A stretch of DNA of 64,000 bases from an uncultured bacterium (GTDB taxonomy: Bacteria > Patescibacteriota > Minisyncoccia > Phycocordibacterales > UBA9973), in contig CALCZP010000002.1 in assembly GCA_937903035.1 (NCBI GenBank), positions 20,739 through 84,738 on the forward strand, in the 5' to 3' direction. This document shows, one piece after another, positions 1-64,000 of this stretch. The notes beneath the pieces were generated by a model. The model was not told the DNA's origin, made no database searches, and worked only from the letters and a program-made list of their open reading frames with translations. Every line of letters begins with the position of its first letter. The stretch's first letter is position 1. The translations under genes were made by a program, and so were the position numbers.

Positions 1-90
1 GCTCTATCTGCTGGAATACTTTTGATATTACAAGATAAAACAGTAGCCCAAAATCCTGCCACTAGTATATTTATTGCAAGTGAAAAATAA
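1..90 (+). CDS. C-terminal fragment of an upstream gene (hydrophobic tail ...ALSAGILLILQDKTVAQNPATSIFIASEK, stop at 88-90); product unknown
   Basis: Open frame 1 from the window edge to TAA at 88-90; no start codon in the window. Not in the ORF track because it is too short and partial. Confidence 0.25.
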   Translation, partial: ALSAGILLILQDKTVAQNPATSIFIASEK

Positions 91-188
91 ACAAGAATCA
101 TACGATACGAAAGTATATCATTTTACATTAAGACCATTTGGTCTTAATTCGAGAATGTTCGGAATTCAATGAGAGAAGTAGAATACTA

Positions 189-216
189 TTGACAATTTTT
201 GATTATTATTTATAAT
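189..216 (+). promoter_or_regulatory. Sigma70-like promoter (TTGACA, 16 nt, TATAAT) upstream of ORF 240-743, preceded by the palindrome AAGACCATTTGGTCTT (130-145) and the motif GAATGTTCGGAATTC (153-167)
   Basis: Read directly: TTGACA at 189-194 and TATAAT at 211-216, about 25 nt before the ATG at 240. Near-consensus hexamers are common in AT-rich DNA, so confidence is moderate. Confidence 0.4.
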
Positions 217-239
217 AATCAAAACCTTAAAAACTATAT

Positions 240-743
240 ATGAAACCAGCAACACTAGTTTTCTCAGACAGCGGCAAGTCCGTTCATATCAAATTTGCAA
301 ACGACAAAGAGTCTTTCGAATTTGAAAGCAAGGAAGAAGCACTGTTCGCCATATGCGATTGCTTTAATAAGGAAAAGATAACTGCAACTGAAAAGGATGC
401 TTTTGTGAAAGAAATTATTCTCTCAGAAACTCTTCCGGATCATAGGATAAAAATTTCCTTAGTACCCCTTATTCTTCTGGCAGCCTTTTTGGGTGCCATG
501 GATGCTGAAGAAAAAATCATTGATCCGCAGGTAAAGATGTGTGAGTGTGGTATGAAAATGCCACATGCATATATTTACAATAGAGACGATGAAAAAATTG
601 GTCCACCATTTCAATTTAAAATGGACGGCATGGTGTATGTAGAAAGCTTGTTGAAAGAAGAACGTATTACTGAAGGTGATAGTGCAAGGTTAAATACTCT
701 TATCACTTTTTTACAGCTTCCTGAAAGCTCGATGCTCAATTAA
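240..743 (+). CDS. hypothetical protein (167 aa)
   Basis: Long ORF with a promoter-like sequence upstream and a hairpin terminator downstream (779-822). No recognisable domain. Confidence 0.5.
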   Translation: MKPATLVFSDSGKSVHIKFANDKESFEFESKEEALFAICDCFNKEKITATEKDAFVKEIILSETLPDHRIKISLVPLILLAAFLGAMDAEEKIIDPQVKMCECGMKMPHAYIYNRDDEKIGPPFQFKMDGMVYVESLLKEERITEGDSARLNTLITFLQLPESSMLN

Positions 744-778
744 ATCAAAATTCGTTTTAAAAACGCTATTTTGTACAA

Positions 779-822
779 AATAGGCTATTCCTTATTCAAG
801 GAATAGCCTATTACTCTTTTTG
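779..822 (+). terminator. Rho-independent terminator hairpin (AATAGGCTATTCC...GGAATAGCCTATT plus T-run) after ORF 240-743
   Basis: Perfect 13-bp inverted repeat followed by CTCTTTTT. Confidence 0.5.
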
Positions 823-830
823 TTGAAAAA

Positions 831-858
831 TAAAAAAGCTGGATTTCTCCAGCTTTTG
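831..858 (-). terminator. Terminator hairpin (AGCTGGA-TTTC-TCCAGCT) with a T-run on the minus strand, downstream of minus-strand gene 864-1385
   Basis: 7-bp stem. The minus strand reads GCTGGAGAAATCCAGCTTTTTTA. Confidence 0.5.
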
Positions 859-863
859 TTTAA

Positions 864-1385
864 TCATTTTTTGTTTTCAGCTTCATTAATCTTTTCTCTT
901 AACTCAGCCGCTTTTGGATAATCTTCATTTCGTACAGCTTCTTCCAGTTGCTTCCTGAGTATTTCAAGGTTTAATTCAGGGTCGATTTTTTTCCGCTTCT
1001 TCTCATCAATCGGAGCTAAAATCAGACCTTCTTTGAAGACAATGTATTCGTGCTCGCATTCTGCCACCATATTGATATAGGTGGTGACATTTTCAATAAC
1101 GAAATCATTATCTTCGTTTTCTCCTCTTGAGAAATCAAGCTCAAAATCATGCTCGGTCATTTCTGATCCGATACGCTTAACGTACACACATTCAGGAAAG
1201 ACTTCCATGAATTCTTCAACAGTATCTCCTTCGGGGAGGTGAATTATTCCGGTGTCATGATGAAGATAGAGACAATCCTTAATGACGAGGATGTGTTGGT
1301 TTTCGATAAACCCTTCATCACCAATATCCATTTGCGAAAGACGGCACTGGCGATGGCGAACATTTACTTTTCCAATAATGGGCAT
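864..1385 (-). CDS. hypothetical protein with a C-terminal UVR (UvrB/UvrC-type) motif
   Basis: The C-terminus LRKQLEEAVRNEDYPKAAELREKINEAE matches the UVR-domain consensus from UvrB/UvrC. The N-terminal domain is not recognised. Confidence 0.55.
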   Translation of the reverse strand: MPIIGKVNVRHRQCRLSQMDIGDEGFIENQHILVIKDCLYLHHDTGIIHLPEGDTVEEFMEVFPECVYVKRIGSEMTEHDFELDFSRGENEDNDFVIENVTTYINMVAECEHEYIVFKEGLILAPIDEKKRKKIDPELNLEILRKQLEEAVRNEDYPKAAELREKINEAENKK

Positions 1386-1496
1386 GGTTATGTGGTTTTA
1401 AGGTTATAGAATTTTGTTTAAATCCACATTACCATCTTACTTGACTTTGTCAAAGAAACGGGTAGAGTACGAGGAAACTCATTTAAAACATAAATT

Positions 1497-2717
1497 ATGT
1501 ACAAACTCGAACATGAATTACTCACGAAGTATGCAAAAGTAATGGTTCATTATGCTATTGGAAATGGTAACGGACTTAACAAGGGCGAAACAGTCTTTCT
1601 TATTGGTCAGGAGTGCACAAAGGATCTCTATCTCGAAATTTGCAAAGAAATTTGGCGAAGTGGAGGAAATGTAATCCATCGATACCTTCCTGATGAAGTA
1701 GGACGTTATGGTATAAACCGATCATTGCTTGAGATAGGTACCGATGAACAACTTACATTCTTTCCAACTCCGTATTGGCAAGGTGTTACTGATGTTATGG
1801 ATCATATTCTATTTATCATTGCTGATCCAGATATGCATGCATTGGATGGAATACTTGCTGAAAAAATTTGCAAAATGGAGGAATCAAAGGCTCCCTTTAT
1901 GGAAATGCGTGAAAAGAAAGAATCCGTAGGCAAACTCTCTTGGACACTCTGTTTGTATGGAACCGAGTCAATGGCCAAAGAAGCAGGTATAAATCTGCAA
2001 GAGTATTGGGAACAGATCATCAATGCTTGTTATCTCCAAGACGAAGATCCGGTTGCAACTTGGCGTAATACTAAGGAAGAGATTGTTAAAATCAAGTCTT
2101 GGCTTTCTGAACTCAAGATTGAAAGGGTGCACGTTGAAGCAGATGGAATTGATCTTTGGATCAAGGTTGGAGCAGATCGTAAATGGCTTGGAGCATCGGG
2201 GCACAATATACCAAGCTTCGAAGTCTTTACATCACCGGACTGGAGAGGAACATCTGGAAAGATTTTTTTCAATCAGCCGTTATACTATCAGTGTAAAAGG
2301 ATTTCTGGCATTCAGCTTGAGTTCAAAAATGGTGTTATTACTCATGCTTCAGCAGCAGAAAATGAAGATACGCTGTTACAGATGATTGCGATTGAAAACG
2401 CCAACAAAATAGGAGAGTTTTCTTTGACTGACAGACGTCATTCCAGGATTACCAAACCGATGGCAACAACTCTGTTTGATGAAAATATGGGTGGAAAATA
2501 TGGCAATACGCATATTGCACTTGGTATGTCCTATAAAGAAGCTTTTGTCGGTGATATTGGGGGCACTACAGATGAAGGATGGGAAGCGAGAGGTTTCAAT
2601 CTTTGTCATAAGGTTCACACCGACATCATCAGTACTGCAAACAGAAAAGTAACAGCTACTTTGGCAAACGGTGAGTCGTTAGTAATTTATGAAAACGGAC
2701 AATTTACAGTTGTCTAA
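1497..2717 (+). CDS. M29-family aminopeptidase (AmpS/PepS-like)
   Basis: 406 aa. The N-terminal pattern LLxKYAKVMVxYAIGxxxGLNKGETVFL and the overall length resemble thermophilic-aminopeptidase (M29) proteins. Family assigned from memory of the sequence pattern. Confidence 0.6.
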   Translation: MYKLEHELLTKYAKVMVHYAIGNGNGLNKGETVFLIGQECTKDLYLEICKEIWRSGGNVIHRYLPDEVGRYGINRSLLEIGTDEQLTFFPTPYWQGVTDVMDHILFIIADPDMHALDGILAEKICKMEESKAPFMEMREKKESVGKLSWTLCLYGTESMAKEAGINLQEYWEQIINACYLQDEDPVATWRNTKEEIVKIKSWLSELKIERVHVEADGIDLWIKVGADRKWLGASGHNIPSFEVFTSPDWRGTSGKIFFNQPLYYQCKRISGIQLEFKNGVITHASAAENEDTLLQMIAIENANKIGEFSLTDRRHSRITKPMATTLFDENMGGKYGNTHIALGMSYKEAFVGDIGGTTDEGWEARGFNLCHKVHTDIISTANRKVTATLANGESLVIYENGQFTVV

Positions 2718-2726
2718 TTTATTCAA

Positions 2727-2747
2727 GGAGCTTCGGCTCCTTTTTCT
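2727..2747 (+). terminator. Terminator hairpin AGGAGC-TTCG-GCTCCT plus TTTTTC after the aminopeptidase gene
   Basis: 6-bp GC-rich stem, UUCG tetraloop and a T-run, 10 nt after the stop at 2717. Confidence 0.55.
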
Positions 2748-2828
2748 ATTTATTCCGAACTCTTGAGGATGTTTGGAATTATTTGACAAAATAAAAAATA
2801 TTGTGTAATTTTGGTAAAAATAATCATT

Positions 2829-3091
2829 ATGAAACAAACTCTTGAAATGAAAACCTTATTTAAGAAAGGTGATAAAGTTAAAATCACCAGACTTGAAAAA
2901 ATGGTTACACTGACGAAGGTGAGGTATTCTCAGCTTCCTCGAAAGAAGTTGGTATTAAGATAACTCAGTCTCCAACTCAAGGTGCGGTAGGTATGGAGGT
3001 AAGGTTTGGGATGAGAGATGGGGTATGGAAATACCTGAATGGAAATACGTATAGCAAGAGAGATTCTGGGTATTCCATTGCAAAAATTTAA
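2829..3091 (+). pseudogene. Small gene interrupted by a frameshift in an A6 run (2896-2901). If the run is restored to A7 it gives an ~86-aa protein beginning MKQTLEMKTLFKKGDKVKITRLEKNGYTDEGEVFSASSKEVGIKITQSPTQGAVGMEV..., which may be a DUF2945 / hypervirulence-associated TUDOR-like small protein
   Basis: Frame A runs ATG 2829 to TAA at 2946. The -1 frame continues from 2903 to TAA at 3089-3091 with a coherent sequence. The junction is exactly at GAAAAAATGG. A promoter-like TTGACA sits at 2785 and a hairpin terminator at 3102-3131. Confidence 0.35.
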
Positions 3092-3101
3092 TAAAAACTA
3101 G

Positions 3102-3131
3102 AGATGCTTTAGTAATAACGCATCTTTTTTA
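3102..3131 (+). terminator. Terminator hairpin AGATGC...GCATCT plus TTTTTT
   Basis: 6-bp stem with a 12-nt loop, followed by T6. Confidence 0.4.
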
Positions 3132-3163
3132 TTTTGTCTAAATTAGATTCAAACATCGTTCAA

Positions 3164-3195
3164 GCATTCCGAACATTAGAGGATGTTCGGAATGC
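3164..3195. promoter_or_regulatory. Perfect 13-bp inverted repeat GCATTCCGAACAT-N6-ATGTTCGGAATGC, directly upstream of a promoter-like TTGACT(3203)...TAGACT(3224) for ORF 3247
   Basis: Read directly. The same half-site ATGTTCGGAAT recurs at 153-167, 2755-2782 (imperfect) and 3545-3569. Confidence 0.45.
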
Positions 3196-3246
3196 TCTGA
3201 TATTGACTCCTATTTAAAACCGACTAGACTGGAGAAAACATTTGCC

Positions 3247-3624
3247 ATGAGTAAGCTATACAAATGCAAAAAGAAAGTATTGGATTTTATACAAGCTGCT
3301 GGTGATACTGGGGCTACAGAAAGTCAGCTAGTATGTGTTATTAATGAATTTAATAGGGAAGAATGTATGTTTGAATACGATATCAATCCTCTAACTCCAG
3401 CTTCAATTATTGAGCAGCTTGTATTCAAGTTCGAAGACCTTCTTTTTGAAAAGAGATTTATTCCAAAGAAAGAACTTTTCTTCTTTTGGATTTACAAATC
3501 TTCGCCACCTCCAGGAAAGGTGGTTTTTCTTTTGTCTCTACTAGCTCGGAATGTTGAAGGATGTTCGAATGAGTTTAGGGTAATAAAAAACCCATCACGA
3601 ATGATGGGTTGTTGTAAGAATTGA
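3247..3624 (+). CDS. hypothetical protein (125 aa). The N-terminal region could be a winged-helix DNA-binding fold, so it may be the regulator for the adjacent palindromes (speculative)
   Basis: ORF with a promoter-like sequence and an operator-like inverted repeat upstream. Its 3' end runs through a hairpin at 3589-3615, so the true stop may be earlier. Confidence 0.4.
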   Translation: MSKLYKCKKKVLDFIQAAGDTGATESQLVCVINEFNREECMFEYDINPLTPASIIEQLVFKFEDLLFEKRFIPKKELFFFWIYKSSPPPGKVVFLLSLLARNVEGCSNEFRVIKNPSRMMGCCKN

Positions 3625-3631
3625 ATGAATC

Positions 3632-4033
3632 TTACTCAACAGTGATTACTCCTTTACGAGTTTTTGTTGAATAATAAGCCTTAATTGTAACAATTTCTTT
3701 TCTATAAAATCCAAGAAGGTAGTCTTCCTCAGCGAAACATTTGAAGTCCTCAAAACTGAGTTTTTTAGCATACACTCCTGGTTCTATTTTCTCCGGCTTT
3801 TTAACAAAAAATGATTCCGAAACACATTCTTTGTTAGTGGAAAAAGTTAGGTTCCAGGATTGACCACCGCCATCTTCCGCCTCAATAGAGTTGATGATTG
3901 CAGCAATATACTTTTCATTTTCATTTTTTTCAAAACAAAAAGGAACTAACCTTTTTTCGGCTAAAAGGCGTAAACCGTCAAACAATTCCTCTCTTGAGGG
4001 ACCGTTTGTAATCTGAATTGTTTTTTGTAACAT
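3632..4033 (-). CDS. hypothetical protein (133 aa)
   Basis: Clean ORF convergent with 3247-3624. No recognisable motif. Confidence 0.45.
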   Translation of the reverse strand: MLQKTIQITNGPSREELFDGLRLLAEKRLVPFCFEKNENEKYIAAIINSIEAEDGGGQSWNLTFSTNKECVSESFFVKKPEKIEPGVYAKKLSFEDFKCFAEEDYLLGFYRKEIVTIKAYYSTKTRKGVITVE

Positions 4034-4203
4034 CGTACGATGAATTTAAAAGAACTCTTTATGCGTTTTACAGAGGATAAAGAATACTCTGGAGCTATGA
4101 AGCAATCTTTCCGTACAGAAAGAACTATCTGCATCATAGCACAAAATAATTGACAAGTCAAGTATGATATGCTATCATACAGTTAAATCAAACTTAAAAA
4201 ATT

Positions 4204-4581
4204 ATGAACTATAAGCTTTTCTACACATGCCTTATAACATTCTTTGGCATGATGTTTTGGTTACTGTTTCAGCAGGGCTCTATGGACTTTATTGCTGTCA
4301 GAATAATCATCGCCTTTATCTCAGCAATCCTTCTTTTCTTTTCTGTAACATGGAATGAAAAAGGTGGTTGGAAAAAGGCAGTGGTAGTACTTCTGGTGAT
4401 AATAGGTTTCGGTTCAATCGCAAACTTTGCTTTTGGCTGGGGTATCGCACATTATCCAGGAATTACACTACTGACAATGCCAGGGATACTTGTTCTTGGA
4501 CTTTTATACATAAAGTTTGTGGAACCAAAAATTCTGAACAAAAAGCCAAAACAGAAAATGCGTCCTGAGATTTATAATTAA
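4204..4581 (+). CDS. small integral membrane protein (3-4 TM helices)
   Basis: Hydrophobic throughout. The upstream TTGACA (4150-4155) and extended -10 TGCTATCAT overlap the palindrome GTATGATA-TGC-TATCATAC (4162-4180). Confidence 0.5.
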   Translation: MNYKLFYTCLITFFGMMFWLLFQQGSMDFIAVRIIIAFISAILLFFSVTWNEKGGWKKAVVVLLVIIGFGSIANFAFGWGIAHYPGITLLTMPGILVLGLLYIKFVEPKILNKKPKQKMRPEIYN

Positions 4582-4769
4582 ACTAATTTGTCCTTTTACC
4601 GAAATGCCTCACTTAATAGTGGGGCTTTTTTCTTTCCTCCAGACCTTCACAACATACACAACGTTCACGTGCTCGCTTGGAGGAACGCATTTCGAACTTT
4701 TGACTGGGCTGAATTATACAGCGATACTAAGTTCCACTTAGAAAATACTAACAGGTTGCTTGCACTAGC

Positions 4770-6617
4770 TTAAAGAGTTACCTGTCTGACAATCTCTCTA
4801 ATTTCAATACTTTCTGGGTTTGCATCGTCTGCAAGATATGTCGTGAGTTGGTTATTGCAGAAATCGATTGTTTCAGTAAGACCCTTGGTGATCCCTAGAT
4901 AATGTTCTAGATCACCATTTTTAAGAATATACATTTTGTTTGCGTACTCTCCGTCAATTCTAGCCTCCCAATCTGTATTTCTCGCTTTGAATGCAGTTAC
5001 TTCAGCAGGTGCTTTTACGCTCTGTCCTTTGTCTGCAGGATAGAAAAGATCGATAGCAAAATCCAGATCATTGATGCCATAGACTGATAAACCAAAGCTC
5101 GTAAAAAGAGCACTCCATTCTTGATGATTACCTTTGCCGTTAGTTTCAAGCACAGCAATCTCTTGATCAAGTTCTGGGTACTTTTCTTGAATGATAGATT
5201 TGAAAAAGTATCGATCTGTATCGCCCTCAACTAAGAGAACTTTTTTGGCAAAGAATGCGTAAGTTGATCTGGTATTGTCGAGTATCTTGATGAGTATTCT
5301 TTGCTCAGTTGTCAGTGTAGGTGCTTTGATGGCGGTGTATCCATCAGATGTTAGGGAGAAACGCTTTACTTGATTGATAGTCGATGAATTGATCAGTGCT
5401 TCTGAATGAGTTACCAAAATATATTGACAACTTTGTTCTTTGTTCAGTTCTCGAATAACCTGCAGATATTCATTTTGAAACTGGTAATGAAGATGTATCT
5501 CTGGCTCATCAATAATAACTACGCCACCTTTTAGATCACCACGCCCATAAGACTCGAAGACGAGGTGAATAATTGCTTTTTGTCCCGCACTCAAACTGTT
5601 TATGTCATTGAGCTTTTTGTTTCGGCGCAAATCAAGAAACTCAAATGCATATTGCCAAGTTCTGAGGTCTATCAACCTGATCTTGCATTCAAGATTGATG
5701 AGTTTCAGTTTCTTATTTATCGAAATAATAAAGGGTAGTTCATTAGCACTCTTTTCGCATTCTGCATCGTCCATTTTTCCTGAAATGAGACTAAAATGTT
5801 TTTCCGCTACTCGAAGCCTGACAAGACCAAAGATGCTTGGCTCTCCTTGGTCATTTGCATTTAAGCTTTTTGAGAAATCACGAGTTTTGATTTGTTGCAT
5901 TTGCTGTGATGGAAGCTGATCTCGTAGTGAGATAGATGTATCAAAAGCATGATAGTTTCGATAACTTGAAATTAAAGTGAAAGACTCATACAACGGGGCA
6001 ATCGGTGCTGTTGGGTGTTCTATGTTGTATATCTCGATAAGCTCTTTATAGAAATTGTAGTCAGAAAGATATTCAAACCCAAAATCGTGAGCACCTTGTT
6101 GAAATGCGACTGAAAAAGACTGGTTAGTTTTGTTCAAGGTAATATCAAGTGTGTAGTTTTCTTGATGTGCCGTCAGTCCTGTAAGACCTCGTACTGTATA
6201 TGAAAGAAGTGGGTTAAGAGAAGCCTGATTGTCTCTGATGTGTTGTAGGTTCTGCAGATCAATAGCATCGAGCTTTATTTCAAGTCTAATTTTCTGATCT
6301 TTGTCCTCAGTGTTCCAGTTTGGTTCCAAGCGAAAACCGCTGTATGTCTGGGCATTCACAGGTGTAAGGATTTGCTTTCTCTCGTCCGCAGTTACAGTAC
6401 TTTTCCGTGAATACAACTCTTGATTTACATTGAACTGCTTATATAGCACTCTCTTGAAAAGAAAGTTTACAACCTCCAATGCAGTAGATTTTCCTGCACC
6501 ATTCTCTCCAATAATGATATTTAGACCATCCTCAAAGACGATCTGCTCAGCGTTAGCTACATCGTCATGGTGCTTAAAACTTAGGATGTTTGATACTCGT
6601 AATGACTTGATCTTCAT
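4770..6617 (-). CDS. OLD-family (overcoming lysogenization defect) ATP-dependent endonuclease, class-1-like: N-terminal ABC/AAA ATPase plus C-terminal TOPRIM
   Basis: Walker A GENGAGKST near the N-terminus. Walker B/D-loop LVIIDEPEIHLH. C-terminal TOPRIM signature VLLVEGDTDRYFF, with DxD (GINDLDF) about 45 residues later. No adjacent UvrD-like helicase, so it is not a Gabija pair. Confidence 0.75.
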   Translation of the reverse strand: MKIKSLRVSNILSFKHHDDVANAEQIVFEDGLNIIIGENGAGKSTALEVVNFLFKRVLYKQFNVNQELYSRKSTVTADERKQILTPVNAQTYSGFRLEPNWNTEDKDQKIRLEIKLDAIDLQNLQHIRDNQASLNPLLSYTVRGLTGLTAHQENYTLDITLNKTNQSFSVAFQQGAHDFGFEYLSDYNFYKELIEIYNIEHPTAPIAPLYESFTLISSYRNYHAFDTSISLRDQLPSQQMQQIKTRDFSKSLNANDQGEPSIFGLVRLRVAEKHFSLISGKMDDAECEKSANELPFIISINKKLKLINLECKIRLIDLRTWQYAFEFLDLRRNKKLNDINSLSAGQKAIIHLVFESYGRGDLKGGVVIIDEPEIHLHYQFQNEYLQVIRELNKEQSCQYILVTHSEALINSSTINQVKRFSLTSDGYTAIKAPTLTTEQRILIKILDNTRSTYAFFAKKVLLVEGDTDRYFFKSIIQEKYPELDQEIAVLETNGKGNHQEWSALFTSFGLSVYGINDLDFAIDLFYPADKGQSVKAPAEVTAFKARNTDWEARIDGEYANKMYILKNGDLEHYLGITKGLTETIDFCNNQLTTYLADDANPESIEIREIVRQVTL

Positions 6618-6661
6618 GGTGTAATACTAGCATTTTTTGCCCTGTTTAAGTATTTCAAAAA

Positions 6662-7600
6662 ATGTTAAAATACACTTTACTTATGAGCAATGTAACAAAG
6701 CCCAAAAAAAGGACTTCAAAGAGCCTTAAAAACAAGAAGAAGTTTACTTTTATAGACTTATTTGCAGGGATCGGTGGCTTTCATTACGCTTTCCATAACG
6801 TAGGTGCAGAATGCGTCTTTTCTTCAGAATGGGACGAACACGCAAGAAAAACCTATCAGACCAACTTTGAAAAAATAAGTCCTGATCTATTTAAGTCTGG
6901 TAATTTTGTTGGAGATATTACAAAAGTAGATAAGAAAGCTATTCCTGATTTTGATATTTTGACGGGAGGATTTCCGTGCCAGCCATTTAGTCAGGCAGGG
7001 TTCAAAAAAGGTTTTAGTGATACGAGAGGCACACTTTTTTATGATATTGCGGACATAATCAAAGTTAAAAAACCTAAAGCTTTTTTCCTAGAAAATGTTA
7101 GAGGGCTTCTCGCTCACGATAACGGTAAAACTTTTGAAACGATCAAGAGTGTTTTGACTGAAGAGTTAGGATACTCACTATTTTTTAATATCGTTAAAGC
7201 TTCTGATCATGGCTTGCCTCAAAATCGCCCTCGACTATTTATGATCGGTTTTAGAAATAAGAAAATACCTTTTTCTTTCCCTGAAAAAAGACCCCTGGAG
7301 TTCACCATGTCAGATGTATTTGGTGAGCCTGTAAATCGTGATATTGGCTTTACTTTGCGTGTTGGTGGCAAAGGCTCTGTAATTACTGATAGACGAAATT
7401 GGGATAGTTATATGGTAAATGGAAAGCCTAAAAGATTATCCTCAAAGGAGGGTAAGAAAATGCAGGGGTTTCCAGATGACTTTGTTTTCCCAGTCTCTGA
7501 AAGTCAGGCAATGAAGCAATTAGGAAATAGCGTAGCCATATACGCCATACAAGATTACGCACAAAAGATAATTGAAGCACTTGAAAATCATTATGAATAA
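6662..7600 (+). CDS. DNA (cytosine-5)-methyltransferase, the modification subunit of a type II R-M system
   Basis: m5C-MTase motifs: I FIDLFAGIGGF, IV GGFPCQPFS, VI FLENVRGL, VIII QNRPRLFMIGF, X GNSVAI. The true start may be the internal Met at 6683. Confidence 0.9.
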   Translation: MLKYTLLMSNVTKPKKRTSKSLKNKKKFTFIDLFAGIGGFHYAFHNVGAECVFSSEWDEHARKTYQTNFEKISPDLFKSGNFVGDITKVDKKAIPDFDILTGGFPCQPFSQAGFKKGFSDTRGTLFYDIADIIKVKKPKAFFLENVRGLLAHDNGKTFETIKSVLTEELGYSLFFNIVKASDHGLPQNRPRLFMIGFRNKKIPFSFPEKRPLEFTMSDVFGEPVNRDIGFTLRVGGKGSVITDRRNWDSYMVNGKPKRLSSKEGKKMQGFPDDFVFPVSESQAMKQLGNSVAIYAIQDYAQKIIEALENHYE

Positions 7601-8675
7601 TCAAAAACAAACAACAGGAAATACAGGAGAATGGAGTGAGTTATACGCTCTCGCTTTTCTCTTGGCTAATGGTGGTGCATACGGTGCTGACAAAGATCAA
7701 AACAGAAAAGAGGATTTGTTCTACAAGGTTCTGAAGATAATCTTTGCTGAAAAAGTGGGTAAAGAAAAGATGACTTACGAAATCAATGATGGAGTTATCG
7801 ATGTCTTTGCAGGTTTGAATAAAATCGCCTCAATAAAAACACAAAAGATACAAAGCATTCTTAAAAAGATGTTCGAGACTTTATCTGCAAAAAATGTAGG
7901 GCGAGCCTTTCCACTAGAAGCAGGTTCAGAGATGATGCAACTCTTACAGAAACAAGTCATTAAGGCTTCAAGCTCAGATAAGAAAGACCTTGATCTAGTG
8001 GTTCTTGATCTGAAAACAAACCAGCCAAGTCCAGAGATTGGCTTCAGTATAAAATCCCAACTCGGAAGCCCCTCAACTCTAGTAAATGCTTCAAGTGCAA
8101 CAAACTTTACTTACGAGATACTTGATAAGGATATGAAAGTCCCTACGCAATTACCAAAATTGCACGAGAAAAATGTTAAAGATAACATCAATCTTTTGAT
8201 GGCTTCTGGATATAACATTGTTTTTCGTAAAGTAGACAGTGAGAAGTTTGAACACAACCTTTCTTTGATCGATAGCAATCTGGCGACATATATCGCAAAA
8301 ATACTTTTGTCATATTACGCACGAGAAGCAAGTAATTTATCGGGTCTAGTTTCTCATAACTTTCCTGCATCTGATCAACAGAGCAAACAGCCAACTCATA
8401 AGATAAAAGAGTTCCTGAGTATTATGGCTTTGGGAATGATGCCTAATACTGATTGGAATGGAATACTAACAAGTCTTGGAGGTTTTCTGTTGGTTAAAAA
8501 AGATGGTGATGTATTGTGCTATTACCTCTACAACCTCGAAGATTTCCAAGAATATCTGCTAAATAATACAAAGCTCGATACACCAAGCACCACTCGATAC
8601 GGAATTGGAAAAATCATAGAGGAAGACAATCGCTTTTATATAAAGCTCAATCTACAGGTTCGATTTACTAAATAA
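7594..8675 (+). CDS. Type II restriction endonuclease, HpaII-family-like
   Basis: The ATG at 7594 overlaps the MTase stop (ATGAATAA), which is typical R-M coupling. The N-terminus GNTGEWSELYALAFLLANGGAYGADKD matches my recollection of the conserved HpaII-family N-terminal block (GEWSELY...). ORF-track start 7572 trimmed to 7594. Confidence 0.6.
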
Positions 8676-8794
8676 ATTACACAAAAGATCGCTCTACACA
8701 TCTGTCTTTTTGAGGTGTTTTTCGATATAATGCAATTACAGCTGAATAAAGCCGACCTAACCCCTACAGCCTTAAAACTTTAGGATATGGTCGC

Positions 8795-8951
8795 AAACCG
8801 CAAGCAACGTAAAAACCCGATCATTAGGGCGTTGCTTGCGTTACATGGGGAAACCTGTGTATGAGTCTTCGGACTCACCTAGTGGTCGGATTTTTGCGTC
8901 TTACCCTCCTAGTTTTAAAAATAAAGCAAAACAAATCGCAAGCAACGATTA
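8795..8951 (+). promoter_or_regulatory. Structured leader in front of ORF 8951. CGCAAGCAACG occurs at 8799-8809 and again at 8937-8947 (the second copy abuts the ATG). A single complementary CGTTGCTTGCG lies at 8830-8840. A GAGTC-UUCG-GACTC hairpin lies at 8864-8878
   Basis: Read directly. Two identical segments compete for one complement, and the second copy covers the ribosome-binding region. Confidence 0.35.
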
Positions 8952-9379
8952 TGAATACAAACAATATCTCTTCCTGGAGTACAGGAAGAAAGTTAGTCGT
9001 TTTTTTATTAGTTCCCATCTTCATTGCAGTAGTCGTAGGTATGGCAAGCAGTCCAACTCCTGCTCCTGTCCAAAAGACGGCAGAAGAGATCGCATACCAG
9101 AAGAAGCATGACTTTGCTTCATTGGCGAAGATGAATGTCGAGATGATGCTCAAAGCTCCGTCTACAGCAAAGTTCAATACTTCTCCGACCATCAAGGAAG
9201 AGAATGGTATCTACTCGATCAACTCATGGGTTGATAGCGAGAACAGCTATGGAGCGATGATCAGAAGCCAGTGGTCAGCCAAGGCTCACTACATCGGAGG
9301 AGACTCTGAAGATGAGATCGGAACAGGCGCAAACTGGATCATTGACGAGTTCATTTTTGACGGGAAAAAGGTCAAATAG
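8951..9379 (+). CDS. membrane-anchored / secreted hypothetical protein (142 aa from the internal Met)
   Basis: N-terminal TM segment LVVFLLVPIFIAVVVGM. ORF-track start 8861 trimmed to the Met that follows the structured leader. Confidence 0.45.
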   Translation: MNTNNISSWSTGRKLVVFLLVPIFIAVVVGMASSPTPAPVQKTAEEIAYQKKHDFASLAKMNVEMMLKAPSTAKFNTSPTIKEENGIYSINSWVDSENSYGAMIRSQWSAKAHYIGGDSEDEIGTGANWIIDEFIFDGKKVK

Positions 9380-9390
9380 CAAATGATGCA

Positions 9391-9594
9391 TTAACAGTGG
9401 AAAAAACAGTGGTGAGGGGGTCAAAAACACGCAAAAAAACACGCAAAACGGTATCTGATCTTTTTGGACAATAACAGTGTGAAAAACAGTGTGGGGAGGA
9501 TCAAAAACAGTGAAAAAAACAGTGAAAAGTACCTCGAAAAGCATCACAAGAAAAAGTACATTAACAGCGATAAAAACAGCGAGAGAGGGTCAAA
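9391..9594. repeat. Iteron-like composite direct-repeat array of three ~37-bp units spaced ~80-88 bp apart. Each unit is a doublet of AACAGTG/AACAGCG separated by A5-6, followed by a G-rich TGAGGGGGTCAAAAAC-type tail. Interleaved doublets ACGCAAAA x2 and AGTGAAAA x2
   Basis: Units at 9391-9428, 9471-9508 and 9559-9594, read directly. They lie immediately upstream of the winged-helix gene 9630-10262. Confidence 0.6.
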
Positions 9595-9629
9595 TTGCGG
9601 TGTACTTTGTCGACAAAAAATACTAAAGT

Positions 9630-10262
9630 ATGTCTATGACAAAGTTGGCATCTAATGCAAACCAAAAAGTAAAGCTAATCCTAGAAAAAATCGTTGAAGA
9701 ATACGATTTAGGAAATGGTAGTGGCGACATCACACTAGGAAGTCATCATTTCCTAAAAGATACAGGTATAGATACTAATCAATTCCTAAGGATACTGAGA
9801 AATCTTGAACAGAACCATATTCTTGAAAGCTTTAAAGTGCACGCAAACGCTAGAACTGATGATGGCGATCTGGTCTGTTTCTTGAAGCCATTAAACCACT
9901 TTAAATCAAGAGCTGAAGATTATATTGAAAGACTTGAAGTTCCAGTAGAGTCTGCTCCTGGTTTCTTCTTGTATCTTGATAAAAGCAATTTTTGGCATAC
10001 TGATAAAAAGAAATACTCTTACCCGATGAATAACGCACCAGGACGTTTAGCGATCTTAAAATACCTAGCAGAAAACAAGGGAGTTCAACCTACTAAAGAA
10101 ATAGCTTCTTTTTTGGGTAGAACAACTAAAAGGATTATGAATGATGTGGGAAAAATAAGAGCAGAAATCAAAGAACATCTAAAGCTCCCAGATGTTATAG
10201 AAAACAGCAAGCCAGATGGTTACTACATCAACCCCAAGTATACAGTTATAGTTACTGACTAA
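9630..10262 (+). CDS. hypothetical DNA-binding protein (putative winged-helix). Candidate replication initiator or regulator acting on the upstream repeats
   Basis: 210-aa ORF. The C-terminal segment RLAILKYLAENKGVQPTKEIASFLGRTTKRIMNDVGKI is HTH/winged-helix-like. Its position next to the iterons is only suggestive. Confidence 0.45.
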   Translation: MSMTKLASNANQKVKLILEKIVEEYDLGNGSGDITLGSHHFLKDTGIDTNQFLRILRNLEQNHILESFKVHANARTDDGDLVCFLKPLNHFKSRAEDYIERLEVPVESAPGFFLYLDKSNFWHTDKKKYSYPMNNAPGRLAILKYLAENKGVQPTKEIASFLGRTTKRIMNDVGKIRAEIKEHLKLPDVIENSKPDGYYINPKYTVIVTD

Positions 10263-10382
10263 GTACTCTCGCTCTCCTGTTAATATCTAGGATCAATGTC
10301 TTATCTTAAAAAGGTTTTTTAAGATGTGAAGAGTACTAGAAGCGTATATACAGAGTACATATCTGACACATAAAATCATTAT

Positions 10383-10565
10383 GTGATCAGCGATGCAACA
10401 ATTAAGAAGTTCCAACAAGTAGTCGAGAGTGAGTACCATGTCATTCTTGATGAAAAGGAAGCGAGAGAAGTTCTCACTAACTGGGTTGGTTATTTTGACT
10501 TGCTTGCAAAGATCGATCACAGAATACAATCAGAAAGTCAGAGGTCGTTAGTGAGTCCTCTTTAA
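10383..10565 (+). CDS. small hypothetical protein (60 aa)
   Basis: ORF in a 530-nt gap. Sequence looks protein-like but has no RBS or motif support. Confidence 0.25.
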   Translation: MISDATIKKFQQVVESEYHVILDEKEAREVLTNWVGYFDLLAKIDHRIQSESQRSLVSPL

Positions 10566-10574
10566 AAAACCGAC

Positions 10575-10660
10575 TACTAACTTGTATTTGCATGTAGATA
10601 ATAGCGCCTGACACACTGAGTGAGACTTCTCAGCAGGCGACCTCATCTGCATACAAGTCA
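10575..10660. other. Nested imperfect inverted repeats (CTTGTATTTGCATGTAGAT ... ATCTGCATACAAG enclosing CGCCTG...CAGGCG). Candidate oriT, att or sRNA-like structured site
   Basis: Read directly. Lies upstream of the RHH-like small gene and the recombinase. Confidence 0.25.
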
Positions 10661-10792
10661 AGCAACTGTATCGAGATGTTTGCTATGAGGGGGTTGAAAC
10701 ATTTTGATAGATTTTTTGAAAAATTACTAATTTAACTATCCCAATCTGTAAAAAACCAATACAGATGAGGGAGGAAAAAGTCTAAACAAAAT

Positions 10793-11023
10793 ATGTCAAC
10801 AAAGAGACAAAAGCTATATAGCAAAGAAGATATTAAGCTTGCACAAGAAGAAAGTAAAAGAGTTGGAAAATACTTTACTCGTAAAACAGCCAAAAGGAAA
10901 ACAATACAGGTTAGGATCGGTGAAAAATGGCATCAAAAGATCAAAGAAGTCGCTGGTGAAGAAAAGATAATGATTTCATTTTTTCTTGATCGAGTTTGTG
11001 AGCACTTCTTTAAGCATTACTAA
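10793..11023 (+). CDS. small basic protein (76 aa), possibly a ribbon-helix-helix DNA-binding protein (MobC-, Arc- or RDF-like)
   Basis: Good SD (AGGGAGG) 8-14 nt upstream. Lys/Arg-rich. The KTIQVRIGEKWHQKIKEVA segment is compatible with an RHH beta-strand plus helix. It sits directly 5' of the recombinase. Confidence 0.45.
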   Translation: MSTKRQKLYSKEDIKLAQEESKRVGKYFTRKTAKRKTIQVRIGEKWHQKIKEVAGEEKIMISFFLDRVCEHFFKHY

Positions 11024-11038
11024 TTATTTACTAATCAC

Positions 11039-12610
11039 ATGAATAAACCAACAAAAACAAAAGCCGTTATATATGCCAGAGTTTCTTCTAAAGAGCAGGA
11101 AGAAACTGGCTACTCATTAAACTCACAAGAGGAGCTTCTAAATAATTACTCAACAAGTCGAAACGACTTCAATGTAGTAAAAGTATTTAGGATTTCTGAG
11201 TCTGCGAGTGGGAAAATCCAGCGCACAACCTTTACTGAAATGATTAAGTTTATGGACAAGAATAAAATAAATATCCTTGTCTGTGAGAAAGTCGATCGAC
11301 TCACGAGAAACTTCAAAGATGCATTGATTATCGATGAATGGCTAGATCAGGATGAAAACCGACAGGTGCACTTGGTCAAGGACTCTCTAGTGATGCATAA
11401 GCATTCAAAATCGCAAGAAAAGCTTAACTGGGGTATTAGAATACTCTTCGCAAAAAATTACACAGACAATCTTTCTGAAGAAGTTAAAAAGGGTCAGAAG
11501 CAAAAAATAAAAGAGGGTTGGCTACCAACCACTCCTCCACTTGGTTATAAAACTGTAGGAGAAAAAGGACATAAAATCCATGTGATCGATGAGACTGTTG
11601 CACCCTATATAAAAGAAATGTTTGCCTTGTATGCCACAGGTAATTATTCAACAGTTGCGTTGGGAGAAAAAATGTACAAACAAGGCTTCCGAAGTCGATC
11701 AGGTGTTCAGGTAGTAAAAAGCCAAATACATAAAATACTCTCTGAGCCTTTTTATTACGGAAAACTTGTATGGAATGGAAATCTTTTTGAGGGCAAACAC
11801 GACCCACTTATCTCAAAAGATTTGTTTGATCAGGTTCAGGCAAAAATGTCTCGTGGTGCAATACCGTATCACAATAAAGGGCTTACTGAGTTAAGAGGTA
11901 AAATCTTCTGCGGTTCTTGTAATAAAACCGTTACTTGGGAATTACAAAAAGGCACTATGTATGGTGGTTGTAAGCAGTGTAAGGCACAGCTTGGCAAAGA
12001 TAAGAAGTATATCCACCAGGAAGACCTAGAAAGCGATCTACTGGCTCATATTGCCTCTGTAGCTCCTCTTAGTGAGAAAGTTATAGATGTGCTTAATCAG
12101 GCTTTAAAAGAGAGCCACAGTGAGGAAATAGGGCTACATGAGACTCAAACCAGGAACATCAACAATCAACTAGAAAGAATAAGGCAGAGAATGAAAAACA
12201 TGTACCTGGACAAGATTGATGAGAGAATAAGCGGAGACTTCTACGATGAGCAGGTCGCACAGTTTGCAGAAGAAAAAGAAGCATTACTCCACTCTCTGAA
12301 AAAACTCGAAGCAGATAATACTGAATACTACCGAGTTGGATTTATGATCCATGAGATTGCACTGAGAGCGAGAGAGATTTATCTCAATGAAAACGCATCG
12401 ATTGAAGAGCGCAGAATGCTTCTTGCTTATGCATTCTCGAACATCACTGTTTTAGCAGGAAATATAAAGGCAGAATACACAAAACCTTTTGCTTTTCTTG
12501 CAGAATGGATGCCAAGAGTAAATGAAGTTCTCGAACTGGAAAAAACCCTTGGTACAAAAGGAAAAGAGAGCACTTTCGTGCCCTCTCATCCTATCGTGCT
12601 CCCCCGGTAG
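11039..12610 (+). CDS. large serine recombinase (resolvase/invertase N-terminal catalytic domain, recombinase domain, zinc ribbon and coiled coil)
   Basis: N-terminal VIYARVSSKEQ with catalytic Ser, and DRLTRN. Zinc ribbon CGSCNK...CKQCK. 523 aa. The stop codon overlaps the tRNA-Asn 3' end. Confidence 0.9.
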   Translation: MNKPTKTKAVIYARVSSKEQEETGYSLNSQEELLNNYSTSRNDFNVVKVFRISESASGKIQRTTFTEMIKFMDKNKINILVCEKVDRLTRNFKDALIIDEWLDQDENRQVHLVKDSLVMHKHSKSQEKLNWGIRILFAKNYTDNLSEEVKKGQKQKIKEGWLPTTPPLGYKTVGEKGHKIHVIDETVAPYIKEMFALYATGNYSTVALGEKMYKQGFRSRSGVQVVKSQIHKILSEPFYYGKLVWNGNLFEGKHDPLISKDLFDQVQAKMSRGAIPYHNKGLTELRGKIFCGSCNKTVTWELQKGTMYGGCKQCKAQLGKDKKYIHQEDLESDLLAHIASVAPLSEKVIDVLNQALKESHSEEIGLHETQTRNINNQLERIRQRMKNMYLDKIDERISGDFYDEQVAQFAEEKEALLHSLKKLEADNTEYYRVGFMIHEIALRAREIYLNENASIEERRMLLAYAFSNITVLAGNIKAEYTKPFAFLAEWMPRVNEVLELEKTLGTKGKESTFVPSHPIVLPR

Positions 12611-12670
12611 GATTCGAACCTACGACCAATCGCTTAACAGGCGACTGCTCTACCGCTGAGCTACAGGGGA
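12599..12670 (-). tRNA. tRNA-Asn (anticodon GUU)
   Basis: Minus-strand sequence TCCCCTGTAGCTCAGCGGTAGAGCAGTCGCCTGTTAAGCGATTGGTCGTAGGTTCGAATCCTACCGGGGAG folds as a canonical cloverleaf (7-bp acceptor, GCTC/GAGC D-stem, anticodon loop CTGTTAA, T-loop TTCGAAT). It begins UCCCCUG like enterobacterial tRNA-Asn. No CCA is encoded. Confidence 0.85.
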
Positions 12671-12729
12671 ATATATGCTCATAAATGAGCGAGGAAACTA
12701 TACCATTTCAGGCTGGCATTTTCAATCCT

Positions 12730-12957
12730 TTAAAGCGGGCGACCGTCGGTTGTTGGATTGTTCCAAACGTCGAATCGGAACCACCCATAGCCTTCGGGTG
12801 GGGTTGCTAGGAGTTCTCGAGACCCAGGTGCAGCACTATCAAATGCCCAGTGGTCATACGGTGCTGCAGTTGGTGCAATCCATTCGCCTCCAGAGAGGTG
12901 GGGGATGGCGAACCAGAGAAAGAATATAAGGCCAACTATTGCGATAATGCGCTCCAT
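12730..12957 (-). CDS. small secreted/membrane protein (75 aa), unusually GC-rich
   Basis: Signal/TM segment IIAIVGLIFFLWFAI. A -10-like TATAGTATA lies upstream on the minus strand. It could instead be a non-coding RNA region (contains a C-UUCG-G hairpin). Confidence 0.3.
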   Translation of the reverse strand: MERIIAIVGLIFFLWFAIPHLSGGEWIAPTAAPYDHWAFDSAAPGSRELLATPPEGYGWFRFDVWNNPTTDGRPL

Positions 12958-13005
12958 GCGGCTATACTATAGGGCTTTATCAGTCAGAACAATCTTGCCA
13001 TTCCT

Positions 13006-14430
13006 ATGCATTCATTTCCTAATACAAACACTATCAAAACTAAAATTGTTGCCACTATTGGTCCAAAAACCGAATCCAAAGAGGCATTTCGTACCCTTCT
13101 GAAAGCAGGAATCTCAGTTGCGCGTACCAACATGAGTCATGATGATCATGCAGGACATACTGCACGTATCAAGACCATTCGCGCGGTATCAAAACAAGAA
13201 AAAATTCCTGTGGCTATTCTCCAAGATCTCTCAGGGCCAAAAATTCGTATTGGTGATTTTGAAACAGCTACGGTGGAACTTGTCGCTGGCGAACAGCTCA
13301 TCCTTACGGGCAAGAAATGTATTGGCACAAAAGACAAAGTGTATTTCAACTATCCGTATATTAAAAAAGACATCAAGCCTGGTATGGTGCTGATGCTTGA
13401 TGATGGCAAAAAGCGCGTCAAGGTGGATCGAGTCGAAGGTACTGATATTTATACAACGATTGAGATTGGTGGTATCACCAAGGGTCGTCGAGGGGTTAAT
13501 ATTCCAGGTGCATATCTTTCGATCAAGGCACTTACTGAGAAAGATCGTGAAGACTTGAAGCTCGGACTTGAGCTTGGGGTGGACTTTATCGCACTGTCAT
13601 TTGTACGTACCGCAAAAGATGTCCAAGAACTCCGCACACTCATTACTGAAGCTGGTGGTACGCAGATGATTGTTTCGAAGATTGAGACCGAAGAAGCGAT
13701 TGAGAATATTGATGCAATTATCGGGGCTAGTGATGCGATTATGGTTGCGCGAGGGGATCTTGCGGTCGAGGTTGGTCCTGCAAAAGTGCCAGGACTCCAG
13801 AAGATGATCATTCGCAAGTGTAATGAACTTGGCAAGCCAGTGATCGTGGCGACACAAATGCTTGAGAGTATGATCAATGCGCCAGTGCCAACTCGTGCAG
13901 AAGTCTCTGATGTGGCAAATGCTATTTTTGATGGAGCAGATGCAGTGATGCTCTCAGAAGAAACAACACTTGGATCGTTTGCTGTTGAGGCAGTACGAGT
14001 TATGCAAAATGTTGCACAAGAAGCCGAAGGTACCATCAGTACACATCGTCGTCACAAAGTGCACAACAACGACATTGTAGACTCCGTGAGTTCATCGGTT
14101 GTACACAACGCCGAAGATGTTGCTGCAAAAGCTATTGTCGCACTTACAGAAACTGGCTCGACACCTCGCATGGTTGCACGATATCGATCGCAGCAGTCAG
14201 TGATTGCATTTACACCGCATGAGCACGTGCTCCGACAGCTCCTCCTTTCATATGGGTGCTATCCATTCATTACCAAGCCGTTCAGTGGTAGTAACCAGCT
14301 TGCACTTACTCTCGGCAAAAAGCTCATTGAGCTTGGAATACTTGCCCCAAAAGACCGTTTTGTGGTGACTGCAGGAGTACCATTCGGTGTACCTGGTAGT
14401 ACCAACATCATGATGGTGCTCACTGCATAG
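13006..14430 (+). CDS. pyk: pyruvate kinase
   Basis: KTKIVATIGP N-terminal motif, MVARGDLAVE, and a 474-aa length. Confidence 0.9.
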   Translation: MHSFPNTNTIKTKIVATIGPKTESKEAFRTLLKAGISVARTNMSHDDHAGHTARIKTIRAVSKQEKIPVAILQDLSGPKIRIGDFETATVELVAGEQLILTGKKCIGTKDKVYFNYPYIKKDIKPGMVLMLDDGKKRVKVDRVEGTDIYTTIEIGGITKGRRGVNIPGAYLSIKALTEKDREDLKLGLELGVDFIALSFVRTAKDVQELRTLITEAGGTQMIVSKIETEEAIENIDAIIGASDAIMVARGDLAVEVGPAKVPGLQKMIIRKCNELGKPVIVATQMLESMINAPVPTRAEVSDVANAIFDGADAVMLSEETTLGSFAVEAVRVMQNVAQEAEGTISTHRRHKVHNNDIVDSVSSSVVHNAEDVAAKAIVALTETGSTPRMVARYRSQQSVIAFTPHEHVLRQLLLSYGCYPFITKPFSGSNQLALTLGKKLIELGILAPKDRFVVTAGVPFGVPGSTNIMMVLTA

Positions 14431-14457
14431 TCTCTGACAGTGGTATACTGAAAGAGT

Positions 14458-14817
14458 ATGAATATTTCAATCAAATCGACAAATCTGGAGCTTACACCGG
14501 CCTTGAAAGACTATGCCGAAAAGCGCTTGCGGACGGTAACGAAGTTCACCGAAGGGGATGCGACGGTAAATGTTGAGATCGGCAAAACTACCTCACATCA
14601 CAAAAGTGGCGATATTTATGTTGCAGAAGTAAACGTTATTACACCGCTTGGCAAGCAGTACCGTGCAACATCAGAAAAATCTGATCTCTATGAGGCGATT
14701 GACGATGTTCGCGATGAAATCTCTCGTGAACTCAATGATGCAAAAGGACGCAAACAAACACTCTTTCGCCGTGGCGCACATAAACTCAAAGACATTGTGA
14801 AAGGGTTCAGAACTTAG
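14458..14817 (+). CDS. hpf: ribosome hibernation promoting factor / ribosome-associated inhibitor (HPF/RaiA/YfiA family)
   Basis: MNISIKSTNLELTPALKDYAEKRL is the characteristic N-terminus of the S30AE/HPF family. 119 aa. Confidence 0.8.
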   Translation: MNISIKSTNLELTPALKDYAEKRLRTVTKFTEGDATVNVEIGKTTSHHKSGDIYVAEVNVITPLGKQYRATSEKSDLYEAIDDVRDEISRELNDAKGRKQTLFRRGAHKLKDIVKGFRT

Positions 14818-15644
14818 AGTCCTTGGGGAAACCGAATAGGTTTTCCATTCTCGGGAATGACCTCATCAATGAGAAACTGTCCATTCGCAAGATGGGCAGT
14901 TTTGATTTTCATACGGATGTCCTTGGTGTCTTGTTGTGCAATAAAATAGGTACCAATAGATCCTGCGTATGCACGATATTTGCGATCATTGATAGTGTGA
15001 TCCTCAGTGAGGTCGAGCTTGCCATCCTCCTTTTTGATCTTGGTCGTGAAGGTTGCTGCGGTATGATCTTGTTCAATCGGAAGTAGTGATCCACGCTCGA
15101 TACCTTTGATAGTAGGAATCAGGAGCCGTACTGCTTCATCGTTCATTTTTTGACGAAGGGTTGGTGTGGTGTCGTCTGATGCAATAGCTATCTCACTTTT
15201 GACATAGACGGGCCCACTGTCGAGCTTGAATTGCATCTGCTGAATAGAAATACCTGTCATCGTATCGCCGGCAAGGATTGCTGACTCAACTGGAGTTGCT
15301 CCGCGATACTTGGGAAGGAGCGAGTAGTGTACATTGATTGATCCAAGACGTGGGATATCAAGGAGTGCCTGTGGGACGATCTTGCCATATGCCACCACAA
15401 CAAAGAGATCCCACTGATCCTTTTTTAATGTTTCAACAAAAGCGGCATCCAGTTTTTCAGGTTGGAGTACAGTGATGTGATGATTATCACCCCAAAGTTT
15501 TGGTTCAGGTGATGTGAGTACCATGCCTCGTCCAACTGGTCGGTCAGGGTTTGTTATGATCAATGATGGTGTGTACCCACCATCAGCTAGAGTATTGAGA
15601 AATTGTGTCGTGAATGGTGGTGTTCCGAAAAAGGCGATCTTCAT
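14814..15644 (-). CDS. fmt: methionyl-tRNA formyltransferase
   Basis: MKIAFFGTPPF N-terminus; formyltransferase core HYSLLPKYRG. ORF-track start 15767 trimmed to the Met adjacent to the def stop. Confidence 0.85.
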   Translation of the reverse strand: MKIAFFGTPPFTTQFLNTLADGGYTPSLIITNPDRPVGRGMVLTSPEPKLWGDNHHITVLQPEKLDAAFVETLKKDQWDLFVVVAYGKIVPQALLDIPRLGSINVHYSLLPKYRGATPVESAILAGDTMTGISIQQMQFKLDSGPVYVKSEIAIASDDTTPTLRQKMNDEAVRLLIPTIKGIERGSLLPIEQDHTAATFTTKIKKEDGKLDLTEDHTINDRKYRAYAGSIGTYFIAQQDTKDIRMKIKTAHLANGQFLIDEVIPENGKPIRFPQGL

Positions 15645-15648
15645 ATTG

Positions 15649-16146
15649 TTATTTTGAAGACACAGTTGGTGGCATGTCCTCGAGATGTTTTGCTTTGTCG
15701 ATAAAGAGTGTGCCGTCGAGGTGATCGATCTCATGTTGAAAAATTTGTGCAAGCAGTCCTCGTGCACTCATGACAAATTCATTACCGTCGATGTTGAGTG
15801 CGCGCACCGTTGCGGTAGTTGCGCGCTTTACCGTACCGTATTTCCATCTGACGGAAAGGCAGCCTTCAGAGAGTTCTTTCTTTTCTTTGCCGATGCGAAC
15901 AAACTCAGGATTGATAAATACTGTGTCGCTGGTGAGCTGTTTTGATGCGCGTGCTGCAACAACAAACACCCGAATACTCTCACCGATCTGCGGTGCTGCA
16001 ATAGCCACACCATCTTCTTGTTCGGCGAGTGCATGCTTCATTGACGTGATGATTTTCTGAAATGCAGGAGTAGTGATAGCTGTTTTTGCGACAGGTGCCG
16101 CCACTTGTCGAAGTACGGGATCAGGAGATTGAACGATCGTAGTCAT
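15649..16146 (-). CDS. def: peptide deformylase
   Basis: Motifs GIGLAAPQ-like (IAAPQIG), EGCLS and QHEIDHLDG. Confidence 0.9.
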   Translation of the reverse strand: MTTIVQSPDPVLRQVAAPVAKTAITTPAFQKIITSMKHALAEQEDGVAIAAPQIGESIRVFVVAARASKQLTSDTVFINPEFVRIGKEKKELSEGCLSVRWKYGTVKRATTATVRALNIDGNEFVMSARGLLAQIFQHEIDHLDGTLFIDKAKHLEDMPPTVSSK

Positions 16147-16155
16147 ACAGAGAGA

Positions 16156-17436
16156 TTACTTGAGTTGCTTGATATAGGTATTGAGTTCGCTCAGTGGAAC
16201 TGTATCCTGAGACCGTGTCTCCATGTTGCGGACAATAACACTACCTTCGACGGCTTCTTTTTGGCCAAAGATAATGGTGTATGGTGCACCTGACTTCTCA
16301 GCGACACCGAGTTGGGCCGACAGTGAGTCCTTTGAGAGTGCTTGAATCATTGGAATATGTGCTTTACGCAAGATTTCAATTACGTTGAGACTTTTGAGTT
16401 TTGCATCAAGGCCAACCTGGATAAAGTAGACTTTTGGCTTCTTGAGAATGCGGGGTGAGAGGTCTTTGAACCACGGACGTTCGATGATGCGATCCATACC
16501 GATCGAACCCCCCATTGCAGGGACATCTTTTTTTGCACCGAGCTGTCGTCCGAGATAGTCGTATCGTCCACCACCTGCAATCGTAATATTGCTGCCGTTT
16601 TCATCAGTCTCGATGATTTCAAATACGGTGTGGGTATAGTACGAAAGTCCGCGCACGAGGAGTTTGTCGATTTGATACGGAATATTCATTTCATCGAGTG
16701 CCTCGAGCACTTCTTTGAAATGTCGTTTGCCGGCAGGAGAGAGGTAACTGATGGAGTCAGGGGCATCCTGATTAACTAGTTTGGTGGATTCTTCTTTTGA
16801 ATCAAGAATGCGGAGCGGGTTCGTCTTAAGACGCTCTTGGTCAATCGGTGCGAGGGAAGTTTGATGCTTCTTGTAGTAGTTAGTGAGCTCTTTGAGGTAT
16901 GCAGGGCGTGACTCCTTGTCACCAATCGAGTTGATGGTAACTGAGAGATTTTTAGCACCTGCTTCTTCGAGCATAGTGTAGATGGTCTTGATCACGAGTG
17001 CGTCGAGAATACTCTTTTCACTACCGAGTGCATCAACATCGAACTGGTAGAACTGTCGATACCGACCTTTCTGTGGTTTGTCATGACGAAAGACGGGGCC
17101 AGAGTGGTAGAGGAGTACAGGCTGTGGCGTGCTCTGCATGCCATGCTCGATATATGCGCGCATCAGTCCTGCGGTGTGCTCAGGACGCATTGCAAGATGG
17201 TCACCACCTTTGGTTTTGAGTGTGTACATTTCTTTGTCGACAACATCAGTACCCACACCGATACTTGTGGTAAATGTTTCCTCATGTTCAAGGATTGGCG
17301 TTTCAATAGGTTTAAAGCCGTAGTACACCGCTACTTCCTGTGCCTTTTCAAAAAAGCCTTGAAACTTGTAGTAGTCGTCTCCGATAATGTCGCGCATACC
17401 TTTTGGGCTTGCGATATCTTGTGATGGTTTTTTCAT
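16156..17436 (-). CDS. hisS: histidyl-tRNA synthetase
   Basis: PKGMRD N-terminal motif, class II core, 426 aa. Part of the lepB-hisS-def-fmt minus-strand operon. Confidence 0.9.
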   Translation of the reverse strand: MKKPSQDIASPKGMRDIIGDDYYKFQGFFEKAQEVAVYYGFKPIETPILEHEETFTTSIGVGTDVVDKEMYTLKTKGGDHLAMRPEHTAGLMRAYIEHGMQSTPQPVLLYHSGPVFRHDKPQKGRYRQFYQFDVDALGSEKSILDALVIKTIYTMLEEAGAKNLSVTINSIGDKESRPAYLKELTNYYKKHQTSLAPIDQERLKTNPLRILDSKEESTKLVNQDAPDSISYLSPAGKRHFKEVLEALDEMNIPYQIDKLLVRGLSYYTHTVFEIIETDENGSNITIAGGGRYDYLGRQLGAKKDVPAMGGSIGMDRIIERPWFKDLSPRILKKPKVYFIQVGLDAKLKSLNVIEILRKAHIPMIQALSKDSLSAQLGVAEKSGAPYTIIFGQKEAVEGSVIVRNMETRSQDTVPLSELNTYIKQLK

Positions 17437-17440
17437 ACAA

Positions 17441-18034
17441 TTACTGTTCTAAAAATGTTACTTTGCCCGGCAGATAATCGATTTTGGAAAGCGGGAGCAG
17501 TCGAAGGAGTGCGCGGCCGCGAATGTTTTCTTTTGGGAGGAGTCCCCATGCGCGGCTGTCATAGCTCCTACCTCTGTTGTCACCCATCACGAAGTAATGT
17601 CCTTCGGTGACGGTGGTACTCGAATAGTTGTTTGATCTATGTGTGATAAATGAGTCATCAAGAATAAAACCTTCAGGATGGGCTGCATTTTTAATAGTCA
17701 CGGTGCTTCCATTAATCGACACTGTGTCGCCTGGAAGACCAATGATGCGCTTCACATAGTATTTGGTAGGTTCAGGGGGAGACTTAAATACAACCACATC
17801 GCCACGCGCAGGTTCACTAAAACGATAGGTTACTTCGTCGATCAAGAGATACTGCGCATTTTGGATGATTGGATCCATTGAGGTGCCACTCACGATAAAA
17901 GGGCGGATCACATACGTCTGGATAAGGAGTGCTAGACCGACTGCGCCTGCTAGATAGAGGATATTCTCAATAAATAACCAGAGGCGTTTGCTAAGCGGTA
18001 CTTTGACAGGGGGTACTGGTGCGGAAGGTTCCAT
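17441..18034 (-). CDS. lepB: signal peptidase I
   Basis: GTSMDP (Ser box) and VMGDNRGRSYDSRAWG (box E). ORF-track start 18169 trimmed to an internal Met (MEPSAPV...) followed by a TM helix; the start is uncertain. Confidence 0.75.
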   Translation of the reverse strand: MEPSAPVPPVKVPLSKRLWLFIENILYLAGAVGLALLIQTYVIRPFIVSGTSMDPIIQNAQYLLIDEVTYRFSEPARGDVVVFKSPPEPTKYYVKRIIGLPGDTVSINGSTVTIKNAAHPEGFILDDSFITHRSNNYSSTTVTEGHYFVMGDNRGRSYDSRAWGLLPKENIRGRALLRLLPLSKIDYLPGKVTFLEQ

Positions 18035-18104
18035 GAATAGCGCAAGTATAAACGATTTTGGGGTGCGGGACAAGAAATGATTTTTGTTGTTTAATGGAGG
18101 GATG

Positions 18105-18665
18105 ATAGTTATCGGTCTTGGAAATCCTGGTACAAAATACGGCGGACATCGCCACAATATAGGCTTCATGGTGCTCGATGCACTCGCATCGGAGCATGAT
18201 CTCGCATTTGAAAAAAAGACAATCTTTGACGCGCAAGTTAGCGGGTGGGAAGGTCTTGTTCTTGCAAAGCCTCAGACATTTATGAATGAGAGTGGTAAGT
18301 CAGCTGCAAAGCTCCATAAGCAGTACCCGGATTTTCCTATTGTAGTGGTCTATGATGACGTTGATATCAACGTCGGTGAAGTCAAGTGTAGTTTTGGTCG
18401 TGGTGCGGGTGGTCACAATGGTGTGCAGAGTGTGATCGATCATCTCGATACCAAAGATTTTTTCCGTATTCGTGTCGGTGTGCGTCCGGTGCATGAGGAA
18501 CTCTTGCCACGTATTGCGCCTCCAAACGGATTTGAGACCTATCTCTTGTCAGACTTTGCACCGTTTGAAGCAGAGCTCAAGGTGCAGGGGATTGAGAAAG
18601 CTGTCTCGATCATTAAGCTTCTTCCGACCTGTACGTTTGAAGAAATCATGAATCAATACAACTAA
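18105..18665 (+). CDS. pth: peptidyl-tRNA hydrolase
   Basis: MIVIGLGNPGTKYGGHRHNIGF is the canonical Pth N-terminus. Start trimmed from 18084. Confidence 0.9.
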   Translation: MVIGLGNPGTKYGGHRHNIGFMVLDALASEHDLAFEKKTIFDAQVSGWEGLVLAKPQTFMNESGKSAAKLHKQYPDFPIVVVYDDVDINVGEVKCSFGRGAGGHNGVQSVIDHLDTKDFFRIRVGVRPVHEELLPRIAPPNGFETYLLSDFAPFEAELKVQGIEKAVSIIKLLPTCTFEEIMNQYN

Positions 18666-18666
18666 T

Positions 18667-18697
18667 AAAAATCCCCGGATCACTCCGGGGATTTTTA
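18667..18697. terminator. Bidirectional terminator hairpin AAAATCCCCGGA-TCAC-TCCGGGGATTTT between convergent pth and rpsA
   Basis: Perfect 8-bp GC-rich stem flanked by A and T runs on both sides. Confidence 0.65.
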
Positions 18698-18707
18698 TTA
18701 GTTGAGA

Positions 18708-19820
18708 TTATTTCTCTTCTGTTTTTGTTTCTTTCACGTCGCCGTATGCAAGCGTCATACGCTGCTCTTTTGGTTCAAAGAGGGTCACGGTGAATGAGTA
18801 CGTCTTGCCGAGCTGAAGTTCGCCGCGTAGCTTGTCTTCAGAGCCGAATGTTGAGTGATGTACAAGGCCTGCAACACCTTCTCGGATTGAGACGAGTGCG
18901 CCGTGCTTATTGTACTTGATCACTACACCTTTGACGGTGTCGCCTTTCTTGAGTGTACCTTCAAATGCTTTCCAAGGGTTATCCTTGAGGGCCTTGACTG
19001 AAAGTGAGATCTTGCCATCCTTGATGTCGATGATCTTTGCTTTCACCTTGTCCTTGAGCTTGAACATTGCACGTGGATCCTCAACGAGTCCCCAGTCGAG
19101 TTCAGAGATGTGCACGAGTCCTTCGAGACCATCCTCGATCTTGAGGAAGATACCGAAATCAACGATACCAGTAACCTCGCATTCGATCTCGTCACCAACG
19201 GTGTACTTGCTGATGACTTCCTTGCGCTCCTCAGGATTTGATTCCTTTTCAGAGAAGATGATTTTACCTTCCTTTGGATTTGCAGAGATCATCATGACCG
19301 CAAGCTTGGTGCCAGCGAGCTTTTTGAGCTCACGGAAAATCTTGTCTTTGTCACTGTCCTCAACACGAGGGTAGTGCTCAGGCTTGAGCTGAGATGCTGG
19401 AAGGAATCCAGACACACCCTGCCAGTCAATAATGAGACCACCCTTGTTTGCATCCTTGACGGTGAGTTCAAAGATCGTGTGTGCCTTGATCGCAAGTTCA
19501 GCCTCATTCCAGATGAGTGCCTGCTTTGCTTCCTTGAGGGAGAGTTCAATGTAGCCGTTTTCGTTCTCATCCTCTACAACTTTAGCTTTGATTACATCGC
19601 CAATGTTGGTCTTCTTGAGGAGATCACGAACCGCGATAAATTCGCGGCCGTAGATGATACCGGTACCAAATGGAGGAAGATCGATGTAGACCGCAGCTTT
19701 TTCAACGGCGATCACGGTACCTTCAACAATCTCATCGACTTTTGGACGATGCGGGCCGGTGTCTTCAACTGCTTCAACAGCAGGAGTTTCTACCAATTCT
19801 TCTGTAGTGTTTGTTGTCAT
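18708..19820 (-). CDS. rpsA: 30S ribosomal protein S1 (four S1 domains)
   Basis: Repeated S1-domain pattern (GxV...GLxHISE). 370 aa from the Met at 19820; ORF-track start trimmed from 19868. Confidence 0.85.
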   Translation of the reverse strand: MTTNTTEELVETPAVEAVEDTGPHRPKVDEIVEGTVIAVEKAAVYIDLPPFGTGIIYGREFIAVRDLLKKTNIGDVIKAKVVEDENENGYIELSLKEAKQALIWNEAELAIKAHTIFELTVKDANKGGLIIDWQGVSGFLPASQLKPEHYPRVEDSDKDKIFRELKKLAGTKLAVMMISANPKEGKIIFSEKESNPEERKEVISKYTVGDEIECEVTGIVDFGIFLKIEDGLEGLVHISELDWGLVEDPRAMFKLKDKVKAKIIDIKDGKISLSVKALKDNPWKAFEGTLKKGDTVKGVVIKYNKHGALVSIREGVAGLVHHSTFGSEDKLRGELQLGKTYSFTVTLFEPKEQRMTLAYGDVKETKTEEK

Positions 19821-20061
19821 AATAAAAAAATGCCGCGCAAAGGCGGCCGCCGAATAGTTCGGCACCACCTTTTAGATTCTGGTATCCGTTTCGTGCAATA
19901 TCAGGGTTATTCCAAAAGGGGAACGATTAATGCAAGAAGCGAAAGGCTGTTTGCCCGAGTAAAATACCATATATAAAGGGAAATAGAAAGTATTGACTTT
20001 ATCTAAAATATGTGCTACAATTAAATAGTAAACAAGTTCCATAAAAACAAAAAATATACTC

Positions 20062-20433
20062 ATGAAAAAAATGTTTTTAATCGCCATTTTGATGCTTTCT
20101 ATTAGTTTTAGTTTTGCTCAAAATACGAAAACACAGCCAGTGATGCAAGATACTGCAATAAGAATTGATCAACAGTTTGTGCGAAAAACTGCAACAAAGG
20201 TGTTTACTATATATGTACAACAGTATGTATATCAGCCAACAAGAAGTTCAGTTTTTGTAACTAGTAAGAAACTGAAAGTGGATAAAACTAGCAATCTTGA
20301 TCAGCCTATGTATGGACAGCATTTTCAGATTGCTGAACCAATCAAAAAAATTGGTGTGGCATATGATAATGAAAAAATTATCATAAAGTACGTTACTGAT
20401 AAAGATGCAGAGCGTATAATAGAGTGTATCTAG
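20062..20433 (+). CDS. secreted hypothetical protein (signal peptide MKKMFLIAILMLSISFSFAQ)
   Basis: Clear Sec signal with an AQ cleavage site. Confidence 0.5.
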   Translation: MKKMFLIAILMLSISFSFAQNTKTQPVMQDTAIRIDQQFVRKTATKVFTIYVQQYVYQPTRSSVFVTSKKLKVDKTSNLDQPMYGQHFQIAEPIKKIGVAYDNEKIIIKYVTDKDAERIIECI

Positions 20434-20505
20434 TAAAGTTATCCCCTTATAATAAAAATTTGTAAGGGGTTTTTTTATTTGCGATCCATTTGCTATAGTA
20501 CCTCC

Positions 20506-21117
20506 ATGGTTATTACGTATTACGGCAAACAGTATTTCAAGCTCACCCTCGGCGACCTCACGATCGCTACCAATCCTCCCTCAAAGGCTTCCAAGCCATC
20601 TCGCTTTGGTGCCGATATTGCACTCATTACGACAAATATCGAGGAGGGAAATGACGCAGAGACGGTGACGCTTGGTGAAAAGGTACCGTTTGTCATGAGT
20701 GGGCCGGGCAACTACGAGATCAGAGACCTCCTCTTTACTGGGGCAGGCAGTCCGGTGACGATCGATGGTGTGGATCGCATCAATACGATCTACGGCTTTG
20801 AGCTGGACGGGATCAAGATTTGTTTTCTCGGCAACACTGCCGACGAAAAGTCACTTACTCCCGAAGCCAAAGAAATCGCCGGTCTCGCGGACATGATCTT
20901 TGTGGCAGTGGGAAATGATCCAGCACATGCGTACAAGCTTGCGACCTCATTTGATCCTAATGTTGTGATTCCGATGGACTACGATGCAGAAAGTCTTAAA
21001 CGATTTCTGAAGGAAGGTGGACAGGAGGGGGTAAGTGTCGAAGACAAGGCTACACTCAAGCGTCGCGATCTTGATGGTAAAGAAGGGACAATTATTGCGC
21101 TCGCATCACAGTCATAA
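20506..21117 (+). CDS. metal-dependent hydrolase, MBL-fold (UPF0173-like)
   Basis: The N-terminus MVITYYGKQYFKLTLGDLTIATNP resembles the MKITWLGHSxF start of UPF0173 beta-lactamase-fold hydrolases. Weak call. Confidence 0.4.
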   Translation: MVITYYGKQYFKLTLGDLTIATNPPSKASKPSRFGADIALITTNIEEGNDAETVTLGEKVPFVMSGPGNYEIRDLLFTGAGSPVTIDGVDRINTIYGFELDGIKICFLGNTADEKSLTPEAKEIAGLADMIFVAVGNDPAHAYKLATSFDPNVVIPMDYDAESLKRFLKEGGQEGVSVEDKATLKRRDLDGKEGTIIALASQS

Positions 21118-21125
21118 TCACTACT

Positions 21126-21335
21126 ATGGGACGATTTGATCACCATCCACCACATGTTCGTCGCAAGATAGCGCTGATGAGCACGGTTGGGATTGGAGTC
21201 ATTCTTCTGGGGCTGATGGTCATTCTCTATACTAAGCCAAAGTACCGCTCAGGGGAGGATACTGCAATGTCAAAATTGCACTCATTTTACACCACGATTA
21301 CGGACTCCGCGCAATCATATTTTGATACCAAATAA
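21126..21335 (+). CDS. small membrane protein (69 aa)
   Basis: Single TM helix IGVILLGLMVILY. Confidence 0.3.
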   Translation: MGRFDHHPPHVRRKIALMSTVGIGVILLGLMVILYTKPKYRSGEDTAMSKLHSFYTTITDSAQSYFDTK

Positions 21336-21357
21336 TGCTATACTAGCCCTGTAATAT

Positions 21358-23808
21358 ATGGCGAAAAAAGAAATTCCACTCCCTGTTGCAGCGCCACACG
21401 ACCAGATACTGCCGGTCAACATCGTCACTGAAATGCGCGTGAGCTTCATCGACTATGCGATGAGTGTTATTACTGATCGTGCACTTCCTGATGTGCGTGA
21501 TGGATTGAAGCCGGTGCACCGTCGTATTCTCTATGCGATGCATGAGTCAGGTCTCACCTCGAGTGCAAAGTTTCGTAAGTCAGCAACCGTCGTCGGTGAC
21601 GTGCTTGGTCGCTACCACCCGCACGGCGATACATCTGTATACGATGCGATGGTAAACATGGCGCAGGATTTCTCATACCGCTATCCACTCGTGCATGGTC
21701 AGGGTAACTTTGGATCTGTCGACGGTGACCCAGCTGCAGCAATGCGTTATACGGAGGCGCGTATGTCACGTATTGCAGGTGAAATGCTTCGCGATATCGA
21801 CAAGGATACGGTAGATTTTCGTCCCAACTACGATGCTACTCGCAAAGAGCCGACCGTGATGCCGACTGCAGTGCCAAGTCTTTTGCTCAACGGTACGCTC
21901 GGTATTGCGGTGGGTATGGCGACCAACATTGCGCCGCACAACTTGCGCGAGGTTATTGATGCCACTATTCACCTCATCGAGAACGATGATGCCACCAACG
22001 AAGATCTTGGTGAGATCGTCAAAGGTCCTGACTTTCCAACAGGAGGTATTGTCTACAACAAAAAGGATATCTTACATGCACTGGCAACCGGACGTGGTGG
22101 TGTGGTGTGTCGTGGTGAAGCAGAAATCAGTGAGACCAAAAACGGTGTATACAATATTGTTATCACCTCGCTCCCATACCGTGTCAACAAGTCAACATTC
22201 ATCGAATCAATGGCTGAGTTGGTACAAGAGAAAAAGATTGAAGGTATCAAGGATATCCAAGAGCTCTCAACCAAGGACACCCGTATCGTGGTTATTTTGA
22301 AATCAGGGGTCAATCCGCAAAAAGTTCTCAACTATTTGTACAAACACACACAGCTCGAGCAAACCTTCCACTACAACATGGTGGCACTTGTTGACGGTAC
22401 GCCGGAGACGCTGTCGCTCAAGTCAATGCTCACTGCATTTATCGGGCACCGAGAAGTTGTGGTTCGTCGTCGCACCGAGTACGATCTCAAACGTGCAAAA
22501 GAGCGTGAACATATCTTGCTCGGTCTCAAAAAGGCACTCGATCATATCGATCGTGTGATCACGATTATTCGTGGCTCAAAGGACGCCGCACTTGCGAAGC
22601 TCAACTTGATCAAAGAATTCCGATTCTCTGATCTCCAGGCTGATGCAATTCTTGAAATGCGTTTGCAGAAGCTCGCAGGTCTTGAGCGTAAAGCAGTTGA
22701 AAATGAGCTCAAAGAAAAGCAAGAGCTTATTGCAGAGCTCGAATCAATACTGAAGAGTGCAAAGAAAATTTTTGCGATTATTTCAAAAGAGCTTGCTGAA
22801 ATCCGTGACAAATACGGCGACGATCGCAAAACCAAAGTTGTTGCTGGTGGTATCAAAAATATTTCTGATGAAGATCTCGTACCTGAAAAAGACTCAGTGC
22901 TCGTATTTACCTCAGGTGGCTATGTTAAACGCACTGATCCAAGTGAGTACAAGACACAAAAACGTGGTGGTGTCGGTGTAGTTGATCTTGAAACTAAAGA
23001 AGAAGATTTTGTGACCCAACTCCTCACTGCTGATACACATAGTGATCTTCTATTTTTCACCAATATGGGTAAGGCATACCAAATCAAGATGTATGAACTC
23101 CCCGAAGGTCGTCGTGCAACAAAGGGTAAGTCCATCATGAACTTTCTCTCACTTGGTGCTGATGAGCGTGTTACCTCTATCTTGAGTGTGCCAAAGAAAC
23201 TCAAAGAAGAAAAAGCCTCTCTCATGCTTATCACCAAAATGGGTACTGCCAAAAAGGTATCATACGAGAGCTTCAAGGATGTTCGTCGCTCAGGTATTAT
23301 CGCAATCCGTCTCGACAAAGGTGACGAGCTCCAGACTGTGCTTCGTGTGCAGAAGGGGAGCAGCATCATTCTTGCGACAACCGAAGGTCAGTCGATCAGA
23401 TTTGCAGAGGACGACGTTCGCGAAATGGGACGAACTGCAGGTGGTGTTCGTGCGATCAAGCTTGGTAAAAAAGACGGTGTAATTGGTGCTGATGTAGTGA
23501 CCGATGAAAAAGCAGCACTCCTGACACTTGGTGCAAATGGTATTGGTAAAAAGACGCTGCTCTCTGAATACAAAATCCAAGGACGTGGTGGTTCTGGTAT
23601 TAAGACCGCAAAGATCACTCCAAAGACCGGTGAGCTCATGGTTGCGATGATTGTGCACAACGACACCGAGCTTGTAGCGATGTCCAAGAAAGGACAAGTG
23701 ATTCGTGTCGATCTCAACACCGTCCCCTCAAGTGGTCGTGACACCCAGGGTGTCACTATCATGAAGCTTCGTCCAGGTGACTCACTCGCATCTGTTACGT
23801 GTTTGTAA
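21358..23808 (+). CDS. gyrA: DNA gyrase subunit A
   Basis: Conserved gyrA block [21 protein letters not shown] with active-site Tyr. Long C-terminal beta-pinwheel repeats. 816 aa. Confidence 0.95.
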
Positions 23809-23828
23809 GACAGGATATTTACGCTTCA

Positions 23829-23978
23829 CAGCCGAGCTATATGTTACGTCCTCGCTAGCGCTGCGGGATGCAAAATATAGCTCGGCTATTTCGCTTCTTG
23901 TGACTCAAGAACGAAAAGAAGCCAGTACAAACTGCATCCCGCAGGTGACGAAGTTGACGAGGACGTAGTTTGTACTGG
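23829..23978 (+). ncRNA. Candidate cis-regulatory RNA / attenuator with four long, mutually exclusive helices: A 23830-42/23875-87; B 23844-54/23958-68; C 23861-72/23933-44; D 23922-32/23968-78. Plus inner hairpin E 23893-99/23916-22
   Basis: All pairings were verified base by base (11-13 bp each). Fold 1 = A+E+D, with D followed by UUUCUU (terminator-like). Fold 2 = B+C coaxial stack, which precludes D. Located between gyrA and the methyltransferase gene. Confidence 0.35.
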
Positions 23979-24031
23979 TTTCTTAAAGTAATGTACTCTA
24001 CTTTCTACTTCTCACTTGCTATACTCTACAC

Positions 24032-24556
24032 ATGTTCATGGATCCCATGCGCCTCATAGCACTGTGCAACTTGCAGTCGACTGACACAGTGGCTGACTTT
24101 GGTGCGGGTTCTGGATTCATTGCCCGTGCGCTTGCAAAATATGCACCGCAAGGTCAAGTCTTTGCAATCGAGATCAACCGCGATCTCGTGACACGACTCA
24201 CTCGTGAAGTGGCAGAAATGCATCTGACCAACATTCATCCAATTTGGGGTGATATTGAAATTCCTGGCGGATCAAAGCTTGCGAGTGATAGTGTGAACTT
24301 TGTCGTACTTTCAAATGTGATGTTTCATCTTGAAGACAAACAAGGATGTTTGAGAGAGATTAGTCGCGTATTGAAAAGTAATGGTCGAGTCCTTGTTGTT
24401 GATTGGCAAGAGTCATTTGGTGGTATGGGGCCTGCACCACATCAGATTGTGAATAGTCAGATGGCAGAAGAGCTCTTTACTCGAGCAGGATTCACTAAAC
24501 TCTCTGATGGGCTCTCAGGAGGCGATCATCATTATGCTATACTTTTCAAGAAGTAA
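24032..24556 (+). CDS. class I SAM-dependent methyltransferase
   Basis: Motif I VADFGAGSGFIARAL, followed by motif II/III-like acidic residues. 174 aa. Confidence 0.7.
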   Translation: MFMDPMRLIALCNLQSTDTVADFGAGSGFIARALAKYAPQGQVFAIEINRDLVTRLTREVAEMHLTNIHPIWGDIEIPGGSKLASDSVNFVVLSNVMFHLEDKQGCLREISRVLKSNGRVLVVDWQESFGGMGPAPHQIVNSQMAEELFTRAGFTKLSDGLSGGDHHYAILFKK

Positions 24557-24559
24557 ACG

Positions 24560-25870
24560 ATGAAACCAAACTTTCAAACAATCATTCTCATTGTGTTTAT
24601 CGTCGCATTTATTGGTGCGGTCTTGGCGTTCTCTGGTCTTATTGGTTCAAGTTCAACCACAACAACTAGCTCATCTGGTACAGCCCAGATTACTGTATGG
24701 GGCATCCTTCCCAACAACCAAATGCAACAGTATGTTGAGCGATTTAATACAAGTGGCAGTGGGTCAACTATTGTATATGTGGAGCGTGCGCCAGAAAATT
24801 TCTATCAAGATGTTATCACTGCTATCGCAAATGGTACTCCTCCAGATGCACTGATTCTTTCATCAGAACTTTTGTCGCAGTTTAAGTCACGGCTTTATAT
24901 TACGTCCTATCAAACCTACAATGAACGTACGTTTCGTGATACCAATGTTGATGGCGCGCAACTCTTTTTGGACAAGGACGGTGTCGTAGCATTCCCACTC
25001 CTTGTTGATCCGTTGGTTGTATATTACAACAAGGATATTCTTGCTTCACAAAATTTTGTCGTACCGCCGACAACATGGACAGACCTTCAGTCAACACTCC
25101 CATTTTTTCTGAAGCGTGATATCAAAAATGCTATTATCCAAACACCACTTGCGCTTGGAGATGCAACAAATGTGACACATGCTCGCGATATTTTATCAGC
25201 GCTTTTTCTCCAAACAGGTAACGCTATTGTTTCATATGATCCTATTTCAGGACAAAATGCGGCAGTGCTTGGTCGTTCTTCGGCAAACAGTACAACACTT
25301 CCTACTGCTGAAGCGTTGACGTTTTATACCAGCTTTTCAAATCCAACGAGTAGTAACTATACTTGGAACAGCTCACTGCCTTCGAGTCTACAAATGTTTT
25401 TGGCCGGAAGATCGGCGTTTTATATTGGTCGTTCGAGCGAGCTGTTTACTATCCAACAGCAAAATCCAAATTTAAACTTTGATGTTGCGCCATTCTTTCA
25501 GTCAGAAGCAGCTACTCGTCCGGTAACTTTCGGTTCTTTTGTTGCAATTGCATTACTCAAGAATTCTCCTAATATTGCAACGGCATATCCTACAGCACTC
25601 GCACTCTCTTCAAAAGAGAATATTGATACCTTTTCCAAAATATTTGGGTTGCCACCTGCTCGACGTGACTTACTACTGCTACAGCAGTCAAATCCTTATG
25701 TATCAATATTCTTCAAGGCAGCACTATCTGCATTTGCCTGGGCTGATCCTGATCCTATTGCTACAGAAAAAATCTTTCGTGATATGATACAGGATGTTAC
25801 CAGTGGTCGTGCTGACACCCAGTCAGTGATATTTGATGCAAACACTAACCTTCAATCAGCAATTCGCTAA
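24560..25870 (+). CDS. membrane-anchored extracellular solute-binding-protein-like protein
   Basis: N-terminal TM anchor, Ser/Thr-rich linker, then a ~380-aa domain with SBP (family-1)-like composition. Weak family call. Confidence 0.4.
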   Translation: MKPNFQTIILIVFIVAFIGAVLAFSGLIGSSSTTTTSSSGTAQITVWGILPNNQMQQYVERFNTSGSGSTIVYVERAPENFYQDVITAIANGTPPDALILSSELLSQFKSRLYITSYQTYNERTFRDTNVDGAQLFLDKDGVVAFPLLVDPLVVYYNKDILASQNFVVPPTTWTDLQSTLPFFLKRDIKNAIIQTPLALGDATNVTHARDILSALFLQTGNAIVSYDPISGQNAAVLGRSSANSTTLPTAEALTFYTSFSNPTSSNYTWNSSLPSSLQMFLAGRSAFYIGRSSELFTIQQQNPNLNFDVAPFFQSEAATRPVTFGSFVAIALLKNSPNIATAYPTALALSSKENIDTFSKIFGLPPARRDLLLLQQSNPYVSIFFKAALSAFAWADPDPIATEKIFRDMIQDVTSGRADTQSVIFDANTNLQSAIR

Positions 25871-25871
25871 A

Positions 25872-26453
25872 ATGTCTCGATGCATAGTGGGTATTGCTGT
25901 TATCGCATGTGCTCTTGTGGTCACTCCACTGCAGTATAGTGATCTTTCTGCACAAAATGTAACACAATGTAATGACGGTAAAGACAATCAGGTTGGTGAC
26001 GGTAAAGACTGGGGACTCGGAGTTAATAATGGTGATGGAAAAGCTGATTATTATGGCGTTGATACGACTACTCCTCCAGATGGCCAGCTCGATCTTGAAC
26101 CTGATCCAGCGTGTGTTTCAGTCAAAGACCCCACTGAAGACGCAGATGATGTTGTAAAGGGGAGTCTGATACCATGCACCAACAAATGTACTTTTTCGGA
26201 TGTGTTCAAGCTTATCAATGGGCTTTTGTCTTTTTTCATTAAAACCTTGTTGATTCCTATTTTCATCATTCTGTTGATGTATGCAGGCTTCAAATACATC
26301 ACTGCGCAAGGCAACCCTGCCAAAACAGCAAATCTCAAAAAAATGTTTGGCAATATGATACTCGGACTTGTACTTGTACTGTGCTCATGGCTCATCGTAC
26401 ATACCATCCTCAGTATGCTTGGGTATACGGAAGGTTTATCATTGTTTGGATAA
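25872..26453 (+). CDS. VirB2/TrbC-like (T4SS-pilin-like) surface protein, paralogue 1. Variable Cys/Asp-Gly-Lys-rich ectodomain plus a conserved C-terminal two-TM module
   Basis: C-terminal module TM1 (LLIPIFIILLMYAGFKYI), loop TAQGNPAKTANLKK, TM2 (MILGLVLVLCSWLIVHTIL). The same architecture is seen in the next four genes. Start moved to the Met at 25872 to avoid a 38-nt overlap. Confidence 0.5.
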   Translation: MSRCIVGIAVIACALVVTPLQYSDLSAQNVTQCNDGKDNQVGDGKDWGLGVNNGDGKADYYGVDTTTPPDGQLDLEPDPACVSVKDPTEDADDVVKGSLIPCTNKCTFSDVFKLINGLLSFFIKTLLIPIFIILLMYAGFKYITAQGNPAKTANLKKMFGNMILGLVLVLCSWLIVHTILSMLGYTEGLSLFG

Positions 26454-26472
26454 TACGATATACTGTAGTCAC

Positions 26473-26931
26473 ATGAATTTTTTGAAAAAAACTTTCTCAA
26501 TACTCATTATGCTCAGTTTTTTTCTCGGAGCATTTACTGTATCTCATTCTGTAGCTTTTGCGCAGGGGATAAAAAATACTGATCAAGCTCCAGGTATCAA
26601 AAATACTGATAAGTGTGACAGTCGCCTTGGCTGTACTTCTAGTGCAACTGTCTTCAAGCTCGGTATTAAGCTCAACAATCCGCTCAAGGTAAATACCATA
26701 CAGGATGCGATCAAGTTCTTCTTGAATACTATTATGAAGATTGCACTCCCGTTTATTGTTGTATTCTTTATTTGGTCGGGACTCAGTTTTATTCTTGCTC
26801 GTGGTAATCCTGAGGGTATCAAAAAAGCAAAAAACATGTTCCTCTATACAATTATTGGCACACTGCTTATTCTCGGAGCATGGGCGATTACGAACGCTAT
26901 TATCGGAACAGTTAATACTATTACGAGTTAA
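26473..26931 (+). CDS. VirB2/TrbC-like pilin-like protein, paralogue 2
   Basis: Signal peptide MNFLKKTFSILIMLSFFLGAFTVSHSVAFA. C-terminal module ...IVVFFIWSGLSFILARGNPEGIKKAKNMFLYTIIGTLLILGAWAI. Start trimmed from 26368. Confidence 0.5.
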   Translation: MNFLKKTFSILIMLSFFLGAFTVSHSVAFAQGIKNTDQAPGIKNTDKCDSRLGCTSSATVFKLGIKLNNPLKVNTIQDAIKFFLNTIMKIALPFIVVFFIWSGLSFILARGNPEGIKKAKNMFLYTIIGTLLILGAWAITNAIIGTVNTITS

Positions 26932-26933
26932 GT

Positions 26934-27863
26934 ATGAAATTCTTTAAGTATATATTTGTCAGCTTGCTTGTAGTGCTCCTATGTGCGACTTCGACCTATG
27001 CAGCGTATTGTGACGAACTTGGTCCTGATGATGATAGGACAGGCTGTATTGACCGTCCTACGCCTCCACCAACACCTCCAACAATGTCGAAGTATTGCGA
27101 GAGTTTTCTTGGTCCTGATAATACATTACCTCCAGCATGTGAAGCCAACCCGCTCTATGATCCTAATACATCAACAACATCCTCTTCTGGTACAACAGGA
27201 GGACCGAGAACAGTCACTGATCCAAAAGAGTCAGTTTGTAGACAACTGTATTTTCTGAGTGATGGGTGGTATATGGCTGGCTGTGCTTCGGTAAAGACAG
27301 GGGTGACGTATACGTTGGTGAGCGGATATTGTGCTGATCATGCGAAAGATTCTATTAGTGATCCCCACTGGCTCCGGCTTGGATGTGACGGTATCGTTCG
27401 ACCTACTACGGTACAAACTACAACCCCTGCTTCTGGCATGACTACAGGAGGGTCTTTCTCTACGTTACCACTCAATAGTAGCCAGCAAGCAACAACGCTC
27501 TCCAATACCGGAGGCACATCACAGTCAAGCTCATCAGCACTGGCACAATGTAGTGCAATCAGGTTTGCTTCATTGCTCGATATTATGATTTGGGTTAAAT
27601 GTGTGATAGTCATTGCAGTGATTCCACTCATCTTCACGCTTGCATTTGTGATCTTTCTTTGGGGTGTACTTCGCTTTATGTATGCATCCGACTCTAAGGA
27701 TAAGGAGGCCGCTAAAGGCTTTATTTGGTGGGGGTTGGTGGGACTCTTTGTGATGGTGTCAGTTTGGGGGATTATTCGTATTCTTGGTACGACACTTGGT
27801 ATCGACTCGACCGTTCCACTACTGCAGACCTCCGCACTCGATCCTAAAAAAGCTACCAAGTAG
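26934..27863 (+). CDS. VirB2/TrbC-like pilin-like protein, paralogue 3, with a long Cys-, Pro- and Ser/Thr-rich (mucin-like) ectodomain
   Basis: Signal peptide, then PTPPPTPP and T/S-rich tracts, then C-terminal module ...FVIFLWGVLRFMYASDSKDKEAAKGFIWWGLVGLFVMVSVWGII. Confidence 0.5.
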   Translation: MKFFKYIFVSLLVVLLCATSTYAAYCDELGPDDDRTGCIDRPTPPPTPPTMSKYCESFLGPDNTLPPACEANPLYDPNTSTTSSSGTTGGPRTVTDPKESVCRQLYFLSDGWYMAGCASVKTGVTYTLVSGYCADHAKDSISDPHWLRLGCDGIVRPTTVQTTTPASGMTTGGSFSTLPLNSSQQATTLSNTGGTSQSSSSALAQCSAIRFASLLDIMIWVKCVIVIAVIPLIFTLAFVIFLWGVLRFMYASDSKDKEAAKGFIWWGLVGLFVMVSVWGIIRILGTTLGIDSTVPLLQTSALDPKKATK

Positions 27864-27943
27864 TATCTATTGCAATACGCATCATGGTATACTATGGACA
27901 CCTGTGTTCGATTATCAGGTAATTTTAGAAGTAGTATTCATAT

Positions 27944-28336
27944 ATGAAAAATAAAGCATTCTCTCTCAGCGCATTTGCTGCAACACTCCTAGTACCTGCA
28001 CTTGCACTCGCACAAAACTTTGATTACGCGAACAAATGGATTGACCAGGGTCTCAAATGGCTCCGTCTCTCAATTACAATCATCATGATTGTAATGACCC
28101 TGTACTTCCTTCTTGGGGTATTTCGCTATATCAGTGAAAAAGATCCAACCAAGCTCAAGGATCGTCGTACTGTCGTGATCAACGGACTCATTGGTCTCTT
28201 TATTGCAGTGTCAGTATGGGGTATCATTCGCCTTGCTGGTACTACACTTGGTACAAGTTCACAAAACGGTTCAGTTGATATTGCATGCCCTCCTGGCTTG
28301 AAATTCAATCCGACAACTGGTGTTTGTGGAGTCTAA
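27944..28336 (+). CDS. VirB2/TrbC-like pilin-like protein, paralogue 4
   Basis: Signal peptide, then module ...MTLYFLLGVFRYISEKDPTKLKDRRTVVINGLIGLFIAVSVWGIIRLAGTTLG. Confidence 0.5.
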   Translation: MKNKAFSLSAFAATLLVPALALAQNFDYANKWIDQGLKWLRLSITIIMIVMTLYFLLGVFRYISEKDPTKLKDRRTVVINGLIGLFIAVSVWGIIRLAGTTLGTSSQNGSVDIACPPGLKFNPTTGVCGV

Positions 28337-28345
28337 TCACTAGCT

Positions 28346-28684
28346 ATGTTTGAAGTCATTGCCTATGCTGATGGCGTTGACAATCTCTTGTACAAACTCA
28401 ATGCAAAGATTATCAACCCACTGATCGAACTTTCGTTCATTGTTGCGCTTGTGGTGTTTCTCTGGGGGGTACTTCAGTTTATCCGTGGTGCAAATAATGA
28501 AGAAGCTCGAGCAAAAGGCAAGGATCATATGCTCTGGGGGTTTGTTGGTTTTCTGATCATGTTTGGTGTATTTGGGATCATCAACTTGTTGACTCGAACA
28601 CTTGGCATCAAAGGAACAACCTTGAACCAAAAAGAGCAAAAGTTTGAAGCTCCAACCATTCAGGAGCTCAAGCTCCCAAAATAG
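28346..28684 (+). CDS. VirB2/TrbC-like pilin-like protein, paralogue 5 (module only)
   Basis: ...LVVFLWGVLQFIRGANNEEARAKGKDHMLWGFVGFLIMFGVFGIINLL. No signal peptide. Confidence 0.45.
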   Translation: MFEVIAYADGVDNLLYKLNAKIINPLIELSFIVALVVFLWGVLQFIRGANNEEARAKGKDHMLWGFVGFLIMFGVFGIINLLTRTLGIKGTTLNQKEQKFEAPTIQELKLPK

Positions 28685-28714
28685 AAAAAACCCCGACTGA
28701 AAAGTCGGGGTTTT
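28685..28714. terminator. Terminator hairpin AAAAAACCCCGACT-GAAA-AGTCGGGGTTTT
   Basis: Perfect 9-bp stem with A/T runs on both sides. Closes the pilin-like array and the convergent minus-strand operon. Confidence 0.6.
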
Positions 28715-28717
28715 GGT

Positions 28718-29506
28718 TTATTGGGAAAGATCTACTTCGGTCCATACATCAATCAACATGTCAGTATCACTCATGATACGTATTTGTTCACCAGGGTATG
28801 CCCGGGCTGATCCTTCAAGAGGAATCGTAATTCCTTTACCATTTTTGTTGAGAAACTTCATTCTCCACTCGTGACCTCTACTGTTGGTAAAGGTCAGTAC
28901 GACTGAATCTCCACTCGTATGTGGCTTGAAGAATATAGCTTTTCCTTCAGGAGAATTAATAGCATACACTACTCCTTTGGAAATCATTGGTGTACCTTCA
29001 CTAAGTGTCGGAAGCGTGCTTCGTACAGTACTAGCTGATGCGGCATTATCTGCTGATCCTAATGAGAGCCGGAGCTTCATCACGGGCCATACAAACCATC
29101 CGATCAACGCCACAATTCCTAAACATATGGCAAGCTTGCCATAGTAGGTAGCACGCTTACTTTTCTTACCAAAGCTTGGTAGTGATGGCAGTTTCCAATT
29201 TTTCCCCCATAGTTTCCATACTAGGAAAAGCACAACAATACAACGAACAGTAAGTATACATACCTTCCAAGACCATATAGATATAAGCCATTTCAAGAAT
29301 AGATAGATTATATATAATCCAAAAAAACCAAAAATGACTAGTGCCATTACTCTAGGTAACTGCTTGGTAGGACTGTTTGTACCACTTATTTGACCTCTAC
29401 GAGGTGTGCCACTTTTTAGCTCTTTTGTTGCATACCAGATGGTGATGATAGCAAATAATAATACTATTGCTAGCAAAATTATTTGCCATGATAGATTAGT
29501 TTCCAT
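28718..29506 (-). CDS. membrane protein with a C-terminal beta-rich domain; possible NfeD-like partner of the upstream SPFH protein
   Basis: Several N-terminal TM helices. SD AAAGGAGTTGG lies before the ATG at 29506. ORF-track start 29536 trimmed. The NfeD assignment is inferred only from its pairing with the SPFH gene. Confidence 0.4.
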   Translation of the reverse strand: METNLSWQIILLAIVLLFAIITIWYATKELKSGTPRRGQISGTNSPTKQLPRVMALVIFGFFGLYIIYLFLKWLISIWSWKVCILTVRCIVVLFLVWKLWGKNWKLPSLPSFGKKSKRATYYGKLAICLGIVALIGWFVWPVMKLRLSLGSADNAASASTVRSTLPTLSEGTPMISKGVVYAINSPEGKAIFFKPHTSGDSVVLTFTNSRGHEWRMKFLNKNGKGITIPLEGSARAYPGEQIRIMSDTDMLIDVWTEVDLSQ

Positions 29507-30611
29507 TGCCAACTCCTTTTGTTGCAATATTCGCAACTAATTGTTTAACAATAGGATTACCTTCATCAGTACCTGTTGTAACCAATGTTGTAACTTTGTT
29601 TTGTTGCAATGCTACAGCTACTTTTGTTTCGTCCACCAGAGCCTTATCTGCTTTTTGGAATTCAATTACTTTGGCAAGTTTAAGTCCAAGGACTTCTGCT
29701 TCTTTTGTTCCGACAGTTTCCGTTTTTTCCGCAGCAATGGTAATCTCAGCTTTACCTTTGATTGTTATTGCTTCTGCGTCAGCTTCAGCATTGATTTTAG
29801 TCTGCTTAGCTATTTCCGTGCGTACATCAGTAGTGATTTTTTGGACACTTTTCTCCTGGCGAGCTTTAATAATACTCTCCGAACCTTTTGAGAGGATTAC
29901 ATCCTCAGGCAGCAAAGTATCAATGATAAACAAATCTTTTGGAAATGTTGTTTTTTGATTTATGTCAATAACGATTAATTCGCAATCGTTATTTACACCA
30001 CCTTTTGTGGCACCTTGCAGTTCTTCAAGTTCTTTCTCGCGAAGTTTTTTCCCAATTTCTGTCTTGAGTAAATCTTCTACATAAGAGAGAAAGTTGCCGG
30101 AAGGGTATGCAGACATAATACCTTTTGCATCAAGAATGCGAAGCACAAATTTAAAGACGATTTGTACTTCAGCACCATCTGAGCTGACGATTTTGATATC
30201 AAAAGGATGAACCTCTCGATCCAAGAGAAACCATTGATCATTGCGTGATCGTCTGACGAGACACATTGACTGGGTTTCTACCATTTTTTTACCATCATTT
30301 TTACCATTATCAGTGGTACTTTTTTCCACTTCCTTTTTATAGGTTAATAGTGGTATGAGATTTTTTTTAGCCGCATCCTGTTCAGTCATTAATTGCTTCC
30401 ATACAAAAGGGAACGTAAATATACGTTCTATGTACGGTAATAAAATAATGTTGCCAAACAAAAAGGGGACAGGGCTGTTATTGTCCAGATAGATTGAGTC
30501 GGCTACCACGTTACCCTGAGAAACCAAATAGTGAAAACCTCTTCGAGGTGAAAAGAATAGGGTCCAACGACTAGGTGCTGAACCTTGCGGGAGAAGGAAT
30601 TCTGTTTCCAT
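29496..30611 (-). CDS. SPFH/band-7 (flotillin/prohibitin-like) domain protein
   Basis: SPFH-like core followed by a Glu/Ala/Lys-rich coiled coil (KINAEADAEAITIKGKAEITIAAEK) typical of flotillin-like proteins. The N-terminal boundary is uncertain. Confidence 0.55.
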   Translation of the reverse strand: METEFLLPQGSAPSRWTLFFSPRRGFHYLVSQGNVVADSIYLDNNSPVPFLFGNIILLPYIERIFTFPFVWKQLMTEQDAAKKNLIPLLTYKKEVEKSTTDNGKNDGKKMVETQSMCLVRRSRNDQWFLLDREVHPFDIKIVSSDGAEVQIVFKFVLRILDAKGIMSAYPSGNFLSYVEDLLKTEIGKKLREKELEELQGATKGGVNNDCELIVIDINQKTTFPKDLFIIDTLLPEDVILSKGSESIIKARQEKSVQKITTDVRTEIAKQTKINAEADAEAITIKGKAEITIAAEKTETVGTKEAEVLGLKLAKVIEFQKADKALVDETKVAVALQQNKVTTLVTTGTDEGNPIVKQLVANIATKGVGNGN

Positions 30612-30683
30612 ATATTATTTTTTTATTGTGAATGAATGATTTTGTTTGAATAAACTATATCACAAATATATAAAAATGTCAAT

Positions 30684-30715
30684 AAAAAATCCCACCGATT
30701 TGTGTCGGTGGGATT
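30684..30715 (-). terminator. Terminator hairpin AATCCCACCGA...TCGGTGGGATT with a T-run on the minus strand, after gene 30732-31217
   Basis: 11-bp perfect stem. Confidence 0.55.
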
Positions 30716-30731
30716 GTCTTTTTGCATGCTT

Positions 30732-31217
30732 TTACAAGCTACCTTTGTAGGATGATTGACCTGCTGATTCAGGTGTTTCTGCAACATCGACCCAATATTC
30801 AGTAAGCCAGTTGTCCCTGTACTTTAGAAGATCTTGTTCTTGTTCAGGAACAAAATCAGGACTTGCAAATCTGCAGGTTATGAGTACTTTGATGGCAAAG
30901 TACTTCGTTCCATCAACGGCTACAAGCGGCCTTACTGCCTTTATAGTTCGTGCTTGGCCTTCGGTCAGACGTATCGGAATACCAATTACTTGATAGGCTG
31001 TTCCGTTGTCGCTCATTTGTTTAAAATAAGCAGTGATCTGACCACCTGTTGGTTCTGCAAACAGGTATACTGTTGCGTTGATCCTTGCACGGTGTTGTAT
31101 TTGCCTATAGCCGGAAAGTCCATCAAAGATGTTGAACTTAAGCTCAGGCGGAGTCGTTTGTGCGTTTGCTGATGTAATAGATGCAATAAAGATGATAAAG
31201 AACAATACCTTTTTCAT
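30732..31217 (-). CDS. secreted hypothetical protein (signal peptide MKKVLFFIIFIASITSANA)
   Basis: Sec signal; no known domain. Confidence 0.5.
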   Translation of the reverse strand: MKKVLFFIIFIASITSANAQTTPPELKFNIFDGLSGYRQIQHRARINATVYLFAEPTGGQITAYFKQMSDNGTAYQVIGIPIRLTEGQARTIKAVRPLVAVDGTKYFAIKVLITCRFASPDFVPEQEQDLLKYRDNWLTEYWVDVAETPESAGQSSYKGSL

Positions 31218-31367
31218 AAGTGAAAATTTTTATAGGTGAGTTAATGAAATCTGAATACATCATATCATATATAGTATATTTGTCAAGTACCTGAGAATCC
31301 TCAAAAAAGCTTGATAGGGCAGGTGAAATACGGTATTATGGTGCGTACCCATAAGGTCTTGTGTATT

Positions 31368-31449
31368 GCTGGAGTGGCGGAATTGGTATACGCGCTAGTC
31401 TTAGGAACTAGTGCCGCAAGGCTTAAGGGTTCAAGTCCCTTCTCCAGCA
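31368..31449 (+). tRNA. tRNA-Leu (anticodon UAG), class II with a long variable arm
   Basis: GCTGGAG/CTCCAGC acceptor stem, anticodon loop CTTAGGA, variable hairpin GCC-GCAA-GGC, T-arm AAGGG-TTCAAGT-CCCTT. Confidence 0.8.
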
Positions 31450-31465
31450 CAGTTTAAATTAATAT

Positions 31466-31538
31466 GCTCCTATAGCTCAGTTGGTAGAGCAGCTCCCTCT
31501 TAAGGAGACGGTCGTGGGTTCGAATCCCTCTGGGGGCA
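31466..31538 (+). tRNA. tRNA-Lys (anticodon CUU)
   Basis: GCTCCTA/TGGGGGC acceptor stem (two G-U pairs), D-arm TAGCTCAGTTGGTAGAGC, anticodon loop CTCTTAA, T-loop TTCGAAT. One T-T mismatch in the T-stem. Confidence 0.7.
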
Positions 31539-31550
31539 CTATAGATATAC

Positions 31551-31592
31551 AAAACAAAAAACACTAAATATATTTAGTGTTTTTTGTTTTGT
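31551..31592. terminator. Perfect 21-bp AT-rich palindrome (CAAAACAAAAAACACTAAATA|TATTTAGTGTTTTTTGTTTTG) between convergent tRNA genes. Bidirectional terminator-like
   Basis: Read directly. Confidence 0.45.
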
Positions 31593-31595
31593 ATT

Positions 31596-31620
31596 GGGGG
31601 CGGGACTCGAACCCGCACGC
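31596..31620 (-). repeat. 25-nt duplicate of the tRNA-Leu(UAA) 3' end (T-arm plus acceptor: GTGCGGGTTCGAGTCCCGCCCCCA). No 5' half is foldable, so this is a partial tRNA and a candidate att-site scar
   Basis: Identical to 31664-31688 (plus-strand coordinates). The 40 nt between the copies do not form D or anticodon arms. Confidence 0.5.
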
Positions 31621-31660
31621 CGTATAAGGGCAAGGGATTTTAGTAATTTCACCACCACAG

Positions 31661-31743
31661 TGCTGGGGGCGGGACTCGAACCCGCACGGCATTGCTGCCT
31701 GAGGATTTTAAGTCCTCTATGTCTACCATTCCATCATCCCAGC
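31661..31743 (-). tRNA. tRNA-Leu (anticodon UAA), class II
   Basis: Minus strand GCTGGGATGATGGAATGGTAGACATAGAGGACTTAAAATCCTCAGGCAGCAATGCCGTGCGGGTTCGAGTCCCGCCCCCAGCA. Anticodon stem GAGGA/TCCTC, loop CTTAAAA, variable hairpin GGCA-GCAA-TGCC. One A-C mismatch at the base of the acceptor stem. Confidence 0.7.
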
Positions 31744-31813
31744 ACTCTGGAGGCGAAACAAAAATCTCCCGATGTACATTCCATCATCAATTTCACCTAA
31801 AAGGACATTTTGG

Positions 31814-31885
31814 AGACCCGAGCGAGAATCGAACTCGCGAATAGTTCTTTTGCAGAGAACCGCCTTACCACTTGGCCATCGGGTC
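31814..31885 (-). tRNA. tRNA-Cys (anticodon GCA)
   Basis: Minus strand GACCCGATGGCCAAGTGGTAAGGCGGTTCTCTGCAAAAGAACTATTCGCGAGTTCGATTCTCGCTCGGGTCT. Perfect acceptor, anticodon and T stems. Confidence 0.85.
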
Positions 31886-31890
31886 ACTAG

Positions 31891-32220
31891 TTATTGATCG
31901 CTTCTCAAAAGCGCGTCTATATTCTGACGGGCTTTCTCTCCAGTGTCAATCATGATGTCGAGGAATGGCACGGGGTGGATGCCGAGCTCTTTCATAGCGA
32001 TTTGTTTCAATGCTTTACGCTTGCGCTTGAGAAAGTTGATAGCTGACTCTTCGCCGGATGCCGGGAGGACGGACACATAGATTGTTGCTCTCTTGCCGCG
32101 ACTATAGAGCTCAACACGAGTAATGGTGATCATCGCGCTCTTATTGCTCTCGCTTTCGATGAAGCGAGCAGCAATTTCACGAATGCGTTCTTCGATTTTA
32201 GCATTTCGTTCTGCTGCCAT
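31891..32220 (-). CDS. rbfA: ribosome-binding factor A
   Basis: KIEERIREIAARFIE...ITITRVELYSRGKRATIYVSVL matches RbfA. It lies downstream of infB, the usual order. Confidence 0.85.
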   Translation of the reverse strand: MAAERNAKIEERIREIAARFIESESNKSAMITITRVELYSRGKRATIYVSVLPASGEESAINFLKRKRKALKQIAMKELGIHPVPFLDIMIDTGEKARQNIDALLRSDQ

Positions 32221-32221
32221 G

Positions 32222-33700
32222 TTATTTGGTGATCATCATAAATGCTTCGAGTACGTCGCCCGGTGCAATATCGGTCTTGCACTCGACGAGCATGCCACAT
32301 TCACCATCAGTCACAGTTTTAACCTTCTGTTTTGCAGACTGGATCTCAATAATCGTCCCTTGTGCGAGTGCATAGTCACGACGCAAAATTGATACTTTTG
32401 CACCAACTTCGATCGTACCGCTTTCAATACGACAGCCAATGACTTGACGATCTTTGGTTGCAGAGAATGTCTTGAGGACTTTTGCGGTACCACTGACTTC
32501 ACGACTTTCGACACGAGGGCGACGTTTTTCGAGTTCGACCTCGAGCCATTCAGTCATCTTGTAGATAATGTTGAATGTCTCAACAGTTGCATGTACTTGC
32601 TCATTCACATCACGTGCCCGAGCATCCATCGCAGTGTTGAAGCCGAGAATAATCGTGTCTTTATCAGACTGGGCGAGGCGAATGTCGCTCTCATTGATCG
32701 CACCGATACCTTTGCCGATGATTTTGACGCGAAGACCTTCGACGGTGATTTTACTGAGTTCACGCTCAGTTGCTTCGAGTGTGCCGTGTACATCAGTTTT
32801 AATAATGATTGGAACAATCTTTTCACCCGGAGTTACCACATCGCGATCATTTGCAGTAGTTACTTTCCCAAATTCCTCAATGTAGTCTTCAGCTTGACGT
32901 TTCTTGTCGAACACTACAATAGTTGAGCCAACTTCAGGCAGACTATCAAACCCGACGAGATGCACAGGTGTACCAGGTCCTGCAGTATCGAGAGTCTTGC
33001 CGAGGAAGTTTTCCATGATGCGAGTAGTGGTAATGGCGGTGCCTGCGATTACGAACTGACCTTTTTTGAGAGTCCCATCCTTTACAATAATAGTTGCTGC
33101 CATACCACGCTTTGCATCCATACGAGATTCAATCACGGTACCTGTTGCCATCGCACCTGGATTTGCAGTGAGTCCTTCAAGATCTGCAACAAGGAGAATC
33201 GTCTCGAGTAAATCTTCAACACCAGTACCTTTGATTGCTGATACGCCAACCCATGGTGTATCGCCGCCGTAGCCTTCAACGAGCACTTCATGCTCTGCAA
33301 GCATTTGCTTTGCCTTCTCAATATTTGCACCCTGCTTGTCGATCTTGTTGATTGCGACGATGAAGGGGATTTTTGCATTGCGAATAGTCTTGAGTGCTTC
33401 AATCGTCTGTGCTTTGACGCCATCTTCTGCAGACACCACAAGAATCGCAATATCAGCAGCAACTGCGCCACGCTCACGCATACCGGTAAAAGCTGCATGA
33501 CCTGGTGTATCAAGGAAGGTGATCTGACGCGTCGCTCCTTGGTAGGGAATAGCGATCTCGTATGCTGAGAGGTGCTGCGTAATACCACCGGCTTCTGTTT
33601 CGGTGACATTAGACTTGCGGATGTAATCCAACAGGGTTGATTTGCCATGGTCGATGTGACCCATGACGGCTACTATTGGTGGTCGGTGTGTGGTATTCAT
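32222..33700 (-). CDS. infB: translation initiation factor IF-2 (short form, 492 aa)
   Basis: G-domain AVMGHIDHGKSTLLD, DTPGH, NKID. Lacks the long N-terminal region of proteobacterial IF-2. Confidence 0.9.
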   Translation of the reverse strand: MNTTHRPPIVAVMGHIDHGKSTLLDYIRKSNVTETEAGGITQHLSAYEIAIPYQGATRQITFLDTPGHAAFTGMRERGAVAADIAILVVSAEDGVKAQTIEALKTIRNAKIPFIVAINKIDKQGANIEKAKQMLAEHEVLVEGYGGDTPWVGVSAIKGTGVEDLLETILLVADLEGLTANPGAMATGTVIESRMDAKRGMAATIIVKDGTLKKGQFVIAGTAITTTRIMENFLGKTLDTAGPGTPVHLVGFDSLPEVGSTIVVFDKKRQAEDYIEEFGKVTTANDRDVVTPGEKIVPIIIKTDVHGTLEATERELSKITVEGLRVKIIGKGIGAINESDIRLAQSDKDTIILGFNTAMDARARDVNEQVHATVETFNIIYKMTEWLEVELEKRRPRVESREVSGTAKVLKTFSATKDRQVIGCRIESGTIEVGAKVSILRRDYALAQGTIIEIQSAKQKVKTVTDGECGMLVECKTDIAPGDVLEAFMMITK

Positions 33701-34185
33701 GATGAAAATGAGTGGAGTGCTTCTTGTAATGCCCGGTCTTCTTCGGTAGTCAGTGTGCTATCGGCTTTGCGATTGCGAACTTTTTTGGCATAGACACCGA
33801 CATGGTTGCGATTACTGATCACGGAGAGTACGTAGCCATCACCATGTTCGTCAAGGAGTCCTGATGCAAAGCTTTGTTCGCCACCTGCATCACCGTATGC
33901 ATCGTATCTGACAAGTGAATAGCCACGAATACTTCGTTTGACGCGAGTGTCGATATGCTCAAGCGCTTCTTTGTGTGCGTCGAGTGTGTTGTCGACAACG
34001 GCACTTTTTTCGGTGAGCCATGCAAGGGTAGCCTCAAGTGACGTTGCATCCTTGCCTACCATAAAGGTACTGAGCCTTTTGTGAAGTTTCCATAGAAGGA
34101 TACCAAGTATCGTAACTGCTATCACGAGAATGATAGTCACCCCGAGTCCGATAGCTGCTACGAAGAATGGTATACTTCCTCCCAT
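33697..34185 (-). CDS. membrane-anchored hypothetical protein (162 aa)
   Basis: N-terminal TM helix. A 4-nt overlap with the infB start suggests an operon. Confidence 0.45.
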   Translation of the reverse strand: MGGSIPFFVAAIGLGVTIILVIAVTILGILLWKLHKRLSTFMVGKDATSLEATLAWLTEKSAVVDNTLDAHKEALEHIDTRVKRSIRGYSLVRYDAYGDAGGEQSFASGLLDEHGDGYVLSVISNRNHVGVYAKKVRNRKADSTLTTEEDRALQEALHSFSS

Positions 34186-34211
34186 AGACGCGCAGTATAG
34201 CTTTATTCTCT

Positions 34212-35417
34212 ATGTTTTTCAAGCATTTTTTCAAATCCGTCAAGTCTGCTGCTAGGGTGTACCTCGACTACGCCTCAAGTACGCCAGTTGACTATAAGAT
34301 GCTGGAAACATTTCCTGTGCTGCCACCACATATTTTGGCTGCAAATCCGAGTGCACTTCATCATGCGGGAGTTCATGCGAGACGTGCGATTGAAAGTGTG
34401 CGAGACGTCATAGCGCAAGCAATCGATGCGCATACTGACGAAATCACCTTCACCTCAGGCGCGACCGAGTCTAACAACATGGCGCTCATGGGATTTGTGA
34501 CTGCATGCCAAGAAAAAGGATTGCAGATGAGTGAAATAGCAGTCTTTGTGAGTGAGTATGAGCATGCGAGTATTCTCGAATGTGCAGCTGCGCTTGCGAA
34601 ACGTGGTGTACAGGTGACAAAGCTTACAAGTGTGCCAGTACTTGATCCCAAAGATATTAGTGTTCCACCACATATAAAAGCAGTGCTTGTATCAGTAATG
34701 TATGTAAATAATGAGGTTGGTACGATCCTTCCAATCAAGGATATTGCCAAGCGTGTTCGCAAACTTCGCAAAGAATATCCTGATGTCACCATTGTATTGC
34801 ACACTGATGCCACACAGGCGCCACTCTATATTGATCTCGGTGTGCCACAACTCGGTATCGATATGATGACGCTCGGTGCGACCAAGCTCTACTGTCCGAA
34901 AGGTGTGGGTATGCTTTATGTGAGACGAGGAATTACTATCGCACCACTCATGTATGGCGGCGGACAAGAAAAGGGAAAGCGCCCAGGGACAGAAGCACTG
35001 TCGCTCGTGCACGCATTTGCGCACGCGCTTGCATACGCACAGTCACATGTCGATGATGCATACGAAGTCATCGCGGGGCTCCAAGAATATTTTGAAGAGC
35101 TCGTTCAAGAAACATTTCCTGGTGTAGGTATTACGCTCCAAGAATACGATCGCGCGCCGCATATCAGTCATGTTGCCATTAAAGGATTTGACAGTGAGCT
35201 ACTTGTCATTGAGCTTGATGCACGAGGCATTGCAGTGTCATCCAAAAGTGCGTGTAAAAACGAAGAAGGAAATGAATCAGCTATTGTCGAATCTATCTAT
35301 GGTCCAAATGTCGGTGCGGTTCGGTTTTCATTTGGGAGAATGACGACAAGAAAGGATATCGATAGGGCAGTAAATGCGCTGCAATCCGTGATACGCAAAT
35401 ATTATGTTTCAGAGTAG
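34212..35417 (+). CDS. cysteine desulfurase / class V aminotransferase (NifS/IscS-like)
   Basis: YLDYASSTPVD, SGATESNN, and a conserved PLP-lysine region. 401 aa. Confidence 0.8.
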   Translation: MFFKHFFKSVKSAARVYLDYASSTPVDYKMLETFPVLPPHILAANPSALHHAGVHARRAIESVRDVIAQAIDAHTDEITFTSGATESNNMALMGFVTACQEKGLQMSEIAVFVSEYEHASILECAAALAKRGVQVTKLTSVPVLDPKDISVPPHIKAVLVSVMYVNNEVGTILPIKDIAKRVRKLRKEYPDVTIVLHTDATQAPLYIDLGVPQLGIDMMTLGATKLYCPKGVGMLYVRRGITIAPLMYGGGQEKGKRPGTEALSLVHAFAHALAYAQSHVDDAYEVIAGLQEYFEELVQETFPGVGITLQEYDRAPHISHVAIKGFDSELLVIELDARGIAVSSKSACKNEEGNESAIVESIYGPNVGAVRFSFGRMTTRKDIDRAVNALQSVIRKYYVSE

Positions 35418-35522
35418 AAAACCTTGACGCATATGATATAGTGAAAATATACCGATTTGCTGCCCGATAGACCCTTCCAGATCACCTGATTTCTTTATCC
35501 GATTAGCTTCTCTATATGACTC

Positions 35523-38231
35523 ATGACACCACCACTAGGAAAATTTACAACCAAAGCCAAAGAGACGATTAAACGCTCACACGAGCTTGCGATTGAGCGC
35601 GGACAAAACAATGTCAATGCGCTTCATTTGCTTGCAGCACTTTTGATCCAGGAAGAGTCCAATGTGATCACACTCCTTGATCGCATGGATATTGATAGTA
35701 TCCTCCTCACCGACTCGATCCTTGAGGCTATTGAAAATGCTGAAGGACAGACGACCGTTGCGCCCTCATACCAGATGTTTCTTACTGCCGATCTCGCGCA
35801 GGTGATTGAACATGCGCTCAAGGTTGCAACCGAGCTCAAGGATAACTTTGTTTCAACAGAGCACCTCTTTATCGCACTCCTTGATATCAAGAACCAGGCG
35901 AGTGAGCTCCTCTCACAGTTCAACATAAACCGCAAAGAGCTCGTCCAGACAGCGCTTGAATACCGCAACAACAAAGGTGCTGACAGTGCTCCTGACAAAA
36001 AGATGCGCATGCTCTCAAAGTTCACGCGCAATCTCACCAAGCTCGCTAAGGAAGATAAACTCGATCCAGTAATAGGTCGTGATGCAGAAATCATGCGCAT
36101 CATGCAGATCATTTCTCGTCGCACCAAAAACAACCCGATCCTTATTGGTGAGCCAGGTACAGGAAAGACTGCGGTGGTAGAGGGGCTTGCAAATCGGATT
36201 GCAAAAGGTGATGTGTCAGAGTCATTGAAAGATAAAGAAATCGTCTCACTTGATATTGGATCACTCCTTGCAGGGACAAAATATCGCGGTGAGTTTGAAG
36301 ATCGACTTCGTACTATTCTCAAGGAAGTTGAGCGTGCTGAAGGTAAGATCATTCTCTTTATTGATGAGATTCACACTATAGTAGGAGCGGGAAGTGCAGG
36401 TGATGGGACAGTCGATATGGCCAACATGCTCAAGCCAGCGCTTGCACGCGGTGAACTCCGTGCCGTTGGCGCAACAACACTTAAGGAATACCAAAAGCAT
36501 ATTGAAAAAGACCAAGCACTTGCTCGTCGTTTTCAGCCAGTCTTTATCGAGGAATCTACCGTTGAAGATGCTGTCGCAATCCTTCGTGGGCTCAAAGAAA
36601 AGTACGAGCTCTATCATGGAGTACATATCACTGATGATGCGATTATTGCTGCGGTGACGCTGTCGAGTCGTTATATTACGAGCAGATTCTTGCCAGATAA
36701 GGCAATTGATCTTCTCGACGAAGCATGTTCTGCACTTCGTATGGTACTTGAAAACAAACCGGTTGTACTCGAAGAAGCGCATCGTCGCATTATGCGATTG
36801 GAGATTGAACGTGAGGCCCTCAATAAAGATGTCGACAAAGAGTTTGATACTCGCACCGCAAAGTCTCGTATCAAGGATATTGATGCAGAGATTGCAAACG
36901 TGAATGAAAAGACCAAAGAGCTCGATATGAAATGGCGTACAGAGAAAGGGCTCCTCAACGACATGGCAAAGATCAAAAAAGATCTTGAGCTCCTTCGTCT
37001 CGAAGCGGAAGGCGCAGAGCAGCGTGCAGATCTCGGGCGCGCAGCAGAGATTCGCTATGGTCATATTCCGATGCTTCAAAAAGATCTCACCGCAAAGATG
37101 GATCGTCTCAAAAAGATGCAAAAGGTTCGTCGTGTACTGAAAGAGGAAATCACTCCTGAGGATATTGCAGAGGTTGTAGCTCGCTGGACTGGTGTGCCAC
37201 TCACCAAGATGCTTGAAGAAGAACGTGAAAAGCTTATCAATATGCAAGCAGAGCTTCATAAGCGTGTAGTAGGGCAAGAAGAAGCGATCGACAAAATTAC
37301 CCACGTGATTCGTCGCAACCGTGCAGGTATTGGCGACCCCAACCGCCCGATTGGTTCATTTCTATTCTTGGGCCCGACTGGTGTTGGTAAGACAGAACTT
37401 ACCAAAACGCTTGCTGAGTTCATGTTCAACGACGACAAGGCACTCATCCGTGTCGATATGAGTGAGTACATGGAGCGTCACAGTGTGTCCAAGCTCATTG
37501 GATCACCACCAGGCTATGTAGGACATGATGAAAGTGGTCAGCTTACTGAAGCAGTGCGTCATCGTCCGTATGCAGTTGTGCTCTTTGATGAAGTTGAGAA
37601 GGCACATCCAGAAGTCTTTAATGTTCTACTCCAAGTGCTCGATGAGGGGCATCTCACTGATGCAAAGGGGCGCAAGGTGAACTTTAAAAATACCGTCATT
37701 ATTATGACGTCAAATATCGGCTCACAGTTTGTGCAAAAAATGGAAACGATTGGCTTTCATACAAACAGTCAGGCCACTGAATATTTCCATATGAAAGAGA
37801 AAGTCGAAGGTGCACTCAAGGACTATTTCCGTCCCGAATTCCTCAACCGCATTGACGAAACCGTTGTATTTGATATCCTCTCCGAGGCTGCGATCAAACA
37901 GATCGTGAAGCTTCGCATTGAGACCGTGCTTGCGCGTTTGCGTGAAAAGGGGATCGAAGTGACGGTCGCGGACGATGCACTTTCTCATCTGGCATCTGTC
38001 GGGTATAATCCTCACTACGGGGCTCGTCCCCTCAATCGTTTGATTCAGACCAAGATTCTGAATCCGATTGCGGAGCGGATTATTTCTCGGACGATCGCCG
38101 AGGGAGACACTGCTCACGTTTCGATGCAGGGTGATGATATTGTCATCACGACGCAATCAATAAAAAAGAAACGTACACCTAGTTCTTTTGATCGGTCTGT
38201 GACAAAGGGAACCAAAGTTTCTAAGTCATAA
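35523..38231 (+). CDS. clpB: ATP-dependent chaperone ClpB (two AAA+ NBDs with a long coiled-coil middle domain)
   Basis: Two Walker A motifs ([16 protein letters not shown]), a ~120-aa coiled coil between NBD1 and NBD2, and an N-terminal Clp_N repeat. Confidence 0.9.
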
Positions 38232-38259
38232 GACTTTCCGCTGCAATCCGCAGCGGCAC

Positions 38260-38342
38260 GCGTCGATGGTAGAGTGGTCAATTACATCAGACTGTAAATC
38301 TGACGCCTTCGGGCTACGCAGGTTCAAATCCTGCTCGGCGCA
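38260..38342 (+). tRNA. tRNA-Tyr (anticodon GUA), class II
   Basis: GCGTCGA/TCGGCGC acceptor stem (one G-U), 3-bp D-stem, anticodon stem TCAGA/TCTGA with loop CTGTAAA, variable hairpin, T-arm GCAGG-TTCAAAT-CCTGC. Confidence 0.75.
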
Positions 38343-38348
38343 CCCCAA

Positions 38349-38384
38349 CAAAACAACCTCACAAAAAGTGAGGTTGTTTTGTTG
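38349..38384 (+). terminator. Terminator hairpin ACAACCTCAC-AAAAA-GTGAGGTTGT plus TTTTG
   Basis: 10-bp perfect stem. Confidence 0.55.
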
Positions 38385-38455
38385 TGTGATTAAGTGCAAA
38401 TGATTGACATTTTATTAAAAATATGATATTATAAAAACAAATAAAACACAGTATC

Positions 38456-38581
38456 ATGAAAAAAATATTTGTTGCCGTTATGGCTATTACATTTGTTTCT
38501 ATGTTCACTAGTTGTACTGGAGAAAAAGGTATCATTGCTTTTGGAAAAGAGATAAAAGGTACTTGCCCTAATACAAAATAG
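38456..38581 (+). CDS. small lipoprotein (41 aa; lipobox FTSC)
   Basis: MKKIFVAVMAITFVSMFTSC signal with a lipobox, followed by a terminator at 38596-38630. Below the ORF-track cutoff. Confidence 0.4.
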   Translation: MKKIFVAVMAITFVSMFTSCTGEKGIIAFGKEIKGTCPNTK

Positions 38582-38595
38582 AAATACAAAATAAT

Positions 38596-38630
38596 AAAAC
38601 CCTTCTGTTTTACTGAAGGGTTTATTTTTT
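38596..38630 (+). terminator. Terminator hairpin AAAACCCTT...AAGGGTTT plus ATTTTTT
   Basis: Read directly. Confidence 0.5.
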
Positions 38631-38769
38631 ATATTGATGCAGCTATTGTTTAGATATTTGATGAAATCATAGAATCACTAAAAATGTGCAATTAAATCTT
38701 CTATATATCTCTCTCTAATTTTGCTTACTCCTACCAAAATCAGATTATTTGTGGCACTATAGATCTCAT

Positions 38770-39513
38770 ATGGCAATCAAAGACGACAAAGTATACCTCT
38801 ATGGCAAGCACGCACTTCGTGAGGCACTCATTGCAAAACCTCACATTATCCAAAAGGTGTTTCTTGACGCCAATGCTGAAAATGATGGAGAACTTGTGAA
38901 GCTGCTGCGAACACACGGTATTTCGATGAGTGCAATGAAAGGTGATCCGAAGCAAAAGGCAGGGGAAGATGCGGTGCATCAGGGTGTGATTGCGGTGATT
39001 GATACAGAGAAGTTGTACGTACCATTTGATGAGTCAATGAAGTCTATTCAGGCCAAGACGAATCCGTGTATTGTCCTGTTGGATGAGCTTCATGATCCGC
39101 ATAACGTTGGTGCAATCATCCGTAGTGCAGCAGCGTTTGGTGCTGATCTTATCTTGCTTCCTGAACATAACCAATCTCCAATCACGGGTACCGTTATCAA
39201 AACCTCTGCGGGTATGGCATTTCGTATTCCGATCGTTCGTATCGGCAATGTGAATCAGACGATGCGTAAACTCAAGGATGACTATCGTTTTTGGGCGTAT
39301 GGGCTTGTGATGAATGGAGATACGTCACTTCCAAAAGCTGAGTTTGATACACCAACACTTTTTGTAGTAGGAAATGAGTCCACTGGTATCCGTGAAAAGA
39401 CCCTTGAGCTCTGTGACGTGAAGCTCTCGATCCCGATGGATCCTGGATGTGAATCACTCAACGCATCAGTTGCAGTATCGGTGGTGCTGTACGAACGGTT
39501 TCGATCTCTATAA
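38770..39513 (+). CDS. rlmB: 23S rRNA 2'-O-ribose methyltransferase, SpoU/TrmH family (RlmB-like)
   Basis: N-terminal MAIKDDKVYLYGKHALREAL, and a SPOUT C-terminal domain (NVGAIIRSAAAFG, VVGNESTGI). Start trimmed from 38749. Confidence 0.8.
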   Translation: MAIKDDKVYLYGKHALREALIAKPHIIQKVFLDANAENDGELVKLLRTHGISMSAMKGDPKQKAGEDAVHQGVIAVIDTEKLYVPFDESMKSIQAKTNPCIVLLDELHDPHNVGAIIRSAAAFGADLILLPEHNQSPITGTVIKTSAGMAFRIPIVRIGNVNQTMRKLKDDYRFWAYGLVMNGDTSLPKAEFDTPTLFVVGNESTGIREKTLELCDVKLSIPMDPGCESLNASVAVSVVLYERFRSL

Positions 39514-39515
39514 AA

Positions 39516-39551
39516 TAAAACCCTTATTTCAATTATGAAATAAGGGTTTTT
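39516..39551 (+). terminator. Terminator hairpin AAAACCCTTATTTC...GAAATAAGGGTTTTT
   Basis: 13-bp stem plus a T-run. Confidence 0.55.
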
Positions 39552-39572
39552 AATCTGGCTTACTCAAAAAAC

Positions 39573-39857
39573 TTAGATACGCTCTACTATTTTTGGAACT
39601 ATCTTAAGGTATAAAACAATAAAGATCACCAGCTCTAGAAAAAGAGCGGTTGGTAGTGCATCTCTTTCTATAAAAAAAGAGATTGACTTTGTGTTGAATA
39701 CAAGTGATACGAGGTAAATACCAAGTACAAGAAAATCGTTGATACTGCCATTGAGATCACAAAGCAGTTTGTGAAACCCACCACTAATTTCTATTTGTGC
39801 GAGCATTAGGATCATGGTGAGGAATGTGGCTACTAAAATGAGCAGTTGTAGTTTCAT
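39573..39857 (-). CDS. small membrane protein (94 aa)
   Basis: Three hydrophobic helices; AT-rich. Confidence 0.4.
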   Translation of the reverse strand: MKLQLLILVATFLTMILMLAQIEISGGFHKLLCDLNGSINDFLVLGIYLVSLVFNTKSISFFIERDALPTALFLELVIFIVLYLKIVPKIVERI

Positions 39858-39913
39858 ATGCTTTTGTTTTTTACAACCTTATCACTTCCGTGTCTTTTGT
39901 CAAAAAGACCACC

Positions 39914-40291
39914 TTAGTTGTGGTGGTCTTGTTTAATCGGGCGATTGGGGCGTTTTCTACAATAGATTGCAGCAAATACGATACTTGTAGTTACGATTGT
40001 ACCTACAATTGCGGTTGGGATATCTACTTCTTCAAAGCTTTTATGAATGACGTATATTATGCAGCTTGCTTGGATGACATAACATGGCAAAAACCATTTG
40101 ATATGCTTTTTAATAAGCACTCTCTCACATACATATGTCGGCTTCTCCCACAGTCCTGCTTTGGTTGTTGCGATTTCTAGTAATGAGTCCCATGCAATCA
40201 AAAAAGCGACTACTGCCCCGATACTGCATAGAATGAAAAGTATCATAAGGTGAGTTTTTTTAAATCCTACTGTATCTGTAGCCTTTGTCAA
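39914..40291 (-). CDS. small membrane protein (125 aa)
   Basis: Hydrophobic helices. Confidence 0.4.
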   Translation of the reverse strand: MTKATDTVGFKKTHLMILFILCSIGAVVAFLIAWDSLLEIATTKAGLWEKPTYVCERVLIKKHIKWFLPCYVIQASCIIYVIHKSFEEVDIPTAIVGTIVTTSIVFAAIYCRKRPNRPIKQDHHN

Positions 40292-40319
40292 TAAAGGCTT
40301 TGTTTGGTAGGATGAGGCA

Positions 40320-41693
40320 ATGGAATCATCTCAAAAAGTCGTTACGCGCTTTGCGCCAAGTCCGACAGGGCATATGCATACTGGTAGTTATCGTACCGCC
40401 TTTTTTGCATATTTGTTTGCCAAGAAACATGGTGGCAAATTCATTCTCCGCATCGAGGATACTGACAAGGAGCGATCAAAAGAAGAATATACCCAAGAAA
40501 TATTGAATGTATTTGAAACGATCGGTATTTCCTATGACGAGCGATACATTCAGTCAGAGCATGTTGAGCGTCACAAGGCACTGCTTGAAAAACTTATCAA
40601 AGATGACAAGGCATATATATCAAAAGAAGAAGCAAAGGATGGCTCTGGTGTTGTCAAGGATATTATTCGATTTCGCAATCCGAACAAAGTTGTGACCTTT
40701 GTCGATTTGGTGCGCGGATCAATTTCAACCGACACGACTGATCTTGGTGATTTTGTTATTGCTAAAAACTTGAACGAACCACTCTTTCATTTGGCTGTTG
40801 TTGTTGATGATCATGATGAGGGGGTGACACATGTGATCCGCGCAGAGGAGCATATTGCCAATACCCCGCGTCAGATTTTGATTCATGAAGCACTGGGATT
40901 TGATATTCCTTCATATGCGCATTTGCCACTTGTGCTTGCACCCGACAAAACAAAGATGTCCAAGAGAAAAGGAGCGGTGCCTGTGGTTGAATACTTGGAG
41001 CGTGGGTATCTCCCTGCTGCACTTTTGAATGCAATCTGTCTTTGTGGATGGAATCCTGGTACTGAACAGGAGCTTTTCACCCGTGCAGAACTTGAGGCAA
41101 CATTTGATCTCGACAAGGTGCAAAAGGCGGGAGCGGTATTTAACGAAGAAAAGCTCGACTGGTTTAATCGCGAATATATAAAGAAACTTTCACTTGAAGA
41201 ATTTTGGGGTCATGCACACCATGGACTCTTTGGCAGTATTGTCGACAATGTTCCAGAGAATCACGAGATGCTCAAAAAGCTTGAGCCACTGATTCGTGAA
41301 CGGATGGTGAAGTTTAGTGATATGCAGACATTCTTTGGTCGTGCTGATGGATCGACGGTGGGTGAGTTTGATTACTTCTTCAAAGATCCGGTAGTTGATG
41401 AATCAATGCTTGTATGGAAAGCACTCAAGGATGATGCTGAAGGTTTGAGCAAGACAAAAGAGTATTTGCGTGAAGTAGTGTCTCGTCTCGAAACTATTGA
41501 TGATGCGTCATGGACTCATGAGAGCATTAAGACAGCTATCGCGCCTTATGCGCAGGAGATGGGGAACGGTAATGTCCTCTGGCCAACCCGTGTCGCACTC
41601 TCTGGTCGCGACAAGTCTCCTGATCCATTTGAGCTTGCAAGCATTCTTGGGAAGGAAACGACTCTCAAGCGTTTGCAAAAGATAATTCGATAA
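40320..41693 (+). CDS. gltX: glutamyl-tRNA synthetase
   Basis: HIGH-like motif (PSPTGHMHTG) and KMSKS (KMSKRKG). 457 aa. Confidence 0.9.
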   Translation: MESSQKVVTRFAPSPTGHMHTGSYRTAFFAYLFAKKHGGKFILRIEDTDKERSKEEYTQEILNVFETIGISYDERYIQSEHVERHKALLEKLIKDDKAYISKEEAKDGSGVVKDIIRFRNPNKVVTFVDLVRGSISTDTTDLGDFVIAKNLNEPLFHLAVVVDDHDEGVTHVIRAEEHIANTPRQILIHEALGFDIPSYAHLPLVLAPDKTKMSKRKGAVPVVEYLERGYLPAALLNAICLCGWNPGTEQELFTRAELEATFDLDKVQKAGAVFNEEKLDWFNREYIKKLSLEEFWGHAHHGLFGSIVDNVPENHEMLKKLEPLIRERMVKFSDMQTFFGRADGSTVGEFDYFFKDPVVDESMLVWKALKDDAEGLSKTKEYLREVVSRLETIDDASWTHESIKTAIAPYAQEMGNGNVLWPTRVALSGRDKSPDPFELASILGKETTLKRLQKIIR

Positions 41694-41696
41694 ATA

Positions 41697-41727
41697 AAAA
41701 AGCCGAAACGAATATCGTTTCGGCTTT
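41697..41727 (+). terminator. Terminator hairpin AAAAGCCGAAACGA-ATA-TCGTTTCGGCTTTT
   Basis: Perfect stem plus a T-run. Confidence 0.6.
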
Positions 41728-41745
41728 TAGGATGAGATGCTCTTG

Positions 41746-42138
41746 TTAGTGAAGAAGTATTTCCAATACTTCTTTTTTTGCTAAAAAATACAGATTGTAA
41801 TGTTGTGCAGAAGAAAGTTCTTCACCTTGATCAAGAAAGATTTTTTGGCCACCATATTCTAGTGGTACGGTCAGGAGTATTTTTCTTGGAATATACCCAA
41901 GAATTTTGTTCTTGGTGTCTACTTTCTCAATCCAAACAACATTGTCTGGATTAAGGTTTTCAGCCTCAAGTTCGCTCAATTGCTCAAAACAATTTCGGAT
42001 TTCTCCGTTGTCTAGTTTTTTACGTTTGTGAAAATACAATACTTCTTGTGATGGGATAGTTCCAACTACTGTAACTGCTTTCATAAATAAAAAGAATTTA
42101 ATTTTTCTCAATACTACATTTATATTTCGTTTTGTCAA
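41746..42138 (-). CDS. hypothetical protein (130 aa)
   Basis: ORF only. Confidence 0.4.
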   Translation of the reverse strand: MTKRNINVVLRKIKFFLFMKAVTVVGTIPSQEVLYFHKRKKLDNGEIRNCFEQLSELEAENLNPDNVVWIEKVDTKNKILGYIPRKILLTVPLEYGGQKIFLDQGEELSSAQHYNLYFLAKKEVLEILLH

Positions 42139-42177
42139 AAAAATCCCTTCATAGTGCTATGAAGGGAAAGATGTGTA

Positions 42178-42390
42178 TTATTTTCCTTTTCTCTTGCTTT
42201 CTTTGAAGTTTTTGCCTTCAACGAGTAATTTATAACCAAATGGATCAGGTACCATACTTTTGTTTTTACCAATGTCGTATGGCGATGGTTTCTTTGGTGA
42301 CATGTACTTCTGTATGCTGAATAGATCAGCAAAAAAAGTACGAAGAAATATAAAAGGCATTTTGATAATACTCAGACATATTTTTTTCAT
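42178..42390 (-). CDS. small hypothetical protein (70 aa)
   Basis: ORF only; basic C-terminus. Confidence 0.25.
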   Translation of the reverse strand: MKKICLSIIKMPFIFLRTFFADLFSIQKYMSPKKPSPYDIGKNKSMVPDPFGYKLLVEGKNFKESKRKGK

Positions 42391-42493
42391 AGTGTTGTTT
42401 TGATTTATTGTACATTATATATAAATATTGTCAAATAATGTGATGAAATATGTCTTTATAATTATTTGATGTTCTAATCAATATAGTTGTAGC

Positions 42494-45400
42494 ATGAAGC
42501 AAACAAGTAGTATGTTGATCGTTGTGTATGTACTTTTAAGTGTGACAACTTGTTTTGCTGATACTACTATTAGTGACGATATAGTAGTCGATACGATCTG
42601 GGGTTCAAATGAAAGTGTGTATGTTATTGATCGCAATATTTCAGTAGCCGATACTAGTACATTGACAATACTTCCTGGTGTTACGATTCTGATGGATGAA
42701 GGTGTAGCGATCACAGTCAAAGGTACACTTGCTGCGCAAGGTATTCCTGAATCTACTATACGTGTTACAGGAAAGACAATCACAAGTCATGTACTTGCTC
42801 CACCACCTGAACCAGCTGAAGGAGAAGTATTATCAGAAGAAGTTGAGCCAGTATATATCGACGAAGTTACAACGCTACTCCCAAAAGGATTTGTTTTTGA
42901 GCCCGGATCACGTGGAGTACTGAGCTATATTTCTATCGATCATGCAACTGATCCGATTGAGGGTATTGATGCGAGTATTGCTATTGATAATGCAATACTC
43001 GCTGATGCAATCACTGGTATTCATCTCACTGGTGGCGTACTATCGGTGCTCAATACCTTGTTTATGAGTATTGTTGTTCCTGCTAAGATTGGACTTAGTG
43101 TCGACTTTTCGCATGACAATAATACATTTACCGATACACAATATCCTGGATGGAATTTCTTTGGGGATGGGTATAACCAGGATGTGCATCTTGTGGCAGG
43201 AGATGGTGTATATATTCTCTCAAGCTCACTCTCGATTGCGGCGGAGCACAGTATTACGATTGATCCAGGTGCAACACTCCTGCTTGCAAATAATGTGTCG
43301 GTGAACGTTTATGGTAAGCTCACCGCACAAGGCACTGCCGATGAACCGATTGCGATTGCGCCGCTTTTACCAACTATGCGAAGTAGTGTATTCGTCATGT
43401 CGGACGATCCGATAGTATTTGAACACGTGAACTATTCGCTCGGTGAAGAATTATTTTTTGCTCAGACAAACCATATCACTATTGCACATAGTACATTTGT
43501 GAAAAGTCCTGTCGCAGGATTTGCAAGTACTGCTCGCATTTCCGATACAACTTTTTCTGACCTACCCAATGATGCTGCACTGAGTTTTTGGGGTAATGCA
43601 AAAGTAGAAGGAGATCATATAACTATTCATACTGTCGATACCGGAATCGAGATCTTTAATGAGAGTTCACTTGTGTTGAGTAATGCAGATGTCACCGATA
43701 CCTATAATGGTATTCAAATCTTTGGTGCAAGTACTGCAGCTATATCCCATAGTCATATCACTCAAAGTGAAAATACAGGTATTGCTATCTATAACACGGA
43801 GATGTTGGCGAGTAAGATCACTGTCTCCTACAGTGAGATTGCACACACAGACTATGGAATGTTCATCACCTATCAAAAGCCTGGTGATATAGCAGTAGCG
43901 CGCACTAGCTTTCATGATAATACTGTTGCAGTGTTTGTAACTGAGTCAACAGTTATTGACCTTTCAAATAATTGGTGGGGAAGCGATACGGGGCCTAGGA
44001 TCGATGCAAATCCTGGAGGTGTCGGAGATGAGGTTGATGGCCCTATCACTGTGACTCCATGGCTCAAGTCTGATCCAGTGCTTGGCAATGATCCAGTCAT
44101 TATTGTGCCCGGTATTAATGGAACCAGGTTACTTGAGGGTGATGAAGAGGTCTGGCCGCGACAACTCTCACTCCTCCTGAGTCCATTTGATACTTATCTC
44201 AATAGCTTGAAACTATTGGTAACAGGAGAAGTTGACCCAGCGCATAATATCGCAGTTGGAGATATTATTCGCGATGTGCCAGGGAGTGATATTTTCCAAG
44301 GATTGATTACAGAACTTATAAAAAACGGGTATCAAGAAGGGGTTGATCTCTTTGTACTGCCGTATGACTGGCGACTGAGTAATACCGTTAACGCACCACT
44401 TTTGAAAGCAAGGATTGATGAAGCACTACGCAAAAGCGGCAAGGAAAAAGTCGACATTGTCGCGCACAGTATGGGCGGTGTCCTGGCAAAAGAATATATT
44501 GCAACGTTCGGCAAAGGTAGTGTTGATCAGCTCATATTTGTAGGTACTCCTCATCTCGGTGCGCCAAAAGCGTATAAGGCATTGATGTATGGAGATGATA
44601 TGGGTATTACAAAATTTGGTATATCACTTTTGAGTCAGCAAAGAATAAAATCTATTTCTCAAAACATGTCATCTATGTTTGAACTATTGCCAAGTCAGCA
44701 GTATGTCGCTCAGCATGGCTCGTATGTTAAAGACGAGGTAGGTGACTACGTGGCATCTGATCGTACCGATCGATGGCTCAATTATGACGAGACCAAAGAC
44801 TTCATGGCGCGCCAAGGCCGAAATACTGCACTCTTTCCGGTTGCCGAGGATGTGCATATGCGTACCGACAACATCGATCTCTCTGACATCAGAACAACTA
44901 ATATTGTGGGATGTGGTACTGGTGCATTGTCGTCAATCTCCATGACGAGAGGATGGAGCTTCAAGCCGCTCGGCATACCACTCGTGAATGACATTGATAT
45001 CGGCTACGCGATCGGGGATGGGACGGTGCCGGTCGCAAGTGCAAAGCTTGATACGAGTGATAGTCAGTATTTCAGCACAGTTGGTACGCATGGATCATTG
45101 CCTTCCATTCCGCAAATACGAGAAGGGATTGTAGCATTGCTGATCGGTAGGCATCCTGTCGTATCGCATGAATTTTCAACCAATGGCAGGAACTGTATCG
45201 AAGGTGGAACGATTATCGGCATCCATAGTCCGGTGACGCTTGATATCTATGATGAGGATTGGCGACATGCAGGTCCTGATGCTGCGGGTGTACTAGAAGA
45301 ACACATCCCGGGGGTCACATACGACATGTTCGGTGACAAGAAATTCGCATTTCTCCCGATGGGTGCAACGTATCGTGTAGTCAACCATGCCGAAGGTTTG

Positions 45401-45934
45401 GGCGAGTACGACATGTCGGTGGTGCACGTCGATGGTGATGGATCAGTATATGATGCACAGTACTTCGTTGATATACCTATCACGAGCATGACACAATCTG
45501 CGGAGACGGTGGTTGATACCACCAGTGGTGAAGAGTACATCATGCATATTGATGAGGATGTTGACGGTAGTTCTGATCACGAGCATGTATCAATAGCTAC
45601 TCCTCCGATTACACAAGTGCAGCAGCTAGCAGCAGACTCAACCCGGTCTACTGGGACTAATACTCATGGAACTTCAGTTATACGTGAGGATGCTTCACCA
45701 GAAGTGCAAAAGGTTGTTCTCAATGCATCATCAAAAGATGTGTTGGTAGTCCAGAATGAACATGAAGCTCCTGCTGATGTTGTTGTTTCCACGACAGAGA
45801 TGATCCATGAAGATGAGCAGTCTTTGGCAGCAGCTTCAACCTATGGCGTTGTTGCAAAGTCGCATCGGTTGGTACTGCTTGCAATTCTGACTATTGTCAT
45901 CGGATTCGGTATTCGCAAAGTTTTTATGAGATAA
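42494..45934 (+). CDS. large cell-surface protein. Domain order: signal peptide, right-handed parallel beta-helix (PbH1 repeats, ending NWWGSDTGP), LCAT/PGAP1-like alpha/beta-hydrolase lipase domain, C-terminal TM anchor
   Basis: Lipase domain: PVIIVPGINGTRL, PYDWRLS (the LCAT-family YDWR motif), nucleophile elbow AHSMGG, and a later GTHGSLP histidine. Beta-helix repeats such as ITIAHSTFV..., GIEIFNES..., GIQIFGAS..., GIAIYNTE.... C-terminal LVLLAILTIVIGFGI anchor. Confidence 0.75.
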   Translation: MKQTSSMLIVVYVLLSVTTCFADTTISDDIVVDTIWGSNESVYVIDRNISVADTSTLTILPGVTILMDEGVAITVKGTLAAQGIPESTIRVTGKTITSHVLAPPPEPAEGEVLSEEVEPVYIDEVTTLLPKGFVFEPGSRGVLSYISIDHATDPIEGIDASIAIDNAILADAITGIHLTGGVLSVLNTLFMSIVVPAKIGLSVDFSHDNNTFTDTQYPGWNFFGDGYNQDVHLVAGDGVYILSSSLSIAAEHSITIDPGATLLLANNVSVNVYGKLTAQGTADEPIAIAPLLPTMRSSVFVMSDDPIVFEHVNYSLGEELFFAQTNHITIAHSTFVKSPVAGFASTARISDTTFSDLPNDAALSFWGNAKVEGDHITIHTVDTGIEIFNESSLVLSNADVTDTYNGIQIFGASTAAISHSHITQSENTGIAIYNTEMLASKITVSYSEIAHTDYGMFITYQKPGDIAVARTSFHDNTVAVFVTESTVIDLSNNWWGSDTGPRIDANPGGVGDEVDGPITVTPWLKSDPVLGNDPVIIVPGINGTRLLEGDEEVWPRQLSLLLSPFDTYLNSLKLLVTGEVDPAHNIAVGDIIRDVPGSDIFQGLITELIKNGYQEGVDLFVLPYDWRLSNTVNAPLLKARIDEALRKSGKEKVDIVAHSMGGVLAKEYIATFGKGSVDQLIFVGTPHLGAPKAYKALMYGDDMGITKFGISLLSQQRIKSISQNMSSMFELLPSQQYVAQHGSYVKDEVGDYVASDRTDRWLNYDETKDFMARQGRNTALFPVAEDVHMRTDNIDLSDIRTTNIVGCGTGALSSISMTRGWSFKPLGIPLVNDIDIGYAIGDGTVPVASAKLDTSDSQYFSTVGTHGSLPSIPQIREGIVALLIGRHPVVSHEFSTNGRNCIEGGTIIGIHSPVTLDIYDEDWRHAGPDAAGVLEEHIPGVTYDMFGDKKFAFLPMGATYRVVNHAEGLGEYDMSVVHVDGDGSVYDAQYFVDIPITSMTQSAETVVDTTSGEEYIMHIDEDVDGSSDHEHVSIATPPITQVQQLAADSTRSTGTNTHGTSVIREDASPEVQKVVLNASSKDVLVVQNEHEAPADVVVSTTEMIHEDEQSLAAASTYGVVAKSHRLVLLAILTIVIGFGIRKVFMR

Positions 45935-45943
45935 TATAGCTAT

Positions 45944-46210
45944 ATGAAAAAACTGCATTATTTGTTTGTTCCATTAATTTTGAACTTAGCTGGTTTTATT
46001 TTTGAGGATCAGTGTGCTGGCACTATATGTTTTTATCCAGGTAGAGGATTTCCATTGGCGTATTATCACAATCAGGCATTCAACATAGGTACCTTCTTGG
46101 TTGACTATGCAATGCTCGCAGTGGTTTGGTTTATTGGATTTAAAACAGTGCGGCATTTCGTCAAAAAGAAACATCACGAAACACCGGAGTTTACCAGTCA
46201 TCCCTTGTAG
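45944..46210 (+). CDS. small membrane protein (88 aa)
   Basis: Two hydrophobic helices. Confidence 0.35.
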   Translation: MKKLHYLFVPLILNLAGFIFEDQCAGTICFYPGRGFPLAYYHNQAFNIGTFLVDYAMLAVVWFIGFKTVRHFVKKKHHETPEFTSHPL

Positions 46211-46225
46211 TACAATTAGGCCCAT

Positions 46226-46399
46226 ATGCGGATCAAGACCTATCTTTTCATTATTATTGTGGCATTTGTTGCAAGTGTGGTTGCGTATAGCATTATCCGC
46301 AAGGCATATGCAGATATGGAAACGATTGACCTGGATCAGTTTGAGGGCGGGGCAATGATCGAGGATGTATCGGTCGCCGATGAGGAGGTGGAACTATGA
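46226..46399 (+). CDS. small membrane-anchored acidic protein (57 aa), translationally coupled to the helicase (its TGA overlaps the helicase ATG: ATGA)
   Basis: MRIKTYLFIIIVAFVASVVAYSII TM helix plus an acidic tail. Below the ORF-track cutoff. Confidence 0.35.
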   Translation: MRIKTYLFIIIVAFVASVVAYSIIRKAYADMETIDLDQFEGGAMIEDVSVADEEVEL

Positions 46400-48081
46400 C
46401 GCAGGCAGAAGCACTGAACATTATGAAGACCGGTGCGAATGTCTTCCTCACGGGTGAGCCCGGGAGTGGCAAGACGCATACCGTGAACGCGTACGTCGAC
46501 TACTTGCACGAGCATGGCATTGATCCGGCAATCACAGCATCGACGGGTATTGCCGCAACACACATTCATGGCCAGACGATTCATTCATGGAGTGGTATTG
46601 GTATCAAGGGAATGCTCACCCCGTATGATATCGATCACATCGCATCGACGGAGTATCTGTCGCGTCGCATTCGCAAAACCACTGTGCTCATCATTGATGA
46701 GATTTCGATGATCGAAGCAAATACACTCGATATGGTGGACATGGTCTGTCGTGAAGTCAGACAAAGTGAGGAACCCTTTGGTGGACTGCAGGTGATACTG
46801 GTAGGAGATTTCTTTCAGCTCCCACCTGTGACCAAAGGTGGGACTGCGCCCCGCTTTGCATTTCAGTCTGCGGTCTGGCAGACGATGAAGCCGCTCGTAT
46901 GCTATCTCTCAGAGCAACACCGTCAGGCTGATGAACGACTACTTTCGCTCCTTGCGGCGATCCGTACCAACGAAGTGATGGACGATCACTTGAGCTATCT
47001 GCATGATCGTATCGCAAGCGAGGGCGACATCTATGATGATCCTGATATCACCAAGCTTTTCCCACATAATGTCGACGTCGATGGACTCAATGATCGTGCG
47101 ATCGCATCCCTCGAAGGCACGTCCATGCGCTATGACATGACTGAGCAGGGCAAGGAGTCGCTCGTCGCCGGACTCAAGAAAGGCTGTCTCTCGCCTGAGA
47201 CACTGATACTCAAGATTGGTGCGGTGGTGATGTGTACGAAAAACAATCAACAGAAAGGCTATGCCAATGGCACGATCGGCACCGTTATGCGATTTGAGTC
47301 TGATACGAAATATCCGGTCATTCGCACGCGCTATGGTGATGAGATCACGATCGAGCCGTCCGACTGGAGTATTGAGGAAAATGGCAAGGTCAAGGCACGC
47401 ATCACGCAGCTGCCGCTCCGTCTCGCATGGGCGATCACGGTACACAAGAGTCAGGGTATGTCACTTGATGCAGCGGTGATGGACTTGCGCGAAGTGTTTG
47501 AATACGGCCAAGGGTATGTTGCACTCTCGCGTGTTCGCACACTCAAAGGACTCTATCTCCTTGGATTCAATGAGCGAGCATTTATGGTGCATCCGGTGAT
47601 CCTTGAAGCGGATGCCGGCATGCGCAAGCTCTCGCGCGAAGCACAGTCGGTGTTTATGGATATTGAGAAAGGAGAGCTTCAGGCAATGCATGACAGATTT
47701 ATCCTCGCCGCAGGTGGTACGGTCGCCAAGCGCAAAAAAACAAGTGAAGGAAAACTCGAAAAAATAAAAAGAGATACCACTGATATCACGTACGATATGG
47801 TCAAGGAAGGGAAGTCTATTCTCGAGATCGCCAAAGCACGCAAGATGGTATGGACGACAATCATCGGTCACATCGAAAAGCTCGTTGAAGCTGGTAAGCT
47901 CACCTGGACAGATGTCTCGCAGTATTTTAGTCCCGATCTTCTCGAAGCATTACCTGAGATCGAGCAGGCATTTCTGGTGACTGACTCTGCAATGCTCACT
48001 CCGGTCCGCGAGAAACTCAACGGCAAGTATTCATTCGACACCCTCCGTCTTGCACGCATCGCACTTAAGCTCCAGAAATAA
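46396..48081 (+). CDS. Pif1/RecD-family ATP-dependent DNA helicase (AAA_30 plus a C-terminal HTH-like domain)
   Basis: Walker A TGEPGSGKTH, motif II LIIDEISM, and PLRLAWAITVHKSQG (motif V/VI, typical of the RecD/Pif1 family). Confidence 0.75.
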   Translation: MTQAEALNIMKTGANVFLTGEPGSGKTHTVNAYVDYLHEHGIDPAITASTGIAATHIHGQTIHSWSGIGIKGMLTPYDIDHIASTEYLSRRIRKTTVLIIDEISMIEANTLDMVDMVCREVRQSEEPFGGLQVILVGDFFQLPPVTKGGTAPRFAFQSAVWQTMKPLVCYLSEQHRQADERLLSLLAAIRTNEVMDDHLSYLHDRIASEGDIYDDPDITKLFPHNVDVDGLNDRAIASLEGTSMRYDMTEQGKESLVAGLKKGCLSPETLILKIGAVVMCTKNNQQKGYANGTIGTVMRFESDTKYPVIRTRYGDEITIEPSDWSIEENGKVKARITQLPLRLAWAITVHKSQGMSLDAAVMDLREVFEYGQGYVALSRVRTLKGLYLLGFNERAFMVHPVILEADAGMRKLSREAQSVFMDIEKGELQAMHDRFILAAGGTVAKRKKTSEGKLEKIKRDTTDITYDMVKEGKSILEIAKARKMVWTTIIGHIEKLVEAGKLTWTDVSQYFSPDLLEALPEIEQAFLVTDSAMLTPVREKLNGKYSFDTLRLARIALKLQK

Positions 48082-48085
48082 AAAA

Positions 48086-48107
48086 GCCGTGAATTATAAT
48101 TCACGGC
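48086..48107. terminator. Hairpin GCCGTGAATT-AT-AATTCACGGC preceded by an A-run (T-run on the minus strand)
   Basis: 10-bp perfect stem. Serves the minus-strand gene 48129-48521 and possibly the helicase gene. Confidence 0.5.
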
Positions 48108-48128
48108 ATGTGTAGCAAGAAATACTTT

Positions 48129-48521
48129 TTAAGCAGCATCTGCTTTTTGTGCAACTGGGTAGAGTTGCTCTTGAGGTTCGCCATCTTTTGCAAGCACCAC
48201 TGATGTCTGATCCTTGAAATAGGTCATGATGTTTGTTTTCTTTGGCAAATTGCCTTTTGGTAGTCCACAAAGGCTACACCATAATCCCAGTGGATAGTGT
48301 GGTTCAACTTCATCAATTTGAAAGCAAAAAGCTTGTTCACCCTTTACTTCTTTCTCTTCCAAGAATTTTAAGGCTTTCTTTTCAAAGCAGGCAACTTTGT
48401 TTTTTGTTGCTATGTCTTTTTGATCAAAAGGGAAGTAGGACAAAAGTCTGGCAACTGTCGCTAGAATAGCGGGGTTAGTTTCTTTTCTCATAATGTACTT
48501 TTTTAAAAGGTTTTTCACCAT
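48129..48521 (-). CDS. hypothetical protein (130 aa)
   Basis: ORF only. Confidence 0.4.
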   Translation of the reverse strand: MVKNLLKKYIMRKETNPAILATVARLLSYFPFDQKDIATKNKVACFEKKALKFLEEKEVKGEQAFCFQIDEVEPHYPLGLWCSLCGLPKGNLPKKTNIMTYFKDQTSVVLAKDGEPQEQLYPVAQKADAA

Positions 48522-48696
48522 AATAACCCATTATGGTGATATGTCAATGATGTGCTTTAGGTTTTCTTTATTCTAATTTGAGTAAATCTTTAGAACTCAA
48601 TGTGTTTGGAAAATAACCAGTCACAAGACTATTTGATCGTACATGAGCTTTGTCATTTGAAGGAAATGAATCATTCAAAACATTTTTGGAGTTTAG

Positions 48697-49296
48697 TTGA
48701 GCAGCAAATTCCTACTTATAGAGCATTACATACCGCGCTTCAAAAAATGGTACTATAGTGATATGGACGTACTCGCTCACACACTGTGGACCAATGCTGC
48801 TGCGCGTAAAGCAAATGCGGTTGCTGACAAACAGAAAAAGAACTTTCATGTACATGTGGGATGGACCGCATTTTGGGGAGTGATACCAGACTTTTTTGCC
48901 TTTACGATACCGTTTATTATTGGACTCTACCGAGTAATTTTTGGTGGTGTCGCATTCTCAGCGATGCGCGGTATGCGCTCGGTCGGAGGGTTTGATCTTG
49001 CGGCGTATCTCTATCAGTTCAGTCACTCGCTCGTCGTATGGGCATTTGTATTCATTGTTGTCTGGTATTTTTCCAAACGTCCACGATACGAGCTCCTGGG
49101 TTGGGCACTGCATATACTCATCGATATCCCATCGCATTCAATTGGCTTTTATCCGACACCGTTCCTCTTTCCAATATCAGAGTATCGATTTCCCTATGGA
49201 GTATCGTGGGGCAACCGTTGGTACATGATGATCAACTACACCGCATTACTAGTCGTTTGGGGTCGGATGATATTTTGGAAAAAACCTGTACACTAG
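48697..49296 (+). CDS. integral membrane protein (about five TM helices)
   Basis: Hydrophobic profile; start uncertain. Confidence 0.45.
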   Translation: MSSKFLLIEHYIPRFKKWYYSDMDVLAHTLWTNAAARKANAVADKQKKNFHVHVGWTAFWGVIPDFFAFTIPFIIGLYRVIFGGVAFSAMRGMRSVGGFDLAAYLYQFSHSLVVWAFVFIVVWYFSKRPRYELLGWALHILIDIPSHSIGFYPTPFLFPISEYRFPYGVSWGNRWYMMINYTALLVVWGRMIFWKKPVH

Positions 49297-49302
49297 CAAT
49301 AT

Positions 49303-49455
49303 ATGGAATACGAACCAAAACCATTACAGCAAGAAGAAGTTGAGAAGCTCCAGCAACAACTTGAAGCATCAAAATCATCAATCCCTTTGACTGAGGCAGA
49401 GCTCGAGGCACTTGATGAACCCGATGAGAATGATCATTTGTACGGACGTAAGTAA
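49303..49455 (+). CDS. small acidic protein (50 aa)
   Basis: MEYEPKPLQQEEVEKLQQQLEASK... followed by terminator 49468-49484. Below the ORF-track cutoff. Confidence 0.3.
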   Translation: MEYEPKPLQQEEVEKLQQQLEASKSSIPLTEAELEALDEPDENDHLYGRK

Positions 49456-49467
49456 TCTAAGATAGTC

Positions 49468-49484
49468 GCCGCACGGCGGCTTTT
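49468..49484 (+). terminator. Terminator GCCGC-ACG-GCGGC plus TTTT
   Basis: Read directly. Confidence 0.5.
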
Positions 49485-49500
49485 CTGTTAGGATGCATGT

Positions 49501-50076
49501 ATGCAAATCATGACTGCGACATTCACCAAAGGTGTGACAACTATCGAACAAATGTTCGAGGACAACTTGCCGCACGTGGCACTCATCGGACGATCGAACG
49601 TGGGTAAATCCACGACCGTTAACATTCTCACCAAGCAAAAGACTCTGGCAAAAGTCTCTGCAACACCGGGGCGCACGCAGCAGCTCAACTACTTTCTCAT
49701 CAACAACAAATGGTACCTCGTCGACTTGCCAGGATATGGGTATGCCAAGGCATCAGCATCAACCCGTGACGTGATCAAGGACCTGATCGGGACTTATCTC
49801 TTCACACCCGGACATCAGCATGCAAAAGTCGTGCAGATCATCGATGCGGTAGTTGGTCCGACCGAGCTTGATCTTGATATTCTCCGTGCACTCGAAAAAG
49901 TAGGCAAACACGTCGTCATTGCGGCAAACAAGATCGACAAGGTCAAAAAGTCAGAGCTTCAGTCAAAACTCAAGGAGATTCAGTATCTCGTCGGCGTGCA
50001 TCCGGTGATCCCGTACTCTGCTGAAAAGAAAATCGGTATTGCGGCGCTCATGAATGCGATTGATCCGTTTGTATAA
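49501..50076 (+). CDS. engB: ribosome biogenesis GTP-binding protein YihA/YsxC
   Basis: G1 GRSNVGKST, G3 DLPGYG, G4 NKID. 191 aa, typical EngB size. Confidence 0.85.
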   Translation: MQIMTATFTKGVTTIEQMFEDNLPHVALIGRSNVGKSTTVNILTKQKTLAKVSATPGRTQQLNYFLINNKWYLVDLPGYGYAKASASTRDVIKDLIGTYLFTPGHQHAKVVQIIDAVVGPTELDLDILRALEKVGKHVVIAANKIDKVKKSELQSKLKEIQYLVGVHPVIPYSAEKKIGIAALMNAIDPFV

Positions 50077-50081
50077 TACCT

Positions 50082-50558
50082 ATGGGCTACTGGCTAATAA
50101 AAAGTGAGGCAGACTGCTACTCGATCGATGATCTCAAGCGTGACAAGAAAACGTCGTGGACAGGAGTTCGCAACTACCAAGCGCGCAACTTTATGCGTGA
50201 TCACATGAAGGTTGGAGACCTGGTGCTCTACTATCATTCAAATGGTACGACATCTATACCAACAGGTATCCATGGCATTGCCAAAGTTGTGAGTAAGGCA
50301 CATGCAGATGAAACACAGTTTGATCCGGATGATGATCACTATGATCCAAAGTCTAAAAAAGAATCACCAACATGGATGTGTGTTGATGTTGGATTTGTGT
50401 CAAAGTTTAATGCATTAATCACACTTGCTGAGCTCAAGCATGATCCAAACCTCAAGGGTCTCATGGTCACTGCAGTTGGGAGTAGACTCTCAGTGCAGCC
50501 TGTATCAGAAACGCATTTTGCTTATATCACGACACAGCTCGTTATCCGTAAACAGTAA
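50082..50558 (+). CDS. EVE (PUA-like) domain protein
   Basis: The N-terminus MGYWLIKSE...WTGVRNYQARNFMRDHMKVGDLVLYYHS is characteristic of the EVE domain. Confidence 0.75.
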   Translation: MGYWLIKSEADCYSIDDLKRDKKTSWTGVRNYQARNFMRDHMKVGDLVLYYHSNGTTSIPTGIHGIAKVVSKAHADETQFDPDDDHYDPKSKKESPTWMCVDVGFVSKFNALITLAELKHDPNLKGLMVTAVGSRLSVQPVSETHFAYITTQLVIRKQ

Positions 50559-50571
50559 CGAATAAAAAAAT

Positions 50572-50599
50572 AACCCCGAACCATTTTATGGTTCGGGGT
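50572..50599. terminator. Bidirectional terminator AACCCCGAACCA-TTTTA-TGGTTCGGGGTT
   Basis: 12-bp stem with A/T runs on both sides. Confidence 0.55.
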
Positions 50600-50603
50600 T
50601 TCT

Positions 50604-50888
50604 TCATTTTGTTTGGCGATATACGCTTCCACTGATTTTTCCTTTGATATACGTTATAGAAACGTATTCAATTTTTGCTTCATAATCTCCCATTGAAATA
50701 GGAACAAGAATGATGTCATTGTTGATTTCACAAGCAGCAAAATATTTGTTGCCAATCCAGAGATGGCAACCAACCTTGAGAAGTGAATATACCGGCTCTT
50801 TGTTACAGGTATCTAAATAATACAAAGCATTCCAGAAGAATTTTGTAATCGCATTTTCAAATGAGAGTAGTGACAAAGGTACTTCCAT
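50604..50888 (-). CDS. hypothetical protein (94 aa)
   Basis: ORF only. Confidence 0.35.
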   Translation of the reverse strand: MEVPLSLLSFENAITKFFWNALYYLDTCNKEPVYSLLKVGCHLWIGNKYFAACEINNDIILVPISMGDYEAKIEYVSITYIKGKISGSVYRQTK

Positions 50889-51117
50889 AACAGATTAATT
50901 TTTTGACACTATATCACAAGTTATTATAAAGAACATGCTATACTTTACTTATATGGCAAAAGGAAATGAAAGTCGCCGCAAGGAGACAAAAAAAGTAAAA
51001 AAACCAAAAGCTGACAAATAGGCAGGTGTACGTCCCGTCTTTAGTATTCTTGCTACCAAGCAGTAGTTTTGGGGCTGTAAAAAGACCTTCTTTCTTGGTG
51101 TATTTGTATATATCTCT

Positions 51118-51606
51118 ATGAACAAACCATTCCTCATCATTAGCATCCTTGCAATAGGTGCAATCATCACCCTTTCATATACGACAAAAAAGTCGGCACC
51201 GATGCCTGTGGTGACTACTGAGACACAGACGATGTGTTTTTATCTTAGAGGTGCTGACAAAGCGTATCTCAAACTTGTCGTTGATAGTGCAGGGCGTGCC
51301 AGTGGTGAGCTTGCAACTATGCCTGCTCAAAAAGACAGTATGAGGGGGGTGCTCAACGGTGGTATTACGGTGGTAAATGGTATCGAAACCTTCGATGGTA
51401 CGTATACAAACATGGCTGAAGGTATGAATAATATCGATCAGCGACTTATTCGCCTCACTGGCACTGACGCACAGATTGGTTATGGTGAGATCGTAGAAAA
51501 TCCTGACGGGAGCTACAAATACAAAGATCCTAGTACTGTGAACTACTCATTTAGTATTCCTCGTGTAGATTGTGCGGCCTATGATGCCACCCGTGCGCAG
51601 TCATAA
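51118..51606 (+). CDS. secreted hypothetical protein
   Basis: N-terminal signal/TM MNKPFLIISILAIGAIITL. Confidence 0.45.
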   Translation: MNKPFLIISILAIGAIITLSYTTKKSAPMPVVTTETQTMCFYLRGADKAYLKLVVDSAGRASGELATMPAQKDSMRGVLNGGITVVNGIETFDGTYTNMAEGMNNIDQRLIRLTGTDAQIGYGEIVENPDGSYKYKDPSTVNYSFSIPRVDCAAYDATRAQS

Positions 51607-51643
51607 GTGCTATACTACAAGCATTAGCAATTAGAACAATTTT

Positions 51644-52030
51644 ATGGCATTACTTTTCTTTATCGGACGGATACTGGTTGGCGGATACTTCATTTATAAC
51701 GGTTACAATCACCTTGCAAACAGTGGCATGCTCGCTGGCTATGCTGGTTCAAAAAAGGTGCCCTATGCAAAGACCGGTGTCATTGTGAGTGGACTTCTGT
51801 TCTTGGTTGGAGGCTTTTCACTTTTACTCTGGATTGAACCAGTAGTTGGTGCAGGACTTCTCGTACTTACATTGATCCCAATCACTATTATGATCCACGA
51901 CTACTGGAAGTCGACTGATCCAGCACATCGCATGGGTGAGCGTGTTGCATTCCTCAAGAACATTGCCCTCATCGGCATGCTCCTCATGTTGATGGGACTT
52001 GCATCATTCATCATGATGCAAGCGTACTAA
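51644..52030 (+). CDS. DoxX-family membrane protein
   Basis: FIGRILVGGYFIYNGYNHL and four TM helices of ~130 aa total, the typical DoxX architecture. Confidence 0.7.
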   Translation: MALLFFIGRILVGGYFIYNGYNHLANSGMLAGYAGSKKVPYAKTGVIVSGLLFLVGGFSLLLWIEPVVGAGLLVLTLIPITIMIHDYWKSTDPAHRMGERVAFLKNIALIGMLLMLMGLASFIMMQAY

Positions 52031-52137
52031 TAGATAGAACATACCTAAAACACCCGCAGTGATGCGGGTGTTTTACTTTTCTATTATTTATGGTATTTTG
52101 AAGAAAATATTCAATCACAAATAAAAAAGGAGGAATC

Positions 52138-52812
52138 ATGAGCCAGGCATTATTTTCTGACGAAGCTTTTGGTACATTACTATTTAAACCACTTGAAGTT
52201 GAAAAGTATAGAAAACTTTCAGTTCAGGAAACGTTTGAGGAGTTGAAAGTAAAGAAACAAATTTTCATTCAACCATTGAGACCTAATAAAAGCGGTTTGG
52301 AATGGATTTATGAATTTCGTGTCGGACATTGGATTTGCAGGGTTTGTACAAGTTATCGTAGTGCAGTAAAAAATGGTACGGAAAAAGATGATTACATCGG
52401 ATGGGTAATGCTCTATCATCAGGTGTATCCAAAAGATAAACTGTTTTCTTTTGAAGTCAGACGTTCTACTGAGGAAAATTTCTTTACTAAATTACTTCAG
52501 TATGCTGTTGCATTTAAAGAAATAGCGTTAAGTTTGGGAATTTTTTGTTCGCAATGCGGAGATGAATTACGGTTGATGCATATACCAAAAGTTATGCACG
52601 AAATGGTATTTACTTGTAGAAATAGAGCCCATAAACATCCCCAGTGGCGTCTGACCATCTATTTTACTGAGACTGGTATTTCAGATGAGTCTAAGGCATT
52701 TCTTGAGAAGGAATTTGCTCGAAATAGCAAAAGAACTGAAAAAGAGAAAAGTCAGGGAATCCATCGGAAACCGAAAAGAGTGACAAGGGCTGAGCAAAAG
52801 ATTGATATATAA
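52138..52812 (+). CDS. hypothetical Cys-rich (putative zinc-ribbon) protein with a basic C-terminal tail. AT-rich with an unusually strong SD
   Basis: AAAAAAGGAGGAATC immediately before the ATG. Cys pairs CRVC...CSQC...C. Confidence 0.5.
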   Translation: MSQALFSDEAFGTLLFKPLEVEKYRKLSVQETFEELKVKKQIFIQPLRPNKSGLEWIYEFRVGHWICRVCTSYRSAVKNGTEKDDYIGWVMLYHQVYPKDKLFSFEVRRSTEENFFTKLLQYAVAFKEIALSLGIFCSQCGDELRLMHIPKVMHEMVFTCRNRAHKHPQWRLTIYFTETGISDESKAFLEKEFARNSKRTEKEKSQGIHRKPKRVTRAEQKIDI

Positions 52813-52924
52813 CCAACAGAAGAGTAGATTTTTACTTACCAAGTCCCAAGGTAATAACTTTGGGACTTTTTGTATATAAGGGGTATTTGACGCATTAAGC
52901 CTATTCTGCTACTATTGGCCCTAC

Positions 52925-53230
52925 ATGTTAAAGATCAGATTACAACGTATCGGACGCAAAAACGAGGCAGCATTTCGTCTCGTATTGACTGAGAGCAAAA
53001 ACGGTCCACAGAGTGGTAAGTTCAAGGAAATCCTTGGCTCGTACACCCTCAAGAATGACGCAGTCGTTCTCGAAAAGGATCGTATCAGTCACTGGCTCAA
53101 GCTTGGTATTCCGACTTCAGACACTGCTCACAACATTCTTGTAAAGCAAGGTTTGATCGAGGCTCGCGCAAAAAACGTCCTCTCAAAGAAAGCTCCAACT
53201 ACTGCTCGTAAAGAACTCAAGAAGAAATAA
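52925..53230 (+). CDS. rpsP: 30S ribosomal protein S16
   Basis: MLKIRLQRIGRKNEAAFRLVLTE matches the conserved S16 N-terminus. Confidence 0.9.
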   Translation: MLKIRLQRIGRKNEAAFRLVLTESKNGPQSGKFKEILGSYTLKNDAVVLEKDRISHWLKLGIPTSDTAHNILVKQGLIEARAKNVLSKKAPTTARKELKKK

Positions 53231-53305
53231 GATACCAACAGTGCCCGATGGGCGCTTTTTGGTATACTATAGTTGTTCACTTATCAGTTCATCCACCATA
53301 TTTCT

Positions 53306-53614
53306 ATGTCTGACAAAGAATTTCTCGAATTTTTAATCAAAGCACTTGTTGAAAATCCCGCTGATGTGGTGATTGATCGAAGTGTAGATGAAATGGGTGT
53401 TCTTCTTACTCTTTCAGTTAATGCAGCTGATATGGGTAAGATCATTGGCCGTCAGGGTAATACAGCAAAGGCAATTCGCACCCTTTTACGCGTAGTAGGT
53501 ATGAAACATAATGCTCGCGTTAACCTCAAAATCAACGAACCTGAAGGGTATAAATCTCAGCCAGGTGTTGCCAATATCGATGATGTGATGGCTGATCTCA
53601 AAGATCTCCAATAG
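53306..53614 (+). CDS. KH-domain RNA-binding protein (YlqC/UPF0109 family)
   Basis: GKIIGRQGNTAKAIRTLL is the KH GXXG loop. Its position after rpsP is conserved. Start trimmed from 53273. Confidence 0.75.
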   Translation: MSDKEFLEFLIKALVENPADVVIDRSVDEMGVLLTLSVNAADMGKIIGRQGNTAKAIRTLLRVVGMKHNARVNLKINEPEGYKSQPGVANIDDVMADLKDLQ

Positions 53615-53640
53615 ATCTCATACTTCATTAGTTTATGAAT

Positions 53641-53668
53641 AAAAATCCCCTTAGAAAAGGGGATTTTT
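53641..53668 (+). terminator. Terminator AAAAATCCCCTT-AGAA-AAGGGGATTTTT
   Basis: Read directly. Confidence 0.6.
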
Positions 53669-53766
53669 ATTCTAAGTACTGCCCAGGATAGTGTCTATTG
53701 ACATTATAGTAAATATATGCTAATATAAAAACAGACATCAATCATTCATTTATAAAAAAATAACTC

Positions 53767-54180
53767 ATGAAAAAAGTATTGTTTGTGGCACTTGTTGCCA
53801 TCGTGTTTTGTACCACCAGCTGCACAAAGCAGCTCAGCGATCTTGTTGGGGTAGATATCCAGCCGTTGGATAATGAACCAAGTTGGTACTCACCACTTGC
53901 TGATCCGAAATATGTGGTGACCAGTATGTACGAGTTTCAACTTGTCTATACATCTGGTGGGGCCCCTCGCTATAGTTATTATGGACGTCGCTACTATGGT
54001 TGGAGCTATGACTGGACGACATTATACTGTGCTAGAAATAATGAAAAAATTTCTGAAACAGTGTTGGTAAGTAATCAATTGCTCAACAGTGTGGCTGCCG
54101 CGATAGCCACCCAAGGGTACGCCATCGTTGGCTACCATGTTACGTTTGGTACGACTGACCTCATGCTTTTTAATCGATAA
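53767..54180 (+). CDS. lipoprotein (signal MKKVLFVALVAIVFCTTSC)
   Basis: Lipobox; followed by the hairpin terminator 54191-54229. Confidence 0.5.
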   Translation: MKKVLFVALVAIVFCTTSCTKQLSDLVGVDIQPLDNEPSWYSPLADPKYVVTSMYEFQLVYTSGGAPRYSYYGRRYYGWSYDWTTLYCARNNEKISETVLVSNQLLNSVAAAIATQGYAIVGYHVTFGTTDLMLFNR

Positions 54181-54190
54181 AAAGCCCATG

Positions 54191-54229
54191 TAACCCTTAC
54201 TACAGTTGTAGTAAGGGTTATTTTTTTTT
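54191..54229 (+). terminator. Terminator TAACCCTTACTAC-AGTTG-TAGTAAGGGTTA plus T9
   Basis: Read directly. A second hairpin at 54232-54266 (AAATCCCCGA...TCGGGGATTT) serves the convergent minus-strand gene. Confidence 0.55.
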
Positions 54230-54268
54230 ACAAAAAATCCCCGAGTATGAGTCGGGGATTTCATATGC

Positions 54269-54496
54269 TTATAGAGTTTTGCGTTCTGGTACTGCACAAA
54301 AGCTACATACCAAAACAAAACATAGGAGAGTAATGTACGCTACTAAGCGAATTTCTTTTACCCAGGATGGTAGTACATGTAATAGTTCTCTCCAAACATA
54401 GTAGTTGAACCAAAATCCAACAGTTACCAAAAATACTCCAATGAGCATAAAGTTAAGCCAAGCTTTAAACTGTTTCATATGGCGTAAGGTTTGCAC
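54269..54496 (-). CDS. small membrane protein (75 aa)
   Basis: Two hydrophobic helices. Confidence 0.3.
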   Translation of the reverse strand: MQTLRHMKQFKAWLNFMLIGVFLVTVGFWFNYYVWRELLHVLPSWVKEIRLVAYITLLCFVLVCSFCAVPERKTL

Positions 54497-54568
54497 TACA
54501 GCGTATACCTGTGCATATTCATTTGCAAGTATTTTGACTTTCGGTCAATACCTGACTAGTATGTGTAT

Positions 54569-55231
54569 ATGAAGTTTCACTTCCTGACCATATTTCCGGA
54601 GATGCTAGAGAGCTATCTTGGCGAATCTATCCTCAAGCGCGCAAGCGAGCACAAGCTCGCCTCATTTGACGTGCGCAATATCCGCGACTATACCACTGAC
54701 AAGCACCGCAAAACCGATGAGCGTCCCTATGGTGGAGGTCCTGGTATGGTGATGACCGCAGAGCCAATATTGCGCGCTCATGCCAAGCTCAAGATGAAAG
54801 GCAAGAAGCCAAAGGTGATCATGCTCTCACCATCAGGCGAGATGTTCACCAATGCTGTGGCTGCCAAGATGGCGAAGTCCTACAGCGACATTATCTTTGT
54901 CTGCGGGCGATATGAGGGGGTGGATGATCGTGTCCGCAAGATCCTCAAGGCTGCAGAATACTCAATCGGGGACTATGTACTCACAGGAGGCGAACTTCCA
55001 GCACTCGTCATGACTGATGCGATCTGTCGACAGATCCGAGGTGTACTTGGAAAAGGGGAGTCGGTAGAGGAAAACCGTGTTGCAAGCCCTCGTGTCTATA
55101 CACGTCCTGAAATCCTGGAATGGCCAAAGGCAAAAAAGGGTGAAAAAGCCAAGAAACATAAGGTTCCTAAGGTGTTGACCGAAGGCGATCACAAAAAGAT
55201 CGACGAATGGCGCAAAAACCAGCAAAAGTAG
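54569..55231 (+). CDS. trmD: tRNA (guanine37-N1)-methyltransferase
   Basis: FHFLTIFPEM N-terminus; SPOUT motifs (GGGPGMV, GDYVLTGGE). Confidence 0.9.
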   Translation: MKFHFLTIFPEMLESYLGESILKRASEHKLASFDVRNIRDYTTDKHRKTDERPYGGGPGMVMTAEPILRAHAKLKMKGKKPKVIMLSPSGEMFTNAVAAKMAKSYSDIIFVCGRYEGVDDRVRKILKAAEYSIGDYVLTGGELPALVMTDAICRQIRGVLGKGESVEENRVASPRVYTRPEILEWPKAKKGEKAKKHKVPKVLTEGDHKKIDEWRKNQQK

Positions 55232-55310
55232 GGAATTAGGGTGGTAGGTATTGACATATATAGTATATATGCTATTATAAACACAAATTCACCTCTACAA
55301 ATATATAGTT

Positions 55311-55586
55311 ATGAACCGTAAAAAAATGCAGTTGCTTGCAGCTACGATAGTCGCTACTCAGTCAACACTTAGTGTTATACCTTCGGTAACCTATGTACCT
55401 CAGCAGGTGCAAGAAGTTACTGTTAAAGTTCAAGATACTACTACCACTAGTAACCGAGACTTCTCAGAAGAACCTTGGGGGCAATCAGCTATTTCTGCTG
55501 TACAAGAACCGTTAGTTCAATCACTTCCTATTCCTGGAAAGCCTTGGCCTGGAGGTTTCACTGATGCAGATCTTGAGCTTTGGTAA
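55311..55586 (+). CDS. secreted hypothetical protein (91 aa)
   Basis: Signal-like N-terminus; followed by terminator 55615-55638. Confidence 0.35.
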   Translation: MNRKKMQLLAATIVATQSTLSVIPSVTYVPQQVQEVTVKVQDTTTTSNRDFSEEPWGQSAISAVQEPLVQSLPIPGKPWPGGFTDADLELW

Positions 55587-55614
55587 CAATATATATCGAT
55601 GATTAGTTAATACT

Positions 55615-55638
55615 CCCCGCATGTCTATGCGGGGTTTT
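55615..55638 (+). terminator. Terminator CCCCGCAT-GTCT-ATGCGGGG plus TTTT
   Basis: Read directly. Confidence 0.55.
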
Positions 55639-55646
55639 ATATTGGT

Positions 55647-55675
55647 GATTGACACTGTATATACAATGGTTTATA
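55647..55675 (+). promoter_or_regulatory. Promoter-like TTGACA-17 nt-TATAGT upstream of rpoB
   Basis: Read directly; about 115-nt leader. Confidence 0.35.
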
Positions 55676-55791
55676 GTGTTTTCACTACAGATTTCGGAAG
55701 AGTTGCGGTAAGTATTCCTGTATTACGAGAGTTTTATTACAAGTAAGCCCTTTGCGACGGCAAAGTGGCGATTTTTGCGTCTATATACCAA

Positions 55792-58700
55792 ATGAGTAAA
55801 TCAACAACTGGTGTTCCGAGTATTCGGCCGAAAAAGTACTTTTCAAAGTACAAAAAACCTTTAGTAGAATTTCCTAACCTGATCCAGCATCAGATCGACT
55901 CGTATAACTGGCTCATTGAGAAAGGTATCAAAGCCGTTTTCAAAGAATTTACGCCAATCCAAGACTATTCTGGCAAGAAGTTCCAGCTCGACTTGGTGTC
56001 ATTCCATTTGACTCCACCAAAGTTCGACGAGAACTATGCTAAAGAAAACAAACTCTCCCTTGAAACGCAACTCAAGGCTCGCATCAAACTTACCAACAAA
56101 CAGACCGGTTCTGAAAAAGAACAGGAAATCTTCTTGACCGATATCCCGGTGATGACCTCACACGGAACATTTGTTATCAACGGCGTTGAACGTTCAATCG
56201 TTCCGCAGCTTTCACGTTCAAGCGGTGTGTTTTTCACCGAGCTTGAAGTCAAAGGTAAGCGATTCTTTGGGGCAAAAGTGATCCCAAACCGTGGTGTATG
56301 GATCGAAATCGAATCTGATCCAGACGGCACAGTATATGTACGTATCGACAAGAAGCGTAAGTTCCCGATCATCTCACTCCTTCGCGCGCTCGGACTCGCA
56401 ACTGACGAAGAAATCCTCAAACACTTCAAAAAAGATGAAGTGGCAACTCGTGTGATCACGCATGCAATCGAAAAGGATGTCGCAAAGACTCCTGAAGAAG
56501 CATATGTCGAAATCTATCGTAAGCTCCGCGACGGCGACCTTGCGACTGCTGACAATGCGCGTGAATTCGTGAAGACACTCTTTGGTGAAGAACGCTATGA
56601 CCTCTCAGCGGTTGGACGATTCCGTTTCAACAAGCGTTTTGAGCTCGACATGAGTGCAGAAGCAATGGAGCAAAAGACACTCTCTGCCTCAGATCTTTGC
56701 ATCATCGTTGCACATATTATCTCACTCAATAACACCCATGGTGCTCGTCCTGATGATATCGACAATCTCTCATCACGTCGTGTTCGTTTCGTTGGTGAAA
56801 TGCTCCAGCAGAAAATCTACATGGGCTTCACCCAGATCAAGCGTAACGTCCAGGATCGTATGTCGACCATTGATGCATCAAATGCACTCCCGATCCAGGT
56901 TGTGAACCAGCGTCCGCTTCAGGCTCGTGTAAAGGAATTCTTTACGACCAACCAGCTCTCTCAGTTCATGCAGCAAGAGAACCTGCTTTCAGAGCTTGAA
57001 GAGCTCCGAACGCTCTCAGCGCTTGGGCCCGGCGGTCTCACTCGTGAGCGCGCTACCCTTGAAGTACGTGACGTACACACCTCTCACTATGGTCGTGTGT
57101 GTCCTATCCACACGCCAGAAGGTCCTAACATTGGTCTCATTCTTCGTCTCTCTATCTACGCCCACATCAACGAGTTCGGTATTATTGAAACTCCGTACGT
57201 GAAGGTAAAGAACGGCAAGCTCACGAAAGAAATCGTCTACCTCAATGCCGCTGAAGAAGAAAAGTTCACGATCGCGCATGCATCAGTTGCATACGATAAA
57301 GATGGCAACTTGCCAGACCGTGTTGAAGCTCGTATCAAGACCGAGCCAGGTATTGTGAACAAAGCTGATGTTGATTTCATCGACGTTGCACCAAACCAGG
57401 CATTCTCACTTGCGACAAGTATGGTGCCATTCCTCGAGCACAACGATGCAAACCGTGCACTCATGGGATCAAACATGCAAAAACAGGCAGTGCCAGTGAT
57501 CCGCCCAGAAGCGCCACTCGTGGCAACCGGTATTGAAGAATCAGCTGCGCCATACTCAGGTCGTCTCATCATCGCTGAAGAAGCAGGTGAGGTCACCTAT
57601 GTTGACGCATCAAAGATCATCGTCAAGAACGACAAGAACAAAGAGCACACTTATACACTCGTGACCTTCCAGCGTACCAACCAGTTCGGTGCATTCCACC
57701 AGCGTCCGGTTGTGACTCTTGGTCAGAAAGTAAAAGCAGGTGATCTCCTTGGTGACTGTTCAACAACTGACAACGGTCAGATCTCACTCGGTCAAAACAT
57801 CCGCGTTGCATTCATGGTATGGAATGGTTCAAACTTCGAAGACGCGATTATTCTCTCAGAGCGTTTGATCAAGGATTCAAAATTCACTTCTATTTATGTA
57901 GCAGAGTTCACCTGTGTGGTTCGCGACACCAAGCTCGGTGCAGAAATCACCACTCGTGATATTCCAAACGTTGGTGAAGCTCGTCTGAAGGATCTCGATG
58001 AAGACGGTATCATTCGTGTTGGTGCTGAAGTCAAAGAAGGTGACATTCTCGTTGGTAAGATTACGCCAAAGGGCGAGACTGAACTCACTCCAGAAGAGCG
58101 TCTCCTTCGATCAATCTTCGCTGAAAAGGCTCGCGATGTGAAAGACACATCACTGAAGATGGATCACGGCAAGCGTGGTCGCATCATCCGCGTCAAAGTA
58201 TTCTCACGTGACCAGGGACACAATCTCGAAAGTGGTGTGATCAAGAAAATCGTTATCGAAGTTGCACAGCTCCGAAACATCTCAGTGGGTGACAAGCTGG
58301 CTGGTCGTCACGGTAACAAAGGTGTGATCTCAGTAGTCCTCCCAGAAGAAGATATGCCATATATGGCAGACGGTACTCCGGTTGATATGGTGCTCACCCC
58401 ACTTGGTGTGCCATCACGTATGAACCTTGGACAAATCCTTGAGCTTCACCTCGGTATGGCCGCAAACTCACTCGGCTACCAGGCAATTGTTCCTCCATTT
58501 AGCGGAGCAACTGATGCTGAAATCAAAGCAGAACTCAAAGAAGCTGGTCTTCCAGAAAACGGTCGCGTCTCACTCTTTGACGGACGAACCGGTGAGAAGT
58601 ATGAACAGGACATCGCAGTTGGCTACATGTACATCCTTAAACTTCACCACATGGTGGAAGACAAGATTCACATGCGTTCAATCGGTCCCTACAGTCTCAT

Positions 58701-59010
58701 CACCCAGCAGCCGCTCGGAGGTAAGGCACAAGGTGGAGGTCAGCGTTTCGGTGAAATGGAGGTCTGGGCACTTGAAGGATATGGTGCATCACACACACTC
58801 CGTGAAATGCTTACGATCAAATCCGATGATATTGCAGGTCGCGCGGCAACGTTTGACTCAATTATCAAAGGTGAGGAAATCAAAGCACCAAACGTTCCAG
58901 CATCATTCTCTGTCATGTTGAACTACTTGCGAGGACTCTCACTCGATGTTGATCTCAAGACAACGCTTCCACAGTCGGTCGAAGCGTCAGGTGAAGAACT
59001 TACAGCGTAG
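55792..59010 (+). CDS. rpoB: DNA-directed RNA polymerase subunit beta
   Basis: Conserved rpoB blocks throughout (for example GRHGNKGV, NMQRQAVP-like region). ORF-track start 55765; the Met at 55792 is chosen by alignment to the typical rpoB N-terminus (uncertain). Confidence 0.95.
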   Translation: MSKSTTGVPSIRPKKYFSKYKKPLVEFPNLIQHQIDSYNWLIEKGIKAVFKEFTPIQDYSGKKFQLDLVSFHLTPPKFDENYAKENKLSLETQLKARIKLTNKQTGSEKEQEIFLTDIPVMTSHGTFVINGVERSIVPQLSRSSGVFFTELEVKGKRFFGAKVIPNRGVWIEIESDPDGTVYVRIDKKRKFPIISLLRALGLATDEEILKHFKKDEVATRVITHAIEKDVAKTPEEAYVEIYRKLRDGDLATADNAREFVKTLFGEERYDLSAVGRFRFNKRFELDMSAEAMEQKTLSASDLCIIVAHIISLNNTHGARPDDIDNLSSRRVRFVGEMLQQKIYMGFTQIKRNVQDRMSTIDASNALPIQVVNQRPLQARVKEFFTTNQLSQFMQQENLLSELEELRTLSALGPGGLTRERATLEVRDVHTSHYGRVCPIHTPEGPNIGLILRLSIYAHINEFGIIETPYVKVKNGKLTKEIVYLNAAEEEKFTIAHASVAYDKDGNLPDRVEARIKTEPGIVNKADVDFIDVAPNQAFSLATSMVPFLEHNDANRALMGSNMQKQAVPVIRPEAPLVATGIEESAAPYSGRLIIAEEAGEVTYVDASKIIVKNDKNKEHTYTLVTFQRTNQFGAFHQRPVVTLGQKVKAGDLLGDCSTTDNGQISLGQNIRVAFMVWNGSNFEDAIILSERLIKDSKFTSIYVAEFTCVVRDTKLGAEITTRDIPNVGEARLKDLDEDGIIRVGAEVKEGDILVGKITPKGETELTPEERLLRSIFAEKARDVKDTSLKMDHGKRGRIIRVKVFSRDQGHNLESGVIKKIVIEVAQLRNISVGDKLAGRHGNKGVISVVLPEEDMPYMADGTPVDMVLTPLGVPSRMNLGQILELHLGMAANSLGYQAIVPPFSGATDAEIKAELKEAGLPENGRVSLFDGRTGEKYEQDIAVGYMYILKLHHMVEDKIHMRSIGPYSLITQQPLGGKAQGGGQRFGEMEVWALEGYGASHTLREMLTIKSDDIAGRAATFDSIIKGEEIKAPNVPASFSVMLNYLRGLSLDVDLKTTLPQSVEASGEELTA

Positions 59011-59029
59011 TCTCTCTAATACCATCATT

Positions 59030-62665
<3,636 letters not shown>

Positions 62666-64000
62666 ATGCAAACGGCAAAGGATACCATCAAGGACCGATT
62701 GCCTATTACAGATCTTCTGGGCTCCTATCTCACGCTTCAGCCATCAGGTACGCAGTTTAAGGCATGTTGTCCGTTCCATAATGAACGAACTGCATCGTTC
62801 TCGGTCTCACCCGAGCGAGGCCTTTACTATTGCTTCGGCTGCGGTGCAAAGGGGGATATCTTCACCTTTGTGCAGCAGTTTGAAGGCGTTGACTTTAAGG
62901 GTGCACTCAAGATCCTCGCTGATCGCGCGGGTGTGAAGCTCAACGACTATGATGACGGTAAAAAAGAAAGTACTGATCCTGTCTACGAAGCGCTTGAGAA
63001 GGCGACACTGAGATATCAAAATGAACTTGCTCGTAATCCTGATGCCCAAAGCTATCTTGCAAAGCGCGGACTCACCCCTGAGACGATCAAGACATTTCGT
63101 CTCGGCTATGCACCAGATGAGTGGCATTTCGTTTCGACGAGTGGTCTTTCACCAGAGCAGCAGTCGATCAATGAACGCGCAGGACTCACCAAAGCGACTG
63201 ACAAGGGATACTACGATCGCTTTCGCAAGCGCATCATGTTTCCGCTTGCTGACTCAAGTGGGCGAGTGGTTGGCTTTTCAGGTCGGCTCTATCCCGAAGA
63301 CAAGGAGAAAGACACTGCATCTCCCAAGTACCTCAACAGTCCGGAAACCGAAGTCTTTCAGAAGTCGCGCATCCTGTACTGTTTCGACAAGGCCAAGCTT
63401 GCCATTCGGCAGGCTGGCTTTGCCATTTTGGTAGAAGGGCAGATGGATGCAGTCCTCTCACATCAGTACGGATTCAAAAACACGATTGCCACATCGGGGA
63501 CTGCAGTGTCTGAGACCATGGCTGATGACGTGACAAGTAATCTCTCGGTCGTTGCACGACTCACGCCACACCTTTTTCTCGCATTTGATGGCGACAAGGC
63601 AGGGCAAAAAGCACTCGATAGAGCAGCACTCGTTGCACTTACCCTCGGTATGAATCCAAAAGTTGTTGCACTACCCGAGGGGATTGATCCTGCAGACTTC
63701 ATTGCTAAGGAAGGCAAGGATGCATGGCATGCACTTCTCAAAGGAAGCAAACACTTCATCTTGCATGAGCTTGCATTGTTGCAACGTGCATTACTCTCGC
63801 CGCACCTACTCGTCACCAAAATCAAAGAGCGACTCTTTCCGTTTCTCTCACGCATCCCGTCTGCCATCGAGCAGAAGCTCTATATTGAAACAATTGCAAA
63901 AGATATTGGAGTGAACGCTGACGAAGTGGTCAAAGAGCTCGCATCGTATGTAGCAAATACTCCAACGCACACGGCTCCTGCAAAACAAACGGCACAACTC
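62666..64000 (+). CDS. dnaG: DNA primase (partial; continues beyond the window)
   Basis: CHC2 zinc finger CCPFHNERTASFSV...YYCFGCGAKGD, and TOPRIM EGQMDAVL. The ATG is 1 nt after the rpoC stop. Absent from the ORF track because there is no in-window stop. Confidence 0.85.
   Translation, partial: MQTAKDTIKDRLPITDLLGSYLTLQPSGTQFKACCPFHNERTASFSVSPERGLYYCFGCGAKGDIFTFVQQFEGVDFKGALKILADRAGVKLNDYDDGKKESTDPVYEALEKATLRYQNELARNPDAQSYLAKRGLTPETIKTFRLGYAPDEWHFVSTSGLSPEQQSINERAGLTKATDKGYYDRFRKRIMFPLADSSGRVVGFSGRLYPEDKEKDTASPKYLNSPETEVFQKSRILYCFDKAKLAIRQAGFAILVEGQMDAVLSHQYGFKNTIATSGTAVSETMADDVTSNLSVVARLTPHLFLAFDGDKAGQKALDRAALVALTLGMNPKVVALPEGIDPADFIAKEGKDAWHALLKGSKHFILHELALLQRALLSPHLLVTKIKERLFPFLSRIPSAIEQKLYIETIAKDIGVNADEVVKELASYVANTPTHTAPAKQTAQL

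What the first reader, a model, noticed from the sequence alone, without database searches (positions are those of the whole stretch)
25872..28684. Tandem array of five VirB2/TrbC-like (T4SS-pilin-like) paralogues with hypervariable ectodomains
Five consecutive same-strand genes share a conserved C-terminal module: TM helix, short Gly/Lys loop (for example AQGNPAKTANLKK, ARGNPEGIKKAK, ASDSKDKEAAKG), then a second TM helix. Their N-terminal extracellular regions differ widely: Asp-Gly-Lys repeats, Cys-rich, Pro-rich linker, Ser/Thr mucin-like tract, or none. In CPR-like episymbionts such arrays are candidates for surface appendage or host-attachment variability. The upstream solute-binding-like gene (24560-25870) may be part of the locus.
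Basis: partly seen in the sequence, partly recalled or inferred. Interest (0 to 1): 0.65.

Follow-up and report, generated by a model that had tools for sequence, protein, structure and literature searches.

The report
Five-gene VirB2-like pilin operon, CPR
Five neighbouring genes in this ultra-small (CPR/Patescibacteria) bacterium encode relatives of the small membrane "pilin" proteins of type IV secretion systems; such arrays are already described for this phylum, but here the five copies prove to be an ancient, fixed set of distinct subunits rather than interchangeable variants.

Summary
Five same-strand genes (25836/25872-28684) share a C-terminal two-helix membrane hairpin with a short basic loop and have unlike N-terminal regions. 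All five hit Pfam PF18895 (T4SS_pilin) best: three above the curated cut-off, two just below. PF04956 (TrbC/VirB2) hits are weak.

Patescibacteria VirB2-like pilin arrays of 2-11 genes were found in 383 assemblies, and the array is essential in Southlakia epibionticum.

New here:
- In 11 Paceibacteria-type genomes the array always has exactly five genes in the same order, with position-for-position orthology.
- Each orthogroup has its own architecture. p1-p3 carry fast-evolving ectodomains. p4 has a CPPG...C tail. p5 has no signal peptide.
- The array always sits directly downstream of, and often overlaps, a membrane-anchored MalE-like oligosaccharide-binding protein gene. It ends at a strong bidirectional terminator.
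- No VirB4, VirB6 or type IV pilus gene lies in the 64 kb window or 10 kb to its left.

This favours five non-redundant subunits of one assembly over an antigenic-variation cassette. Whether they form an extracellular pilus is untested. Verdict: new member of a known kind, moderate interest.

The parts
24032..24556 (+). Class I SAM-dependent methyltransferase. It ends 3 nt before the SBP gene, so it is probably the first gene of the same transcription unit. A functional link to the pilins is not shown.
   Evidence: Pfam Methyltransf_31/11/25, E 1e-13 to 1e-16. It is conserved directly upstream of the SBP gene in all related loci.
24560..25870 (+). Membrane-anchored solute-binding protein of the MalE-like oligosaccharide type: N-terminal TM helix, Ser/Thr-rich linker, then the SBP fold. 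No ABC permease or ATPase gene is nearby.
   Evidence: Pfam SBP_bac_8 E 1.6e-18 and SBP_bac_1 E 2.5e-14. A profile of 34 orthologues hits sugar SBPs in the PDB. The AF2 model has pLDDT 85 with helix 5-24 and a disordered stretch 25-40. Foldseek gives E ~1e-21 and TM 0.7-0.8 to maltodextrin-, mannooligosaccharide- and sophorooligosaccharide-binding proteins. It is always immediately upstream of p1.
25836..26453 (+). p1 (g1): signal peptide, about 90-aa Asp/Gly/Lys-repeat ectodomain with Cys, then the VirB2-like hairpin.
   Evidence: PF18895 35.0 bits (cut-off 26.6) and TrbC E 0.013. The L014 orthologue has no internal ATG and starts at the upstream position. Module dN is 0.07 against 0.27 for the N-terminal region.
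26473..26931 (+). p2 (g2): signal peptide, about 45-aa variable region, then the most conserved hairpin of the set (NPLKV..TIQDAIK..ARGNP..).
   Evidence: PF18895 40.1 bits and TrbC 20.0 bits. Module identity to orthologues is 71-78%, with 30 invariant columns in 32 orthologues. AF2 gives a hairpin H76-108/H113-151 at pLDDT ~90.
26934..27863 (+). p3 (g3): signal peptide, about 185-aa ectodomain rich in Cys (10), Pro and Ser/Thr, then the hairpin and a 14-aa tail.
   Evidence: PF18895 23.7 bits, below the cut-off, but the L007 orthologue scores 29.2 bits. Its module resembles g5 (z=24) and g4 (z=20). The ectodomain cannot be aligned with the L014 orthologue (dN 0.81) although the module is 90% identical.
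27944..28336 (+). p4 (g4): signal peptide, hairpin, then a 21-aa C-terminal tail carrying a conserved two-Cys CPPG...C loop.
   Evidence: PF18895 19.7 bits and TrbC 19.4 bits, both below cut-off; NF045849 E 5e-5. It is 94-95% identical to L014 over its full length. The CPPG..C tail is present in all 11 genomes.
28346..28684 (+). p5 (g5): no signal peptide. It has a short acidic N-terminus (..AYAD.VD.LL.KLN), the hairpin, and a conserved 19-aa tail (..QKF.AP.IQEL.LPK).
   Evidence: PF18895 32.7 bits; NF045849 35.8 bits, E 5e-9. The lack of a signal peptide and both termini are conserved in all 11 genomes.
28687..28714 (.). Bidirectional intrinsic-terminator hairpin (12-bp stem, AAAACCCCGACT-GAAA-AGTCGGGGTTTT) between the stop of p5 and the stop of the convergent gene 28718-29536. 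It marks the end of the operon.
   Evidence: Terminator scan, found on both strands. No comparable hairpin lies between g1 and g5.

Best explanation
This is a chromosomal operon of a Paceibacteria-type CPR/Patescibacteria bacterium: probably methyltransferase, SBP, then p1-p5. It encodes five distinct, non-redundant VirB2/TrbC-like (Pfam PF18895) membrane hairpin subunits.

Shown:
- The five are homologous to one another and to PF18895.
- Each is a separate ancient orthogroup, kept in the same order in 11 genomes.
- Their hairpin modules are under strong purifying selection.
- The N-terminal ectodomains of p1-p3 change rapidly in sequence and length.

Inferred:
- p1-p4 are exported by Sec signal peptides. 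p5 inserts without one through its short acidic N-tail.
- All sit in the cytoplasmic membrane with the N- and C-termini outside and the Lys/Arg-rich loop inside, as VirB2 and TraA do before assembly.
- They are then assembled together into one heteromeric pilus-like or conduit structure. The assembling machine would be the MPF-FATA-like, VirB4-driven T4SS that Patescibacteria encode elsewhere (near dnaA in Paceibacteria, according to PMC12102498).
- The small p4 and p5 would provide the core. The ectodomain-bearing p1-p3 would provide exposed, host-facing surfaces.
- The co-transcribed, membrane-anchored oligosaccharide-type SBP probably works at the same cell surface.
For: Family assignment:
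- PF18895 is the best Pfam hit for all five, three of them above the cut-off.
- TrbC/VirB2 matches 27 of 32 p2 orthologues, best E 1.5e-7.
- NCBIfam 'pilin-like conjugal transfer protein' of Mycoplasma ICEs hits four of the five at E 5e-9 to 5e-5.

Architecture:
- Signal peptide plus two TM helices.
- AF2 predicts a helical hairpin at pLDDT ~90.
- The loops carry 3-5 Lys/Arg. Cys pairs occur only in the N-terminal regions and the p4 tail, as expected for extracellular parts.

Non-redundancy:
- Exactly five genes in each of 11 genomes.
- In the eight related genome and Logan loci compared, every position matches the same window position best: 43-94% identity on the diagonal (L014 90-94%) against 16-46% off it.
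- Orthogroup-specific tails are conserved in all 11 genomes.
- Module dN is 0.05-0.08 with dS saturated.

Operon structure:
- Gaps of -35/+1, 19, 2, 80 and 9 nt, and a terminator directly after p5.
- SBP-p1 overlap, or a 2-nt gap, in the relatives where genes were called.

Fast ectodomains:
- dN is 0.27, 0.64 and 0.81 for p1, p2 and p3, against 0.026 for GyrA.
- Between L008 and L012 the modules are 92-99% identical but the N-terminal regions only 46-76%.
- Some orthologues carry PKD or weak fn3 domains.

Natural fusions place two to 17 such hairpins in one polypeptide. One joins a p3/p4-like hairpin to a hairpin 54% identical to p5. This argues that different hairpins pack side by side.

Literature: the series of pilins in the S. 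epibionticum T4SS locus is essential (PMC10633639; PMC12857230), and arrays are widespread in the phylum (PMC12102498).
Against: - No VirB4, VirB6, VirB3, VirB8 or VirD4 gene lies in the 64 kb window or in the 10 kb to its left. The link to a T4SS therefore rests on family name and literature, not on this locus.
- A profile of 32 p2 orthologues finds no solved pilin in the PDB.
- g3 and g4 fall below the PF18895 cut-off, and all five fall below the TrbC and NF045849 cut-offs.
- Monoderm T4SSs are not known to make pili, and no pilus of this kind has been seen in any Patescibacterium.
- The whole HisRS-to-ClpB neighbourhood is syntenic, so adjacency of the SBP (or of the methyltransferase) is weak evidence of a functional link.
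Confidence: 0.6

Rival explanations
1. Variation cassette. The five genes are interchangeable major-pilin variants, as proposed for the VirB2 paralogues of Bartonella and Anaplasma. They would be used alternately to evade recognition or to match different host strains.
For: The paralogues differ greatly in their exposed N-terminal regions. The ectodomains of p1-p3 evolve 10-30 times faster than GyrA. PMC12102498 raises this idea for Patescibacteria arrays.
Against: Position-for-position orthology and a constant copy number of five hold in 11 genomes whose GyrA is only ~79% identical. Each module is under strong purifying selection. Each orthogroup has its own conserved tail, and p5 never has a signal peptide. 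There are no long DNA repeats, invertible segments or simple-sequence tracts that could drive switching or gene conversion; the longest inter-paralogue DNA match is 61 nt at 77%. Five independent assemblies are 100% identical over the array. The pilin series is essential in S. epibionticum (PMC10633639).
Confidence: 0.12
2. Membrane-resident assembly or anchor, not a filament. The hairpins stay in the cytoplasmic membrane. There they form a hetero-oligomeric ring or channel part of a translocon, or simply anchor the p1-p3 ectodomains on the cell surface. No extracellular pilus is made.
For: Single polypeptides with 5-17 fused hairpins exist, for example P0242 with a signal peptide plus six hairpins. 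These would be hard to extract and polymerise as pilin monomers. Four of the five proteins resemble the 'pilin-like' protein of wall-less Mycoplasma ICEs. Monoderm T4SSs generally lack pili (PMC12102498, PMC12857230). No assembly machinery is nearby. The fold is a plain TM hairpin.
Against: Sequence relatedness is to pilin families. The conserved extracellular tails of p4 and p5 and the large ectodomains fit exposed surfaces equally well. Both termini face outward, so fused hairpins could still occupy neighbouring positions in a filament. Nothing here tests localisation.
Confidence: 0.22
3. The five proteins are accessory membrane components of an SBP-dependent sugar uptake system. They would replace or assist missing ABC permease subunits and would have nothing to do with type IV secretion.
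For: The array is co-transcribed with, and often overlaps, a MalE-like SBP gene, and no permease or ATPase gene is nearby.
Against: The module matches pilin families and no transporter family. The same family forms arrays without any SBP in Peregrinibacteria (L013) and inside the T4SS cluster of Saccharibacteria (PMC10633639). Two-helix hairpins with large variable ectodomains are unlike ABC permeases.
Confidence: 0.04

Closest known systems
Patescibacteria VirB2-like pilin arrays (Pfam PF18895 T4SS_pilin): Quinonero-Coronel et al. 2025 (PMC12102498); essential pilin series of Southlakia epibionticum ML1 (Wang et al. 2023, PMC10633639; six pilins according to PMC12857230); 'Sec-secreted array' of TM7x
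   Same: Same Pfam family, same phylum and same tandem same-strand arrangement. Identity between paralogues is low: 13-24% full-length identity to g1 and 17-42% between modules here, against a reported average of 25%. The signal peptide plus two-TM hairpin architecture is the same.
   Different: This array is not in or near a virB4 cluster: none lies within about 35 kb on either side. The paper reports that pilin genes are near virB4 in 1135 of 1948 assemblies, so distant ones are also known. The lineage here is Paceibacteria-type, whereas arrays were reported as most abundant in Microgenomatia and Saccharimonadia. The strict five-orthogroup collinearity and the coupling to an SBP gene are not mentioned in the passages of that paper I read.
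TrbC/VirB2 conjugative pilins of diderm T4SSs (Pfam PF04956; Agrobacterium VirB2, RP4 TrbC, F TraA)
   Same: Small preproteins with a signal peptide and two hydrophobic helices joined by a short basic loop. Weak but repeated sequence matches align over profile positions ~35-98.
   Different: All window proteins score below the family cut-off. There are long N-terminal ectodomains (p1-p3) and C-terminal tails (p4, p5), and p5 has no signal peptide. The host is a monoderm. There are five distinct paralogues instead of one major pilin, and no adjacent VirB machinery. No similarity to solved pilins was detected by sequence profile or fold search.
Mbov_0395 family pilin-like conjugal transfer protein of Mycoplasma ICEs (NCBIfam NF045849)
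   Same: An 80-residue hairpin profile matches g5, g2, g1 and g4 nearly end to end (E 4.9e-9, 1.7e-7, 1.3e-5 and 5.3e-5). It is also a component of an MPF-FATA-type system in a bacterium without an outer membrane.
   Different: Scores of 22.8-35.8 bits are below the equivalog cut-off of 40. The Mycoplasma protein is a single gene inside a mobile ICE, not a chromosomal five-gene set.
VirB2 paralogue arrays of Bartonella and Anaplasma (antigenic or host-range variation)
   Same: Tandem amplification of VirB2-like genes with divergent exposed parts.
   Different: Here the paralogues are ancient, collinear, individually conserved and architecturally distinct, with no copy-number change among 11 genomes. 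That does not fit a variation cassette.
Type IV pilus (T4P) major and minor pilin sets
   Same: A functional analogy only: several distinct small subunits encoded together, some carrying adhesive domains.
   Different: No N-terminal methylation motif and no PF07963 hit at E <= 1. The fold is a two-TM hairpin rather than a single N-terminal helix plus globular head.

Membership tests
Pfam PF18895 T4SS_pilin (Patescibacteria VirB2-like pilins) | Score at or above the curated gathering cut-off (26.6 bits) | tested here: met
   g1 scores 35.0, g2 40.1 and g5 32.7 bits, all above the cut-off. g3 (23.7) and g4 (19.7) are below it, though PF18895 is still their best hit. g3 and g4 are tied to g5 by pairwise z = 24 and 9.5, and the p3 orthologue of L007 passes with 29.2 bits.
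Pfam PF18895 T4SS_pilin (Patescibacteria VirB2-like pilins) | Two TM helices joined by a short charged loop, usually preceded by a signal peptide | tested here: met
   Hydropathy segments, alignment and the AF2 hairpin H76-108/H113-151 at pLDDT ~90. p5 lacks the signal peptide in all 11 genomes.
Pfam PF18895 T4SS_pilin (Patescibacteria VirB2-like pilins) | Occurrence in Patescibacteria, commonly as tandem arrays | tested here: met
   Homologues are named Paceibacterota, Nomurabacteria or Patescibacteria. A five-gene array is present in every relative. The literature reports arrays of 2-11 genes (PMC12102498).
Pfam PF04956 TrbC/VirB2 conjugative pilins | Score at or above the gathering cut-off (27.9 bits) | tested here: not met
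   g2 scores 20.0, g4 19.4 and g1 16.1 bits; g3 and g5 have no hit. Remote homology is still supported: 27 of 32 p2 orthologues hit at E <= 0.01, best 1.5e-7.
Pfam PF04956 TrbC/VirB2 conjugative pilins | Encoded within a T4SS gene cluster (VirB4, VirB6, VirB3 and others) | tested here: not met
   Pfam scans of all substantial ORFs of the window and the gene list 10 kb to the left show none. Look-ups beyond the right end failed. The rest of the genome could not be reached.
Pfam PF04956 TrbC/VirB2 conjugative pilins | Fold matches solved pilins (VirB2, TraA, TrwL) better than unrelated hairpins | tested here: inconclusive
Pfam PF04956 TrbC/VirB2 conjugative pilins | Polymerises into an extracellular pilus (with phospholipid), dependent on VirB4 | not testable with these tools
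   Needs microscopy or biochemistry.
NCBIfam NF045849 Mbov_0395 pilin-like conjugal transfer protein (Mycoplasma ICE) | Score at or above the equivalog cut-off (40 bits) | tested here: not met
   g5 scores 35.8, g2 30.8, g1 24.7 and g4 22.8 bits; g3 has no hit. The proteins are related but not members.
Type IV pilus (T4P) pilins | N-terminal prepilin methylation motif (PF07963) and a single N-terminal hydrophobic helix | tested here: not met
   No N_methyl hit at E <= 1 for any of the five. Each has two C-terminal TM helices instead.
Antigenic-variation type VirB2 paralogue arrays (Bartonella/Anaplasma-like) | Lineage-specific amplification, variable copy number, interchangeable paralogues | tested here: not met
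   Constant number and order, and 1:1 orthology, hold across 11 genomes. No recombination or switching repeats were found.
ABC-transporter solute-binding proteins, MalE-like sugar class (upstream gene) | SBP_bac_1/8 profile match and two-lobe SBP fold | tested here: met
   Pfam E 1.6e-18 and 2.5e-14. Foldseek E ~1e-21 and TM 0.7-0.8 to oligosaccharide SBPs.
ABC-transporter solute-binding proteins, MalE-like sugar class (upstream gene) | Adjacent cognate permease and ATPase genes | tested here: not met
   None in the window.

The most novel reading that the evidence does not exclude
The five VirB2-like proteins are obligate partners of one heteromeric surface structure. This structure is genetically uncoupled from the VirB4 cluster and is co-transcribed with a membrane-anchored oligosaccharide-binding protein. 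On this reading p4 and p5 form the core, the fast-evolving ectodomains of p1-p3 provide host specificity, and the SBP acts as a receptor for host-derived glycans. That would make it a pilin-plus-SBP host-contact or uptake device, an arrangement not described for any T4SS. The natural multi-hairpin fusions (up to 17 modules in one chain) would then show that the family builds side-by-side hairpin assemblies rather than classical one-subunit pili.
Probability: 0.12. Interest if true: 0.8.

Novelty: new member of a known kind. Interest (0 to 1): 0.4.

Why it matters
The role of the Patescibacteria T4SS is described in a 2024 perspective as 'completely unknown', although it is essential for epibiotic growth in the one species tested. 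VirB2-like pilins in a monoderm are its most unusual feature. The published speculation is that multiple pilins serve antigenic or host-range variation. This locus shows instead that, in a Paceibacteria lineage, five pilin paralogues are ancient, collinear, individually conserved and architecturally specialised. That points to a multi-subunit assembly. It also gives concrete candidates for core subunits (p4, p5, p2) and host-facing subunits (p1-p3). The array adds two testable leads: a conserved partnership with an oligosaccharide-type SBP, and natural hairpin fusions. It does not reveal a new kind of system.

Tried and rejected
- A profile of 32 p2 orthologues against PDB sequences gave no hits even at E <= 10.
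- Extending the view beyond the right end of the window. Exact-protein look-ups of three right-end ORFs found nothing on record. The left extension worked but showed only housekeeping genes.
- Finding VirB4 in the same or sister genomes. This remains untested.
- Naming the organism. The cluster look-up returned no names or accessions.
- Strain-level variation. Five other assemblies are 100% identical over the array, so they carry no information.
- Phase-variation or recombination signals. The repeat, inverted-repeat and tandem-repeat scans show nothing beyond chance-level short matches. Promoter-like sites are not enriched over shuffles.
- The three convergent downstream genes (28718-31217, - strand) have no match in Pfam, NCBIfam, PHROGs or PDB sequences.
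- Holin, GPCR and DUF hits of the five proteins are all below cut-off. I put them down to hydrophobic composition and rejected them.
- Type IV pilus pilin identity is rejected: there is no N_methyl motif.


Full report
**1. What is there**

The + strand between 25.8 and 28.7 kb carries five tightly packed ORFs:
- g1/p1, 25872-26453. An in-frame ATG at 25836 is the more likely start, because the orthologue in relative L014 has no internal ATG and public gene calls start there.
- g2/p2, 26473-26931.
- g3/p3, 26934-27863.
- g4/p4, 27944-28336.
- g5/p5, 28346-28684.

The gaps between them are 19, 2, 80 and 9 nt. With the 25836 start, p1 overlaps the upstream solute-binding protein (SBP) gene (24560-25870) by 35 nt. 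The SBP gene itself starts 3 nt after a methyltransferase gene (24032-24556).

A 12-bp-stem hairpin followed by a T run, readable on both strands, lies at 28687-28714. It sits between the stop of p5 and the stop of a convergent gene. The transcription unit is therefore most simply (methyltransferase)-SBP-p1-p2-p3-p4-p5.

**2. The shared module is real**

Every protein ends in two hydrophobic helices separated by a 12-15-residue loop carrying 3-5 Lys/Arg. p1-p4 also have an N-terminal signal-peptide-like segment; p5 does not.

Module similarity was compared with 300 composition-preserving shuffles:
- 8 of 10 pairs exceed chance: g3-g5 z=24, g3-g4 z=20, g1-g2 z=13, g2-g5 z=11.
- g1-g3 and g1-g5 are linked only through g2.

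AlphaFold2 on g2 with 32 orthologues gives a signal-peptide helix, a disordered stretch at 24-75, and a helix-loop-helix at 76-151 with pLDDT ~90.

**3. Family assignment**

- PF18895 (T4SS_pilin) is the best Pfam hit of all five. g1, g2 and g5 score 35.0, 40.1 and 32.7 bits against a cut-off of 26.6. g3 and g4 score 23.7 and 19.7 bits.
- PF04956 (TrbC/VirB2) hits g2, g4 and g1 below its cut-off, over the same part of the profile.
- Of 32 p2 orthologues, all match PF18895 and 27 match TrbC at E <= 0.01, best 1.5e-7.
- NCBIfam's 'Mbov_0395 family pilin-like conjugal transfer protein' from Mycoplasma ICEs matches g5, g2, g1 and g4 at E 5e-9 to 5e-5, below its equivalog cut-off.
- No prepilin methylation motif is present, so these are not type IV pilus pilins.
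- A profile of the five modules finds 53,350 cluster representatives at E <= 1e-3 among 1.84 billion proteins, so this is a very large family.

**4. Organism and neighbourhood**

Homologues of p2 and of the SBP come from MAGs labelled Paceibacterota, Nomurabacteria or Patescibacteria.

The window is ordinary chromosome. It encodes pyruvate kinase, HisRS, signal peptidase, S1, GyrA, IF2, ClpB, GluRS, TrmD and RpoB/RpoC. A low-GC mobile island occupies 1-12.6 kb.

No VirB4, VirB6, VirB3, VirB8, VirD4 or type IV pilus gene is present. None appears in the window or in the 10 kb to its left. The right-side extension failed.

**5. Relatives: a fixed set of five**

Related loci came from three sources: a scan of GTDB species genomes with g2 (L006-L012, plus a Peregrinibacteria locus L013), and exact-protein look-ups (L014, L015, L019, L020).

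All Paceibacteria-type loci share the order S1, MBL-fold, GyrA, methyltransferase, SBP, five module genes, then three convergent unknown genes. RbfA, IF2 and DUF4446 follow wherever the contig reaches that far. GyrA is ~79% identical in most loci and 97% in L014.

An HMM of the five window modules finds exactly five tandem module ORFs in each locus and none elsewhere in the window. In L006-L012 and L014, position i always matches window position i best:
- On the diagonal, identity is 43-78% in L006-L012 and 90-94% in L014.
- Off the diagonal it is 16-46%.

The five genes are therefore five old orthogroups in a fixed order, not recent duplicates. The Peregrinibacteria array (four to five genes) shows no such one-to-one relation.

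**6. Each orthogroup has its own architecture**

| Orthogroup | Length (aa) | Features |
|---|---|---|
| p1 | 137-432 | N-terminal region of 48-339 aa |
| p2 | 118 to ~375 | Most conserved module (mean 74% identity); N-terminal region of 39-296 aa |
| p3 | 217-309 | Cys-rich; 19-32% Ser/Thr |
| p4 | 125-144 | Only a signal peptide before the module; C-terminal CPPG...C two-Cys loop in all 11 genomes |
| p5 | 109-116 | Never a signal peptide; starts ..AYAD.(V/L)D.LL(F/Y)KLN; conserved tail ..Q(Q/K)(T/K)F.(P/A)P..(Q/K)(E/Q)L..P(K/N/E) |

Some orthologues carry Ig-like domains in the ectodomain: a PKD domain at E 3e-22 in one p2, and weak fn3 in others.

**7. Evolutionary rates**

Against L014, module dN is 0.05-0.08 and GyrA is 0.026, while dS is saturated at 1-3. 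The N-terminal regions have dN 0.27 (p1), 0.64 (p2) and 0.81 (p3, essentially unalignable; 309 against 271 aa). p4 and p5 are 92-95% identical end to end.

A second close pair, L008 and L012, shows the same pattern: modules 92-99% identical, N-terminal regions 46-76%.

So 'hypervariable ectodomains' holds for p1-p3 only. Whether selection is positive cannot be said, because dS is saturated. Five other assemblies of the same organism are 100% identical over the array. No repeats, invertible segments or simple-sequence tracts that might drive switching were found.

**8. The SBP**

The SBP has an N-terminal TM helix, a Ser/Thr-rich disordered linker and a confident two-lobe fold (pLDDT 85). The fold matches oligosaccharide-binding proteins at Foldseek E ~1e-21 and TM 0.7-0.8. 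The matches bind maltodextrin, cyclic maltosyl-maltose, mannooligosaccharides and beta-1,2-glucooligosaccharides (sequence-profile support).

No permease or ATPase gene is nearby. The SBP gene is adjacent to p1 in every relative. At least 24 further SBP homologues share their 'longest contig' length with a p2 homologue, which is indirect evidence of co-occurrence. Because the whole region is syntenic, adjacency alone is weak evidence of a shared function. The overlap of the reading frames is the stronger hint.

**9. Comparison with the literature**

- Quinonero-Coronel et al. 2025 (PMC12102498) searched 3,035 Patescibacteria genomes with PF18895, PF04956 and CONJScan profiles. They found VirB2-like pilins in 1,948 assemblies that also contain VirB4, near virB4 in 1,135 of them. 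They found 441 arrays of 2-11 pilin genes in 383 assemblies, with a mean identity of 25% within an array. They suggested host-range or antigenic versatility as the role.
- Wang et al. 2023 (PMC10633639) showed that the series of pilins inside the T4SS cluster of S. epibionticum is essential.
- A 2025 review (PMC12857230) counts six sequence-divergent VirB2-like pilins in that cluster and speculates about a pilus acting as a conduit.

The finding is therefore a new member of a described kind. The passages I read do not mention the strict five-orthogroup collinearity, the orthogroup-specific architectures, the SBP coupling or the multi-hairpin fusions. I did not read every supplement, so I cannot claim these are unreported.

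**10. Mechanism**

The best reading is five non-redundant VirB2-like subunits. They would be inserted with both termini outside and the basic loop inside. This topology is inferred from three things: the positive-inside rule, the restriction of Cys pairs to N-terminal regions and the p4 tail, and the signal peptides. The subunits would be assembled together by a T4SS encoded elsewhere. p4 and p5 (and perhaps p2) would form the core, and p1-p3 would be the exposed, fast-evolving host-facing parts.

Natural fusions support side-by-side packing of different hairpins:
- P0261 is a signal peptide, a p3/p4-like hairpin, and a hairpin 54% identical to p5.
- P0242 is a signal peptide plus six hairpins.
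- Other proteins have up to 17 module stretches in one chain.

The same fusions also feed the main rival, that the hairpins form a membrane-resident assembly rather than an extracted, polymerised pilus. Nothing available here separates these two readings. The variation-cassette reading is disfavoured by sections 5-7.

**11. Verdict**

It is a new member of a known kind. Interest is moderate, because the conserved five-subunit structure and the SBP link sharpen an open question: what the Patescibacteria T4SS pilins do.

Noticed in passing
window 1-12670: Low-GC (36-39%) island. It carries an OLD-family nuclease (4770-6617, - strand), an HpaII-type C5 methylase and endonuclease pair (6662-8675), a LOOT RNA (RF03000, 8754-8877, 74 bits) and a large serine recombinase (11039-12610) abutting tRNA-Asn (12598-12670). 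It looks like an integrated mobile or defence element.
   Followed up: partly
window 28718-31217 (- strand): Three convergent genes of 272, 371 and 161 aa have no match in Pfam, NCBIfam, PHROGs or PDB sequences. Genes of similar size occupy the same position in the five relatives where genes were called (237-315, 358-434 and 148-185 aa). They diverge extremely fast: the middle one is only 35% identical to L014, where GyrA is 97% identical. The first has about four TM helices and a C-terminal soluble domain. The third has a signal peptide.
   Followed up: partly
proteins P0241-P0261 (not in the window): Single polypeptides contain 2-17 tandem copies of the pilin hairpin module. P0242 (555 aa) is a signal peptide plus six hairpins. 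P0243 (1775 aa) has 17 matched stretches. P0261 (188 aa) fuses a p3/p4-like hairpin to a p5-like one. These are natural 'poly-pilin' fusions. Their processing or assembly is unknown, and I did not find them mentioned in the passages I read.
   Followed up: partly
L013:3272-14853 (Peregrinibacteria MAG JABJMC010000015.1): A PF18895 array of four to five genes (6840-9437) lies directly downstream of a 353-aa T2SSE-family ATPase (PilT- or VirB11-like). It is close to a T2SSF gene and an N_methyl prepilin gene. No VirB4-type hit was found in the ORFs scanned.
   Followed up: partly
L019:15385-20441 (JGI 3300045972 contig Ga0485829_0000033): In one relative, a tyrosine integrase and several further genes are inserted about 3 kb downstream of the array. 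These include a 434-aa TraG/VirD4-like protein and a 1034-aa DUF87/TrwB/TraG-type ATPase. This is an ICE-like element at the variable spot next to the array.
   Followed up: no
window 42494-45934 (+): A 1146-aa protein combines a right-handed beta-helix region with an LCAT/lipase-like alpha/beta-hydrolase domain. It is a candidate secreted lipid-attacking enzyme in an organism expected to depend on host lipids.
   Followed up: no
window 23808-24032: Two imperfect inverted repeats (23830-23887 and 23916-23984; 22-24-nt arms, 86-88% complementary) lie in the gap between gyrA and the methyltransferase gene. That is where the promoter or regulator of the SBP-pilin operon would be expected.
   Followed up: no
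window 24000-32000: The SBP-pilin-unknown gene block is 40-43% GC, against 45-47% in the flanking housekeeping DNA.
   Followed up: no
window 28271-28336 (C-terminus of p4): The conserved CPPG...C tail of p4 gave a weak hit to the chitin-binding peritrophin-A motif CBM_14 (E 0.026, below cut-off). The two-Cys loop is present in all 11 orthologues.
   Followed up: partly

Follow-up and report, generated by a model that had tools for sequence, protein, structure and literature searches.

The tRNA locus

Two convergent tRNA operons lie near the middle of the window, i.e., the whole stretch of 64,000 nucleotides that was analysed. The minus-strand operon starts with tRNA-Cys(GCA) at 31814–31885 (minus strand; ARAGORN and Rfam) and continues with a functional tRNA-Leu(UAA) at 31661–31743 (minus strand), referred to below as allele type A. 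This gene was called by ARAGORN, matched Rfam RF00005 with 53.5 bits and scored 91.3 bits with R1, a clade-specific covariance model built from 51 tRNA-Leu(UAA) genes of relatives with the window's own gene left out (R1 was run with filters off, and its E-values are rough owing to a shortened calibration). It is similar over its full length to the syntenic gene of the relative L008. The plus-strand operon carries tRNA-Leu(UAG) at 31368–31449 and, as its second gene, tRNA-Lys(CUU) at 31466 to about 31538. Both operons have promoter-like sites upstream, that of the minus-strand operon being at 31949–31921 (minus strand), upstream of tRNA-Cys(GCA). A perfect palindrome of 24 + 24 nt at 31547–31594, which comprises an A-tract, a hairpin and a T-tract and folds with −44.2 kcal/mol (z = −7.9), is best read as a bidirectional terminator common to both operons. 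Between this terminator and the functional tRNA-Leu(UAA) lies the subject of this study, a tRNA-Leu(UAA) pseudogene of a different allele type (type B) at 31592–31658 (minus strand).

The protein-coding neighbours of the locus are RbfA, a short IF-2, DUF4446, a class-V aminotransferase, ClpB and T4SS-pilin-like proteins. The relatives identified through IF-2 are Patescibacteria (Paceibacteria/Minisyncoccia) throughout, the closest being L006, L007 and L008 with 72–74% identity, and no relative above about 70–74% IF-2 identity was found in one genome-contig scan and one metagenome-contig scan. The gene order RbfA, tRNA-Cys, tRNA-Leu(UAA) is kept in most of the ~160 related loci. Beyond the tRNA cluster, many relatives share synteny of the pilin-like p112, p130 and p309, of p187 and p206, and of a solute-binding protein.

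Three lineage-specific ORFs (272, 371 and 161 aa) at 28718–31217 (minus strand) separate the tRNA cluster from the conserved pilin-like genes. None of them has a Pfam domain; the N-terminus of the 161-aa ORF is signal-peptide-like, and only the 371-aa ORF was matched in relatives, weakly, in L008. Inside the 371-aa ORF, 29901–29915 (plus strand) matches the variable-arm region of tRNA-Leu(UAA) exactly over 15 nt (ATCCTCAGGCAGCAA), in the opposite genomic orientation. This match (about 0.01 expected) was set aside as probably due to chance, having no extension and lying within an ORF.

The 25-nt direct repeat

The plus-strand sequence TGGGGGCGGGACTCGAACCCGCACG occurs twice as an exact 25-nt direct repeat. 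Copy 1, at 31664–31688 (minus strand in tRNA sense), lies within the functional tRNA-Leu(UAA), where it runs from the last variable-arm bases through the entire T-arm to the fifth base of the 3′ acceptor strand; copy 2, at 31595–31619 (minus strand), forms the T-arm block of the pseudogene. No match to the repeat was obtained when the window was dinucleotide-shuffled 100 times, even with three mismatches tolerated. The duplicate reported in the initial annotation is thus real, and the position given there for the copy within the gene was correct; the other copy had been placed at 31596–31620, off by one. The spacing is as short as had been noted, but the figure of 40 nt, used both for the distance downstream of the gene and for the distance between the copies, becomes 41 nt from the gene end to copy 2 and 44 nt from copy to copy.

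The identity block ends at ...CCCCCA, 3 nt short of the discriminator, after which the gene reads GCA and the copy reads ATA. What had been described as a duplicate of the tRNA 3′ end is therefore duplicated tRNA-Leu(UAA) sequence that excludes the 3′ end itself, and the copy sits in a longer pseudogene. On the side of the variable arm the block is bounded by the beginning of unrelated variable arms, and on the other side by the terminator palindrome, whose edge (31594) abuts the end of copy 2 (31595). The structure of repeat and relic recurs without a single base difference in L002 and L003, two independent metagenome assemblies of other samples, and is thus not an assembly artefact.

Anatomy of the pseudogene

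With R1, the region 31592–31658 gave a full-span match of 29.2 bits that covers model positions 1–84 with one internal local gap (E = 8e-8 in a 276-nt search and 2.6e-4 in 0.9 Mb). The pseudogene is 67–70 nt long and begins 0–2 nt past the end of the functional tRNA-Leu(UAA). Its 5′ side consists of an acceptor strand GUGGUGG and UG (U8-G9), followed by 17 nt that replace 35 model positions and that retain the anticodon loop (CU-AAAA, one base short) together with its 3′ stem, ACU-AAAAUCCCU. About 18 nt, corresponding to the D-arm and the 5′ anticodon stem, are lost, in addition to 1 nt of the anticodon loop. The 3′ side comprises the variable arm UGCCCUUAUACGGCG, the T-arm, the 3′ acceptor strand CCCCAAU and the discriminator A.

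Over the stretch from anticodon loop to T-stem, the relic is identical at 42 of 47 positions to the bona fide tRNA-Leu(UAA) of other Paceibacteria (L028/L060), whereas its match to the adjoining functional gene is confined to the T-arm. The variable arm of the relic is of the long GCC..GGC kind found in other Paceibacteria and represents an allele type other than that of its neighbour. Copy 2 of the repeat is thus the best-preserved stretch of a tRNA-Leu(UAA) pseudogene of a different allele type. In the 5′ part, the piece GGTGGTGAAATT equals positions 6–17 of the tRNA-Leu of L075/L085 (shuffle p = 0.023), and five of the seven positions of the 5′ acceptor pair with the relic's own 3′ strand, which is not significant alone. 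A tRNA-Leu origin of this 5′ part is suggested with moderate confidence (p about 0.02). Since the sequence 5′ of copy 2 is tRNA-Leu-like, the distal unit appears to be a whole damaged gene copy and not the native 3′ end displaced and fused to the arm of an element.

In the spacer between tRNA-Cys and tRNA-Leu, the segment 31767–31788 (minus strand), GATGATGGAAT-GT--ACATCG-GGA, copies positions 6–31 of the functional gene with three small deletions. It includes the 12-nt exact repeat D2, reaches a local alignment score of 13 (shuffle p = 0.005) and is probably a third, heavily decayed tRNA-Leu(UAA) fragment. A 9-mer that flanks the gene, AATTTCACC, was considered as a target-site duplication and rejected as chance, with a shuffle p of ~0.1 and a predicted pre-insertion gene that would be without a 5′ acceptor.

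Lack of tRNA function

The initial annotation had found that copy 2 cannot be folded into a complete tRNA and had suggested running tRNA predictors on the region. This was borne out, as no bona fide second tRNA was called by ARAGORN at its default (100%) and 90% thresholds or by Rfam RF00005 at E ≤ 10. At 80%, all that ARAGORN added was a spurious ‘tRNA-Phe’ of 95 nt, which overlaps the functional tRNA-Leu(UAA). The idea of a second tRNA with an unusual structure was rejected accordingly, nothing credible having emerged from ARAGORN at 100%, 90%, 80% or 70% or from Rfam at E ≤ 10. Thus, the region 31592–31658 combines full-length similarity to the tRNA model with the absence of a functional cloverleaf, the D-arm and the 5′ anticodon stem being missing, as is typical of a tRNA pseudogene. 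The relic cannot form a tRNA and is non-functional; it is a dead tRNA gene copy, which annotation pipelines should leave uncalled.

Given where the promoter-like site and the terminator lie and how the operon is laid out, the relic falls within the minus-strand transcription unit. Most likely, it is co-transcribed in the 3′ trailer that runs from tRNA-Leu to the bidirectional terminator and would afterwards be discarded.

Structured inserts at tRNA genes of relatives

In the fetched loci of relatives, about 46 of 465 tRNA genes are followed, 72–314 nt downstream and on the same strand, by an exact 15–22-nt copy of the tRNA that runs from T-loop C56 to the 3′ end. The tRNAs concerned are Leu-UAA, Leu-UAG, Cys, Lys, Tyr, Gly and Trp, and examples of the inserts are found at L015 8038–8151, L009 8259–8500 (L009 has two inserts in tandem), L025 4875–5007, L055 10007–10155 and L008 8267–8389. 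Between a tRNA and its 3′ copy, the DNA harbours a terminator hairpin together with a structured core that falls into several classes. In L077, a 314-nt insert at 7759–8072 that is bounded by tRNA-Gly 3′-end repeats contains a small ORF judged, from its translation alone, to be GIY-YIG-like. In some tRNA-Lys inserts, the copied sequence comprises only the last 3 nt and the trailer.

The class-1 core is a three-way junction according to RNAalifold. In the class-1 alignment, 94.3% of the cells are paired, compared to 70.4% after shuffling, and double changes occur in 22 of 25 pairs; the covariation score is 0.626 vs. 0.205 for shuffled and ≤ 0.105 for slid alignments. In helix P1, a ‘guide’ segment pairs with the copied tRNA sequence after a conserved ..GUGAC. 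R2, the class-1 insert model built in the present analysis, was searched against two overlapping sets of sources, giving 48 matches at E ≤ 0.1 in the first (85 sources) and 43 at E ≤ 1e-5 in the second (98 sources); among the best 40 matches, 37 sit 8–70 nt downstream of a tRNA on the same strand. The class-1 inserts match no Rfam 15 family, and an exact-pattern scan of IMG/VR came back empty. Such inserts may be mini mobile elements, RNA-guided inserts or trailer-processing RNAs. The relative L008 carries a decayed class-1 element at the exact position of the window relic. The window relic itself is not a member of this insert family, from which it differs in the start of the repeat, its end and the spacer.

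Serine recombinases and sequence switches at tRNA genes

Genes of large serine recombinases that are convergent with a tRNA gene, with abutting or overlapping 3′ ends, were observed in five relatives (L006 8600–9500, L125 7036–8561, L091 7397–8851, L117 8355–9749 and L068 11925–12902), the tRNAs met by them being Leu-UAA, Lys, Leu-UAG and Gly. No displaced tRNA fragments were found at the far ends of these elements within the fetched loci. L006 also has, at 7960–8480 between tRNA-Cys and tRNA-Leu(UAA), an ORF resembling an HNH-type homing endonuclease, as judged from translation alone.

The same geometry is seen in the window itself, where positions 1–12670 form a low-GC block (0.36–0.39 vs. 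at least 0.45 elsewhere) that ends at tRNA-Asn(GUU) (12598–12670, minus strand). A 523-aa large serine recombinase with Resolvase and Recombinase domains (11039–12610, plus strand) has its last codons and stop inside the 3′ end of this tRNA. The cargo comprises an OLD-family ATPase/TOPRIM nuclease at 4770–6617 (minus strand), a C5 DNA methylase at 6662–7600, an HpaII-type restriction enzyme at 7572–8675 and an M29 peptidase. The block looks like a defence island integrated at tRNA-Asn; its far end lies outside the window, and a displaced tRNA-Asn fragment was not found. This geometry of recombinase and tRNA 3′ end, shared between the relatives and the tRNA-Asn of the window, is a recurrent integration mode in the clade.

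Three further contigs are 99–100% identical to the window and then switch to unrelated DNA from inside a tRNA gene (L001 6478–6563, L002 3398–3475 and L167 1748–1829). The switch points fall in tRNA-Leu(UAA), tRNA-Lys or tRNA-Leu(UAG) and yield hybrid tRNAs with mismatched acceptor stems. L001, a contig of 3.9x coverage for which a chimera is possible, changes inside tRNA-Leu(UAA), and its flank carries housekeeping-type genes, including RluA-like and DUF2238 genes, and no integrase; the foreign side of L167 has a class-1 insert and an rve-family transposase. All three are low-coverage contigs (2.6–4.7x) from the same sample series, and Logan unitigs break at the same tRNAs. The switches are possibly real recombinants at tRNA genes or possibly metagenome assembly chimeras. 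Their use as occupied or empty sites was set aside, because at 2.6–4.7x coverage and with unitig breaks at the same tRNAs they are indistinguishable from chimeras.

Origin of the relic

On balance, and with little better than even confidence, we read the relic as a decayed second tRNA-Leu(UAA) gene copy that carries a conversion or recombination tract. A second gene copy, of type B, would once have adjoined the functional type-A gene, having arrived either by duplication, as in L007, or as foreign DNA inserted at a hot spot. It would then have been inactivated through loss of the D-arm, the 5′ anticodon stem and one anticodon-loop base, and the 25-nt identity would represent a tract exchanged between the neighbouring copies via gene conversion or a recombination joint.

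One line of evidence for this proposal is the contrast between the perfect block and the remainder of the two units. A comparison of the homologous 25-nt block in 1275 pairs of tRNA-Leu(UAA) alleles drawn from relatives showed complete identity in 0.16% of the pairs and, on average, agreement at 19.6 of 25 positions, and none of the relatives compared exceeds 23 of 25 to the block of the window. In addition, the T-stem is GCGGG/CCCGC in both window copies vs. GUGGG/CCCAC in the closest relatives. An identity of 25/25 is thus improbable by conservation alone, and the sharing of so rare a perfect block by otherwise differing alleles suggests that sequence was exchanged once they were neighbours.

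The relic is absent from the closest relatives L006, L007 and L008. L007 has two tRNA-Leu(UAA) paralogues of different allele types, showing that second copies do occur in the clade. At L007 7842–8495, the pair tRNA-Cys and tRNA-Leu(UAA) was seen to be duplicated and inverted around tRNA-Lys and tRNA-Leu(UAG). Partial tRNA copies comparable to the relic, in which the 3′ end is not reached, follow tRNAs in L113, L105 and L122/L123. Spacings down to 3 nt between tRNA genes occur in relatives, in keeping with a second gene close to the first; against this reading, 0–2 nt between two independent genes would be at the extreme of the range. An intact type-B copy at this position was found in none of the relatives sampled, all of which are at or below about 74% IF-2 identity, and a degenerate-pattern search of IMG/VR for a viral source of the type-B copy gave no match. 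The sharp edges of the identity block, which also resemble those of a site-specific recombination core, count against a decayed gene copy. A native gene of a closer relative that ends in ...CCCCCAATA and has no distal unit would be a state contrary to this reading.

That resemblance leads to the proposal made in the initial annotation, an integration or excision scar. In its classical form, an element would have used a core of 25 nt or more for recombination with tRNA-Leu(UAA), leaving attL and attR behind, and would since have been deleted down to 44 nt. Several observations are in keeping with such a history: the downstream copy is a tRNA-identical direct repeat in tRNA orientation (25/25 nt), its core being perfect and its flanks diverged, and genes for large serine recombinases border the tRNA-Leu(UAA) 3′ end in L006 and L125, with others at different tRNAs in L091, L117 and L068 and at the tRNA-Asn of the window. 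Moreover, whatever originally followed the distal copy on its 3′ side may have been overwritten by the terminator, and partial tRNA genes derived from integration are well documented (PMC9897764).

Against a scar of this kind stands the end of the repeat, ahead of the discriminator base, where an attL/attR block would be expected to reach or pass the tRNA 3′ end. On its 5′ side, the distal core is preceded by tRNA-Leu-like sequence as far back as the acceptor and D-arm (42/47 to L028; the D-arm 12-mer), where an element arm would be expected, and both units are internally ‘parental’ rather than hybrid. If the distal 3′ end were the native one, the ancestral tRNA would have had a C2xA71 mismatch in its acceptor. 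For serine recombinases a 2-bp crossover suffices, and serine integrases are not known to need or create an identity of 25 nt; the 25-nt repeat is thus left unexplained by them.

Element genes, cargo, an integrase or a GC island were likewise not found beside the relic. None of the neighbouring genes encodes a recombinase domain, and the sole recombinase within the 64-kb window is the one at tRNA-Asn, 19 kb distant. Because the genes past the tRNA cluster are syntenic in many relatives, no island adjoins the relic; an island was rejected on this ground, the three ORFs at 28718–31217 being the only lineage-specific ones and having no mobile-element domains. The comparison with relatives for an inserted element, which had been suggested at the outset, did reveal serine-recombinase elements (L006, L125) and small inserts at the same tRNA 3′ flank, although the window locus has no element and its downstream synteny is kept. 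What stands of the scar proposal is that a relic without function, oriented like the gene, combines a perfectly identical core with diverged surroundings at a site that is a hot spot in relatives; a simple attL/attR pair does not stand, and we regard a classical scar as unlikely, if worth serious consideration. The relic is non-functional under this reading and under that of a decayed gene copy alike.

A further possibility, which we consider improbable, is that the type-B copy came in with an undescribed kind of small DNA, mobile or structured, that has tRNA 3′ regions as its target, swapped its T-arm with the resident gene and decayed. If so, the relic would be linked to the abundant, Rfam-absent three-way-junction elements, and the locus would be a site of tRNA-gene turnover in Paceibacteria.

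A recent local tandem duplication of the 3′ part of the resident gene by replication slippage, with a period of 69 nt, followed by decay, would account for the head-to-tail arrangement and the 69-nt spacing, and 50 nt upstream there is another short partial duplicate, derived from the 5′ part of the gene. However, such a duplication predicts uniform identity, whereas the 25/25 identity in the T-arm drops sharply in the variable arm and the anticodon stem. Random decay would also not be expected to yield a diverged part that fits functional alleles from other lineages, as is the case here (42/47 to L028), and this origin is very improbable.

No more credible is a functional, tRNA-like trailer element, in which the T-arm and the variable hairpin would act as a processing signal, a decoy or a part of the terminator. 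The hairpins of the T-arm and the variable arm are intact, the relic and the terminator have a stable joint fold, and the relic lies within the transcription unit; but the fold energy comes mostly from the terminator palindrome, and the element is conserved in no relative, L006–L008 being without it and R1 giving no comparable match in 0.9 Mb.

The least probable origin, descent from the small structured inserts that duplicate tRNA 3′ ends, has in its favour their abundance (about one tenth of the tRNAs examined in relatives) and the decayed insert at the exact same position in L008, and is opposed by a repeat that begins ahead of the T-stem rather than at T-loop C56 and does not reach the 3′ end, by a spacer without guide segment or core, and by R2, which has no match anywhere in the 64-kb window at E ≤ 10, so that a class-1 insert at the relic locus was rejected.

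Significance and comparison with known systems

Whichever way the type-B copy arrived, the locus illustrates that a short perfect repeat at a tRNA gene can be all that is readily noticed of a longer copy that has diverged, and that the tiny genomes of Patescibacteria, too, retain debris from rearrangements of tRNA loci. The 3′ flank of tRNA-Leu(UAA) is a repeated target of insertion in this clade, by serine-recombinase elements as well as by small structured inserts. The side observations may outweigh the relic itself, i.e., the covarying element in tRNA operon spacers that is absent from Rfam 15, and the serine-recombinase islands, a defence island included, that read into tRNA 3′ ends. Literature searches returned nothing that describes this type of relic or the structured inserts. 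They did return group I introns situated in the anticodon loops of Patescibacteria tRNAs (PMC13011429).

The integration of mobile elements into tRNA genes leaves partial tRNA genes (van der Gulik et al. 2023, PMC9897764). Like these, the relic is a truncated, non-functional copy in direct orientation beside a complete gene, with a block of perfect identity that includes the T-arm, in a clade whose tRNA 3′ ends are used by integrases. Unlike them, it has only 44 nt and no element between the copies, its identity block stops short of the 3′ end and no integrase is nearby; it also reaches 5′ to the acceptor and D-arm and belongs to another allele type. The large serine recombinase islands at the tRNA-Asn of the window and at tRNA-Leu(UAA) in L006 and L125 share with the relic the side of the gene, the kind of gene and the clade, whereas the relic locus has neither a recombinase gene nor cargo.

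With tRNA pseudogenes or decayed paralogues, the relic shares full-span similarity to the isotype model, the loss of essential arms, a sequence that tRNA finders leave uncalled and a lack of conservation in relatives. It departs from the usual tRNA pseudogenes in lying 0–2 nt from its functional partner and in sharing with it a perfect tract of 25 nt, which suggests conversion or recombination. With these peculiarities, the relic is a further instance of a known phenomenon, the tRNA gene relic.
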